From positions 54,365,037 through 54,429,036 of the forward strand of contig NC_090280.1 in assembly GCF_037392515.1 (NCBI RefSeq): a stretch of DNA of 64,000 nt, written 5' to 3'. The notes beneath the pieces are model-generated. The model was not told the origin of the DNA and did not search any database. It saw only the letters and a list, made by a program, of their open reading frames with translations. Numbering within the stretch: the first letter of the stretch is position 1; each line of letters starts with the position of its first letter. This document shows, piece by piece, positions 1 to 64,000 of the stretch. The stretch is from Haliotis asinina (taxonomy: Eukaryota). The translations under genes and the position numbers were made by a program.

Positions 1-59
1 CAGCTCAATTACTTATTACATCAAAACTATCAACACCCAGTAATAAAAGTATTAACTGT

Positions 60-250
60 TATCTACCAGAGTTGATACATTTGTTATTGTCATTTGATAC
101 GTTTGATATCATCAGTTGATACAAGTGATATTGTCAGTTGATACATTTGATATCATCAGTTGATACAAGTGATGTTGTCCATTGAATCATATGATTTCAT
201 GAGTTCATACATTTTATATCATTAGTTGATATCAGTTAGATTCTCTGTTT
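60..250. repeat. Imperfect ~46-bp tandem repeat (cagttgatacatttgatatcat.. units)
   Basis: Direct repetition is visible by eye at 72-135 and 136-181, with further degenerate copies downstream. Confidence 0.5.
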
Positions 251-260
251 CCCTTTAAAG

Positions 261-367
261 GTTCCGTTCCGAGAGGCCCACTCCCTAGCTGGAGGCTGTG
301 TGGCTCTGGCGGAGAAGAAAGGTTGTGTCATGGAGAAGCTCCTCTTGGACGACCTCAAGACTGTCAG
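261..367 (+). CDS. ASL: Argininosuccinate lyase, penultimate coding exon (partial gene; upstream exons lie left of the window)
   Basis: The acceptor ctttaaag|GTTCCG sits at 259-260. Translation VPFREAHSLAGGCVALAEKKGCVMEKLLLDDLKTV matches the conserved C-terminal region of ASL (human ..[28 protein letters not shown]). The donor is AG|gtacaa at 368 (phase 2), and the frame matches ORF 300..527. Confidence 0.7.
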
Positions 368-1110
368 GTACAACAGTGTCAGCCATCCCAGAGGGTTGCA
401 CACTATATTAATTTGTGGAATCCTGTCATGTATTTGTTATGATATTTTGCAGAGGATTTGTCATTTTTGCATAACCAGTTTCATGAGGTATATCTATCAA
501 TGCCATTGGGAATTTCAAAAAGAATAATAAAGATTCATACTGCATTGATGTTTTTCCATGGATTTGGTTATGAGGAATCGGTTTAGCATGTTACATCGGT
601 GTTCAGTTAAAATTCATTTTCTGGTAAATTTATCAAAAATAGTTTATCAGGACATGTTTGGGGTGATGGGGTAGTCAGGGGTTAAATGTGTTCGTTCATA
701 ACACCATATGCCCAGGTTCAGTGTGTGGTTCTAGTGTGTGAAGCCAAATTGGTGTCCTCCAGGATGATATCTCTGGAATACTGCTTGTGTGAGGTCACTG
801 ATTTTGTATGTGATATGCAAGAAGGGGTCACTGGCTTTCTACGTTAATTTAAGGGGAGGTCAGTCACATTGTAAATGCTTCTGCATATAAATCATCGTCA
901 CCCCTCATGCCATACATTATGAACAGTCCCTGAAATGTAATATTCATCTTGATTATTATGCGTCTCAGCACCACAATTGTCCTGGAAAGTTTGTTTTAGG
1001 AAGAAAACATCTGGAACTTTGGTCACCTCACATTATCAAGATTATATTATTTTTTACTGTGTAAGCAATTTACAGACAATCCTACTTATTCAGTCATGTT
1101 TATTCGGCAG

Positions 1111-1255
1111 TCCTCTGTTCGAGAGTGATGTCGCAGATGTCTGGAACTACGAGAACTCAGTGGACCAGTATACCGCATACGGAGGCACCGCCAAGTCAAG
1201 TGTAGAGAAGCAGATCTCTAACCTGGAGACCTGGCTCCGTAACTGCCAACTTTAA
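1111..1255 (+). CDS. ASL: Argininosuccinate lyase, terminal coding exon with stop
   Basis: The acceptor ttattcggcag| sits at 1109-1110. Phase-2 AG plus T gives Ser, then PLFESDVADVWNYENSVDQYTAYGGTAKSSVEKQISNLETWLRNCQL and a TAA stop at 1253-1255. This matches the human ASL C-terminus (SPLFSGDVICVWDY.HSVEQYGALGGTARSSV). Confidence 0.7.
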
Positions 1256-1351
1256 ACATGGGTTCTTCTGTAAAAGACACGCTATAAACAGTGTCCAGTG
1301 AGAGCAGAGCAAGTAGATCTGTGGTGAAGGTTAAGATGTGCACTGTAGATG

Positions 1352-1495
1352 GCTTTGCCCTGAGTTCTCCACACCCTGGGAATAATACTTTGCCCTGAGT
1401 TCTCCACACCCTGGGAATAATTCTTTGCCCTGAGTTCTCCACACCCGGGGAATAATACTTTGCCTTCAGTTCTCCACTTCCTGGGAAGTGTGTTG
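1352..1495. repeat. 36-bp tandem repeat x4 in the ASL 3' flank/UTR (ctttgccctgagttctccacaccctgggaataata)
   Basis: Four near-identical head-to-tail units are seen directly in the sequence. Confidence 0.8.
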
Positions 1496-1914
1496 TACCT
1501 TGTGGTCTGTTATCTTCAGATCAGGTCGTAACTTTCAATTCTAGACTCAAAACGAAAAAGCTTAAATGAAAGTTTGTGATAAGAAAGAGAGAAAGAAAGC
1601 TTCACGTACTAATTGTAGTTAAATATTCATTTTGCACTGCTCTGCCTATATTATGTTCATGAGCCCAACGTCTTAAACTTTAGGATGTATCGTTCCATCC
1701 CACTATGTTCCTGTACTGAGAGAAACCTATACTTCTCTTACTTCTTTTCTCTCCCACCCATGTGTGGAACCCATTTAAGATGAGATAATGTTTTATTATC
1801 CCAATGGACATTCGATTTGGATGGTTAACATTGAAACACTTACAATAAAACAAAAGATACACATACATAAGACCCCCAAAACACCCATGCATATGTCAAA
1901 TAGTACTAAAACAC

Positions 1915-2160
1915 CAACCCATGCTTGCCATTAAAGGTGACTAGGCTTGTCGTAAGAGGCGACTAACGGGATCGGGTGGTCAGACTAGCTGACTTGGTTG
2001 ACACATGTCATCGGTTCCCCATTGCGCAGATCGATGCTCATGTTGTTGATCACTGGATTGTCTGGTCCAGACTCGATTATTTACAGACCGTCGCCATATA
2101 GCTGGAATATTGCTAAGTGCGACGTAAAACTAAACTCACTCACTCACTCACTAAAACAGC
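1915..2160 (+). mobile_element. SINE family B copy (head ..CATGCTTGCCATTAAAGG..GTTGACACATGTCATCGGTTCCC.., tail ..TTACAGACCG..GCTGGAATATTGCT..GTAAAACTAAACTCACTCACTCA)
   Basis: The shared consensus is present at more than 10 loci in the window in both orientations. It ends in the characteristic (CTCA)n-like tail. Confidence 0.75.
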
Positions 2161-2489
2161 TAGCAACAATGGCCAATATGTGAGGTAGAGATAAATGATG
2201 AATATATGATAACATATTCAAGATTCAGAGCTATATAATGACATTAAGATATTCACTCAGGAACATTAGCACTGAAAGTATATTAATGTAAGAGTTTCAA
2301 ACAATTGATAAAGTATAATAGAATTATTAACAAACATAAAAATAATTCTGGTGCAAAATAATTTCTGGTGTCCCCTGCCATGATATTGCTGGAATATTGA
2401 TAAAAGTGGCATTAAACCATACTCACCCACTTTCTTCATAGAAACGGAGGAGTCCACAACTAAACACTGACTGGAACAACTGGCGATTC

Positions 2490-2715
2490 CCTATCCAGGG
2501 TAGTCTTATAAACAAACTATGTTGGTTGCTGTTTACCGCTGTGCTCAGCAGTATTCCAGCTGTATGGTGGCGGCCTGTAGATAATCAAGTTTGGACCAGA
2601 CAATCAAGTGATCAACAGCATGAGCATTGATCTATGTAATTTGGATATGATGACGTCTCAACCAAGTCAGCAATCCTGACAACACGTCCTGTTAGTCTTA
2701 CAGATCTCTACAGGT
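2490..2715 (-). mobile_element. SINE family B copy, minus orientation
   Basis: The reverse complement matches the family-B consensus (ttgatcac..gtctggtccaaac..tacagg..agctggaatactgctgagcacagcggtaaac). Confidence 0.65.
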
Positions 2716-5589
2716 TCACAGACTATGTGACTAGGAAAACTCTAGTTGATTATTGCTGTTGTTTTATGCAGGTAAATAAAATGTGCTCTCTCGTATCAGT
2801 CAGACTAGTTTTGAAAAATTGTTGTCATTATTTGAAATGGCATTTTGTCAGGATGACTTGAAAACTTTGTCTTATAAAAGTGAATATCAGTACCTTGCCA
2901 CTGTTTTCATTGCAGGTGATTGTTATCTCAGCAGACTGAGAGCCAAAATTTATGAGGACCAAATAGGGTATTTCATTTACACTTATTCAGGACAAAGATA
3001 TTTTTTCAGTATTTTGTGATCAGTTTGATGATTTAATCAAATTTATTCAAATGTATATGCATAACGTTGATGTGTACTTGTGACTGTCTCATTAATGAAC
3101 TGTATAATTGGCTTAATATGTCATTGTATAATTGGTTTAATTTGTCATTATGTAAAGGTTTGTGCAGTCGAACTAAAACATGTGAAGGTTCTATCATCCA
3201 CAAGGATTTAACAAGGATTTGAAGTTTGTCATTAATATACTGAGGGAAACAAATAAGGGAACACCACTTCATTGGCAGTGTTCCTGTATTCTCATACTTC
3301 CTTCCACAGCACTATTCAAAGCTGGTGATGAACACTGGAAAATGTAAAAGTAATGCTTGAATTGTCCTGCAATCCTTTATTTGTTTCTCTCAGTATATTA
3401 CAAGACACACATGCTCAATGTTACCATTTTCACTGACATAGTAGTCTAGAAGTTAATGTGTCTGCCAGACCTGCTGAAGTTCTGAGTTTGCTTCCCTACA
3501 TGGTTACCATCTGTGAAAAGTCCAATGATATTTCTCGACATTGCAAAGAGAAAACTGTGAGCCCCTGCTCAATAATAAGTGTTATCATTAGATAAATTTG
3601 ACTTTATATGTATTAGGGCGCTTGGATTGACTTCAGGTTACTTGTATTTTATAGAAATATGAACCTGCACATGTAAATCGCAGTTATTTATAAAAAGTCA
3701 ATGGTTAGCAGTTATCTGTTATATCTGTTATAGCAAACCCATTTTCTTTTGTGATTTTTACCATGATTTTAAATGTGCATGTATTTTTATTGATCAATTT
3801 AGTTTTTGCCCATATGACAGTGATAATTTTAAATTGAATACGGTTATAAATACAACTGAATACAAAGTTCTTGGACGTTAAGCTGATACTAAAAAGCGAA
3901 ATGTTCAGTAGAAGTCAGTTACATTCTTAATATGTTTTACCAGTGTGCTAGTTTTGTATGCTATGAACACAATCATTCGTAGTGTATATTGTATATACTT
4001 TTAGTCACTTGTTTTAGCAGTGTCTCAAGAGTCTATATTATGGCTGGATGACATGTTTTATCTCAGTATTTGAAATGTTTCACTTGTAACATATGTGACA
4101 CTTAAATAGATATTTTTATCTGTTATAATATGGGGACATAATCATAACATTGTGCAAACAAAATACACATCAATTAATGCCAGAAAAGTGAACTGGTTGG
4201 TAATATCTGGATTTAGTAAACACAGCAATATGAAACATATTTTCTTAGAATTAGTTTGATGTTTGATGTTTCATTTTTTATAAATAATAATTAGTCTTCC
4301 AAGTCCATCATATGGCCTACATTTTCACTATTTAAACTTAAAGACTACAGTGATTTGTTTTACATGTACTTAATATACTGCGTTTGGTTTCACAGAAGTT
4401 AACATGAGCTAGTCACAAGGCACATACTTCCTGGAGATGTATAACATATATCCAGATCTGTTGTTTTGTTCATTTGTTCAAACAGCTTCCATTGATGTTG
4501 CTGCAATCATGATAGTGTTTGTTGTTAATTGAACACCCAGTGCATGCTTGTGATTTGTTGAAGGATTAAATGCATCTGATGTGTTTTTGTAATTAAATAT
4601 TAGTCATTTGCTTGATTATGTCGCTTGTTAAAGGATTAAATGTAAGCGTTTTGTTTAATGATTAAAGAGGTTAGATACTGTGGTTTGTGCACATACCTTA
4701 TGTGATGGGGTGTGACAGTAGGAGCACGTTATTATGTTATGCATTTATTTCCCTTTATCTTGCTTCATACTTCGTACGTCATGATATTTTGGCCACACAA
4801 GCATTTATCCAGAGGTAAACTTGTGCAAGAGTTATCTCCCCTTATCAAATTTATTTTGGATATGCTGTTTTGATTGGAGATAGTATTGATACCATCTGGT
4901 TGAATATATTTTTGTTTATTTTTGAATATTAGTCTTGTGTGACTTTACTATATGAACATTCCTGTTTAAAAAATCTTCTTATCATTAAACTTTTTTCATT
5001 GATGAATCAAATATTTTAATAGTTGAATGATTATATTCTTGTCTTGTTGAATGATTACATGTGACTTGCTTAATGATTAAATGTAAGCCATTTGTTTGAT
5101 TATTAAATGGTGGAATGATTTAAAACTTGCAATTTATTTTACTTTTTTTAAGCCAAGCAAGCTATATCTTCTCCATACTGGGAGTTGTGATTATTATTGT
5201 CACAAACTGCACACTTGAGGTGACAGCAGCTTCATGAAAGAGACTTGCAACACCAGGACTTGAAAATGGCACTGTGAAATTGCTGATCACAGGCTTTTTA
5301 CAACAAAAAGTATCTGTATTTTGGGATGATTGAAATAGTTTTTTTAGAACATGCATAACATGCATCTGTGTGCACGTTTTGTAGGTCCAGCAGCTGTATT
5401 ATATTCAGGTGAAAATAGTTTTAACAAACATTGGTTATTGGGATCTGATGTTCACAGCCCCTTGGAGTTTGTCCAAACATGGCTTTGAAATCCATTAGTT
5501 GTTTGTAGGTTGCATGACTTCAACCACTTGTTTGCATGGTGAGGAAGAGTTCGAGTGTTGCTTACACCCCAAAAATGTTCACACACCTA

Positions 5590-5935
5590 CTGGTCCTTCC
5601 TCACTTGGACACGTGAAGGTCCGGGGTAGAAAAGGCCTTCAGCAACCCATGCTTCTACCTAGGTCCCGGGGTAGAATAGGCCTTCAGCAACCCATGCTTC
5701 TACCCGTGAAGGTGCGGGGTAGAATAGGTCTTCAGCAGCCCATGCTTCTACCCGTGAAGGTCCCAGGGTAGAATAGGCCTTCAGCAGCCCATGCTTCTAC
5801 CCATGAAGGTCCCAGGGTAGAATAGGCCTTCAGCAGCCCATGCTTCTACCCGTGAAGGTCCCAGGGTAGAATACGCCTTCAGCAGCCCATGCTTCTACCC
5901 GTGAAGGTGCGGGTTAGAATAGGTCTTCAGCAACC
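5590..5935 (+). repeat. 49-bp tandem array (~7 units) derived from the 5' head of SINE family B (acccgtgaaggtcccagggtagaataggccttcagcagcccatgcttct)
   Basis: Unit starts at 5701, 5749, 5798, 5847 and 5896 give a period of 48-49 bp. The unit equals the SINE-B 5' terminus, and the array runs directly into a full SINE-B body at 5935. ORF 5499..5771 is an artefact of this array. Confidence 0.8.
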
Positions 5936-6150
5936 CATGCTTGCCATAAAAGGCGACTGTTAGAGGCGACTAACGGGATTGGATTGTCAGGTTTGCTGAC
6001 TTTGTTGACACATGTCATCGGTTCCCAATTGCGCAGATCGATGCTCATGCTGTTGATCAGTAGATTGTCTGGTCCAGACTATTATTTACAGACCGCCGCC
6101 ATATTGCTGTAATATTGCTGAGTGCGGCGTAAAACTAAACTCACTCACTC
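5935..6150 (+). mobile_element. SINE family B copy fused to the upstream 49-bp head array
   Basis: The sequence ..catgcttgccataaaaggcgact..gttgacacatgtcatcggttcccaattgcgcagatcgatgctcatgctgttgatcag..tttacagaccgccgccatattgctgtaatattgctgagtgcggcgtaaaactaaactcactcactc matches the family consensus. Confidence 0.8.
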
Positions 6151-7099
6151 GTTCCTCACATGACGTCACTGCGGTTCGCTGCAGGGCTCTGGCGACAGAG
6201 TTACGTAACCTGTCTGTTATTTCGTTGGCGGGCGAGAGTGTACCAGACGACTTTTGGGCAACTTTTAATCGCTGGGTTTTAATTGACCACAAGTTTTTAA
6301 AAGATGAAGTCCTTCATATGTAATGGTTAAGTAAACCCCAAAAGTTCATTCGTTTTTAACGATAATAGTGTGTGCTGCTCGTGTTCTGAAAGTCACACTC
6401 AATAATATTCTAGGTGTATGACTTCGTCCCGTCAGGGATACCCTACAACAGGGATAGGTCACTCGCTTGCTTTCTTTACCATTTGTACTAATTAACGTGT
6501 GCCTCCTCATGCTCCGACGCACACAGTGACTTGGCTCGTTCCCAGCGCAACTTAGTTGTGTTTAACAGAACTTCAGCCAGTTTATTGTATCAGTCGGCAT
6601 TTTACAATGAATGAACGAATGAATTCTAGTAAGAATTAAGAGCAAGAATTATGAGAATGAATGAAAGAAATAAAGAAAAAGAATAAAAGATAGAAGTACA
6701 TATGTGAATGGCGGATCAGAACAGATCGGCGAAATGTCATATTTTTCACACACCTCAATTATACCCTAACACTTTTGTAAGTCATAAAACTGTAACTATT
6801 ACCTGCAAATATCTTTCAACTAAAGGCATGGTTTCCTTCTAAAAATTGAATGAATGTGTGAAAGAACTTTTTATCGGCACAATTTAGTCTTCGCTATGCC
6901 TGACCTCTCGATTCACTTCTTTTGAACAGCATAAGTTCTTTACAGCCTCACCCTGTTTTCTCATAACATCAATATTAGGAATTCGTAGATAATGATCACA
7001 GATGTGTACAAAAATGAGGAGTATGCAGATCAGCGTCAAAATGTCCGTCATACAAAATCACATGTACATCCCGTTGTACAGAAATATAACTTACTTATG

Positions 7100-7620
7100 A
7101 CTATTGCCAACATTAACCTGGGGGGCGAACTGGCTAAAGCGCCAGGCTAGTGATCCAGCGAGGTTGAAATCGGGATCGAGCCCACCTGTGAACCGGTGTA
7201 AAACCTTGGCGTCAACTTTGTGTGCAGACTCTTTTCCGTGTTGTCACAACCCCTAGTGTACGGTTACCAGCCCTGTGCACTTAAAAGAACCCACGAATCC
7301 GTTGGTATATGGCCAGATGCTGGCCACGTGAGTACGTGCACACACCTAGTTGCGGGTACAGCAACGTGCAGTAAGTTGGACAAAGTACTGTGACTATGTG
7401 TCCCAGTCCACCCAGCAAGAGTTGTATACTCCCCAGGGAGTTGAGATTGATAATACGATTTGACGCTGAGGCGGGCATCTTACCTGGTCCAAATTTGATT
7501 AATGACAGATGATACAGCGATATATGCTGGAATGCTGCTGAGTGCCGAGTCACACAAATGATCGTGATGTTTAATACAAATATGATGAAGCGACGTAAAA
7601 TCTGGCTACTTTGCCCACAG
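7100..7620 (+). mobile_element. Diverged SINE/tail-related element (tail ..tgctggaatgctgctgagtgccgagtcac..gacgtaaaatctggctac)
   Basis: Only the 3' region resembles the shared SINE tail; the head is unrelated. Boundaries are uncertain. Confidence 0.3.
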
Positions 7621-8276
7621 GAACTCGTTCCTGCCATCTGTCAGTACACCCAAGCCGTACATGAGTCATTTGTTTTAACGCTATGTATAAGATACCGTAT
7701 CTAATTTACATTCAGAGAAAGTATGGAAATGTCAGGTTGGAAAATAGTTCATGTATTTCCTCCAGAATCTGTAAGCGGAGAATTGTGTTTCCATGGCGAC
7801 AAGAACAAGAGTCCACCTGTGTGAGCGGATTCCGAAATGACCCACATTACGTCGAACGATAAACCAGATAGCACATAAGTGATGCTCATTATGTACAATG
7901 TCGGCCAACCACGGTATCGTGGAACACGGCCGGGGATTGACATACAAGCTGGCGTTGTGTTCGTGTAAACATAGTTCAGAGCGGTGTGTTGAAGTGCTGA
8001 AACAGTTTTGTTGATTACAACACGACAGGATGTGGTTGCAGCGTGCCGTCAAACCATGCAATCTGCAGCTGTAATATCGCGCTTTGCCATTTATTTTAAT
8101 TAAATGGAGACTAGGCGTGAGCCATTTGGGAAGCCGAGCAAATCGGAATTAAGTCATTGAAAAACTGAAGAGATATACGTCGGTTTTATCTAGAATCTTA
8201 AGGTGCATGTCTATCTTAAAGTCAGTCGGTACTGAATAGTACACGAAAAAGTAAGTACAACGCAGATACATTGCCT

Positions 8277-8280
<4 letters not shown>

Positions 8281-8318
<38 letters not shown>

Positions 8319-8341
8319 GAGAGAGAGAGAGAGAGAGAGAA
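8281..8341. repeat. (GA)n microsatellite, ~30 units with one interruption
   Basis: A run of gagagaga.. is seen directly. Confidence 0.95.
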
Positions 8342-8689
8342 AGTATACGAGCCTGGACCGGAAACAAGTGATCAACATCATGGTCATCGCCGAACGTTAA
8401 GAGGATGCGATGACATGTATCAGCCTAGTCAGAGAGCCTGTCCACCTGACCCCGTTAGTCGCAACTTCCGATAAGCATGGGCTACTGAAGGGCAAGACCT
8501 TCACAGAGCGATCACGTTAGCGCTAACTGGAGCGGGTTCCAGCTCTATAGATCCCAAGGAAGGACATGCATGAGAGGGACCTATACTGACCGTAGTCACA
8601 ATGTATCATCATCGATAGTTATTAAACCCAGTCAGGGAATGTCTTGCAGGCTACACAGACAGAAATCACGTCACGATCCGCCACTGACA

Positions 8690-8965
8690 GGTAATGGGAG
8701 ATAAGCAAAATACAGCTAGGTATACCATAGCCTCAGCCTGGTTCCCAGGGGATGTTGAGCTTATACGCTTTCAACGACACTGGAAACGTGAGCGCAGTAG
8801 ACGCCGGGAAGCTGGCTTACCAGCCTTCTATCAGTGTCGTCCTTCTCTTTTTGACTCCTTGTCGAGCGACGGCTGAAGCCTACCTGACAGGTGTGTTTGC
8901 AGTCATATACGGCGTGTTGTTGGATATTGCTCACTGCGGCGTAAAACAACAAACACAACAAAACT
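8690..8965 (+). mobile_element. Diverged SINE-like element with the shared tail variant (..ggatattgctcactgcggcgtaaaacaacaaacac)
   Basis: Only the tail is similar to the shared SINE tail. ORFs 8694..8991 overlap it in several frames and are probably not genes. Confidence 0.3.
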
Positions 8966-9720
8966 TGCATTTATCGCTTGTCGAATACTAGTATAAAAGA
9001 TAGGAGATTCAGGAATCAGTCTGCTCTATTAATTCATTTAATTCATCAAACTGTGCCCACTCTCTCACTTAAGCGGCAATCCTGCAGCATTTGACATGCG
9101 ACAGTCTGTTACATGTGAGTATACCCAGCTAACGTCACACAACTGGACCAATACTGGCCCAATTAAGTCAGAAAAATCAGGCTTTCCGGAGCTGTGTCTG
9201 TACTATTTTGTACCATTTCGCTGGTTGAACTCGACCAGTACACGGCCGTAACGGATGCACATTGGTCCTCGCAGTACAGTTTGGCCGGCACTGGTCCGGT
9301 TAAGTTTAATACAGTGTTCCTACTATTTAAAACAAACTGATACCAAAACAAACTCTGGAAAAATAGAAGAAAACACAGATTTGTCCATATGAGTTTAATT
9401 CAAGAGACCAGATGGATTGAAAACACAATGCCTGGAACTCGGGTGTACTGACTTCTGATTTCTCGCGTCTTTCACGTGCCCGTTCCTATCCTGGAAAATA
9501 ACGTAATTTGCCATCACATCCATCAGCTACCTCATCCTCATCTTCAGTCTTACCTTAATCATCAACAGCAGCATCAGTAGCATCATAATAATAATCAAAA
9601 TCAACGTAGCATTACCACTGGGGAGACTGACAGATTTAGAAATTTCAGTCGTCCCATCTGGTCTTCTAGTTCAGTAGTTTTCTCCAGTGTGTGTGAATAA
9701 TCCATTCTATTTTGTTCAGG

Positions 9721-9888
9721 GGCGGTGGGGTAGCCTATTGGTTAAAGCGTTCGCTCGTCACACCGGAGACCCGGGTTCGATTCTCCACATGGGTACAATG
9801 TGTGAAGCCAATTTTCTGGTGTCCCCCGCCGTGATATTGCCCGAATATTGCTAAAAGCGGCGTAAAACTAAACTCACTCACTCACTCT
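9721..9888 (+). mobile_element. SINE family A copy (tRNA-derived head GGGGTAGCCTATTGGTTAAAGCG..GGGTTCGATTC.. plus shared tail ..ATATTGCTAAAAGCGGCGTAAAACTAAACTCACTCACTCA)
   Basis: The head is tRNA-like with A-box and B-box-like motifs (TGGTTAAAGC, GGTTCGATTC) and carries the conserved tail. The same architecture occurs at 12424, 14078, 17318, 34118 and 47712. Confidence 0.8.
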
Positions 9889-11124
9889 ATTTTGTTCTTG
9901 ATGTACCCGTGTATTGCTGTGTGCGGCGTGAAACTAAACTTTGATGGCAAGCCTGGGTTGCTGAAGGCCTATTCTACCCCGGGACCTTCACGGGTCCCCA
10001 CATGTGGTCCGGTACAGTTTTGTCTCGAAGGGGCCACTAACAGAAAACAAGCATTGGTCCAGTAATGGCTCTATACTGTTAGGACAGAACGATAGGCCCG
10101 TACTGGACCATTTATATGATGTTCCATGATTTGTATATAAAGCTATGTTATGCTTTCCCACCCTGTCATTCAACCCAGGGAGGGGGTACACAGCAGACCT
10201 AAAACCTTCGAATGCCATTTAGGGTGAGTGAGTGCATGTGTGTAGCTGTACACTGCTTTCCAGGCAGGGGCTGGGAACACCAGAAAGGGGACACCAGAAC
10301 GGGGACACCGGGAATGGACACATATAGGGAAGCCGAACCTTGGCATGGCCACGATGTGTATGTAAAATGCAAAAGCATGAAATCCTTCTTCTTAACACCC
10401 TGGCGCCATCTAGCTGGAATATTGCAGCGTAAAACCAGGGATACTCTATAACTCTATATAGGCTCCCTGGTAAAACTAAACCCAGTCACTCTTTACACAC
10501 AGATCTATGTTTAGTTGACACACACGTCAGCAGCAGCAGTGTATAGAAGATACAGTATCTGAATTTAAATCTGGAGGAGTTATAAAAGAAACCAAATGTG
10601 TTTTCTTTCTCCGTCAAACTTATCACTCGGCAAATGTGATTAAACATGAATGCCCTTCACTTCCGCTATGACGATATCGATAGCCGATTCGAATTACGCC
10701 AGGCAGATTATCGCGTGCTTGTTAATGCTTATATGACGGGATACTAAATATTTAAACACTAGGTTGTTAGTCTCATTACTTAACGACCTAGGCTTGACCT
10801 TCATGTTCAGCGTTGATGCTGCAGATTAGCTTGTCGGCCTGTTTCACATTTATTAGATTGTACCGTCTAGTCTTTGAATAAACACATTTTACATAAATAA
10901 AGTTTTACATTACATTGACAAAAAAAAGGATAAAAAGAAGCCCAGACACTTCCTTCATTTCCGAAACTGTGGTAATCTAGACTTGCCACACATTCTAGAC
11001 TTGAAAGGGCTAAATTGGGTATATTTGTTTCATTGTTTCACAGAATTTTTGGTTACAGCTCGGCTACCGAGAGCTGGCAGTCACACACGACTGTGTAGAT
11101 AGTCTCTGAATATATATAGGTTTG

Positions 11125-11272
11125 CTAGAAACAAACAATCCAATATTCCAGCAATATCACACCGGGCTACATCAGAAAAGGGCTTCACATATTGCACCCA
11201 CGTGGGAAATCGAACCCGGGCCCTCGACGATCGTTGTAACCACTAGGCTACCCGACTACCCCCTTTAGCTTT
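11125..11272 (-). mobile_element. SINE family A fragment (head region), minus orientation
   Basis: The reverse complement gives gggtagtcgggtagcctagtggttacaacgatcgtcgagggcccgggttcgatttcccacgtgggtgcaatatgtgaagccc.. Confidence 0.65.
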
Positions 11273-11934
11273 TCAGAACGGGCAGAAGGGAACATGCAGT
11301 TCAGCCACTGTGAGACGCTGAGGTAACATCTACCTTGCTCTACTATTGATTGTTGTTGACGCATATGTTCATTCTATATCACGGCGGTATGGACTTCATC
11401 GATATTGCCCAGTGGTTGATAGCATGAACACCGTTCATTGTGTACTAGAGAAATTTTGTGTTATGGATATTATATGATGTCATATAGATATGTCGACATT
11501 ACCATCAGCTATGATATCTTATGATATCTTATTACCCTTAGGATACATTTGTCGAAATTTGATTGGCTAATAGTCAAAGCATACGAAACCATGTAGGCGT
11601 ATTTGTCAGGATGAACCATATATCCTGTCAAAACTGTCACGCGTATACAATTATGAGTATAAACATTGAAATAAAATTGTTGCCGTAGGTTCTTGGGTTT
11701 TTTAGTCAAAATTGTATGCAAACAACAAAATGTTTTTGTGTTTTTTTTGTATTTCACGTGTCGTTTAACAAAACCTCAATAATTCTTATCTTAAAAAAAT
11801 ATAGTGATCCGAGATATCTCCCTTTATGACCGTTCAGGAAGCTACCATAGCAAAACATTTTGCTTTTCATTCTGCTGAATGTTGAATGTTGCTGTTTGTA
11901 GATAAGCTACTTTAGAAGAGCAATAAGTTCGTCA

Positions 11935-12115
11935 CACGGTGTTTTGAAAGGGCGTAGGGGACTGTAACAACTGATCCCAGTTGCGTAGATCGATGCTCTT
12001 GCAATTGATCACTGGATTGTCTGCTCCAGACTCTATTGTTTACAGACCGTCACCACGTACCTGGAATATTGCGGAGTGCAGCATGTAACTATATTCACTC
12101 ACACGCGCATACTTG
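11935..12115 (+). mobile_element. SINE family B copy (diverged)
   Basis: ..gatcccagttgcgtagatcgatgctcttgcaattgatcactggattgtctgctccagactctattgtttacagaccgtcaccacgtacctggaatattgcggagtgcagcatgtaactat.. Confidence 0.6.
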
Positions 12116-12423
12116 AGCCGATACTGGTCCATATGCGCTATATACTTTAAGATAGTGAGAGATCTACTTACAATAAAACATTGTGCAGAGAATCTTTCAT
12201 ACCTATATGAATACAAAGTTATTTACTTCGTGTATAGAAGTGTTTGACTCCACGCTGCACGAAGACCCTCGAGATGTCCCGGCCGATACAATATCATCGT
12301 TGAGGACACTGATTCAAAACGTCTGCTTCAAACAGTGTACTCATTTTGGGAATCGAACCTTGGTCATCGTTCATGACGAGCTAAAGATTTAACCACAAAG
12401 CTTCCCTGCGTCTACTCTCTTGC

Positions 12424-12592
12424 AGACACGGGTAGCGTAATGGTTATAGCATTCGCTCGTCACTCCAAAGACCCGAGTTCGATTCCCCACAAGGGTAAAA
12501 CGTGTGAAGCCATTTTCTGGGAGTCCCCGCCGTGATGTTGCTGGATTATTGCTAAAGGCGGCGTAAAACTACATACTCACTCACTCTCATTC
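12424..12592 (+). mobile_element. SINE family A copy
   Basis: gggtagcgtaatggttatagcattcgctcgtcactccaaagacccgagttcgattccccacaagggtaaaacgtgtgaagcc..gatgttgctggattattgctaaaggcggcgtaaaactacatactcactcactc. Confidence 0.8.
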
Positions 12593-14077
12593 TTGCAGAA
12601 AAGACATCATCCGGGTACATAAATCGACCGAAACAACTTTCACGCTGTATAATATTGACTTACTACAAATGACAAATTGAGATATTTCAAGGTTCACAAT
12701 GTCTATATTAGATATTAACTGGACCATGTTTCATGAGTCTGTGGAATATCTTTGGTTGAAATTGGATACTACCTCCTGCCGATGACTAATCTTTTCCGAA
12801 AATGTGTAAGTACACCTGCACTTAAAATTTAGGGTTTTTCACAATGGACAATTTGACATTTAGTAACGATGACCCAAATAGACCGAGACTGAATGACATT
12901 AATCTTGTGTCATCCATACAGTTAGGAATACCATACAGTTTATTATTCCTATTGTGTTTGAATGAGTTCGCTTTTTTACCACAACTAGTACACGGTGAAA
13001 GGCCATTTGAGTATGGGAGTGAGCATATCCGATAATCTCCATACACTATTATATGAACTACGTGTATTTATAACCGTGTCGTTTGTAACATTTTGTACCG
13101 TAGCCGTCTTGTAACGTGTACTAAATGTTTACACGGAGTGTAATTTTGCGTCGTTAAATGACGATTGAACCAACATTTACTTCTTCACAAAACTAGAGAT
13201 TCTGCTGACATTTCTAAGGTAAGGGTAGTGGAACAACACGTGGAAAAACGTTTTGTTCACTAGTATATGAAATGAGGCCAGTCCGACTGTCCGACGGTCC
13301 AAATTTACAGCTATCCAAATCGATGGTCTGGTAAATTTGTTTTTAGATGTTCCACGCAACTGAGTAAGTTCTTCATATCTTGGTATCTGGTCTGGTTAAA
13401 TCTATTTTGGGCTGGTGCCATTTGAAGGTACCGGTCCTGATGTCTGGATGGCTTTTTGGCTTTTTTGATACACTGTGTCCACATATACAACATGTGGGAA
13501 ACTGATAATTTCAGTTACTGTCATTCTGAAGTGGCGATTCTGAGGTACAATGGGACCAGCAACTATTGTTTGTCCTGAGACCTGACCAGTTTGATGTTCC
13601 ACTATAATGTAGATCAGTAATCATACTGCCAGCATTTGGATATGACTCAACCCAGACTCAGTTACTGACAATCTGATTGAAATATCATCATTTATAATTA
13701 TGTGAACGATCGATGACGTCACCATAAAACTGAATGCAAGGGCCTGTAAAAACTTACAGCTTATAAACTTTCTCTGAAAGGACATGGACATGACAAAGGT
13801 TTCAAGGCCTCTGATCAGAAACACTCCGGATTCATCAACTGTTGTGAGAATTTCGTACCTTTGAAACAGACCGCAGCTGGTTTCCGGCTCCCTTTGCCCG
13901 CCTCAGTTTCATTGCATACCATGCAAGAGCCAGATAATGCTGAGTGACGTGTAACTAAGGCTTAATCTTCTGTTAAGTTAAGTTAGTGGAAATATCTTCT
14001 TCGATGAGGAGTAGCTGTGGACTAGTCAAGAGGGCTTCTCTCCTGTGTGAAGACCTGCGTCTGATTTGATGAAGCCC

Positions 14078-14250
14078 ATTTGGGTGGACAGAGCAGCCTT
14101 GCAGTTACAGTGTTCCCTCGTCATGTCAGAGTCCCAGGTTCGATTTCCCACATGGTTACAACTTGTGAAGCCCATTTCTGGTGTTCCCCGCCGTGGTATC
14201 GCATGAATGAAAGCAACAAAAAACCCAACTCCCTCACTCAGTCACTCTTC
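14078..14250 (+). mobile_element. SINE family A copy
   Basis: ..cagagtcccaggttcgatttcccacatggttacaacttgtgaagcccatttctggtgttccccgccgtggtatcgc.. with a degenerate tail ..ctcactcagtcactc. ORF 14080..14307 is SINE-encoded. Confidence 0.7.
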
Positions 14251-14394
14251 AAGCACTTATGGCATCAAACCAAAACGATGTCTGATTCTACCAAGCTGAC
14301 TTATTGAGATATAGCTGCGATTTACCTTGAATATTGTACATACTAATTCATATGCACTGTGATTGAGGTTTACAATCTATTGGGAATTGTGTCA

Positions 14395-15027
14395 ATAATC
14401 CACATCAGCAGCAAATTATGGTTCTTCATGATCCATACTCACTGAACACGTGTTCATGATCCCTATCCAACATGGAGCGTTGTAATAAACCATATCCACT
14501 GAGATAGTCGTGGAGCATAATGAACAGTACTCACACTGTACACGTGTTCATGATCCATATCCTACATGAAGCGTTGTAATAAACCATATCCACTGAGATA
14601 GTCGTGGAGCATAATGAACCATACTCACTGAACAAGTGTTCATGATCCATATCCTACATGGAGGGTTGTAATAAACCATATCCACTGAGACAGTCGTGGA
14701 GCATAATGAACCATACTCACTGAACAAGTGTTCATGATCCATATCCTACATGGAGGGTTGTAATAAACCATATCCACTGAGACAGTCGTGGAGCATAATG
14801 AACCATACTCACTGAACAAGTGTTCATGATCCATATCCTACATGGAGGGTTGTAATAAACCATATCCACTGAGACAGTCGTGGAGCATAATGAACCATAT
14901 TCACTGAACACGTGTTCATGATCCATATCCTACATGGAGGGTTGTAATAAACCATATCCACTGAGACAGTCGTGGAGCATAATGAACAGTACTCACTGAA
15001 CAAGTGTTCATGATCCATATAATACAT
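14395..15027. repeat. 92-bp tandem array (~7 units)
   Basis: ORFs 14548, 14640, 14732, 14824 and 14916 sit exactly 92 bp apart and have identical translations. The unit is ..tgttcatgatccatatcctacatggagggttgtaataaaccatatccactgagacagtcgtggagcataatgaaccatactcactgaacaag. Confidence 0.9.
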
Positions 15028-15047
15028 GGGGGGGGGGGGGGGGGGGG
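15028..15047. repeat. Poly-G homopolymer (20 nt) terminating the 92-bp array
   Basis: The G20 run is seen directly. It is unusual in an AT-rich genome and may be a G-quadruplex or polymerase-slippage site. Confidence 0.9.
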
Positions 15048-16227
15048 TGTAATTAACCATATCCCCTGTGATAGTCTTTGGGCGTAATGATCCATATTCT
15101 GTTTGTCACAATCAATATCTTGACTCTCCACCCTTATAGGTATTTATTATGATCCCAATCTGTGATGGCTGGTTTCCATTTAGTCTGTTTCACAGTCCCT
15201 GAACTGCATTATTTTTCCTGATGTTTTTTTCCTTATGTCTTCACTGGAATGTTAAGGCTGTAAACATCAGCATATGAAGCAAATTTGTATTTCCACAGGT
15301 TCTGAATCTCCTATCTCACTGGACTACCAATGAAAGATGTCGACCATGACAGCAGTTCACTGGCATGTCTAGGTCTAACTTCCGACTCAGCAAAAAAAAC
15401 CCACAGGACTGATGTAAACATGTTTACTTTTTCAATATTACCAGCATAGGAAAATAGGGGACAATGGGGATATAAATACAAAATAACCAGGCTGTGACAA
15501 AAATATATGCACACAAGTTGTCGAGACTGGTGACACTATTGTAACGATGTGACTTCAGAAGGTCTATAAATGATATAAATAGTTATAACAATAACAATGA
15601 GCTTGGTCACAAAACACATCTACATGTCACAAGGTGACCTTCACATCACTTCAAACACTAATAAATCATAGTTACCATAAAAAATGCAGCATACTTGTGA
15701 CTACACTTTATTAGTGTATTCATAAACAATGGATGGAACATTTACATAATTATATAGCAAAGGTTAGGTGTTGGCCAGTATGACAATCCCAACAGTATTG
15801 ATTCAGATCCAAACTGAGCCATAAATTATGGAGCATTATCCACACAGTACATCTAATGATATACATGAGTCTTGGATAGGCATTGGTTAATACATTTAGG
15901 CAATGTTCACCTGCTGGAGGGGCACAAATGGTAACATTCATTATAATCAATAAAGTTGCAGTCCATAAAATATCCATATGTTCACATGCGCATACACCTT
16001 TCCATAAGTACACTTATCCAACCAACACAGAACATGAGAAATCATTCATAATTCTTTGTTCAACTGAAATAAAACAAATAAATAATTATCACTAAAACAC
16101 AATATTGGGCTTCTATGGAAAGACAATATAACTTCATCACAACCATCAAATGGGTACAACATCACTGCCCATGTATAAAGGAACAAAACAAAAGAGGCAT
16201 GTCACAGTTTTGGTCCTGTTTCTATTA

Positions 16228-16372
16228 CAAAGTGAGGGAGTGAATTTAGTTTTATGTCGCATTTAGCAACATTCCAGCAATATCATGGCAGGCACATAAG
16301 AAATGGGCTTCACACATTGTACCCATGGGGAATCAAACTCGGGTCACAGATGGTAACCTTGCGATACTCTTA
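16228..16372 (-). mobile_element. SINE family A fragment (tail plus part of head), minus orientation
   Basis: The reverse complement gives ..cccatgggtacaatgtgtgaagcccatttcttatgtgcctgccatgatattgctggaatgttgctaaatgcgacataaaactaaattcactccc. Confidence 0.65.
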
Positions 16373-17317
16373 GACATTTAAATGCAGAGGTTGAACAGCT
16401 TATACAAATACATTTTCAGGATTCAAACCTATGACCAATGACGACAAGCACTCAACATATATATTGTCAGCATTTTGTGAAAGCTGACTACAACACCATA
16501 ACCTCAAACCCAACAGGTCCACCTTTGAATCTCTCAGCCGGTGCACATTAATCATTGTTCAATCTGTATTTTGATCAATACCCCTCAGAATAACAATTAA
16601 ACAAATACAAGTAGGCTTAGGAGTGAGTTAGATGTTTGTTGATCTTTGACTGGATATCCTACATATGATTGGGATGGCCATAAGCATTCTGCCATACACC
16701 AAAGAAGAAATAATACAAGAGTGATATAATAACTTAAACATTGGTGTTCACTGAGGTTTACACATAAAGGCGAGAATTAATGTCTCATGACATTTTGCAG
16801 GATATTCTACTCATTCATCTTCCTTATTCACCTGATCACTTAGAACAAACTCCGAAATGCAGTGTTTCTTCAAACTAAAGAAGATGATATCCATTACTTC
16901 CTGCCTTTATGTGTATCACTTCTAAATGCCATTTAAAGAGTCCTACATGGAAAACATGGTCACAAGTGGACGTAGGAAAAAAGCCCAAGCTGCTTAAGGT
17001 CATACATTTTTACTCTTTGCGTAAGCTGATGAGAAACCCGGGATCAGATTAAACACATGATCAGTGAATCCTGGTACTACCAAGGGCCATAAATCTGCAC
17101 AGTTGTTTATGATACCTTAGACCACTGGGCTACCATAACACTGCATTCCTAATTAACTTGAGTAGCATGCCAGTATATATAGCAACATCTGCATGCATGG
17201 TTGCAGGTAAGGTACAGGTAAATGCGGTCAGAGTATATATAAAAGAGTATAGTACAGGGACCATATCACAACTGAAAGAGTGGATCTAATACTGAATACA
17301 TATCCGAAGAGTAAAGG

Positions 17318-17490
17318 GGGCAGCGAAGTAGCCCATTACATAAAGTGCCTGCACACCACACTGAAGACCTAGGGTCGATTCTGGACATGTCAACAAAATA
17401 TTCAGCCCATTTCACGTGTCCACCACTCTGATATTGCTGGAATATTTCTAAAAGTAGCATAAAACCCAAATCACTCACTCAAAGAGTTCA
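17318..17490 (+). mobile_element. SINE family A copy
   Basis: ..gtagcccattacataaagtgcctgcacaccacactgaagacctagggtcgattctggacatgtcaacaaaatattcagcccatttcacgtgtccaccactctgatattgctggaatatttctaaaagtagcataaaacccaaatcactcactc. Confidence 0.75.
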
Positions 17491-17494
17491 AACA

Positions 17495-17645
17495 TGCATT
17501 CCAAGTTCAACTATAAGTATTTGGTATGCATTTACAGTGTTCGATACGCATTACAAGTGTTCAGTACACATTACAAGTATTCACTACATATTACAAGTGT
17601 TCAATACATATTATAAGTGTTCAGTATGCGTTACAAATGTACATC
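17495..17645. repeat. ~23-bp tandem repeat (gttcagtacacattacaagt..) x6, directly 3' of a SINE
   Basis: Successive units are seen: ttcgatacgcattacaagtg, ttcagtacacattacaagta, ttcactacatattacaagtg and so on. Confidence 0.7.
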
Positions 17646-17924
17646 ATGCAGTGTAAGTACTCATGTGTTCACCACCCAACACAGAAATGCTGATCGTGAG
17701 TTTCCAAGACAAAGTTCAGTCAACACAAACTGCACCATAAGCAGAAAGCTGTTGTGTGTGACCATCATACATGATATAGAAGAAACAACTGGCCCACTAT
17801 GAAGCTGTCAACAACTGAAATTGACCAAACACCCATGTCACTGTCAACGATGCTATCTCAACAGTCAAGCAGTTGCATTCCATTACTCTGCTACCTTAAG
17901 GTTCACAAAAACAGAAAGAAAACT

Positions 17925-18390
17925 AGCCTGTTTATTATTATGTTACTAGCATTAACATACTCAATGAAACGCTGATCATTATCAAAACATCATACCAACT
18001 GTGTAAGGTAAGAGGAGAATTCTTGTCCTAATAATAAAAAAGTTGTTTAACAAATTATCATGAAAATATTTACACAGTTCACTGTTCAGTACGAGGAAGG
18101 AGTACAGAGAAGGCACTGCCAGGTGTTCAAGGAGCATGTGCACACATGCTGAAAAAGTTTTTCATTCATTAACCTGTGCTGCGCTGTCTCCATGCTTTCT
18201 TGCACACCTGGCTGTCCCTTTCGCTGTACTCCTCCCTTGTAACAAACAGTGAACAGTGTCAATATTTTAATGATAGTTAGTTAAACAACTTTTTTATTTT
18301 AAGGAACAATATTCCGCAAAAACCAGAGTTGGTATGATGTTCGTATTATGATCAGCATTTCACTGAGTATGTTATGTTTATTAGTTTTCA
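17925..18390. repeat. Long imperfect foldback (palindrome) element, two nested inverted-repeat pairs
   Basis: The outer arms 17930-17985 and 18330-18385 (cattaacatactcaatgaaacgctgatcattatcaaaacatcataccaac versus gttggtatgatgttcgtattatgatcagcatttcactgagtatgtta) are reverse complements. The inner arms 18038-18107 and 18223-18298 are also complementary (..cactgttcagtacgaggaaggagtacag / ctgtactcctcccttgtaacaaacagtgaacagtg). Confidence 0.7.
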
Positions 18391-18730
18391 AGCTAGACTG
18401 TAATTCAATGGCCTATTTTTGTGCCAAATAGACTATACCACTAACTGGTGCTTGCAGTCTGAATTTTTAAAAGTATATTTAGATATATTGTCTCCAAAGG
18501 ATGTGTTAAAAAATCACAACTGTTAAAAGGACAAATTTGACTTGATTTTGTATATTTCCTTCAACCTTTTGGCAAACTATCATTAACATCAAAGAAAACA
18601 AAAACAGTTTGCACATTTTGTGTATGTTAAAAGAAATAAGTGATTCAAATTACAGAAAATGGTTGTGTTTACAAATGGCATAAACATCTACAAAGGTACA
18701 GGCTGAAAACACTTCCAACACTATCAATTA

Positions 18731-19477
18731 TCAATCAAATATGATTTGCAACTTGTAGACAAATTTCTGACAGGTTTGTCCATAGTAATATTTACATTTC
18801 CGCTTACTCTCGTGAGGCTTGACATTAAACCCATCCTCCATGAGATCATTCTCTAGACATTTCATAAACACTTCTTCATCAGCCTGTGCTTCCCATGGCC
18901 CGATACTGACATGTGCTGAGTCCACAATACACCCATGGAGGGGATTAAAGTTCTGAACCTTGGCCTTGAACTCTGTTTTGAAAGCACATATCAACACTTC
19001 ACCTATTCTGTTGACTGACGCATTAGCAACTGCTGCTCGGATGACATCATTCTTGGCATCCTGGTACCCAGGAAACTGGGATCGATGTGACTCTTTGACA
19101 ATAATTGAAGCAATTTCTGGTCGCAGTTGTAGCTTTTCAACCAAGGATTGCAGGCCATAGTACTCAGCATCTCTATAGACAGCTGTGGATGAGTCAGAGG
19201 GTGGAATTGTTCCGTAGCGGAGATATTCCAATATGTGACCAAACACAGCACCGTTGGTGTCCAAGAAGTAATGGCCATCTTTGTCCTGGTCGACCTTGTG
19301 ACGGCCACTGAACATGGCCGCAAGCATGGAGTCGGAGTACTTCAGCAGCGTGGAGAGTCGCGTCTGGTACACCATTCCGCCAACATTCAGGGATATGATC
19401 GGAGGAAACTGGCCCAGTTTTACCACATTGTCCCTTGTCTGAAAATAAACCCCCAAAACATAATCTGCAAGTGACAT
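18731..19477 (-). CDS. BTB/POZ (T1-type) domain protein, KCTD-like; apparently intronless 248-aa ORF
   Basis: ORF 18731..19477 translates to ..IISLNVGGMVYQTRLSTLLKYSDSMLAAMFSGRHKVDQDKDGHYFLDTNGAVFGHILEYLRYGTIPP.., the canonical K+-channel tetramerisation/BTB fold of KCTD proteins. It starts with an ATG and ends in TAA. A possible 3' splice site (tattttcag|ACAAGG at about 19437) might make the first 13 codons intronic. Confidence 0.7.
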   Translation of the reverse strand: MSLADYVLGVYFQTRDNVVKLGQFPPIISLNVGGMVYQTRLSTLLKYSDSMLAAMFSGRHKVDQDKDGHYFLDTNGAVFGHILEYLRYGTIPPSDSSTAVYRDAEYYGLQSLVEKLQLRPEIASIIVKESHRSQFPGYQDAKNDVIRAAVANASVNRIGEVLICAFKTEFKAKVQNFNPLHGCIVDSAHVSIGPWEAQADEEVFMKCLENDLMEDGFNVKPHESKRKCKYYYGQTCQKFVYKLQIIFD

Positions 19478-19534
19478 ATAGTAATATTAAGGTTTTGTAT
19501 AACCCACATATAGCCCTGTGTTTGAAAAAGTGAT

Positions 19535-19800
19535 TGAGTTTTGTTTTACGCTGCACTCAGCAATATTCCAGCTACTTTGTAGCAGTCTGTAAATAATCAC
19601 GTCTGGACCAGATAATCCAGTGATCAACAGTATGAGCATCGATCTGCGCAATTGGGAACCGATGACGGGTGAACAATGTCAGCGGGGCTGACCACCCGAT
19701 CCCGTTAGACGCCTCTTACGACAAGCACAGTCGCCTTTTATAGCAAGCATGGATTGCTGAAGGTCTATTCTACCCCCGGCCTTCACGGGTCTGAAATTTA
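19535..19800 (-). mobile_element. SINE family B copy, near full length, minus orientation
   Basis: The reverse complement gives gacccgtgaaggccgggggtagaatagaccttcagcaatccatgcttgctataaaaggcgactgtgcttgtcgtaagaggcgtctaacgggatcgggtggtcagccccgctgacattgttcacccgtcatcggttcccaattgcgcagatcgatgctcatactgttgatcactggattatctggtccagacgtgattatttacagactgctacaaagtagctggaatattgctgagtgcagcgtaaaac.. Confidence 0.8.
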
Positions 19801-20809
19801 TATAACTAGCTCAAGCAGGATAATTTGTCCGAAATAAAAACAAACAAACAAACAAAAACAAACATGCATAATATGACATCGACAATAAAGGGTAATGTGC
19901 AATAAAGAAAATAGTTCATGACATCTATTAACCACAAACAACATGAATGCCGGTAAGGATGATTTAACGATTCATCACACCTGTACGCACCGTGTAGTGA
20001 TTGACACCTGACTGAGACTGAGGTGATGATGGCAGGGAACGAGCACCTGTCTGTCGCCGCACTGAATTTACGCCGGACTCCTCATACCCCTCTCTGACAT
20101 GCGTGATGAAAGGGTGCTTAGCCCTTGGAAAAGGCTTTGGTGCGATTTCTCGCATTGAAATAATTTCCTCAACAGAGGAATCATCTTCATCTGTCATTTT
20201 CAATATTTCTTCAGCTGATGTTTTGGCATGCAGTTATTGTCTCCCTTTCCCTACATGTATATATTTAGATATAGACTAGTTTCCTGATAACTAATTTCGA
20301 CCATCAGAACATATACCGGTGAAGTAGCTGATCCGCTTTTCACTTGCTCAGTAGCCAAGTAACAGAGACAAAATTATTTGATTTATTGCAATCGCCTGTA
20401 TACATGACGTAAGTGAGTCAGTGATTTAACACGGTCGCTTCAATATTATTTCATCCATGAGAAAAAAAAACACCCGCGCTCCTTTTCTCCCGTAAACGTT
20501 TTGACTTTATGACATGTTATATGTGCACATACCTCACTCCTAACCGAGGTAATAATTAATGCTTAAATAATAATTTCTAAACAATATAGATAATTAACAG
20601 ACTGGTGTACTGTCCACGTATCTATGAGCTGGTATAATTGCCTCTTTAAAACTTAGATTTACTATACACTCGAGGGCTTAGCATTCAGTACAGCCTTGGA
20701 GCAAGGCTAGTCTTTTTACGAAAGAGCAATAAAACTGGGTTGTTACTCACACAATATATAAGTGAGGTGTCACAAACACTGGGGTGAGGTGGGGGTGTTA
20801 ATTCAGATT

Positions 20810-20935
20810 GTCCCCCAAATCACTTCCCAACTTTAGAGCTTATAACTTAATTTATAGCTTGACAGCTTTAGAGCGTATGACTTAATATATAGCTTGGCAA
20901 CTTTAGAGCTTATAAATTGGGTTTACTGAGCCAAG
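20810..20935. repeat. ~35-bp tandem repeat x3 (aactttagagcttataacttaatttatagcttgac..)
   Basis: Three successive similar units are seen directly. Confidence 0.6.
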
Positions 20936-21639
20936 CGAGTTCACTTTCCTTATCAGTGATTGTAAACCTCTGTGTCTTTGGCGCTAACGCCATCCACAGC
21001 AGTACTACACGAAATTAAACGGATGAGAGGGTCGGACTGTCAGCTTAACCTAACCTTACAGCTTTGACATCATTCATGACATCAACCATTGGTTTGGCAC
21101 AGAGAAAACCTTAATATATTTGTGATATCAATGATTACTTCAGAGAGGGATGTGTATATAAGCTATTGCATTTGCATGCAAAGAAATAGAAAAAGAATTA
21201 TGTGTGGGTCGTTACCAGCTCAATGCATATTCTGTCTCACAGTTCCTGAACCACATTATTTTCGCTTCTGTTTGGCAAAGTCCAAATCACAGAGAGGCCT
21301 CCTTTTCAGTTGCAAAACACATGCACGCACGCACGCCACCTAAACGTTATTTTATTGTTTTAACATACCGGTATATGCAATACGTCCTCGATATTATAAC
21401 AGTACAACGTTATCCTTGATGTGCATATTTTCTTCACGTGATCTCGATACTTCATGTAAAATGCGTAAACTGTTGTTTGCCCCTAGTTTTTAGGACCGTT
21501 GTATTGCATCGCATGAAAGAACTTGTCAGAGGTTAATGAGAGATGATTTTTACAATTAGTTGTTTAGGGTATAGTATTCAATGTGGGCTTTAATATAGAC
21601 CAATAAAACGAGCCTTCTGTTTAACTCCGCGGCAGCAAC

Positions 21640-22279
21640 ATGGATGCCTCCAGCGAAGTGAGACCTTTGACAGTTCCCCATCTACCATCATTACCCAATT
21701 TAAGGGTACTGTGTAGCACAACGTATGCCAACTGTGCACGACCGACTGGACTTATATACCGGTCATCGAGGCCGGACCTCTTGGAACCGAACGACTTACA
21801 GAAGTTTCGTAATCTAGGGATTAAATGCATCATTGATTTTCGAGGAAGGAAAGAGTATGCCAATGCATCAGGATCGAAACCTTTGGATGCTGACTTCGAT
21901 TTATTCCAAATTAAACCTCCAAGCGGGAGTGGGAGAAACTATAAACCGCAAGAATGTGTAAACTTTGTGCCTCTTGAAAAGAGAACATGCAATAAAAACA
22001 ACAGTGTACAACTGACAATGAAAGACATCAAAAGTTCAAAGTTCAAACAACCACACTTTCTGCTTGATTTCTTCGCGGGCAGTTATGTATGGACAATCTT
22101 GAACAGGGCGCCTTGGTACAAGAAACTGTACTCTATACTGTTCCTACTTTATGACTTTGTGTTTGGTACAGGCTACAAGCACTTCGTAAGATTTTTTGTG
22201 ATCAATGTACTAAACTGCACAGGAATTGTAGGCCAGTACAAGGATATTGTAGACCTAAGCCAGAGAAGCATTTGTGCAG
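21640..22279 (+). CDS. Protein-tyrosine phosphatase, Y_phosphatase3 (PF13350, bacterial-type) family: exon 1 with the start codon
   Basis: It begins at an ATG and translates to MDASSEVRPLTVPHLPSLPNLRVLCSTTYANCARPTGLIYRSSRPDLLEPNDLQKFRNLGIKCIIDFRGRKEY.., matching the N-terminal consensus of PF13350 (..LYRS..L..L...D...L..LGI..V.DLR...E). The donor is GCA G|gtaata at 22280, phase 1. Confidence 0.7.
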
Positions 22280-23417
22280 GTAATAGCTTGTATTAATTGA
22301 ACCGTAGGTAATAGAAACGTATTCACCAAATGCTAATCAACAACGTACAAGTACACAGAGCTCCAGACAAGTGTTTGGCCATGTGGGTGTGATACCCATA
22401 CTTGTGAAACTAAGTGGGTGTTTCCAAAAGTGGGTATCTATACTTTTTGAAACCCATATATTTCAAATGCGGATATTTATTTCAAATAACAAGTTTAAGA
22501 ATTGTAACTTGTTTTCTTTTGACAATAGAGATAATACAGAATCTTTCAGGTTAAAGATGATTAACTAATAATGATAAATTATAGCTAATACTAGTAATAG
22601 CAACTACAGCTTTATCAACTCTTGCTGTAAGAAATAATATATGCCTTGGTCTGGTTTGGTGCTGTGAACACCCTAAGTTACAAGTTCATTTCACAGTCAA
22701 TTGAATCACAGCACTTGCCTACTAATTCATCCAGCAGTCCTCTTTTGAAATAGTTTTCTGTTTGTAGAAAAAAAACTAGATATTTTAGTTTCAGTGTGTT
22801 TAAGATTTCAACCATGCTTTCACGACATTATCATTTATTTACATCTATTTGATTGGTTGCTATGTATAGATGGGCCAATCAGTGAAGGGTTAACAAACCA
22901 TGATTGGGATTCTATCTGTGTTGCACATCTTTAATCCACTTTCAATTATTCAGGATTCCTTTAATCATGAAAATTTGGAGATGGAAAAACTGGTTTGTTT
23001 CGATTGGCTTGAATTGATACAAAACTCAACATGGTTTTGATGTATTGGGGAAATACGCATTGTTATTTTGACATAGGGTAAACATAAACATTTAGGGTTT
23101 TTTAATGCACTGGCATTTATTTTTCTTGTGTATTTCAACTTTTCTACAGAGTATTACAGTATACACAAATGCGCAACTGGAGCTCTGAGTACTGTATTAT
23201 TTCTGTTATCAGATTTAAAAATTTTACCATGTTAACACAAAAACAAATTAAGTTTTCTTCAAGTTCATTTTAAGAACGTGTTGTTTAGCTGTCAACCATA
23301 CGATAATGTTTGAAACCAAATGCACAGTTTCTTCAAGATATTTAGTAAAATATTGAGGTGTGAAGGACATGATCCCATGTAACCATGATAACACTGCTGA
23401 AGAATATATTTTTTCAG

Positions 23418-23566
23418 CTATGAAAATAATGTGTGATGAAAACAATTTCCCCATCCTCCTCAACTGTGCTCATGGGAAGGATCGAACTGGAATTGTCTCC
23501 GCACTTGTCATGTCCTGTAATGGCAAATCCAAACAGGAAATTGCTGAAGAATATGCCAAATCTGAG
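23418..23566 (+). CDS. Protein-tyrosine phosphatase exon 2 (catalytic P-loop)
   Basis: The acceptor atattttttcag| sits at 23416-17. Phase-1 G plus CT gives Ala, then MKIMCDENNFPILLNCAHGKDRTGIVSALVMSCNGKSKQEIAEEYAKSE. CAHGKDRTG is the CX5R PTP signature in the HCxAGKDRTG form typical of Y_phosphatase3. The donor is GAG|gtcagt, phase 0. Confidence 0.75.
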
Positions 23567-35292: not shown

Positions 35293-35610
35293 TGTATAGG
35301 GACTGTTCATAATTTATGTCAAAGTGGGGGTTGGGGGTGGGTGATGCTGATTCTGAAGGGGTGGGGGTCAGAGCCATCACCCAATTTGTTTTTGGGAGGG
35401 TGGGGGCTATTGTGTCATCAATTGACACTATGTGAGGCGGTCATTGATTTAATACATGACATCTAGGGGCAGTCACTTGCTTTGTACATGAAGTTTACAG
35501 GGATAGGGGGAAGGGTGGTGGTGATGGGGTGTCATTCACATTCTACATGCTTCTCCATAAAAGTCATCATCACCTCCCTGCCATAAATGAACAGTCCCTA
35601 AGGTAGGCAC
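35293..35610. repeat. G-tract-rich (G4-prone) core flanked by ~25-bp inverted repeats
   Basis: GGGG runs are present (gtggggg ttgggggtggg, ggggtgggggt, gggagggtgggggc, ataggggg aagggtggtggtgatgggg). The flanks aatgtatagggactgttcataatttatg (35296-35320) and ccataaatgaacagtccctaa (35583-35603) are reverse complements. Confidence 0.6.
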
Positions 35611-36984
35611 AACTTCCATACCTAGCACCTTATGATAATCAGATTGCTGCCAGTATTAGTTTTTGTCCGGACCTGTTTGGATATTTCTTTCTTAATTTAT
35701 TATGTTTGTGGCTTTGAATGTTAGATTTTTAGCATCACAAATCAGCAGACTTCAATAAGATTTTGAATGACTCCAATGAAATTTTTTGTAGGTTAGTTAA
35801 CTGGAGCATAGGTATTTTCACAGTCATCTTAATAATTATGAGCTGATGCAAATCTGGAATTGTATGCTGAGCGGAAACATACTTAGGCTGAAAAAGCATT
35901 GGATTTCTGTTAGTTTGTGATGATAATTTATAGTCGTGTGTTCTTATACATATATAGTAGACTACTGGCTAGCGACCAGTATTTGCCATTTTTTGGCAAT
36001 TTTTAAAGATTTGCTCCATTGGTTGTTAACGTAATGAAACAAAATTTTTCTTGATGATAGATTAGCTATTCACCGATGTTCTCTGCTTGTTTACAGTTGC
36101 CAATCATGTCTCTGGGAAACATGTCCAACAGGAAGAACGGTAGTGCAGATTGTGTTTCCCGGCAACTAACAAGACAGTTGTCTCCCTTTCTTAATTGTTC
36201 ATGTTATTCGCCAAATATGACATAAACTAGGTAAGAAAACTATGGTGTTTCAAACCTGGACATACTGAAGAAATTATGTAACCTGAATTAGTTTTTAAAA
36301 AAAAAAGAAATTTAAACTAACAGAACTCACTCTCATTGTGAATGGTGACGTGACATCCCTCTAATGTGTTTGGGTCTAATCTTTGCAGGGGATTCATATT
36401 TGTAGCATCTACATTGTACAATGCTTACAGTAATTTTAACTAGCAGTGTTTTTCTTTCTGTTTAATGGCTAAAATAAATCCCACCTAGTATAGGCATCAG
36501 ACAGCTTTCACAGCTTGTTTTCTGGGTCCATTAAAACAGATATTGACTGCGTACAAAGTGTATAATTGTAGTCCCCCAGAGTCATGTGGTTTCCTCTTGG
36601 AATATGAACTCTGATGCTGCTGGATTTCATGTAAATATTTACTGTTGGGTTTCATGCATAATAATCAGCTTAATATTCTTTCAGCTTTGAACTATTCACA
36701 TGGCATACGCATAGATAAAGATATAAGTATTTATAGCCAGCTTTGTATATTGAATAACCAGAAGCTGATATGATAGAGTTGCCCCAGAAACTTACATGTA
36801 ACCTGTTGTAGTTGTCGTCAAACCTTGTAACCGTGGCAACTCACTGCTGAAAATATTGTATTTACTGTGATGTTTTAAACAAACTGCTTCGTTGGAGTGA
36901 ACACTCCTCTTTGGAGATAATATATTCAGAAACTGATACACTGCTGGTCCTGTAGACAAATACCAGTTTGAGTGTTTACTCCAT

Positions 36985-37110
36985 GGGTTCATGTCATTGT
37001 GCCCTTACTACGCAGATCGATGCTCATGATGTCAATCACTAGATTGTCTGGACCATACTCAGTTATCTACAGGACTTTGTCATATTGCTGGCATTACAAG
37101 TGTAGGGCAA
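36985..37110 (+). mobile_element. SINE family B internal fragment
   Basis: ..catgtcattgtgcccttactacgcagatcgatgctcatgatgtcaatcactagattgtctggaccatactcagttatctacaggactttgtcatattgctggcattacaag. Confidence 0.55.
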
Positions 37111-38664
37111 AATGTGAATTTATGTTATCAAGGGTTTCAGGAAGATCCACCTTTCAAACATTATCAAATAGTTTAGTTCTGCAAATCCAGCTGACAGAAA
37201 AAGGTAAAATCTACGAAAGAATCTGCTAAAATTACTTTTTCCTGTTGGTTGGTGGCGCATCGTTTGACAGTTTGGTACTGTTCCATGAATGTTTTCCTGC
37301 AGAGGGGAAATACCAGTACTGCCAAATTATGGCCACATTTGCAGTAAACCAACTGATAACAAATAAAATTAGTATTATCATGTCTAATATTGACTTGTTG
37401 TTAGAGTCGGATCTGGACAGGTGTGAAACTGAAGAACGTGCCTAGCTCTAGGGCTGTTGTTGATTGTGTGTGACAGTAAAAGTAGGGTTTGCCTTTTTTT
37501 CATTTTTAAGTTGTAACTTTGGGTATTCTGTGACCATATTATCATATCATTTTTAGGGTGACTGTGCAATCTTTCTATGCATGAAATTGTTGTATTCCAT
37601 GAATGAATGTTAGCAACATATTTCATTGGGGAACATTTGTTTAGATACTTAATTGAAATGTTTTAACCATACACATATTTTTCTTTAAGTTTTTTTAAAA
37701 CATTATGTTGAAGTGGAAACAAAAAGTTAATATGATGCTAAATGCTGCGCAAAGGAGGTCAAAGTTTAGTTTGTCATGGCACTGCCTATGTGAGAAAACA
37801 CATTGATCCTTAACAGTTTTTGAGTATATATGTACATGATATTTCCTTATCGAGAAAACATGAGATAAATTATACTCATGAAACTAGGTACACTTGAATC
37901 CTTGGATACAGAGGCATTTGACCTTATGTTGACATCTTCCCAAACATGGTATAGGCGTGAAAATGGCAGACTGATGCAATCTATAAAATATGGGTCAAGT
38001 ATCTTTCCAATCATGGTGATCTTCATCAGTAACTTGTCCATAAAGTATGTAATCATGTAATTTATCACATCAACATTCCATGTCATGTAATCAATTTGTT
38101 GCTGTTTTCTGTAACCATGGCAACAATGCAAAAAGTTGGTTCTGACACCAATGGGTGTTCTCAAGTGATGTTAAAATACTGTCAGCATAGTGTTAAACCC
38201 AGATCACTTACGTTTTACGTTTTTGTCATTGTAATCTGTTTTTGTTATGCTTTTGAATGATAATGTTGATGAAACAAGCACACTGTACGCATAGGGATTC
38301 CAGTAGTGTGTAATTAACAGCTTATAGTTGGCTTGTATATGGGGCTGTCACACTGCAATTATATGTAGCTGTCACAGAATCAAGCTGCGTATGTTTTACA
38401 ACACATAGCAGTGCCTCTTGTTTCAAAGTTTTTCTGTCATCCCTGGGGATAATATAGAGTTTGATCACATTTTGATTTCCTTAACTTGTAATTCACTTAA
38501 AGGCACGAGTAAATTTATAAATCAATTTTAATAACTTAAAATCACTAAATGTTACTTTTCTTGTGAGAGGCATTTGGAAGTTGTAAAAATAAAGGAAAAC
38601 CAAGTATTTTGGTTTGTCAACTTCTTTATTGCAATGAGTGGGACATTTGGTGTTACATTTGGTG

Positions 38665-39625
38665 TTTGATAACAGTGTTAGTACCTGCACTGGAACATCA
38701 CTCATTTGATAACGGTGTTAGTACCTGCACTGAAACATCACTCACTTGATAATGGCGTCAGTACTTACACCGAAACATCATTTACTTGATAACGGTGTTA
38801 GTACCTACACCGAAACATCACTCACTTGATAGTGGCGTTAGTACTTACACCAAAACAGCATTTACTTGATAATGGTGTTAGTACCTACACAGAAACATCA
38901 TTTACTTGATAATGGCGTTAGTACTTACACCAAAACAGCATTTACTTGATAATGGTGTTAGTACCTACACAGAAACATCATTTACTTGATAATGGCGTTA
39001 GTACTTACACCAAAACAGCATTTACTTGATAATGGTGTTAGTACCTACACAGAAACATCATTTACTTGATAATGGCGTTAGTACTTACACCAAAACAGCA
39101 TTTACTTGATAATGGTGTTAGTACCTACACAGAAACATCATTTACTTGATAATGGCGTTAGTACTTACACCAAAACAGCATTTACTTGATAATGGTGTTA
39201 GTACCTACACAGAAACATCATTTACTTGATAATGGCGTTAGTACCTACACAGAAACATCATTTACTTGATAATGGTGTTAGTACCTACACAGAAACATCA
39301 TTTACTTGATAATGGCGTTAGTACTTACACCAAAACAGCATTTACTTGATAATGGTGTTAGTACCTACACAGAAACATCATTTACTTGATAATGGCGTTA
39401 GTACTTACACCAAAACAGCATTTACTTGATAATGGTGTTAGTACCTACACAGAAACATCATTTACTTGATAATGGCGTTAGTACTTACACCAAAACAGCA
39501 TTTACTTGATAATGGTGTTAGTACCTACACAGAAACATCATTTACTTGATAATGGCGTTAGTACTTACACCAAAACAGCATTTACTTGATAATGGTGTTA
39601 GTACCTACACTGAAACATCACACTC
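38665..39625. repeat. Minisatellite: 116-bp unit (two diverged 58-bp half-units), ~8 units, ~0.96 kb
   Basis: The unit catcatttacttgataatggcgttagtacttacaccaaaacagcatttacttgataatggtgttagtacctacacagaaa repeats with near-perfect identity. Confidence 0.9.
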
Positions 39626-39904
39626 AGAAGAATAAAGAAGTCTATCCATAGAACTTGGTTTTCCTAATAAATATTAGATTCAAAGACCGTGTACACAGTA
39701 TGTGGCAAAGCAGAGAATGGTAATGCATACTGTTTATCAGGTGTTGCCTAATGTTTTCCTCAGTTATAGAACATTTTCAGTAATGACGTGTTTCTACAAA
39801 TTCAGTGTGAAATATACTGCTTAAAAATGTTTAGAACCATCCAATTCTTTCATATTACATAGTTAATATGACATGGCACTAAGTTTCAACGATTGCGTTA
39901 TGAA

Positions 39905-40528
39905 AGGAAACAGTGCAGTCTAAGTAAACTTATCCTCAGTACTTTTTGTTACACTCCACTACTGAGTCTAACAAAACCTTATAGGAGGTCGCATCAGGTA
40001 ACCTTTGAGATTGACCAATCAGAACACAGCTTACCAAATCGCAAAAATGGACATTCGCACATATGTTTTGAACTTTTTATTTCGAAAAGGTTCGTACCCG
40101 AACGATTCCCAGTGCTATTTAGCGTACGCTCGATTCTGGGTGATGCACACGAAGTATGTACAACCATGACAACAGTGAGTAAACAGTCGCTGAAAATAGT
40201 GTTTGACAATATTCAAGTATGTTATCTACGGAAATATTAGCTAATGGTAACCATGTCAACAGAAACCCCAAAGCGTATATACTGCAGGTCAAATAACTGT
40301 GTTATATGCAGATTTTTGTTTGTGGAGAGATTTGTGTCAGTGAGCTGAATATTTTGAAAGTCCCTCCGATCCCTAAATAGTAGCCGTTGTCTGATTGGTT
40401 AAATCTATTTAACCGTCTAGCATTTGATCGGACAGTCATTGGTCGCTCAAAGATTACCTGATGCGACCTTCCACTTTTGTTTGACTCAGTGGTGGAGTGT
40501 AAGTTTACTTAGACTGGGAAACAGTGAT
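39905..40528. mobile_element. MITE-like non-autonomous element with ~110-bp terminal inverted repeats
   Basis: The left terminal inverted repeat (TIR) 39908-40030 is aaacagtgcagtctaagtaaactta..acactccactactgagtctaacaaaa..aggtcgcatcaggtaacctttgag... The right TIR 40425-40526 in reverse complement is ..cagtctaagtaaacttacactccaccactgagtcaaacaaaagtggaaggtcgcatcaggtaatctttgag... The ~400-bp core has no long ORF. Confidence 0.7.
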
Positions 40529-41289
40529 CCTTAACATTTTGTGCATAGTATAAGTACATGCATTTCTTTTGCCTTTGAGTATATGTTTCTGTCCATGACA
40601 TGTGTAGTTGTATTACTTTGGTGAGAAGTGTATGAAATCAGCTGTTGATTTAAAGCGGATCCCTGGTTTTGTGTAGCAGCACACTACACCTGTCAATGCT
40701 GTGGAGATGCTCCCCACGCAACTATATATAAAACACTTAACCAGTGTTGGTGAACAATTTTATAAATCAAAATATTTTTATTAGTGACTATATATATTTC
40801 CACCAATATTAGAAATTTTGTATCCCTTATACTGACTATTGTACTTTTACATATTAATTGACAATAATTATCAATAAATATTAATGTATCTTAACAGATT
40901 GTTGTGATTAATGAGAATGAATGAATCACTGTACTTAAGGTCCTGCTTAGATCCCTTGGCAAATATTTACCTTGAATTAGCAGTCTCCCACATGCATACA
41001 ATCAAAATTATTGAGCACACTAATAAACCTTGATGGTGCAGATACATTGAACATACTGAATTTGCTTTTTAATGTGTATATGTTGATGTATGACCATTTT
41101 AAAATCAACTGACATCCAGAATTTCAGACCTAGGATATTAATGGAAAAGAGATGTGAAAGTATGCACCTGTAAACTTCTAAACAGCATTGTGTAATCATG
41201 TAACAAGAGTCATCAGAAGATGACATATCCCCCGGCCCCCACATATTTGAAAGGACAAATCATCTGACAGTTACTTATTGTGTTTATAG

Positions 41290-42715
41290 ACCAAGACTGA
41301 ATTGTTTACATGGAAGTCTGTAATCAAAAATAGTTCACCATTTCAAGAACTGTCAACGTGTTCATGGAACAGAGAAAATAATGCATCATAAAAACCTGTA
41401 AATAGCAAAAGGCACCACTTTGAGGTCTGCCACACATAGCTAACAAGTTACACTGACAGATATTAAGACGTTTTTGAGTTCTGCTCTGGAAATGAAACAC
41501 ACCTCTCACTTTTGAGACTATATCTGAAACATGTCCATGGAAACCAAGAAAATAATAAATCACAAAAACCTGTAAATAGCAAAAGGCACCACTATAGGTT
41601 CAGATTGATGTATCTACAAAGTTTTGCAGAAAAACATTTTATGGTTTTTGAGTTCTGCTCCAGAAACAAAGCCCATCCCTCCATTTTGAGACTTTTGAGA
41701 CTGTCCGAAACGTTTCCGTGGAAACCAAGAAAATAATAAATAACAAAAACCTGTACATAGGAAAAGGCACCGCTTCAGCTTCTGACTGATATATCTACCA
41801 AGTTTTGCAGAAAAATATTGAACGGCTTTTGAGTTCTGCTCCAGAAACGAAACACACCTCTCACTTTTGAGACTGTGTCCGAAACGTTTCCATGGAAACC
41901 GAGAAAATAATCAATCACAAAAACCTGTATATAGCAAATGGCACCACTTTAGGTTCTGATTGATATATCTAGCACATTTTGCTGAAAAATATTGAACGGT
42001 TTTTGAGGTCTGCTCCGGAAACGAAGTCCATCCCTCCATTTTGAGACTAAGTCTGAATTTCCATAGAAACGGAGAAAATAATAAATCACAAAAACATGTA
42101 AATAGCAAAAGGCACCACTTTGGGGTCTGCCACACATATCTATTAAGTAACACTGACAGATATTAAGAAGTTTTTGAGTTCTGCTCTGTAAACAAAACAG
42201 ATCTCACTTTTGAGACTATGTCTGAAACATTTCCATGGAAACCTAGAAAATAATAAATCACAAAAACCTGTACATAGGAAAGGGCACCACTTCAGCTTCT
42301 GACTGATATATCTACCAAGTTTTGCAGAAAAATATTAAACGGCTTTTGGGTTCTGCTCCAGAAACGAAACACACCTCTCACTTCTGAGACTATGTCCAAA
42401 ACGTTTCCATGGAAACCGAGAAAATAATCAATCACAAAAACCTGTATATAGCAAAAGGCACCATTTTAGGTTCTGACTGATATATCTACCAAGTTTTGGG
42501 GAAAAATATATAACGGTTTTTGAGTTCTGCCCCGGAAACGAAGCCCACACCACCATACGACTAACACCAAAATGTTCCATGGAAAAACAAAAAAATTATA
42601 AATGCCAAAAATCTGTAAATAGCAAAAGGCACAACCATAGTCTGAGATTACTACTTCTATCACATTTGGTCTAAAAAGTATTGAACGGTTTCTGAGTTAT
42701 GCTCCGGAAACAAAA
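41290..42715. repeat. Satellite-like tandem array, ~175-180-bp unit x8 (~1.4 kb)
   Basis: The landmark cacaaaaacctgta(a/c/t)ata(g)caaaaggcacca recurs at 41382, 41561, 41741, 41921, 42093, 42259, 42432 and 42609, with the conserved block ..gttctgctccggaaacgaaacacacctctcacttttgagactatgtc(c/t)gaaacgtttccatggaaacc(g/a)agaaaataat(c/a)aatcacaaaaacctgta. Confidence 0.85.
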
Positions 42716-44054
42716 TGATTACGGACGGATGGACGAGGCGTCGACTATATCCCCCCGCACTAATATGGATTCCTCACAATCATGACCGAGACTAGTTAGG
42801 CAATCATATGTATAGGAGCACAGTTAGGCAATAACATGTAAAGTTGCACAGTTTAGGCAATTACATATAGGTGCACATAACTTCAAGTTTCATTGCTAAG
42901 CAATAACATGTATTGGTTTACAGTTAAGCGAATAACTGGTATAGTAAACAGCTGGCAACCTTTCCACAGCTATTCATCCTCATGTAATTTCTACATCTTG
43001 TGGACAATCATAACACACGATGACAATATGTAACACGAGTTTATTTCTTACCTGATTGTACACTCAGTATTTTGTTCAAAAACTTGAATTACATATTAAA
43101 TGTTATGTCAAACAAAGTTTCAATCTAAGAGTCATCGTGAACATGCTGAGACAAATATACATTACCTTCAAAATCATGCCTCCAAACTTTCACATCAGAA
43201 TTGAATACATAATTGAAAAAGACTTACACCCATCTTGTTCAATCAAATTATATTCAAAAGTCATAAATTAAAGGCTAGTTACAGATAAGCTAAATAAAGC
43301 ATACTGACCTTTTCTAACCATAAACCTTTAGGAACTGAGTGGCTCCAAACTGCACAGCAGTAATGTATAGTCATATGACAAGTTTGTTTATCTTACCTCG
43401 CACATAAATGTCATGTTCTGATTGGCTAGGTGTAATTCTATTATTTTCAATGTACACCACTTACAAGCAAGGTACATTTCAATGTACCCCATTGCCAATA
43501 GCAAATATTTGGTACTTCTGCCTCAAGGAACATGAACAAACATTGAGGGTACATCAAGCCATGCCCTCCTCGTGACCAGTGAATAACTTATTATGTATAA
43601 CACACATGGAAATCACAGCACAGCAGAAAACAACATGAACAAAATTACCTTGGTGATATGGATAACATCAAATGAAGATTTAATGAAGCAGCCATTTGAT
43701 TGTTTGGTGGGTGTCATGGAATTTTGGGTTGAGATCAGCATTCCTTTTTCATATTTGGAGCACAAAATGATTTTGCCTGACATAAACAGGTTCTCTATCA
43801 CTTTCTTCATAAACATACTTCATTTTATGTATAGATCAGTTGTAATTCCCAATTTGACTATTTTAATACATACCATGAGTTCAAATGAGGATCAGATAAA
43901 AAGCCATTTTGTTCAGTCTGGCACAATGCCTTCACCATTATCACACTTGAAAAGCCATCTTGAAAGTTTCCTGATCATAACAGTGTAAAACAGAGGAGTA
44001 TGTTTTATCAGTTAAGTAAGTACCCATGAAAATCAGGGTTAGAACTGATTGTTC

Positions 44055-44245
44055 GTTATCCATGCTTGTTGAAAGAGGCGACTAACAAGATAAGGTGGTC
44101 TGGCTTGCTGACTTGGTTGACACATGTCATCCTACCCTAACTGTATATATCGATGCTCATGCTGTTGATCACTGGATTGTCTGGTCCCAAATTTATTTAC
44201 AGGCTGCTGCCAAATAGCTGGAATACTGCTTTGTGCAGTTTGAAA
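44055..44245 (+). mobile_element. SINE family B copy (diverged)
   Basis: ..ttgttgaaagaggcgactaacaagataaggtggtctggcttgctgacttggttgacacatgtcatcctaccctaactgtatatatcgatgctcatgctgttgatcactggattgtctggtcccaaatttatttacaggctgctgccaaatagctggaatactgctttgtgc.. Confidence 0.65.
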
Positions 44246-46165
44246 GTAAACTCACAAACTGAAAACTGTCAATGTATATGGCCTGGCCTGCACTTGTGTC
44301 AGACTGGTTCGACACCTGATAATAAAAAATATGGAAAACAGTTCAGTATTATCCAAAGGATAATCACATTGTTTACCTGACCCAAAATATACTTTGATAA
44401 TTTTGAATAAGAAAATAAACTCAAGAATAGGAAAACATACCATTTTAAATTGCTACAGCAGGGAATTCTTTGAACTGACATGAAAATCCACACTCCAATT
44501 AGTAAGAAATATAGAAAATGTAAAAATGTCAGTCTAGTTTTCCAAGGTTACTTAAATTCCGTGAAAATTTCCAGATTGATAAGTATCATTGATCTCTAAC
44601 CTTCCGTAACTGTTTCAGTGTAACTTCTTCAAACAACCCTTGACTCTCTTGTATCTCCTAAGAAAGAGAGGTAATGCAAATATGTCTGCGTAATGACGAA
44701 TTAATGTAATATGCTCAACAATCATAATAAATACTTTGAAAAAGACAAAAAGATAAACAACAATTGTATGTTCTGTAGTTAGGCAAGGACACATATATAA
44801 CTGACTGACAAGACAAGCACTTCAGTGTAATTTAAATATGACAATGTTGAAGAATACATAATTAATGGACGTATTCATTCATACCAATCATACAATCTTG
44901 AGCAAACACACTTTCTTATTTACAAATTTATACATATATCTCCACAACAATCAAGCAGTATGGCCTAGAGGCTAGTGTCTGCGTAAAATCCAAACTCAAG
45001 CAGGCACATCCAAGCTAAACACTGCCATTACACAAACCCATATCACAGTGGATATCTTCAGAACACATATGGACCAATCTGCTCCTCAGTCAAGGATATG
45101 AGAAATATGGACCCCTTTCAATCTGAACTATGAATTCCTTCCTCACAGATGATTACTGTTTTTATTGAACAATAATTGTATATTTTCATAATATAATTAT
45201 AAAATAACAATAGATTCTGGCATCACTGAAAATTATTCCAAGAATACTTCCTCTTACACTAAACAACACAGCCATAAATGGTGTAATTTGGTTTTGTTTG
45301 TTTTTTGGTAGCAAAAATATGCTGTAATTTGGTAGTCATCACACTATACAGTCTTCAGATTTGCAGCAGACATACTCTTCATAGTCAAGTATCCATGATT
45401 ATTTGTACAAGTAATAGTACCTTGCTTCCCAAACCTTATGCTCATGTCATAAGAATGCTATACTTTCTAGATAACAATTCATCGTACACAAAATTTGCCA
45501 TTTGAACAAAATCATAGCTGCACCTGTAAGACATAACATCAATAGAAATAGAAATCCAAAACAAAACGTGATGTTGTGAAACATAATGGTGCACTGTAAG
45601 TGTAATCAGTCCCAGTGGACAAAATAGATGCATATATATTGCACACAGGACAGAAATGGGAAGAGAGTATAAAAATAAGACATCTTTAATAGCTTCATCA
45701 CTGACAAATTTGACAGAATCTCAAAATATATCCTGTGTCTGTCAAAATAATAACACTAGTGACATAACCAGTGCTGTCAATAATATCTACAAGTCCAACA
45801 TTTATAATATCACAGTCAAGGCTGACCTTGTTCACATCGTCAACACTTCACAGATTTACACAAGCCATTTTCCTTTGCATTGTAGGTGCTGTAGGTGCTT
45901 AAAACAGCAAATCAAGCCATAGCTTCTGATTTGCACTAACAAATATTCCCCTTGCAAAATGTTGCTGCAACCTTGTCGTGACCTGATTCATATATCAGTT
46001 CAACGTCAGTTCACAAAAACTCTTGATTAGGGATTCAGCTTCCATCAGTTTTACAAGGCTTCATTTCATTTCTAGACAGCTTCACCACAAGTGGACATAT
46101 GTATTCACGGGTAAATGAGGAACAAGCAGTTCAACAACCTGTGAAGTACTGACTGATGTCCACAA

Positions 46166-46360
46166 TTAAACTTGTACATCTGTCTGTGAGTTGCCTTCAA
46201 TGACGTTCGATTCGCTCTGTTCCTCAGTCTCAGGAACTTGTCCTGGCATGTCAGCTGCCATAAGCTGCCGCAAGACAAGACGCTTGTAAACACCATCTTT
46301 CTCCAGGAGTTCGTCATGAGTCCCTCGTTCAGCTATGTGCCCTTTGTCAATAACTACCAC
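46166..46360 (-). CDS. ABCB8: ABCB8-like mitochondrial ABC half-transporter, terminal exon (exon A) with stop
   Basis: The minus-strand acceptor is ctgttccag|GTGGTAGTT. It reads VVVIDKGHIAERGTHDELLEKDGVYKRLVLRQLMAADMPGQVPETEEQSESNVIEGNSQTDVQV then TAA at 46166-68, compared with human ABCB8 ..GTHEELLKKGGLYAELIRRQALDA. The frame is that of ORF 46166..46510. Confidence 0.8.
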   Translation of the reverse strand: MVVIDKGHIAERGTHDELLEKDGVYKRLVLRQLMAADMPGQVPETEEQSESNVIEGNSQTDVQV

Positions 46361-46714
46361 CTGGAACAGAGGAACATTCTCTTGGATGGCAGGAACAATA
46401 GCAAGAGTTGGATTAGGGTTGGTGCTACCTTGACTAGAAAGGTGGGGGTCTGAGGACCGTCTGATCTGGTGGACAGTGGTCATGACTCTTGAAGGTGAAA
46501 TAACAGACACAGTAAACTACTCTCTATGTACTGAAAGTGCGTCTCTCCAGACGTGACATATAAGGTTTTCTCTATCGTTTTATTTCAGTTGTGCATGTTG
46601 GGGGCAAATTTCTTTGTTGTATAAAACTCTGGTAGACATTTCCAAGATGCAAACATTCCATGCAAACATTCCATGCAAACATTCCATGCAAACATTTACT
46701 GAAGAATTATGCAC

Positions 46715-46837
46715 CTGTGTGGCATTCCTGACAGTTGAGAGTCTGTGAGCGATGACGATGACCGTTCTTCCCTTCATGGCGCGGTCTATGGCCTCCTGGA
46801 CCAGGTGTTCACTCTCAGCATCTAGGGCACTGGTGGC
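46715..46837 (-). CDS. ABCB8: ABCB8-like exon B (Walker B / D-loop / H-loop)
   Basis: The acceptor is tcttacag|GCCACC and the donor CAG|gtgcat. It reads [41 protein letters not shown] (41 codons) in the frame of ORF 46580..46855. Confidence 0.85.
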
Positions 46838-47033
46838 CTGTAAGATGATACGCATGTACAGAGATGAAACAAATATGACTTCATGATGAAATCACCTGCA
46901 TAGTGAGGAAGACTGAGATTTTAGCTTAACATTACTCTCATGCATTTTTCCAGCTAAAAGATGGTGGTCAGTAAATGACTGAACACAAGCATTGATCTTC
47001 GCCATTAGATTATGAAGCCAGTGCTGTTCTCAC

Positions 47034-47204
47034 CTCATCCAGCAGCAAGATAACCGGGTCCATGATGAGGGCTCTAGCGATGGCTATCCTCTGCTTTTGG
47101 CCCCCGGACAGTCTCACCCCCCTCTCCCCCACCTTAGTGGAGTAGCCATCCTCAAAAGACGTGATGAACTCGTGAGCGTTTGCTTGCTTGGCCGCATCTT
47201 CAAC
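47034..47204 (-). CDS. ABCB8: ABCB8-like exon C (ABC signature LSGGQ)
   Basis: The acceptor is ttgattccag|GTTGAA and the donor GATGAG|gtgaga. It reads [57 protein letters not shown] (57 codons), compared with human ABCB8 [41 protein letters not shown]. Confidence 0.85.
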
Positions 47205-47711
47205 CTGGAATCAACACAATGATTCTGAGACATCAAGGTAAAGATACCATACACACAGATGCCCATGTTTTAATCTAGAACTGTTTCAGCATGGTGTACT
47301 AGAGCTGCAATGAATTCACAATGTGAAGAATATGACACATATCATGAATACTGGCTAATGAGTACAAATCTTGGGAATCTATTATGAATATTGCATACAA
47401 ATACAATAACAAGTCCCCAGTTGATGTTTTATTCAAAATATTCATTGATACAACGATGAAATATGCATCTTGCAAGTTTTGATGACACTGAAAGTGTTCA
47501 TTTATCTTGGCGCTGCTGTATTCGAGGCATGAGTTGGTGATGGTGGTGATTTTGGAGAAGTAGTGGTTGCTGACTTTGTTCGTGTTGACGATGTGGATAT
47601 CGTATGTATTTGATAATGTATCAATGACTAAATTGCTGCCAGTGGACCGTCTCCCAATATGTTATTGTTGAGTATTATGCAGTGTTCAGGAGAAAGAGAA
47701 TGGATTGTCAT

Positions 47712-47880
47712 ATGCCTTGTTTAAAGTGAGTGAGTGAGTTTAGTTTTACGCCGCTTTTTAGCACCAATATCACGGTGGGGGACACCAGAAAATGGGCTTC
47801 ACACATTGTACCCATGTGGGGAATCAAACCTGGGTCTTCGGCGTGACATGCCAGCGCTTTAACCACTAGGCTACTCCACC
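47712..47880 (-). mobile_element. SINE family A copy in an ABCB8 intron, minus orientation
   Basis: The reverse complement gives gggtagcctagtggttaaagcgctggcatgtcacgccgaagacccaggtttgattccccacatgggtacaatgtgtgaagcccattttctggtgtcccccaccgtgatattggtgctaaaaagcggcgtaaaactaaactcactcactcac. ORF 47708..47923 is SINE-encoded. Confidence 0.85.
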
Positions 47881-47954
47881 ATTCCACTTTGTTTAAAGGA
47901 ATGAAGCCTTGGGGAAGGAACACCTAACAATGATTACTGCAATACTGAACTTAC

Positions 47955-48088
47955 CTCTGTGTCTGTAGCAACTTTACCGTAGGCGATGTTTTCTCTGATG
48001 GTGGAGGCAAACAGTGTGGGCTCTTGACTCACCATAGCCATCTTGTGGCGGCACCAGGCCGGGTCAAGCGTCTTCAGGTCATGCCCTC
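47955..48088 (-). CDS. ABCB8: ABCB8-like exon D (Q-loop region)
   Basis: The acceptor is ctgattccag|GAGGGC (phase 1) and the donor ACAGAG|gtaagt. It reads (G)[44 protein letters not shown], compared with human [40 protein letters not shown]. Confidence 0.85.
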
Positions 48089-48858
48089 CTGGAATCAGGT
48101 AATTACATTGATAAAATACAGGTGATGCAACATCTATATCTGGGATAAAACTCTCTCAGTAGTCTACATATTTTAGTACTATTTGTAGTGCGGACTTCCA
48201 GAGCTCTTACAGTCAGGAACCTAATCACTAACACACAAAGTCACTCCGCCAGTGCCATGGCTGCAACAGCTGATGTTTGATTTCTGGTCTGTGGTATTCT
48301 TAGAAACAAACAAGATGCAAAGGTACAATTGTTGATTGATATGTATCATGCCTCACAAGGAAGGACTTATTTAAAGGTGAAATGATTTGTTGCAGACGTA
48401 ACATTACGTTTTTGAGTTATATCCACAAAATTCATTCAGTTGATCAACTTGTTTACCAAACAAATCAGTAAAATATACAGGCATTGTGAGGTTCTTGAAG
48501 TGGACAAATTTGAGGATTGTGTAGTGAGCAAGATCTTGCAGAAAAAAGACTAAAGACCAAAAGCCATTCATTACGATAGGAGTACAACACTATGCCTCTT
48601 ATTTTGCCACCAGAATGAAACTGGCAACAGTGTTTCTGTATGTCTGAAACAGTGTGCCTTCAACTCCTTCCTGGATGGTTTGTGTTGTCAACAACATCAG
48701 AAACCATCCACAGTATCCATGATACAGAGATGACCGTGAGTCAAAGAGCATAATATTGTGAGTTCAGTTGGTATTCTTCACTGCTGCTTTCATTGAGGTG
48801 TAGGATCCATACTCCTTGATCTGAACTATATAACTGTGCTGGAGGCTTCTAGACTCAC

Positions 48859-48985
48859 CCAGTAAGATTCTGCCACTGTCTGGATCATAGAAGCGCTCAA
48901 TGAGACTCACGATGGTAGATTTACCTCCCCCTGATGGTCCAACCAGCGCCACCATCTGGCCAGTATGCACTTTGAATGACAAGTC
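48859..48985 (-). CDS. ABCB8: ABCB8-like exon E (Walker A / P-loop)
   Basis: The acceptor is acttccacag|GACTTG and the donor CTG G|gtgagt (phase 1). It reads [42 protein letters not shown], compared with human ..[33 protein letters not shown]. The frame is that of ORF 48764..48982. Confidence 0.9.
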
Positions 48986-49473
48986 CTGTGGAAGTAGATC
49001 ACCAGTTAAAACATTTCATAGGATGTGAAAGAATGCAGTAATCACATCCCAGTTTATCAAATAGAAAACAAATATCCAGTTTGGTTCAATGACAGTGCAT
49101 CAGTGAATCGATATATTGATTGAGGAAACACGACTAGGCATCGGTCATTGTACACTTGGAGAACCACAATTGTATGAGGTGTTCAGGAGGAGATAGATGT
49201 GTTCTTTAGTTAAATACCATGCTGCCTTGGGAATACAAAACCTTGTCAATGAGGTGCTAGCATGATAATAGTCAAATGATGATCTCACCCCATTCACTAC
49301 TTAGTGAACACAGTTATTTCAAACAATGTCACTTGCCTAACAAGGCAGAACATGCTCCACATGTGCTTCAGTGTCGGGTGGGACTGAAGACCTAGAAATT
49401 CTCAGTTGTTAATCTTCTGAAAGTTATCACCTACCCAATAATTTCAATAAACATAACAAAGTCCTCCTCTTAC

Positions 49474-49535
49474 CTTGAGGACTGTAGTATCAGGGCGGGA
49501 TGGGTAGGTGAAGTGAACATTATCAAACTCAACCT
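49474..49535 (-). CDS. ABCB8: ABCB8-like exon F
   Basis: The acceptor is ttgtttcag|AG (completing the Glu codon) and the donor CTCAAG|gtaaga. It reads VEFDNVHFTYPSRPDTTVLK, compared with human VTFQNVCFSYPCRPGFEVLK. Confidence 0.8.
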
Positions 49536-49915
49536 CTGAAACAAAAACAACATACATCATTTACACCATTTCCTACCAAGGATCAATAAACATAACTATC
49601 TTTTGTGACCTAAATCAAGAAACTCTGAAATACATCTCATACTCGCCATTGAGTATACTTGATTCTGACAGCAGGTTTCAAGTTGGATCCAATACAGTGA
49701 AAGCTGTCTAAACTGGCATCTGTCCAATCCGGCAAGATGTCAACTCCAGCATATACTCTCAGTCCTGTCTGTGCCTTGTCCATTTATGACCAGCTCTACA
49801 ATCCTGCACACTGTTTAAACTGGATTGTTTCCTCAGTCCAGATAAGTGCCGGTTTCGACAGCTTCCATTGTATATTAAATCAAAATGCCAAGATGATTCG
49901 TATCCTGGGTCTCAC

Positions 49916-50009
49916 CTCCATCAAAGGTCAAGGGCACTACTCCACCTTCAAGCGGAACTTCCGGACAGCGATCCATCAGCTTGAAGATTCTTGCAGAAGC
50001 ACCAACAGC
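49916..50009 (-). CDS. ABCB8: ABCB8-like exon G
   Basis: The acceptor is ttattgtccag|GCTGTT and the donor GGA G|gtgaga (phase 1). It reads AVGASARIFKLMDRCPEVPLEGGVVPLTFDG, compared with human [23 protein letters not shown].. Confidence 0.75.
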
Positions 50010-50094
50010 CTGGACAATAATGCCACCATAATAATGTCACCGTAAGTGAAGTTGTGGATCATTTGTGCCAACTATTTATCATTCAGAGTTGTAA

Positions 50095-50300
50095 AGTGCA
50101 CTTTATTGAGTGAGTTTAGTTTTACACCACACTCATCAATATCACAGCTATATGGAAGTGGTCTGTAAATAACTGAATCTGTACCAAGCAATCCAGTGAT
50201 CAACAGTATGAGCACAACTGGGATATGCTGACATGACATGTCAGCAAGTCTGGCCACCAGATCTCATTAGTCAGCTCTTACAACATGCGTGCAGCACTAC
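50095..50300 (-). mobile_element. SINE family B copy in an ABCB8 intron, minus orientation
   Basis: The plus strand reads gagtgagtttagttttacaccacactcatcaatatcacagctatatggaagtggtctgtaaataactgaatctgtaccaagcaatccagtgatcaacagtatgagcac.., the reverse complement of the family-B tail and body. Confidence 0.7.
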
Positions 50301-50499
50301 TGAAGATCAGTTGTAACCCTGATCTTCACTGGGCAAACTTTATTGATGAAGCATATACAATGTCCTATATTCAATCATACAATGTCACATATTAAATCAA
50401 CAATGCATAATTCTTCTTTCACAACTTTTCCCATCAGGTGCCCATTCATTGCTGAGTGAACAGAGGTATACTTGAAATGATGAAATCTGTACAAACTCT

Positions 50500-50575
50500 C
50501 AACTCTCTCTCTTTCTCTCTCTCCCTCTCTCTCAACACACACACACACACACACACAAAAATGAAAAAAAAATAG
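50500..50575. repeat. Compound microsatellite (CT)n-(CA)n-(A)n in an ABCB8 intron
   Basis: ctctctctctttctctctctccctctctctcaacacacacacacacacacacaaaaatgaaaaaaaa is seen directly. ORFs 50375/50446 are artefacts. Confidence 0.9.
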
Positions 50576-50586
50576 GAACATCTCAC

Positions 50587-50660
50587 CTGCATGAAGTCCC
50601 CATACAATGAAGATAGCAATGCAAATGCCATGGCTACCTGCAGAGTGTACAACAGGAAGG
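50587..50660 (-). CDS. ABCB8: ABCB8-like exon H (TM helix 6 region)
   Basis: The acceptor is tctcttgcag|CCTTCC and the donor ATGCAG|gtgaga. It reads (S)FLLYTLQVAMAFALLSSLYGDFMQ in the frame of ORF 50446..50652, compared with human [26 protein letters not shown]. Confidence 0.8.
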
Positions 50661-51106
50661 CTGCAAGAGAAACAAGAGGACTAAGTAAATTGATACCCTA
50701 ACAATGGTAAATTCTTGAAAACACTAACCAGTTATTATGACTGCATGTCAAATGCAATGGTATTTGTGGAGTAAGACCTGCTTTGGATATATGCACTACC
50801 ATAGTTTCCAGTCATGATGGGAATCGAAAACCAAATCCACCATAGAATATGGGAGGATTTGTGGTGAACGATTATCAATTACAATGGAAATCACCAATTT
50901 TAAGGGCTTTCCCCTTTATTTTTCTAATTTGGAAAATTTCTATGAAGAGATCACAAGCTATCAAAAGTTAACCATTTGACACATTGATGTGCCAACTAAG
51001 AAATATTGTACAGTTTTCAATGTCTGCTCCGTCAACATCTTGAAACAGACAGACAAGATGAGTATATGCCTGACCCTGACCCTGACCACTGCCAGGTTAT
51101 ACTTAC

Positions 51107-51235
51107 ACGTGAGGATGCCTGGGGTTATCCCTTGTGCAGCATCACGTGAGTTCTCGTACACCAGTTTGCCACCGTACCATAGCACTGTCACCACAGCAGA
51201 CTGGGCCACTATGCCGATAACACCCTCAAACGTGC
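51107..51235 (-). CDS. ABCB8: ABCB8-like exon I (TM helix 5-6). The 5' boundary could instead be an upstream AG at 51287-88, which would add 17 codons.
   Basis: The donor is ACGT|gtaagt (phase 1). It reads (G)TFEGVIGIVAQSAVVTVLWYGGKLVYENSRDAAQGITPGILT, compared with human [36 protein letters not shown]. The acceptor ccccactgtgatgcag| at 51236-37 is preferred because it gives the ..LALGQ|G|TFEG.. junction that matches the human ..ALFQGLSN.. junction. Confidence 0.65.
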
Positions 51236-51764
51236 CTGCATCACAGTGGGGTACATTCAGGATGCATGAATAGATAAGCAAGTATGCTGCACAGCAAAAG
51301 AAATGCAAGTTTTTGAAAAAAATGAAATCTCATAAGTAAGCATACATGTTTAAGTCTTCCAATTAAAAACTTGACAAAAATCAGTGTTGCATTTCTTTTG
51401 CTGATCAGTATACATTTGTCTCTGACTCAACCACAAAGAAACCTTCTGTTATCTTCCGGAACTGACAAAGTACTCCAAACGACTAAAGTGATGGTGAGTT
51501 TGCTCTGTATTTTCTTGTTTGTTATATGATGACACACTCAGCAGTTGGTTTCCTTATCATCAAGTCATCATCCTCTCATCAGTTACAGTTTTAAATTTTC
51601 AATTCCTAGTTTTTCACATAACCTTGTCTTGATGTCCACACTCAAACTAAAACATTACCTGTTCAAGGGTAAGTAGGAATTAACTTTTCAGTAAGCCATG
51701 CTCGTCAAAAGAGAAGTGAGAAAAATAGTTTTGACACATAACCTTGCCTTCAGCAATATTCAAG

Positions 51765-51905
51765 CTATAAATAATCAAATCTGCACAAGTCTATCCAGTG
51801 ATTGATAGCATGAGTATCAGTATGTTTGACTGGAATTTTATGACATGCATCAAATAAGTCAGCAAACCTGACCACTCTATCCCCTTAGTTGCCTCTTGTG
51901 AGAAA
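51765..51905 (-). mobile_element. SINE family B fragment in an ABCB8 intron, minus orientation
   Basis: ..caatattcaagctataaataatcaaatctgcacaagtctatccagtgattgatagcatgagtatcag..gtcagcaaacctgaccactctatcccc.. is the reverse complement of the family-B body. Confidence 0.6.
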
Positions 51906-52036
51906 CATGACTAGCTAAAGAACAATGGACACAGGAAATGTGAATATATTAATGTTCCTTCAAACAGGAGCAGATCTGAGGGATGTAGCTTTTATTTTGA
52001 AAAATGTAGCTATTAATGTTGGGATGTATTACCTAC

Positions 52037-52225
52037 CTTGACCCAGTGCAAGTTTCCTGCCAACTCTGTAACTTTTGTCAATCTCAGCCCCATACTCGTC
52101 TATAGCCTTACGCTCCCCAACAAACATTCGGACAGTGCGGAGACTGGACAACGCCTCTTCGGCTTGAGTTCCAGCATCAGCTAACCGATCTTGGAAGTCC
52201 TTTCGCAACTTCTTCATGTACTTTC
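52037..52225 (-). CDS. ABCB8: ABCB8-like exon J (intracellular loop 2 / x-loop region)
   Basis: The acceptor is ttttatcatacag|GA (phase 1) and the donor CAA G|gtaggt. It reads (G)KYMKKLRKDFQDRLADAGTQAEEALSSLRTVRMFVGERKAIDEYGAEIDKSYRVGRKLALGQ, compared with human [47 protein letters not shown]... The frame is that of ORF 52029..52268. Confidence 0.85.
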
Positions 52226-52290
52226 CTGTATGATAAAACAATGCCGATATTACCATTCCTACATACACACCCTGTGGTGTCTTTGGGTAT

Positions 52291-52610
52291 CATGTGTATG
52301 TAGCAGGGCGTGGAGTCATCCCACAGATGACATCCTTACCTTGTCAGCTTGCTGACGGGGTTAACCTCTTTGGTCATGTGGACAAGGCGTCCGACTTCGG
52401 ATCAGAGGGTCCGTCATTCAAATCCCAGCACGGGCGTTGGGCGCCAATGTAGCGGCCACAAAATTTCCGAGTCCCGTGCTGGGATTCGAACGACGGACCC
52501 TCTGATCCGAAGTCGGACGCCTTGTCCACATGACCAAAGAGGTTAACCCCGTCAGCAAGCTGACAAGGTAAGGATGTCATCTGTGGGATGACTCCACGCC
52601 CTGCTACATG
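52291..52610. repeat. ~320-bp near-perfect palindrome (foldback) with ~145-bp arms and a ~35-bp spacer; the arms contain a tRNA T-arm-like box (GGGATTCGAACGACGG)
   Basis: The left arm 52291-52435 and right arm 52471-52610 are exact reverse complements. The exceptions are two positions where the right arm has CG (gggattcgaacgacgg) and the left arm has TG/CA (tcattcaaatccc). The centre is cgggcgttgggcgccaatgtagcggccacaaaatttccgag. Confidence 0.85.
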
Positions 52611-53025
52611 TATAATCAGTTTAACAAGAGTTGATAAAGTTTGAAACGGAGTGGCGTATTAAGAATGTCAAAACTGTACTGAAAAGTGTTGACAGGTTTG
52701 GTATGAAATTCAATTTCTATTATCATCAAAACTAATTCTTTTAACATTTCAGCTTTCAAATTCCACTTCTGCAAACATTTCATGTTTGTACACAATACAT
52801 GCCCAACCCGTCACTGACAGAGAGGTTAGTGATGTCATATGATGGTGATGTCACAGTAATTGATAATGATGTCACAGTTGTCTTCTAAAGCATCAAGTGA
52901 TCCAATTGCAACATCTCTCAATATGAACAAAGATGCTTGTTTCCAGTGATTAAGTGATCCATTGGACACCCATCCCCAACCAAGCCCTGCCCAACTTAAC
53001 TTTACTCTCAGTCAGTTGCACTTAC

Positions 53026-53161
53026 CATACTGGACAGCGCCAATGGCCACGACTGGCACCACTGCTAAAAGGACGCCAGTCAGAGATGGGTTCAACACAA
53101 ACATGAGTGCCAGGGAACCAATGATCTGCAGCAAATATCTTGACAACATGGACACATTAAC
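53026..53161 (-). CDS. ABCB8: ABCB8-like exon K (TM helices 3-4)
   Basis: The acceptor is tatctttttcag|GTTAAT and the donor TAT G|gtaagt (phase 1). It reads VNVSMLSRYLLQIIGSLALMFVLNPSLTGVLLAVVPVVAIGAVQY in the frame of ORF 53012..53212. Confidence 0.85.
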
Positions 53162-53918
53162 CTGAAAAAGATAATTAGACAAACTGGCTGAATATACATG
53201 AGAATCATACAATCAAGGTCAATAATTTCAAATTACTTTGAGTGATTATTAAAAAAATATTCTAACGGTATGAATTTAAAATACAATGAGCCAGCAGTGT
53301 TACTGCAATGTGATTCCAGATGTTGAGACGTATCAGATCATTATGTATGACAATTGGAAACTGATTGGTTGAACCGATTCCTTTGAAATCCTTTTATATG
53401 GACAACTGCAAGCAGGATAATGCCTCTGATAGGAAACGACCTGTGGTTGAGCTGGAACTCTGCTCACCCCATTCAAATATATGTGTTTGTCTTTTCTTCT
53501 GTAACCAACTATAGAAGTCTGAACTCAACCTATCCTTTGTCTCTGTCAACGTATTGTTCGTCTTAATTGTGAGCTAATTCCCCAGGTGACCATATCTACA
53601 CATTGACACAGCACCTCAGACCACACTGACCAATATATATGACCCAAGACTGCATCCTTATTCCACTTACAGATCTACCAAACCAGAAAATCCAGGAAAA
53701 GAAAACCAAATGAAAGGATCTTCTTATACTGCTAATGTTGAAATCACAGTCTTTGTTAAGTCACCTTACTCACTCAAATCAAACCTTAAGACACATAAAC
53801 TGTCCTGTCCAATACACTGCTTTTCAGAGACAGACAAACAGACATTTCATTTTCAAATCTGTAAACCAAATCAAAGAAAGCGTTTGACCTAAATAAAAAA
53901 ACATTTTGAAGTACTCAC

Positions 53919-53979
53919 TGTCAGACAGTTCTGGATGACCTGTGTGTCAGAGGACAGACGGTTACACAGTTCCCCAGTT
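53919..53979 (-). CDS. ABCB8: ABCB8-like exon L
   Basis: The acceptor is tctgattacag|A (completing the Arg codon) and the donor ACA|gtgagt. It reads TGELCNRLSSDTQVIQNCLT, compared with human TGQLVSRLTTDVQEFKSSFK. Confidence 0.8.
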
Positions 53980-54084
53980 CTGTAATCAGACAAGGATTCA
54001 GTGATGTGGCATGTTGTTGATGAAGGACATATATTCAATATACATGTTTCTCCTACTTTGTCTTACAGCCCCCAAAGCCTGTAA

Positions 54085-54243
54085 AGATCCGAACCCATGA
54101 AGGTCTGGGATAGAATAGGCCTTTAGCACACCATGCTTGCCATAAAAGGCAACTACGCTTGTCGTTAGAGGCGACTAACAGAATCAGGTCGTCAGGTTTG
54201 CTGACTTGGTTGACACATGTCATTGGTTCCCACATGCACAGAT
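54085..54243 (+). mobile_element. SINE family B copy, 5' portion, interrupted by the DIRS-like insertion
   Basis: ..ggtctgggatagaataggcctttagcacaccatgcttgccataaaaggcaactacgcttgtcgttagaggcgactaacagaatcaggtcgtcaggtttgctgacttggttgacacatgtcattggttcccacatgcacag then breaks. The consensus continuation (..atcgatgctcatgctgttgatcactgg..) resumes at 60137. Confidence 0.7.
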
Positions 54244-54819
54244 TTATTAAAATCTAAATATTTTAGATATTTAAATACTTACCTTACCATAGGTCTTATG
54301 CATATTACCTCAAGCTTCGCTAGAAGAGATCAGACAGTCGTTGATTCGCCATTCCCTGGATGGCTACCTCATGTAATATACGAATGTAGTCACGGAAGTG
54401 ACGTGATCTCCCCTCTCGCGCGAGAGCGCAGAATCCAAAATTCACTTTTACCGCCAACCGGAAGGTCTGAAGAGTCCAAAGTGGGGAGGAGCATCCAGCG
54501 TTGGGAGGGAGTCACCGCCCTATGGTAAGGTAAGTATTTAAATATCTAAAATATTTAGATTTTAATAAATTTTTAACTTACCTTACCATAGGTCTTATGC
54601 ATATGGCTTCGACAGATGGATGGTGGTGTGGACTCCGGAGGACCATCCCTCAGCAAACAGTGCACATGCATCAGGAGAACTTGGGAAACCAATGCCAACG
54701 GTCTCAGGATAACACCTGGAGCAGGGCAAAGAGTAACCCAATAGTACTCCAAAGAAAAAACGACGCACCCTGAGGGTGAGGTTAATCTTAAGACCAACGG
54801 TAAGTAACAGCATTATTAC

Positions 54820-56439
54820 CTAATGGGCGGACGATCGGGTAAGTTGCTGAGCAACTACCAGTGGACCAAATGACTGTAACCCCTCCACATCTTCAACTGC
54901 CAGGTCCCTCAAGTAGTGGGAAGCGAAGACAGTTGATGATTTCCAGAAACAGCCCTCCATGATCTGCGCTACCGTGCAATTTCGATGAAGGGCCATTGTA
55001 GACGCCAAGGCCCTGATCTCGTGCGGGTTATTTGCTACCGGATGAGGCAGGAGCTTGTCGTCGTAGGCAGCCAGGATTGTCGATCTGAGCCAAAGGGCAA
55101 TCGTGTTCCTGTTTACCTCTCCTTTGCAGGTCGACGCAAATGGGATGAATAGTCTTTTGCGGGACCGTCTCCTAGAGGCTGACCTTTTAATGTATCATCT
55201 CAGAGCTCTGACCGGACATAGCAGTTCCTCCTCCAAGTCATGATGACCAAGGATCGTAGACAAAGGAGGGATGGAAAATAACCTGTTGGGCTGCCTGGGA
55301 AGCGGGTTCTTAGCCACAAAGTCCCAGAGCAGACCCAAATGGACTTGTCCATGCCTTGACTGTTCAAAGTGGATCTGTGTGACGTCAAGAGCATGGATCT
55401 CACTGACTCTAGCCGCTGTCGCCAATGCTAGTAGGAAAGCCGTCTTCTTGGATAGGTGTTCAAAAGAGGCTTCCTCTAACGGCTCATACGGCGGTCCTCT
55501 AAGATGTTGTAGAACGACATTAAGATCCCAGGCTAGAGGACGAAACTTGGCCTTCTGGTCTTCCAGCTTGAAAGCTTTGAGAAGCGCAATAAGTTCCGGT
55601 ACCTTGGAGATCTGTTTATCTGACTTGATCACAAGGACAGAATTCAATGCTGACAGATAGGTGCCTAGGGTACTGCCTCAGAGATGTCTAAAGTTCCGTA
55701 GAAAGAGAACTTTGACACAAACTGAGGGGATGCTGCCATAGGATCTTGAGATCTTTGTGCGCAAAAATTCTCGAACGAGCGCCATTTGTCGTCATATAGG
55801 GATCGGGTAGAAACTCTATGCGCGCCAGCTATAACGCTCGCCACGCGCATGGAGTAGCCCTTAGCTATTAACGCCCTCTGCAAATGACCCATGCGTGAAG
55901 ATGGAATCGCAGTGGATCCGGATGCAGTTGTCGACTGTGTGGATGCCGAAGTAGATGCAACCACTCTGGAAGTTTGTATGGTTCTCCGCTTGCGAGCCGT
56001 TGAAGGTCGGGGAACCATGGCCTGGCTGGCCAACAAGGTGCGACCAAAAGCAGTCACAGGTTCTGAGTCTGCTTGACCTTAGCGACCACTTCTGAGAGAA
56101 AGGGCTGGTGGTGGAAACGTGTAAGCATCCAGACCTTCCCACGACAGGGACATCGTGTCGATTGCTCACGCCACCAGGTCCATAAAGTGACTGAGTGGAA
56201 ACCCTGTGCTCCCGGGCGATAAACTTCGCCACTTGAGATGAGTACCCCTTGGCCCTCAAGACTTTCACAGATGGTCCAGGCACAAAGATGAAACCGCGAC
56301 GGAACCAGGTGCAGTGTCCAATTGTGAGGATGGTACAACAATTGGTCCCACTCTGGAAGCCGACTATTTGAAACGTCTCTCGACACAACATATTCTCCGT
56401 TGGTGATAGACGTAGGGGGTGAGATAAGGCGTCTGCCAT
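54820..56439 (-). pseudogene. Tyrosine recombinase (YR, phage-integrase-like) coding remnants of the DIRS-like element, split by frameshifts
   Basis: ORF 55861..56439 and ORF 55665..56057 carry a duplicated N-terminal motif (..KGYSSQVAKFIAREHRVSTQSLYG.. / ..KGYSMRVASVIAGAHRVSTRSLYDDKWRSFENFCAQRSQDPM.., the ST..Y..W..F..WC SAM-like N-domain of DIRS/Crypton YRs). ORF 55195..55647 carries box I (LSKKTAFLLALATAARVSEIHALDV). ORF 54820..55008 carries box II (MALHRNCTVAQIMEGCFWKSSTVFASHYLRD, with the H-x-x-R and catalytic Tyr context). Confidence 0.6.
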
Positions 56440-56556
56440 GAAGATGCAGGTTCCTGGTATGTGAGATACTTTATTTTGGAGGATCAGACTAGACCACGTC
56501 GTAGGGTAGAAACGACAAGTGTAGTAGAGGTCGAGGCCTCCTTGACCCTTGTTTAC

Positions 56557-56823
56557 CTAGAAAGCTACTATTGAGTTGACCGTATGGATCATCAGTAGCT
56601 TGTCTCTCGGTGCTGTCAACCAATGATAGACATGCATCTCCGCTTTCATCTGCAACTGGGTGATGTGAAGAGATTGAGCTCCACTCTTCCAGAATCCTGC
56701 TGCAACCTCCTTGACTAGATAGGCACTCAATCCTTGGAGAGAAGTGTCTACCTGAAGATGGTTGTTGAATGACGGCTCTAATATGTAACTTCCTACGTAA
56801 ACATTGACCAGCGAGCCTACCAC
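56557..56823 (-). pseudogene. RNase H-like remnant of the DIRS-like element
   Basis: ORF 56557..56823 reads ..FNNHLQVDTSLQGLSAYLVKEVAAGFWKS.. (VDTS..GLSAY resembles the RNase H TDAS..G.GA motif). The surrounding frames are broken. Confidence 0.35.
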
Positions 56824-58794
56824 AGGTGTGGTGTCAAGATGTCCAATGTCGATGTCCTAAGGTGACATGAGCAAATCGAGTAGACATTATCACTGACATA
56901 GTGATAACGGACAGAGTAGAGCTTGCTTTTAACATCGCCTTGAACTTCGACCCCCGAACCTGGGACGGCGATGTGATGAATCAAATCCCGCGGAGTTAGT
57001 TAGTCATCCAAGCTGACTTAACAGCCTGATAATGAAGTCCACCTCTCTCAAGATAATCTTGTATGCCGTAAAGATGCGTCATTCTTCGACTTCAGAATAA
57101 CCACGCTGTTCATTATGAATGTGTTGACATTTCAAGGAAGTCTATTTATAGCTGGCTGTCTGTCCGATCAGAAACTGCCATACATCGCTGCACGCCTCCT
57201 GATAGGCAGCGTTGAGACTACTGTTAGAGGATCTCTATGCCGACTAGAGAAATCCAATGCTGCTGTAGACTGCTAGTCTAGAGTGTAAACGACATCTTTC
57301 CATCGTAAATGACTAAGTCACTGCTGACAGCTTCCTTACACTAGAATAATAACAACACATTCTGCGCAGGGCATTGTCCCTCGATGACCAATCAGATCGT
57401 AGATGTAACGCCCCCTGGGATCCTTCGCAAGGTGTTGTCTCTCGGGGACCAATCAAAATGTAGACGTGACGTCACCGGTGTAGCAGGTAACTGATCACCA
57501 TGAAATCTTTTAAACGGTGATACCCTGCTAGCCTGTATGCTTTACAGTAACCATGCTGTTTGGCGAGCACGTGTCTAAATGAGTAAAGCGCGCAAAAACC
57601 CTTCCGCCGCTTGAAACTGATGTAGACAAATTGCTTCCCATGTATATGTGTTGGAATTTTCCCCGAAGATAAATGCTGCCCTCTCTTGTAATAAGAGGTG
57701 TAGTTAGGCGTGGCACTTTGTAGTTGTCTCGAAAAATCTTCGTGACAAAATGCGTAAAGCACGTGAAAGAAAACTTTCTCCGCTTGAAGTATATGTAGAC
57801 AAATTGTAACGTAAGGATCTTCGAGGATGCAGCCAGTCCCTCCAAAGGACACCCAGTCTCACGCCTACCAGCATAGGAATATCTGGTACGGTGATCAATC
57901 CTCGAGGCGTTGTCTTCAGACAAGTCCATCACCGCCGCCGAGGTAGCTGACACCAGCGCAGACAACGGCTTAAGCATCCGCTTGAGTTCAGTCTCAATGG
58001 TCACCCGCTTAGAATCCTGCACTCTGTAAGAGAGCTGCTAGGAGCCCAGTAACCGCTACATAGATTCAACCAAGACAGCCACGCTGTCCGCGAAAACCAG
58101 GCTGTGTATCTTGTAATCTGACTTCTTGGATTTACACGCTTTGAAATTCGGATTAGATGACAATTTTTCAAAGACCGCATCTAATACAGCCACGGCGTCC
58201 GCCACCATAGGATCAGGCGGGACGAGTAGCTCCGGCGATAAATGAAGTGCTGCAGGGTTGCTGGAATGAGCCGAAGGTGAAGGGCAGTACGGTAACCTGT
58301 CAGCAATCCCACTCGAAGACGACTGATAAGGGTAGTTAAGTGCCCTCACCATCGCCGTCGCCTCCTGCCTCCTCGTCGAAGTCCGGGCCAAAAACCTGTT
58401 CTTCCAGGTCCTCCCAGGAAACGGAATTCGAATCACGCCGCAGTGTAGGAGACGAAGTCCATGCATGAGCAGCAGATTCCTTGGACGGGATCCAAGGTGG
58501 GTCCGGCGACCGCAAACGTCGAGTTCTAGAGGAGTGTCGAGGTGATATGGGCTGGGAGCGCAAGTAACGTCTTCACCTGGTAGTAAAGCGAGAGTCCTCA
58601 TTCAAAGGGCGTCGCGGGGACCGAGAGCGCCGACAAAGACTACTGTGGAGGGTACAGGATCGCCGACTCCCTGGGAACCTGGAGCGCGATCTGCGCCGAG
58701 AGCGAACTGCCTCCAAGCGCCGAGCGCGCCCTTCATCCAACTGTCGTTGTAAAACCTCTTCCCTGGACAACGTATGCAACACCCTGGGTATACG

Positions 58795-59035
58795 GTAAGG
58801 CGCAGGCGCTGGCGCTGGCATAGGGTCCGGCGTCGGCATAGGCGCTGGCGTAGGCATGGGCACTAGCGCAAGCACAGCCTCTGGTGCTGGCGTAGACATA
58901 GGCACTGGCGTAGGCATAGGCATAGGCGCAAACACAGGTGCTAGCGTAGGCATAGGCGTTGGCGTAAGCAAAGGCGCTGGTGTCGGCATAGGCGCTGGTG
59001 TCGAGATGTCGAGACGCTGGCATCGCAGCAGCACC
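58795..59035. repeat. 18-bp-period tandem repeat (ggcgctggcgtaggcata-like) inside the DIRS-like element; encodes P/A/M/T-rich peptide repeats on the minus strand
   Basis: The units ggcgctggcgctggcatagg, gtccggcgtcggcatagg, cgctggcgtaggcatggg, cactagcgcaagcacagc .. are seen directly. ORFs 58573..59034, 58733..59083 and 58856..59326 are overlapping-frame artefacts of this array. Confidence 0.8.
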
Positions 59036-60136
59036 GGGCGTCAGGAGAGAGCGCAGGAACCTCTGGACTTCCGGATGAGACAAGGCATCTGGATGAAAAC
59101 CACGATGGAATCCGAGCGAGGTGGTTCCGGGGACAAACGTACAGGCGTCACAGACGAACGCCCCATCCCAGACGTCGGCACAGGCGCTGAAGGCGGTTGT
59201 AAGTCAGGGTCGTCCGGCAGAGATCCCAACGACAACGCTGGAAATGGCAACCTTCTCTTCCGCTGTGAAAAAAAAAAAAAATTTCCTCTTAGCCGCAATA
59301 AAAGTCTTGAAATCCGCCACCAATAACGCCTCGCAGTACTGGCAGTGTCCGTCAAAAGAGCAGGCTAGAGACGCACAATCCGGGCACCAAGGGTGGGGAT
59401 ATTCGCCGATTCCTGCCCCTAGCAGATAGTGCAAAACTGGGGAGACATACACAGTTAAGTGCAACAAACAAACATAATGCGTTGAAACCAACGCTAGGAG
59501 GTAGAAAAAACACCCCTATACCAGAAATGCAGCACCAACGTACCCCCACTGTAAAGTAGGCACGCCCGTAAGCTCGTGACAGCGAAGGCCAAACAACCAA
59601 AATGGCTGTCTGCGTACATCGCAACGTGGCACGAAAAAAACCCATATAAATGCTGTGGAACATGGGCAAAAATACTAATCGACATGGAAAATCACATGGA
59701 GGAAGAAAAAACCAGCAAGATATAATACCCCCACGGACGCCATGCCGCACTCACACACGACACGGGCGAACCCACCCCGAAGTGAGAGAAAAAACAACAC
59801 GAGGTAGCAAAGTAAGTGCAGTTAAAAAATAACTTACCTTAACACGCACACCTAAGGGATACAAACCATACCTACCCGTGAGGAAATAAATTTATTGAAC
59901 CACAAAGTAGCTAAACTAAGCGAACCAAACACGTCCGAACAGACGAACGCTAGAGGTAAAAGTGAATTTTGGATTCTGCGCTCTCGCACGAGAGGGGAGA
60001 TCACGTCACTTCCGTGACTACATTCGTAGATTACATGAGGTAGCCATCCAGGGAATGGCGAATCAACGACTGTCTGATCTCTTCTAGCGAAGCTTGAGGT
60101 AATATGCATAAGACCTATGGTAAGGTAAGTTAAAAA

Positions 60137-60252
60137 TTGATACTTATGCTGTTGATCACTGGTCTATCTGGTCCAGAATCGATTATTTACAGATCGCCAC
60201 CATATAACTGGAATATTGCTGAGTGCGGCGTAAAACTAAACTCACTGACTCA
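60137..60252 (+). mobile_element. SINE family B copy, 3' portion (continuation of 54085-54243)
   Basis: ttgatacttatgctgttgatcactggtctatctggtccagaatcgattatttacagatcgccaccatataactggaatattgctgagtgcggcgtaaaactaaactcactgactcactg. Confidence 0.7.
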
Positions 60253-60299
60253 CTGTGAAGGGCCGAATTAGAATTGATCTTCAGTAACTCACGCTTGTT

Positions 60300-60472
60300 A
60301 TAAGAGGTGACTAAAGGGTTCAGGTAGTCAGTTCTCTAACTGGGTTGTCACTTGTCATTGGTAAGACCAATGCTCATACTGTTGATCACTGGAATGTGAG
60401 GTCCAGACTTGATAATTTACAGATCACCACCCTGTAGCCGGAATATTGCTCAAACTAATCTCACTCACTTAC
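60300..60472 (+). mobile_element. SINE family B copy (second, adjacent)
   Basis: ..agaggtgactaaagggttcaggtagtcagttctctaactgggttgtcacttgtcattggtaagaccaatgctcatactgttgatcactggaatgtgaggtccagacttgataatttacagatcaccaccctgtagccggaatattgctcaaactaatctcactcacttac. Confidence 0.65.
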
Positions 60473-60673
60473 TACTGTCACTTACAATGTCCAAAACCAA
60501 TAATATTTTCTAACTTATTAAAATAATTTTAAGGAAACAGGTGTATTTTCCAAGTCATTTGTGTGGTCTCTCTGGGGTAATAATAATCAATTCTGACTAC
60601 AGTGTTCTGTGAGCAACTATTTAGATGGAAATTTGGCGCTACATAAATGAATTTTCAATATTATAAGTTTTAC

Positions 60674-60848
60674 CTGTTTTGGTCAAAAAATGCAACATCT
60701 TGCTTAATAACTGATCCAAAGAGATCCTTCCGAAGCCTGGCCACGAGTCTCTGTCCTGCCAGCACAAAGAACCATGCCCTCACCATGCCAGCAACAGCAC
60801 CCCCTATGAAGATCCCAAGCAGCACCAGCACAGTTCTGTTAAGTTCAT
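60674..60848 (-). CDS. ABCB8: ABCB8-like exon M (TM helix 2; ends ..AFFDQNR)
   Basis: The acceptor is tgtgtgttgtag|AT (phase 1) and the donor AAC AG|gtaaaa (phase 2). It reads (D)ELNRTVLVLLGIFIGGAVAGMVRAWFFVLAGQRLVARLRKDLFGSVIKQDVAFFDQN, compared with human ..[32 protein letters not shown]. The frame is that of ORF 60670..60861. A 6.7-kb intron separates it from exon L. Confidence 0.85.
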
Positions 60849-61704
60849 CTACAACACACACGATCAGGAGGCTTACATCAAGTCTGTGGTTGTAAATTCA
60901 TCTTGGAAATGAGTTAAATTCACATAATTGATCACTTGATCATCATAACCAATCAATCAATGAAAATAATTGGTCAGTGCCATTTGTCAAATTTTCCTGT
61001 TATCTTTGTTAATGCACACACAAAAAGAACAACTAAACAAAAACACACATTTCTTTGTTTTTTTCCTGTAAATTTCACACAGAAGACTAGCATGTTAATT
61101 AGGAACTCAGATTTACAGGAACCTTTAACATAAATTCAATCATGACTTGGAACAATCTCGTAGTGCTTGTGAAATGTAAATTTAATGACACAGATAAACA
61201 ACATTGAAAAAATATTGATGATGCAAACAAGTGTTCCAAAATTGTTTGTTGTTCAATTACGAGACAACATTATCAGTTGCTCAGTCTTTCAAGCACTACA
61301 ATCAATCTTTAATTATTTCAGTGTATAGGACCACTACCATTGTAAACACACATTGTCTTTCAAGAAGTCGTTAATTGTAACATGTTATATTTGGGAACTA
61401 CCTTTCAGAGTTTGAAATGCACAATACAGGCTTGAAGACACTATGAATAATGTTTACATTTTGCCAAATGTGAAAAACATGAAAGCTGGTATACACTGGT
61501 AGTTGGACAATTTCGTTTAGTATTTTGTTAATGTTTTACATGAATGCAGCTAGTAATGCAATACTTTTTTTGTGTAAACAATTTGAGAACTTCTGTAAAC
61601 AAAGTGTTCTATTCATTTAATTATCATTATTTGTTGTGAAAGTTGATCCTAGCCCTTTATCTATATCTTAGACCAATATCGTAGACCAATGCAGCTGCAC
61701 TTAC

Positions 61705-61816
61705 CCATACTCCTCTGGGCAGCATCGACCACTTTCCCAAAGAACAACGGTCCAAACATACTTGCTGCACTGGACCCCAGCAAAGCCAGGATTCCAACCA
61801 CAAGGAGCCCAGCTTC
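61705..61816 (-). CDS. ABCB8: ABCB8-like exon N (TM helix 1)
   Basis: The acceptor is tgtatttcag|GAAGCT and the donor ATG G|gtaagt (phase 1). It reads EAGLLVVGILALLGSSAASMFGPLFFGKVVDAAQRSM, compared with human LLVLGVAVVLALGAALVNVQIPLLLGQLVEVVAK. Confidence 0.8.
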
Positions 61817-62453
61817 CTGAAATACAGACCAGCAAGTGGTGACTCTACATGATTAAAACCTATCATCTATATTTCCTGCTCTTATTCATAAATTTATCGT
61901 CATGATTTCATAATGTTCATATTTTATGCCCTAATTCCAATCCGACTTGTATGACAATGATAATAATACATACAAATAATAACATGGACCATCATAATAC
62001 ATCCGACTCCTTTCACCAGGTAAAAACTCAAAATAACATGACGTAATAACAATGGCAATAATATTACAGTAATATCATAATAAGTTCAAGTATGTCACAC
62101 CTGTTTCCTTTCACCTGAGTTATATAAAAAAGACAATGATAACATAACAATACAATATGTCCCAACATATTGCTTCTGATTCCTTTCACCTGGTGTAAAT
62201 TCAACATGTGATGAATACTAAGGACAATTCATCTGAGATATAGTGAGAACCTGGGCACTGTTTCACAAAGCTCTCGCAAGCCTAAGATCTTGTAACGTTT
62301 CTCGAAACATTCATACCTCCTATACTGAAACATAGGAAGCAGGAAGCTACAAGGAAAGTTACACGATCTAGGCTTGCGAGAGTTTTGTGAAACGGGCCCC
62401 TGCATAACTAGGTAGTGATCTGATCAAAACATGGGATACATGAAAATACCTAC

Positions 62454-62959
62454 TGGTTTCGCTAATGAGATCAGCCGTGTCAGATCCACAGCTTTCTCGA
62501 TCGGCTTCCCTTCTTCATCCAGCTCCTCCCCCTTTTCGTTGACTCTGTGGATAATACGGATGGCCTCCAGCTTCCGCAACGCCACAAAACTCCACAGACT
62601 CATGAAGAACTCCAACAGACTGAAACAACTGGCGCTGATCACGAGGGCGTAGTACGTGGGGTGCATTCCAGGGTAAGAGGGATCTTTAAGGAAGGAATAC
62701 AACACAAGTCCACCTTTGGTGGCCGAGAAAGCCAGGAACCCAAGGGAAAGGAACACAACCAATGCATGAAACACTCGTGCATTTCTGCGGAATTTCTGCT
62801 GGAATGGGTGCTGAATCTGACGATAAAATGATTCTTCTAGAAGTCTGTAGAATGGGACCAGGAACAAAGCCTTACAAGCAGCAATGAGGGCCAGGTCAAA
62901 CACTGATTGTCTCAGATGAAAGCTTAAAATGTTGTCAATAAAGTAACTAGATGTTCCTC
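62454..62959 (-). CDS. ABCB8: ABCB8-like exon O: large N-terminal exon upstream of the canonical TMD (hydrophobic, lineage-specific); the gene 5' end is unresolved
   Basis: The acceptor is ttttctatttttcag|GA (phase 1) and the donor CCA|gtaggt (phase 0). It reads 168 codons GTSSYFIDNILSFHLRQSVFDLALIAACKALFLVPFYRLLEE..LISLAKP in the frame of ORF 62424..62999, contiguous in phase with exon N. The upstream first exon is not confidently located; a candidate donor CTCAAAG|gtaagt lies near 63800-63830 on the minus strand. Confidence 0.65.
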
Positions 62960-64000
62960 CTGAAAAATAGAAAAGAAGAATTTTATCAACAACAATCAAT
63001 ATAATTTCGAGCCTTGTTGATCATCTTTTTCTTACATAAATATTTTTTCAATCAGACTTAAAATAAATTCAAATTATCTAATGGTAAACAACTATTTCTT
63101 CAATTACATTGTTTTTATGTTGCAACCTGCCATGTGACACACTGACCAAGGATTGAATTAGTCTAGCCTCACAATACTTGACCAACAAAGATTCATTTCG
63201 ACTGAAATTCTTGCCAGAAGTGTAACATAAGCAAGGTCCTTCAATTTGTGCTGCTCTAACACATCAAGCCCTTTTGACATTGTTTTCGATGTCATCTACT
63301 CTCATAAGTGTATTCCTTGATACTTATATTTTCTGGTATAAAAGAAGCATTTTCTCAAGCTCTTTCAGACATGAACTATTATTGTGAAGCTAAAGTTCAA
63401 TTTTCTCTACTTCAGTTTGACTGTATACATATCAAACCTTCTCAGTTACAGCTCACGCCGTTTGGAATGCGGACGCCCTTAACATCAGGAACAGCAACAC
63501 TCTCCCACCGTTTAAGAGAAAAGTCAAAACATTTCTTTTCTCATCTACTGACTAAACTGTAAAAAGTGACTTCTAATGTGTAAAGCACCACTGAGCAGCA
63601 GCATATAGCTGGATATAGGGGCAATACAAAGCAATTACTACCATTATTATTAAAACTTATTATCCTATATAGGTATAGTGGCTTGGGATTCCAAGGCATT
63701 GGCACTAGTGGTCGTCAAGCTAATTGAAACAATCGAGGATTGGTCGCAGTGACCATATGACCAAACAATCATTCACATTTCCTCATAATCAAACACAAAT
63801 GACTCTGGAACTACTTACCTTTGAGGTTGACAGAGCTTGAAAATGTGTTTAATGTATATAAAAAAAAATCATGATATGTTAGTCATCACTTAAAGGGGCA
63901 TGCTGCATCACTTTACATTGGATGTGAAATTTGCACAGTTTCTACATAAAACAAAAAACAACAGAAGACCTCATGTCTTTTTCTGTATACTAATGTGCAT

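Follow-up and report, generated by a model that had tools for sequence, protein, structure and literature searches.

The closest described counterparts of the repeat studied here are the Helenus (TRIMp3) elements reported in 2024 by Kojima, which are TRIMs of 311-1263 bp that carry tRNA-derived sequence in the LTR together with a PBS and a PPT (PMC10886601). Their TSDs are 4 bp long in animals, tRNA-Lys PBSs occur in some bivalve families with Gypsy partners, and within Mollusca they have been reported from pteriomorph bivalves only (PMC10886601). The Helenus (TRIMp3) criteria also include RNA polymerase III transcription from the LTR and mobilisation by a Gypsy partner. Other TRIMs (bivalve and plant) and Cassandra share a miniature LTR-PBS-PPT-LTR layout and solo LTRs with TSDs (PMC6934838, PMC10886601), and classic TRIMs are without a small-RNA-derived segment, whereas Cassandra carries 5S and the LTR of the abalone family described below has a tRNA-Arg-like part. 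The TSDs of plant TRIMs are 5 bp long (PMC10886601). Segments derived from tRNA-Arg are also found, Haliotis included, in the tRNA-Arg-headed SINEs of molluscs (MESC and related; PMC4758252), which are built from a 5' tRNA head, a core, and a simple-repeat tail, with variable TSDs. Inverted pairs that stem from one retrotransposition event are known from Penelope-like insertions with an adjacent inverted, 5'-truncated copy, and partial tandems also occur among these elements (PMC8557442).

The locus compared here with these systems lies in the window (the whole 64-kb stretch of DNA that was analysed) and is an unusual structural variant of a known element kind, the family to which it belongs being that kind in a new host lineage. 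With a probability of about 0.6, the palindrome is read as an aberrant cDNA of a Helenus-type TRIM that was integrated in one event and then underwent two CpG transitions. Its arms, at 52298-52434 (plus strand) and 52473-52609, are 137 nt each and complementary at 135 of 137 positions; the inverted-repeat spacer is 38 nt long (52435-52472) and the whole structure 312 bp. A preliminary description of this DNA had given a near-perfect hairpin of 320 bp with arms of about 145 bp; the inverted repeat was recovered, and its sizes were revised to those stated above.

Relatives of the repeat were sought by translating the hairpin and searching protein collections, the rationale being that ORFs are called across repeats, and a 94-aa ORF of the window was used as the query of a full HMMER pass. 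The translated hairpin matched one Haliotis cracherodii protein, the C-terminus of which is a translated copy of the arm (locus L001), and the HMMER pass returned seven more ORFs, all from contigs of Logan run DRR299178 (L003-L009). The DNA of the matching loci (L001 and L003-L009) was fetched and compared with a composite unit using BLAST and MAFFT; the repeat was recovered in ten further pieces that are 72-93% identical, of which nine are substantial. The window repeat is 92% identical to the H. cracherodii copies, by which the window most probably derives from an abalone or a near relative, and on the evidence of these matching sequences the family appears to be one of abalone-like gastropods. 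No further copy of the arm was found within the 64-kb window, and an exact scan with a conserved 22-mer of the repeat gave 0 matches in the metagenome, prokaryote-genome, and viral collections. One soil-metagenome contig (L002) that had been matched by a 20-mer has only a 23-nt hairpin motif in common with the repeat and was rejected as a chance match.

The inverted arrangement was seen in 0 of the 9 other copies (from eight loci, a small sample found via translated ORFs), all of which are single or direct, and the count of palindromic loci for the family is one among the copies surveyed. The preliminary description had named as its contrary case an old MITE family with many copies of the same palindrome; it is the arm, not the palindrome, that proved to be multi-copy. 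A family of MITEs or foldback DNA transposons was rejected on the ground that the other members (nine copies, eight loci) are without long terminal inverted repeats. The TSDs of Ginger1 are CCGG/CCGT, and a Ginger-type or other DNA-transposon MITE was rejected in the same way, given TSDs unlike these and other copies that are not inverted. Beyond the left end of the palindrome, similarity between the flank and L001 was not significant (p about 0.19).

The repeat unit of the family is an LTR of 161 bp with the form TGTAGC...GCTACA, with the common ends TGTAGCAGGG and, 161 nt on, GGCCGCTACA; LTRs that run the full 161 nt from end to end are present in L001 (3' LTR), L003, L004, and L005. At L001 (20995-21398), two direct LTRs, one shortened by deletions to 137 nt and one of 161 nt, about 93% identical to each other, surround an internal region of 106 nt, and the element is 404 bp long (about 430 bp without its deletions) and flanked by CGTA/CGTA. 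What looks like a partial tandem at this locus is the order LTR-internal-LTR. Its internal region opens with T followed by TGGCACCCAGCGTGGGGC and closes with the purine tract GACGGGGGAGCA, after which the 3' LTR begins with TGAAGC. The opening stretch TGGCACCCAGCGTGGGGC agrees at 16 of 18 positions with the published tRNA-Lys1,2 PBS, and the consensus 18-mer of the family, TGGCGCCCAACGTGGGGC, is identical, letter for letter, to the tRNA-Lys1,2 PBS printed in two retrovirus papers (PMC8775094, PMC1084362). The same LTR-internal-LTR layout is seen in L009, where the purine tract is degraded (GACATCGGAATA), and in L003 a 161-nt LTR is followed by T and a degraded PBS; the single T after the 5' LTR is common to L001, L003, L009, and the window copy. 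L004 holds a solo 161-bp LTR (3812-3972) flanked by CTAG/CTAG, and no clear TSD was found in the older copies L006-L008.

A normal element of the family consists of an LTR, a T, a tRNA-Lys1,2 PBS, about 85 nt, a purine tract, and a second LTR, in all about 430 bp with a 4-bp TSD. The TSDs are constant at 4 bp, namely TGTA in the window, CGTA in L001, and CTAG at the solo LTR of L004. Since the repeat has TG...CA termini, a PBS one base past the LTR, a purine tract, solo repeats, and constant 4-bp TSDs, the family is assigned to the TRIMs, which are miniature non-autonomous LTR retrotransposons. The parent repeat is very probably an LTR from an element of this sort and of the Helenus type. Derivation of the arm from a tRNA-related SINE, as proposed in the preliminary description, was given up in favour of this parent with its TG...CA ends, tRNA-Lys PBS, purine tract, and 4-bp TSDs; a tRNA-derived SINE does not fit a repeat whose tRNA-like part starts only at nt 81, which ends in GCTACA without a tail, and which has constant 4-bp TSDs and a PBS after it. 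A Penelope-like element or retrozyme was also rejected, as no hammerhead was found at E <= 10 and a PBS, a PPT, and fixed 4-bp TSDs are present.

In the window copy, the complete 161-nt LTR (TGTAGCAGGG...GTGGCCGCTACA) is on the minus strand at 52448-52608, where it matches the 3' LTR of L001 and the LTRs of L003-L005 and comprises the long arm and 25 nt of the apparent loop. This loop, which is contiguous with the long arm, consists of the last 25 nt of the LTR, a single T at 52447 (minus strand; the same T as in L001, L003, and L009), and PBS nt 1-12, TGGCGCCCAACG, at 52435-52446 (minus strand), which agree at 12 of 12 positions with the tRNA-Lys1,2 PBS and end at the junction with the inverted arm. 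In family copies, TGGGGC follows at the point where the window PBS stops. The short arm is an inverted partial LTR (nt 1-136) at 52299-52434 on the plus strand, which starts with TGTAGCAGGG, was delimited by alignment with family copies, and pairs with 52473-52608. Read along the minus strand, the order is LTR 1-161 (52608-52448), T, PBS 1-12 (52446-52435), and inverted LTR 136-1 (52434-52299); along the plus strand it is TGTA, LTR 1-136, the reverse complement of PBS 12-1, A, the reverse complement of LTR 161-1, and TGTA. Both outer ends are accordingly LTR 5' termini (TGTAGC... on the left, ...GCTACA on the right), the second LTR is inverted, and the copy has neither an internal domain past the 12 PBS nt nor a purine tract. 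The junction, ...CCCAACG|CCCGTGC..., is without microhomology; its sequence is TGGCGCCCAACGCCCGTGCTGGG, or GGCGCCCAACGCCCGTGCTGGGATT when taken as a 30-mer.

The element is flanked by two identical 4-bp TSD copies, TGTA at 52295-52298 and at 52609-52612, and the 137th "pair" of the palindrome consists of the A and the T of these two copies. The termini of the element were set from L001 and L004, that is, beforehand, so the probability of a 4-bp match between the flanks by chance is 1/256. With one TGTA, the insertion flanks read GGGTATCATG-TGTA-TAATCAG, which is the form expected of the empty site.

Within the LTR, nt 81-128 align to tRNA-Arg-TCG with 39 of 48 positions identical and no gaps, in a comparison with tRNA sequences entered by hand. 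The scores of other tRNAs are far below this one, which none of 2000 shuffles equalled. The segment lies at 52481-52528 in the LTR of the long arm (minus strand), where the box-B-like motif is CGTTCGAATCC, and at 52379-52426 in the short arm (plus strand), where box B has decayed to CATTCAAATCC. Box B is GGTTCGAATCC (GGTTC) in H. cracherodii copy A and reads CGTTC and CATTC in the two window arms, and box A of the family, TGGTC...TGG, has one mismatch to TRGCY..YGG. The tRNA T-arm-like box that had been noticed in the arm was borne out as a T-loop box, GTTCGAATCC, within the segment that matches tRNA-Arg-TCG. Neither ARAGORN nor Rfam (at the gathering threshold and at E <= 10) called a tRNA on the window or L001, and Rfam gave no hammerhead, HDV-like, or miRNA match above chance on the same sequences up to E <= 10.

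The abalone family resembles Helenus in its two short LTRs, PBS, and PPT, its length of about 404-430 bp without coding capacity, the tRNA-like and putatively tRNA-derived segment inside the LTR, the 4-bp TSDs, and the tRNA-Lys PBS. It differs in that its host is a gastropod and in that the segment is tRNA-Arg-like, degenerate, and missed by tRNA predictors; the palindromic window copy, moreover, has an architecture that has not been described for Helenus. If the assignment holds, the Helenus/TRIMp3 type would extend from bivalves to a gastropod lineage. By analogy with what has been proposed for Helenus generally, the LTR may have acquired its tRNA-like part from a SINE of the MESC kind, although in the abalone LTR the segment starts at nt 81 and is tail-less. 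Since a tRNA-like box need not mark a mollusc repeat as a SINE, the family bears on repeat annotation and on tRNA-gene prediction in abalone genomes.

The element lies in an 800-nt intron (52226-53025, minus strand) with a donor TATG|GTAAGT at 53025 and an acceptor ATACAG|G at 52226. The downstream exon (GKYMKKLRKDFQDRLADAGTQAEEALSSLRTVRMFVGERKAIDEYGAEIDKSYRVGRKLALGQG; 52037-52225, minus strand) was recognised by its open frame, AG|G acceptor, and G|GTAGGT donor. Concatenated exons of the host gene returned ABC_membrane homologues, and the host is an ABCB8-like ABC transporter gene on the minus strand, the closest matches to its exons being 80% (NBD) and 66% (TMD) identical; the complete LTR of the window copy is oriented as the host gene. 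The hairpin lies 72-73 nt upstream of the 3' splice site of the intron, which upholds the closeness to an ABCB8 exon given in the preliminary description and replaces its figure of 60 bp.

Folding of the hairpin as gene-strand RNA gave -308.9 kcal/mol, as compared with -109.8 +/- 6.3 for shuffles (z = -31.7), and folding as DNA gave -190.5, as compared with -48.0 (z = -37.7); both folds, which concern the strong hairpin or cruciform suggested in the preliminary description, lie far outside chance. Both mismatch sites become G.U pairs in the gene-sense RNA, so the stem is uninterrupted there. Most likely the element is carried along neutrally, and two by-products can arise according to the folding models: in the pre-mRNA a perfect 136-bp duplex, 72 nt ahead of the 3' splice site, and in the DNA a cruciform. 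Editing, small-RNA production, splicing, and stability may be affected, and the intronic duplex at this distance from a splice site is a candidate site at which ADAR or Dicer may act and the DNA may be fragile. If the reading of the palindrome as integrated aberrant cDNA is true, it would also provide a route for TRIMs to seed perfect hairpin-RNA loci inside genes.

That the palindrome arose by single-step integration of an already palindromic cDNA is held at slightly better than even odds. LTR nt 1 is the exact end of each arm, and the flanks are direct TGTA copies, which argues for the integration of DNA that was already palindromic. In its make-up the long arm corresponds to plus-strand strong-stop DNA, which consists of the whole LTR and a copy of the beginning of the primer tRNA, and this suggests that the inverted join was made during reverse transcription; the reverse-transcription scheme in which such DNA appears is outlined in PMC10886601. 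The long arm differs from strong-stop DNA in that 12 of the 18 PBS nt are present, in that it is fused to an inverted LTR, and in that it is integrated in the germ line with a TSD. We infer the following order of events. Reverse transcription, probably in the particle of a Gypsy-type autonomous partner, would have yielded strong-stop-like DNA (LTR and partial PBS), which would have been joined to an inverted, incomplete LTR, either because the reverse transcriptase switched to another plus strand that was still being made or because two truncated cDNAs were end-joined. The integrase would then have used the two U3-type ends to insert the palindrome once, with formation of the 4-bp duplication, and after insertion two CpG sites of the short arm would have become CpA. 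Acceptance of two U3-type ends by the integrase is plausible since the normal LTR ends both carry the terminal TGTAGC.GG. A second strand or molecule has to be assumed, as a single strand folded on itself would offer the integrase one duplex end only. Simple snap-back self-priming was rejected, given the lack of junction microhomology and the inability of the long-arm 3' end to pair beside LTR nt 136; LINE twin priming was rejected on the reasoning that the palindrome would then be centred on the 5' end of the RNA, whereas the observed orientation is the reverse.

The more specific proposal, that the locus is a germ-line fossil of failed reverse transcription in which strong-stop-like DNA, joined to a second nascent LTR by a strand switch or end joining, was integrated via two U3-type ends, is tentative and is put at somewhat below even odds. 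In the literature searched, no published precedent was found for a U3/U3 palindromic TRIM or LTR insertion, and no described equivalent of an integrated strong-stop-like inverted LTR cDNA. A TSD-flanked LTR-PBS-inverted-LTR structure may be a natural record of aberrant cDNA and would bear on end choice by integrases and on the failure of reverse transcription. If so, it would be natural evidence that the integrases of LTR retrotransposons insert U3/U3 palindromic cDNAs.

Among the alternatives, rearrangement after insertion supposes a normal TRIM, or a remnant consisting of the 5' LTR and PBS, that was later converted by a template-switch foldback or by an inversion with deletion, and is essentially the very recent foldback duplication of the preliminary description with the correct parent element. 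Near-identical adjacent arms are what a local inverted duplication would give, short palindromes are well known to arise from template-switch foldbacks, and junction microhomology favours neither side. A foldback should nevertheless run into the flank and produce inverted TACA...TGTA, whereas the flanks are direct TGTA and LTR nt 1 is the precise end of the short arm; an inversion would need breakpoints exactly at the end of the element and at the LTR/PPT border, plus a deletion; and each arm has native sequence or boundaries that are absent from the other, the long arm having LTR 137-161 and the PBS. A recent common source of the arms is retained; the local foldback is not, in view of the direct TGTA flanks and of arms that end at LTR nt 1, and rearrangement after insertion is considered unlikely. 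A young LTR family could also have inserted twice, independently and in opposite orientation at nearly the same spot, with later loss of the sequence in between; this could explain the likeness of the arms without local duplication, in that members of a young subfamily can share about 99% of their sequence and LTR elements often nest. The outer flanks should then differ, as they would come from separate events, but both are TGTA; a second TSD, an LTR 3' end, and an internal region are all absent, and with no other copy of the family within 64 kb this history is quite improbable. An artefact of assembly or consensus, in which chimeric foldback reads produced the palindrome or the mismatches are base-calling errors at methylated CpG, would be in keeping with the difficulty of assembling palindromes and with the way in which some long-read chemistries are known to err systematically at modified bases. 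It would not, however, stop precisely at transposon termini, carry a TSD, or place a native LTR-PBS sequence in the loop, and the element stands even if both mismatches are errors, which makes an artefact very improbable. Lowest of all is the standing of a selected hairpin-RNA locus, whether it supplies intronic siRNA that targets the TRIM family, is a substrate of ADAR, or regulates splicing: the perfect 136-bp duplex in the gene-sense transcript (z = -31.7) near a 3' splice site would suit such a role, but conservation is not in evidence, the Rfam matches do not rise above chance, and the structure is explained by its origin and too young to need selection for its upkeep.

The history of the palindrome after its proposed integration as aberrant cDNA is read from the differences between its arms, which are confined to the pairs 52416/52491 and 52420/52487, where the left arm has GTCATTCAAATC and the right arm, as reverse complement, GTCGTTCGAATC, that is, CpA versus CpG. 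The claim that the arms differ only by CG versus TG/CA is upheld by these two mismatches. The derived sites are in the short arm at LTR nt 118 and 122 (52416 and 52420, plus strand), which reads CA where the long arm reads CG (52491 and 52487); the right arm has 9 CpGs and the left arm 7. Nucleotide 118 of the LTR is G in both H. cracherodii copies, nt 122 is G in one and C in the other, and from these states the arm with CG is most likely ancestral. Six substitutions relative to both H. cracherodii copies are common to both arms, which are accordingly taken as sister copies of one recent source. The probability that both of two random substitutions would fall at CpG positions is (18/136)(17/135) = 0.017, and lower if both are to be transitions. 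Outside CpG, the arms show 0 changes in about 118 positions per arm, which indicates a young insertion; the two LTRs of the L001 element, set beside this, are about 93% identical.

The simplest account of the two changes is that 5-methylcytosine was deaminated on the other strand of a gene body that is methylated. CpG is depleted in the window (observed/expected 0.54) and TpG/CpA is in excess (1.33), which fits a CpG-methylated genome, and in view of this depletion deamination is the most economical cause. Editing of the cDNA from G to A before integration (APOBEC-type, on single-stranded minus-strand DNA), or errors of the reverse transcriptase, would also place both changes in one arm, both being G to A in the LTR sense. 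A G-to-A polarity is the mark of cytidine deaminases on retroelement cDNA, as established for vertebrate APOBEC3. Against this, CpG accounts for about 24% of the G positions of an arm, so two CpG hits would arise by chance in about 6% of cases, the dinucleotide contexts of the two sites differ (GT and GA), and the strong CpG depletion of the window is typical of methylation-driven decay; editing or copying errors before integration are thus judged improbable, in a comparison with methylation that rests on two sites and has almost no power. The arms were presumably identical when formed and can therefore serve as an internal clock in the manner of an LTR pair. With two CpG transitions set against 0 changes in about 118 non-CpG positions per arm, they may offer a local read-out of CpG hypermutability in the gene body.

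The 161-nt terminal repeat (LTR) of the palindromic mini LTR element contains, in its window copy, four consecutive T residues (TTTT; AAAA when read on the + strand) at 52460-52463, which corresponds to approximately nt 146-149 of the LTR and lies downstream of the tRNA-like part. The same run was found in L003 and L004, two contigs of Logan run DRR299178 that bear copies of the LTR family, and is absent from the H. cracherodii copies. The run in the window LTR could be an RNA polymerase III terminator.

In H. cracherodii, the mini LTR element located at 20994-21398 of locus L001 (JAJLRC010000010.1) is annotated as coding, and it forms the C-terminal part (residues ~310-393) of P0134, a product named 'uncharacterized protein'. 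Either the transposon has been exonised here or the annotation is an artefact. A tRNA-Asp(GTC) gene is located on the minus strand of L001 at 28607-28679, approximately 7 kb from the mini LTR element. A soil-metagenome contig (L002; Ga0307475_10098672) carries, at 2156-2178, 23 nt identical to a small hairpin near the end of the LTR (GGATGTCATCTGTGGGATGACT); no similarity between L002 and the LTR was detected past this exact match, which was attributed to chance.

SINE-like repeats are numerous in the window, frequently as inverted pairs with 75-86% identity. They were located at 2007-2654, 5966-6025, 8403-8462, 9770-9814, 11145-11220, 14133-14208, 16233-16330, 17953-18374, 51840-51896, and 54167-54223. 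One type contains a tRNA-like CCCGGGTTCGATTC box. The window repeats have a tail in common (...TAAAACTAAACTCACTCACTCA), and contig L003 carries this tail motif as well.

A DIRS-like retrotransposon (54242-60141) takes up a large part of the adjacent upstream intron in the ABCB8-like gene; its inverted terminal repeats of 176 nt (54277-54452 and 59955-60130) are 99% complementary. An ORF within it on the minus strand of the window (55198-55677) gave a weak match to Phage_integrase (tyrosine recombinase; E = 6.8e-4). The left end of the element carries a further inverted repeat, whose perfectly complementary 52-nt arms (54242-54293 and 54519-54570) are 225 nt apart. A GC-rich tandem repeat with a period of 18 nt (58798-59008) lies within the element and contains ORFs on both strands, which are rich in either Ala/Gly/Val or Pro/Thr/Met. 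Two other tandem arrays were identified in the window, one at 14551-15143 with a period of 92 nt and ~6 copies that contain identical 65-aa ORFs, and one at 41300-42700 whose period is roughly 130 nt.

Follow-up and report, generated by a model that had tools for sequence, protein, structure and literature searches.

A defective, very probably DIRS1-like retrotransposon with intact ends, nested in a SINE-like repeat of an abalone-type ABC transporter intron

Introduction

The cycle of the DIRS family was worked out for Dictyostelium DIRS-1 and has been extended to the whole superfamily. A sub-genomic RNA serves as the template for reverse transcription, the inverted terminal repeat (ITR) sequence that it lacks is restored from the opposite ITR, and the internal complementary region (ICR), which stores both ends fused at a 3-bp circular junction, provides the sequence of the outermost tips. 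The tyrosine recombinase (YR) of the element integrates the resulting circle through a crossover between the junction triplet and an identical target triplet, leaving the triplet on both flanks and no fill-in duplication. An MT domain following the RNase H (RH) separates DIRS1 and PAT elements from Ngaro.

In DIRS1-like elements, two ICRs overlap on the 3-bp circular junction, integration is a recombination with an identical genomic triplet, and most elements start and finish with ATT (PMC3266345). Those described from molluscs (Piednoël et al. 2011) are AcaDIRS1/2 of Aplysia and LgDIRS1-3 of Lottia, the triplets of LgDIRS2 being AAT/AAT/ATT (PMC3266345). For DIRS-1, the ICR was found experimentally to be essential for retrotransposition, and a truncated element can be served in trans by its reverse transcriptase (RT) (PMC7192593).

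The stretch of DNA analysed here, a 64,000-nt piece of the Haliotis asinina genome (the window), holds a 5.9-kb insert at 54242–60138, with the minus strand as its sense strand, which on the evidence of its sequence is very probably a tyrosine-recombinase retrotransposon of the DIRS1-like type, from an abalone-type gastropod. It is a defective copy, with intact ends and a lost reverse transcriptase. By their published description, the mollusc DIRS1-like elements resemble it in their ITRs, their ICRs on a 3-bp junction, a right extension and the same end triplets, and LgDIRS2, likewise judged from its description, comes closest in layout, with the same AAT/AAT/ATT sense polarity and an ITR of 141 nt compared with 176 nt here (PMC3266345). 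Their size class is 4.7–5.8 kb, compared with 5.9 kb for the insert (PMC3266345), and the differences are that the present host is an abalone-type vetigastropod and that the present copy is a mosaic without a recognisable RT. In the founding member, DIRS-1 of Dictyostelium discoideum, the non-identical ITR tips are also repeated next to each other, in an ICR that immediately precedes the right ITR (PMC7192593). However, the YR of DIRS-1 overlaps and precedes RT-RH-MT, whereas in the window it comes last among the genes, ahead of the ICR, and DIRS-1 prefers inserting into other DIRS-1 copies, whereas the target here is an intronic SINE. The insert represents, in clean form, a type of mobile element that is already known and not a new one, and its interest is low because DIRS1-like elements are already known from molluscs.

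Terminal structure of the insert

The termini carry inverted repeats at 54277–54452 (the sense-3', or right, arm) and 59955–60130 (the sense-5', or left, arm), both assigned to the minus strand, which are 176 nt long and 99% complementary, with mismatches at 54378/60029 and 54419/59988. Inverted termini with two mismatches had been reported in the initial annotation, and this stands, but the length of ~215 bp given there does not: the excess is a 35-nt extension (54242–54276) present at the low-coordinate end only. In principle, the ITRs could be kept alike by gene conversion from one arm to the other. Outside the right ITR, the outer sense-3' terminus consists of the right extension (54245–54276, minus strand), which is missing from the other terminus, is copied in the ICR with 100% complementarity to 54519–54567, and shows about 85% conservation relative to the right tip of the intact relative L001 described below. 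The inverted repeats are the sole long terminal repeats; such direct repeats as were detected lie in the interior or belong to the palindromic overlap of ICR and tips.

An internal ~80-bp segment (54520–54600) had been noticed as complementary to both ITR tips, and the match proved to be perfect over the 86 nt of 54519–54604 (minus strand), 66 nt interior to the right ITR. One half of this ICR (54519–54570) is 100% complementary to the right tip (54242–54293; 52 nt, blastn E 2e-22) and the other (54568–54604) is 100% complementary to the left tip (60102–60138; 37 nt, E 4e-14), and the two halves share 3 nt, AAT at 54568–54570, which constitute the circular junction. At the low-coordinate end, the junction triplet ATT (54242–54244; AAT on the sense strand) lies within the perfect complementarity to ICR 54568–54570. 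At the other end, the outer 5 nt of the sense-5' tip together with ATT at 60136–60138 (in all, 60131–60138) are the perfect complement of ICR 54568–54575. An identical + strand triplet, ATT, thus stands at both element ends, and the earlier span of 54244–60136 identified the insert but should be widened to 54242–60138 to count both triplets.

Target site and host gene

The insert interrupts a SINE-like repeat of the + strand, of which the 5' part lies at 54093–54241 and the 3' part at 60139–60254. Both parts align colinearly with six further copies of the repeat in the window, and the joined flanks match these copies across the junction with no break, confirming the earlier view that the element splits a single SINE copy. 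At the insertion point, the six uninterrupted copies, which are paralogous copies within the window, carry a single AT(C/T), with the consensus ...GCGCAG-ATC-GATGCTC... compared with ...CACAG-ATT-[element]-ATT-GATACTT... here. One triplet is therefore shared throughout (standing at each end as ATT, once in the SINE copies as AT(C/T) and once in the ICR as AAT), and this shared-trinucleotide junction matches the published integration signature of DIRS1-like elements. The initial annotation had recorded no obvious target-site duplication; a fill-in duplication is indeed absent, but the site is properly worded as a shared 3-bp junction. The shared triplet and the reconstructed empty site support the recombinase-type insertion proposed there, and the nesting chronology of intron, then SINE, then DIRS was also borne out.

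Exons flank the insert on both sides, which confirms the proposed intronic location. The upstream exon (about 60674–60848, minus strand; TM2 ... AFFDQNR) belongs to an ABCB half-transporter and ends in the donor CAG/gtaaaa, and the downstream 61-nt exon (about 53919–53979, minus strand; TGELCNRLSSDTQVIQNCLT) has the acceptor ttacag and the donor gtgagt; the reading frame is continuous between them (CAA AAC AG/A ACT GGG). The label ABCB8 given to the gene was not upheld, as human ABCB10 scored higher in phmmer comparisons with PDB chains, both with the TMD only (170 bits vs 104 bits for ABCB8) and with the TMD plus NBD (390 vs 354 bits). By sequence, the host gene would be an abalone-type ABC transporter that resembles ABCB10 more than ABCB8.

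Intact relatives

Altogether, 214 relatives were retrieved, the named top matches coming from Haliotis, and the homology to intact relatives extends over gag, RH, the MT-like region, YR and the ICR core. The intact element L001 of Haliotis cracherodii (JAJLRC010000006, 6188–12508) has ITRs at 6189–6379 and 12285–12475, an ICR at 12120–12204, and three open ORFs for gag, RT-RH-MT and YR (Pfam RVT_1, E 3.6e-19), and L002–L004 have RVT_1 pol ORFs upstream of YR. The RT and YR homology for which the initial annotation had looked to other copies was thus present in relatives L001–L004.

L001 shares with the window element the order ITR, gag, RT-RH-MT, YR, ICR, ITR, a YR that is 67% identical, an ICR and right-tip core that are 85–86% identical at the DNA level, and an A/T-rich junction; the ICR core is kept in L003 as well. 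The two differ in that the YR frame of L001 overlaps pol at length, in that its junction overlap is ATTTTT/AAAAAT with ATT as the sense-strand start, compared with AAT in the window element, and in that the RT, the end of gag and a portion of MT are missing from the window copy. Because no RT is recognisable here but one is present in each of L001–L004, the copy is filed, as its homologies indicate, as a defective derivative by descent and not as an autonomous member of the DIRS1-like superfamily. The original DIRS1-type proposal, ITRs and ICR included, is supported by the repeat analysis, the intact congeneric homologue and the empty-site reconstruction.

State of the coding regions

The ORFs of L001 were used as tblastn queries, with further pol references including L002, L003 and P0009. 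The catalytic part of the YR (54838–55710, minus strand) has two in-frame stops and 67% identity to the YR of L001 (E 6e-130), and its identity to that of P0009 of H. asinina is 83%. The catalytic residues R164, K197, H293, R296, W319 and Y329 are retained in the conceptual translation, in columns that are invariant across 12 relatives, so that the tyrosine recombinase first proposed for the minus strand was confirmed by both the tblastn match and the full R-K-H-R-W-Y set. The Pfam Phage_integrase match (E 3.8e-5, 24.0 bits) falls below the gathering score of 27.1, as does that of the intact L001 YR. The N-terminal, core-binding type part (55698–56069, minus strand; L001 YR aa 179–302, 46% identity by tblastn) does not share the frame of the catalytic part, and the YR ORF is broken by two stops and one frameshift.

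The MT-like C-terminal part of pol (55877–56180, minus strand; L001 pol aa 619–719) is partly deleted and carries a frameshift and stops. Its identity to L001, L002, L003 and P0009 is 49–76% (tblastn), its profile matches have i-E 3e-25 and 6e-9, and no Pfam family matches this region, including in the intact pol of L001. The RNase H remnant (56347–56811, minus strand; tblastn span 56772–56347) is strongly degenerate, with 30–40% identity to five references, profile matches at i-E 5.5e-13 and 6.4e-10, and one stop. In the alignment, substitutions affect the catalytic E and a single D (NNLELQ to ITQLQM; ASDNS to IHTVNS), and the enzyme is predicted to be catalytically dead. The RNase H-like motif of the initial annotation is a homologous remnant, yet a degenerate one in which the catalytic E and D are replaced.

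The expected reverse-transcriptase stretch (56812–57789, minus strand) has no significant similarity to any RT. In the sense frames, the Pfam RVT_1 model had no match at E<=1, tblastn and tblastx with four pol references on either strand found no RT in this copy, and a profile of four pol sequences gave weak colinear matches only (e.g. 57060–57007 at i-E 0.6). Because this unrecognisable stretch of ~979 nt is close to the RT length of ~948 nt expected from L003 and has weak colinear profile matches, it may represent extreme decay instead of replacement; internal repeats occur in its region at 57359–57476 and 57570–57806. Upstream of it, a remnant of the pre-RT pol N-terminus (57790–57892, minus strand) matches L003 pol aa 50–83 (E 0.002) and L001 pol aa 87–106 (E 0.3). 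The C-terminal half of a gag-like ORF1 (57891–58307, minus strand), which is broken, has two stops and 38.6% identity to L001 gag aa 368–506 (E 3e-23; E 1e-13 against L003 gag), and an N-terminal Cys-motif of gag is weakly matched at 59419–58976. Within gag, an 18-nt periodic repeat rich in Pro/Ala/Thr/Met (58786–59009, minus strand) forms the direct-repeat family D1 (TRF array 58888–58998). The gag of L001 also has a similar PTPM-rich stretch.

Origin of the defective copy

The segment 56164–56359 (minus strand) is a second, diverged copy (copy a) of the pol-end/YR-start segment, pol 688–719 and YR 243–276 each being matched twice. Its profile match has i-E 1e-6, its nucleotide identity to copy b (about 55985–55765) is about 65–70%, and it is likely the breakpoint that joins a decayed 5' part to a better-preserved 3' part. 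Identity to P0009 is about 32% in RH, 70–76% in the MT-like part and 83% in YR; between P0009 and L001 it is even (pol 61%, YR 69%). The copy thus appears to be a mosaic, with a heavily decayed 5'/central part fused at about 56165–56180 to the better-preserved 3' part. The ends look young: the ITR and ICR/tip redundancies differ at 2 positions in 265 nt, and the CpG o/e is 0.85 in the element vs 0.48 in the rest of the window.

Having no recognisable RT, a presumably dead RNase H, a part-deleted MT-like region and a YR with two stops and a frameshift, the present copy would be incapable of moving by itself. Because mosaic decay is combined with nearly pristine cis-acting ends, we consider it rather probable that an already-defective recombinant template was mobilised fairly recently in trans. 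The template would have been defective and recombinant before being copied, and its copying and integration would have been fairly recent, with autonomous relatives providing both RT and recombinase in trans. Exact-ORF look-ups found no second copy of the exact family, and this reading draws on one copy.

An element that was autonomous at insertion, with the RT region, RH and the 56164–56359 duplication damaged later by rearrangement or foreign insertion and the ends escaping by chance, is an unlikely alternative. One large event (deletion, duplication or nested insertion) can destroy a domain without more substitutions overall, and the RT-sized unrecognisable stretch with its internal repeats hints at rearrangement. 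However, the point-wise decay is uneven, RH being 30–40% identical to all five references compared with 67–83% for YR, and post-insertion substitutions are unable to explain this because the ITRs have diverged by only about 1%. The low identity of the duplicate copies likewise makes the duplication far older than the insertion.

Less likely still is an old insertion with decay in situ, in which gene conversion in place of recent replication kept the ITRs and ICR/tip matches identical. Inverted repeats 5.5 kb apart are capable of conversion and the interior is heavily decayed, but three independent redundancies are near-perfect (ITR-ITR 176 nt, tip-ICR 52 nt and tip-ICR 37 nt) and tracts this short are improbable targets of conversion. 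The YR also has just two stops and is still 83% identical to that of a relative, and the CpG o/e above that of the host speaks against long residence.

Ngaro/PAT-like elements and Cryptons resemble the window element in their related tyrosine recombinases and their insertion without a conventional target-site duplication. Ngaro/PAT elements carry split direct repeats and no ITR or ICR, both of which occur in the window element; Cryptons are without gag, RT and RH, whereas gag, RH and MT-like remnants are present here. Neither identity was retained, as no split direct terminal repeats (A1-B1 ... A2-B2) were found and the YR is accompanied by those colinear remnants. A Crypton (DNA transposon) or Ngaro/PAT (retroelement) identity of the insert in place of a DIRS1-like one is extremely improbable, even with the RT undetectable in this copy, as in Cryptons, and the YR families mutually related, since the gag, RH and MT-like remnants are homologous to and colinear with RT-bearing elements, the termini are inverted with an ICR and not split direct repeats (PMC3266345, PMC7192593), and intact DIRS1-like relatives share the conserved ICR core.

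Structure and classification of the element

The element occupied 54242-60138 of the window with its sense strand on the minus strand. A repeat search of 53500-60800 returned a single long inverted pair, 54277-54452 versus 59955-60130 (176 nt, 99%), the arms of which mismatched at two positions (54378/60029 and 54419/59988). [quoted passage not shown] One half of the ICR (54519-54570) was perfectly complementary to the tip 54242-54293 over 52 nt (blastn E 2e-22), and the other half (54568-54604) to the tip 60102-60138 over 37 nt (blastn E 4e-14), E-values that ruled out a chance origin of the repeats. No further copies of the inverted terminal repeats (ITRs) or ICR were detected elsewhere in the window. 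Hairpin pairing between the two ICR halves is possible as well.

For comparison, an intact DIRS1-like element of Haliotis cracherodii, L001 (JAJLRC010000006, 6188-12508), was reached via one tyrosine recombinase (YR) relative and sits on a 70-Mb scaffold. It has ITRs at 6189-6379 and 12285-12475 (191 nt, 99%), an ICR complementary to both tips (12120-12204), and open gag (6827-8791), pol (8571-10736) and YR (ending at 11788) frames; its pol contains RVT_1 (E 3.6e-19) and RT_RNaseH. The L001 YR frame is open over 970 codons (8876-11788) and overlaps nearly all of pol; for mollusc DIRS1-like elements, Piednoël et al. 2011 (PMC3266345) described an absence of long ORF overlaps. About 1 kb upstream of L001, a tandem repeat (4783-5272) is open in both strands, with the peptide repeat NIQSNRTHVLGxC.

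An ICR core, AAGT.AAAAATTTA.TAAAATCTAAA.TATTTT, was kept in the window element (54519-54604), L001 (12120-12204) and L003, a relative on a metagenome contig (4350-4429). ICR identity to L001 was 85–86%, compared with 66–72% for coding DNA; this conservation above the coding level fits a cis-acting site.

All structural hallmarks of the DIRS1-like class are present, and the element adds a defective member to it. Ngaro/PAT, Crypton and Gypsy/LTR readings were rejected, since neither the repeat architecture nor the gene content fits them. DIRS1-like elements were reported from the molluscs Aplysia and Lottia in 2011 (PMC3266345), a 2018 survey cites no mollusc cases beyond these two (PMC6238403), and the sole listing in an abalone genome paper is a pooled “Gypsy/DIRS1” class (PMC11393055). 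The value of the present assignment lies mainly in annotation, as the DIRS1-like elements of the host group are otherwise lumped under that pooled class and the host-gene label is corrected as well. The observation in the initial annotation was confirmed and its overall interpretation supported; the junction triplet, the ITR length, the lack of a reverse transcriptase (RT) and the host-gene name needed correcting.

Integration site

The two ICR halves share exactly three bases, AAT at 54568-54570, and complementarity between tips and ICR ends at the next base on both sides. On the plus strand the element begins with ATT (54242-54244) and finishes with ATT (60136-60138). Joining the flanks (...54241 + 60139...) restored a sequence colinear with six other copies of a ~260-bp repeat straight through the junction, which confirmed that the element interrupts a SINE. 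The SINE consensus at the junction reads GCGCAG-ATC-GATGCTC, and the interrupted copy reads CACAG-ATT-[element]-ATT-GATACTT. Since copies without the insert have one triplet and ATT stands at both ends here, there was one triplet before insertion and two after, with one held in the ICR; the earlier statement that there was no obvious target-site duplication (TSD) needs correction in this respect.

According to the published rule for DIRS1-like elements, the two ICRs share a 3-bp circular junction, which recombines with an identical genomic triplet, and no TSD is made (PMC3266345). Most such elements begin and finish with ATT (PMC3266345). The junction in the window follows this rule and offers a base-exact example of DIRS1-like integration, with triplet, ICR and empty site together in one window. 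Read on the sense strand, the termini are AAT and the junction ATT, the same as in LgDIRS2 of Lottia (table in PMC3266345). In L001 the shared junction motif is ATTTTT/AAAAAT. L004, another metagenome-contig relative, has AAT at its end and ATT at the start of the right ICR; about 3 kb downstream of it lies a piggyBac-type transposase fragment (DDE_Tnp_1_7, 8433-8717). In a third such relative, L002, no ICR was reached and the 3′ end was without alignment.

Coding content and the missing reverse transcriptase

The coding map was obtained by tblastn of the L001 ORFs against the window. All matches within the element lay on the minus strand: gag residues 368–506 at 58307-57891, RNase H (RH) at 56772-56347, the post-RH MT-like part at 56180-55877, and YR at 56069-54838 (67% identity over 291 aa, E 6e-130). 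Alignment of the YR with 11 relatives placed R164, K197, H293, R296, W319 and Y329 in invariant columns, although the reading frame is damaged by two in-frame stops and one frameshift. Its conceptual translation found 214 relatives, the named top matches being uncharacterised proteins of H. cracherodii, H. asinina and H. rufescens. The sole Pfam match in the three sense frames was Phage_integrase on the YR, sub-threshold at 24.0 bits (cut-off 27.1); the intact L001 YR is equally sub-threshold, so this shortfall says little. The repeats, the homology to L001 ORFs and the reconstructed empty site together support reading this as a DIRS1-type element with a minus-strand YR. In the RH remnant, the catalytic Glu and one Asp are gone, as read from the alignment.

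An RT was not recognised in this copy by any approach. A Pfam search of the element's sense frames gave no RVT_1 match at E ≤ 1, pol residues of about 120–440 had no tblastn match on either strand of the whole window (E ≤ 50), and tblastx of 57040-57890 against L001 was empty. The RT was also not found with three further RT-bearing pol references (L002-L004). A four-sequence pol profile run with filters off was significant solely from profile position 403 onward (RH and MT-like); its RT part gave weak, non-significant colinear matches at 57892-57833 (i-E 0.24) and 57060-57007 (i-E 0.6). The unrecognisable stretch, about 57790-56811, measures 979 nt, and the RT of L003 measures 948 nt; with this RT-like length, extreme decay is as possible as replacement. 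Direct repeats occur at this position, comprising a 61-nt tandem pair (57359-57476, 74% identity) and a ~65-nt pair spaced by 171 nt (57570-57806, 77% identity). Because no RT is recognised, we class the copy, by descent, as a non-autonomous derivative.

Mosaic decay and probable mobilisation in trans

Decay is uneven along the element. Identity of the window copy to the H. asinina protein P0009 is 32% for RH, 70–76% for the MT-like part and 83% for YR, whereas P0009 and L001 show even identity to each other (pol 61%, YR 69%). The RH is 30–40% identical to all five references, regardless of their YR distance. A second, diverged copy of the pol-end/YR-start segment lies at 56164-56359 (about 65–70% nucleotide identity), and the better-preserved part begins directly downstream of it, at pol residues of about 587–619. 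From this pattern we infer a junction near 56165-56180 between two parts of different age: the 5′ part (gag, RT, RH) is old and decayed, and the 3′ part (MT-like, YR, ICR) is younger.

The ITRs differ at 2/176 positions and the ICR/tip pairs at 0/89, which puts change after insertion at about 1% or less; such change cannot have made the decay pattern, and on this reading of the sequence the defects and the duplication are older than the insertion. The CpG o/e of the element (0.85), against 0.48 in the rest of the window, fits a short residence. Its GC content is 0.50, compared with 0.39 in the surrounding host DNA.

ITRs and tips are rebuilt in each replication cycle, and DIRS-1 RT acts in trans on a truncated element (PMC7192593). 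Because the ends regenerate in every cycle, recent mobilisation of a defective template in trans would be the simplest account of near-identical termini around a decayed interior, and we regard it as reasonably probable. Rearrangement of the copy at its present locus after insertion is unlikely given defects that appear to predate insertion. An old copy with termini homogenised by gene conversion is more doubtful still.

Beyond this single event of trans-mobilisation, the copy may represent an RT-less, recombinant, non-autonomous DIRS1-like lineage still mobilised in trans in the abalone genome, with functional ends and ICR kept and a YR perhaps functional until recently; we hold this to be an evenly balanced proposition. 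An exact-ORF look-up of two window ORFs returned no second copy of the family, and that of P0009 returned no contig. If real, such a lineage would be a natural metazoan counterpart to the truncated DIRS-1 whose mobilisation was achieved by experiment in Dictyostelium. Pristine cis-elements around a dead mosaic interior suggest that non-autonomous DIRS derivatives can spread in trans in animals, and that selection acts on the ICR and tips; what is mildly novel here is solely that an RT-less mosaic copy seems to have spread recently.

Host gene and intron

The host is an ABCB half-transporter gene on the minus strand (46700-61810), with Walker A at 48940, Q-loop at 48032, signature at 47111 and H-loop at 46753. 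Transmembrane domain (TMD) exons flank the element on both sides, and the hosting intron reads from a donor (CAG/gtaaaa, 60674/60673) to an acceptor (ttacag before 53979), which bears out the intronic position. The ABCB8 label given previously is probably wrong: against PDB sequences, the TMD scored higher with human ABCB10 (170 bits) than with ABCB8 (104 bits), as did the whole assembled protein (390 versus 354 bits). Protein searches with the ABC nucleotide-binding domain (NBD) and TMD found no named Haliotis orthologue, so the choice between ABCB10 and ABCB8 rests on these PDB scores.

The intron spans about 6.69 kb, of which the element makes up 5,897 nt, leaving an earlier intron of about 0.8 kb with two SINE copies. 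The 5.9-kb insertion is oriented like the gene. It enlarged the intron eightfold at a site that precedes a 61-nt exon by 260 nt, and this expansion could affect splicing. The second SINE copy, 5′-truncated, adjoins the interrupted one in the same orientation (60262-60450).

Haliotis SINE families are already known (PMC4758252). Rfam (gathering threshold) and ARAGORN were empty over the whole window, giving no tRNA link for the SINE head. At 5612-5942 the SINE 5′ region has turned into a minisatellite: a 49-bp unit made from the SINE head is repeated 6.9 times in tandem, and the array runs into a full SINE copy (5897-6150). Three more tandem arrays lie at 38666-39620 (period 40/80 bp), 14428-15033 (92 bp) and 41355-42711 (174/355 bp).
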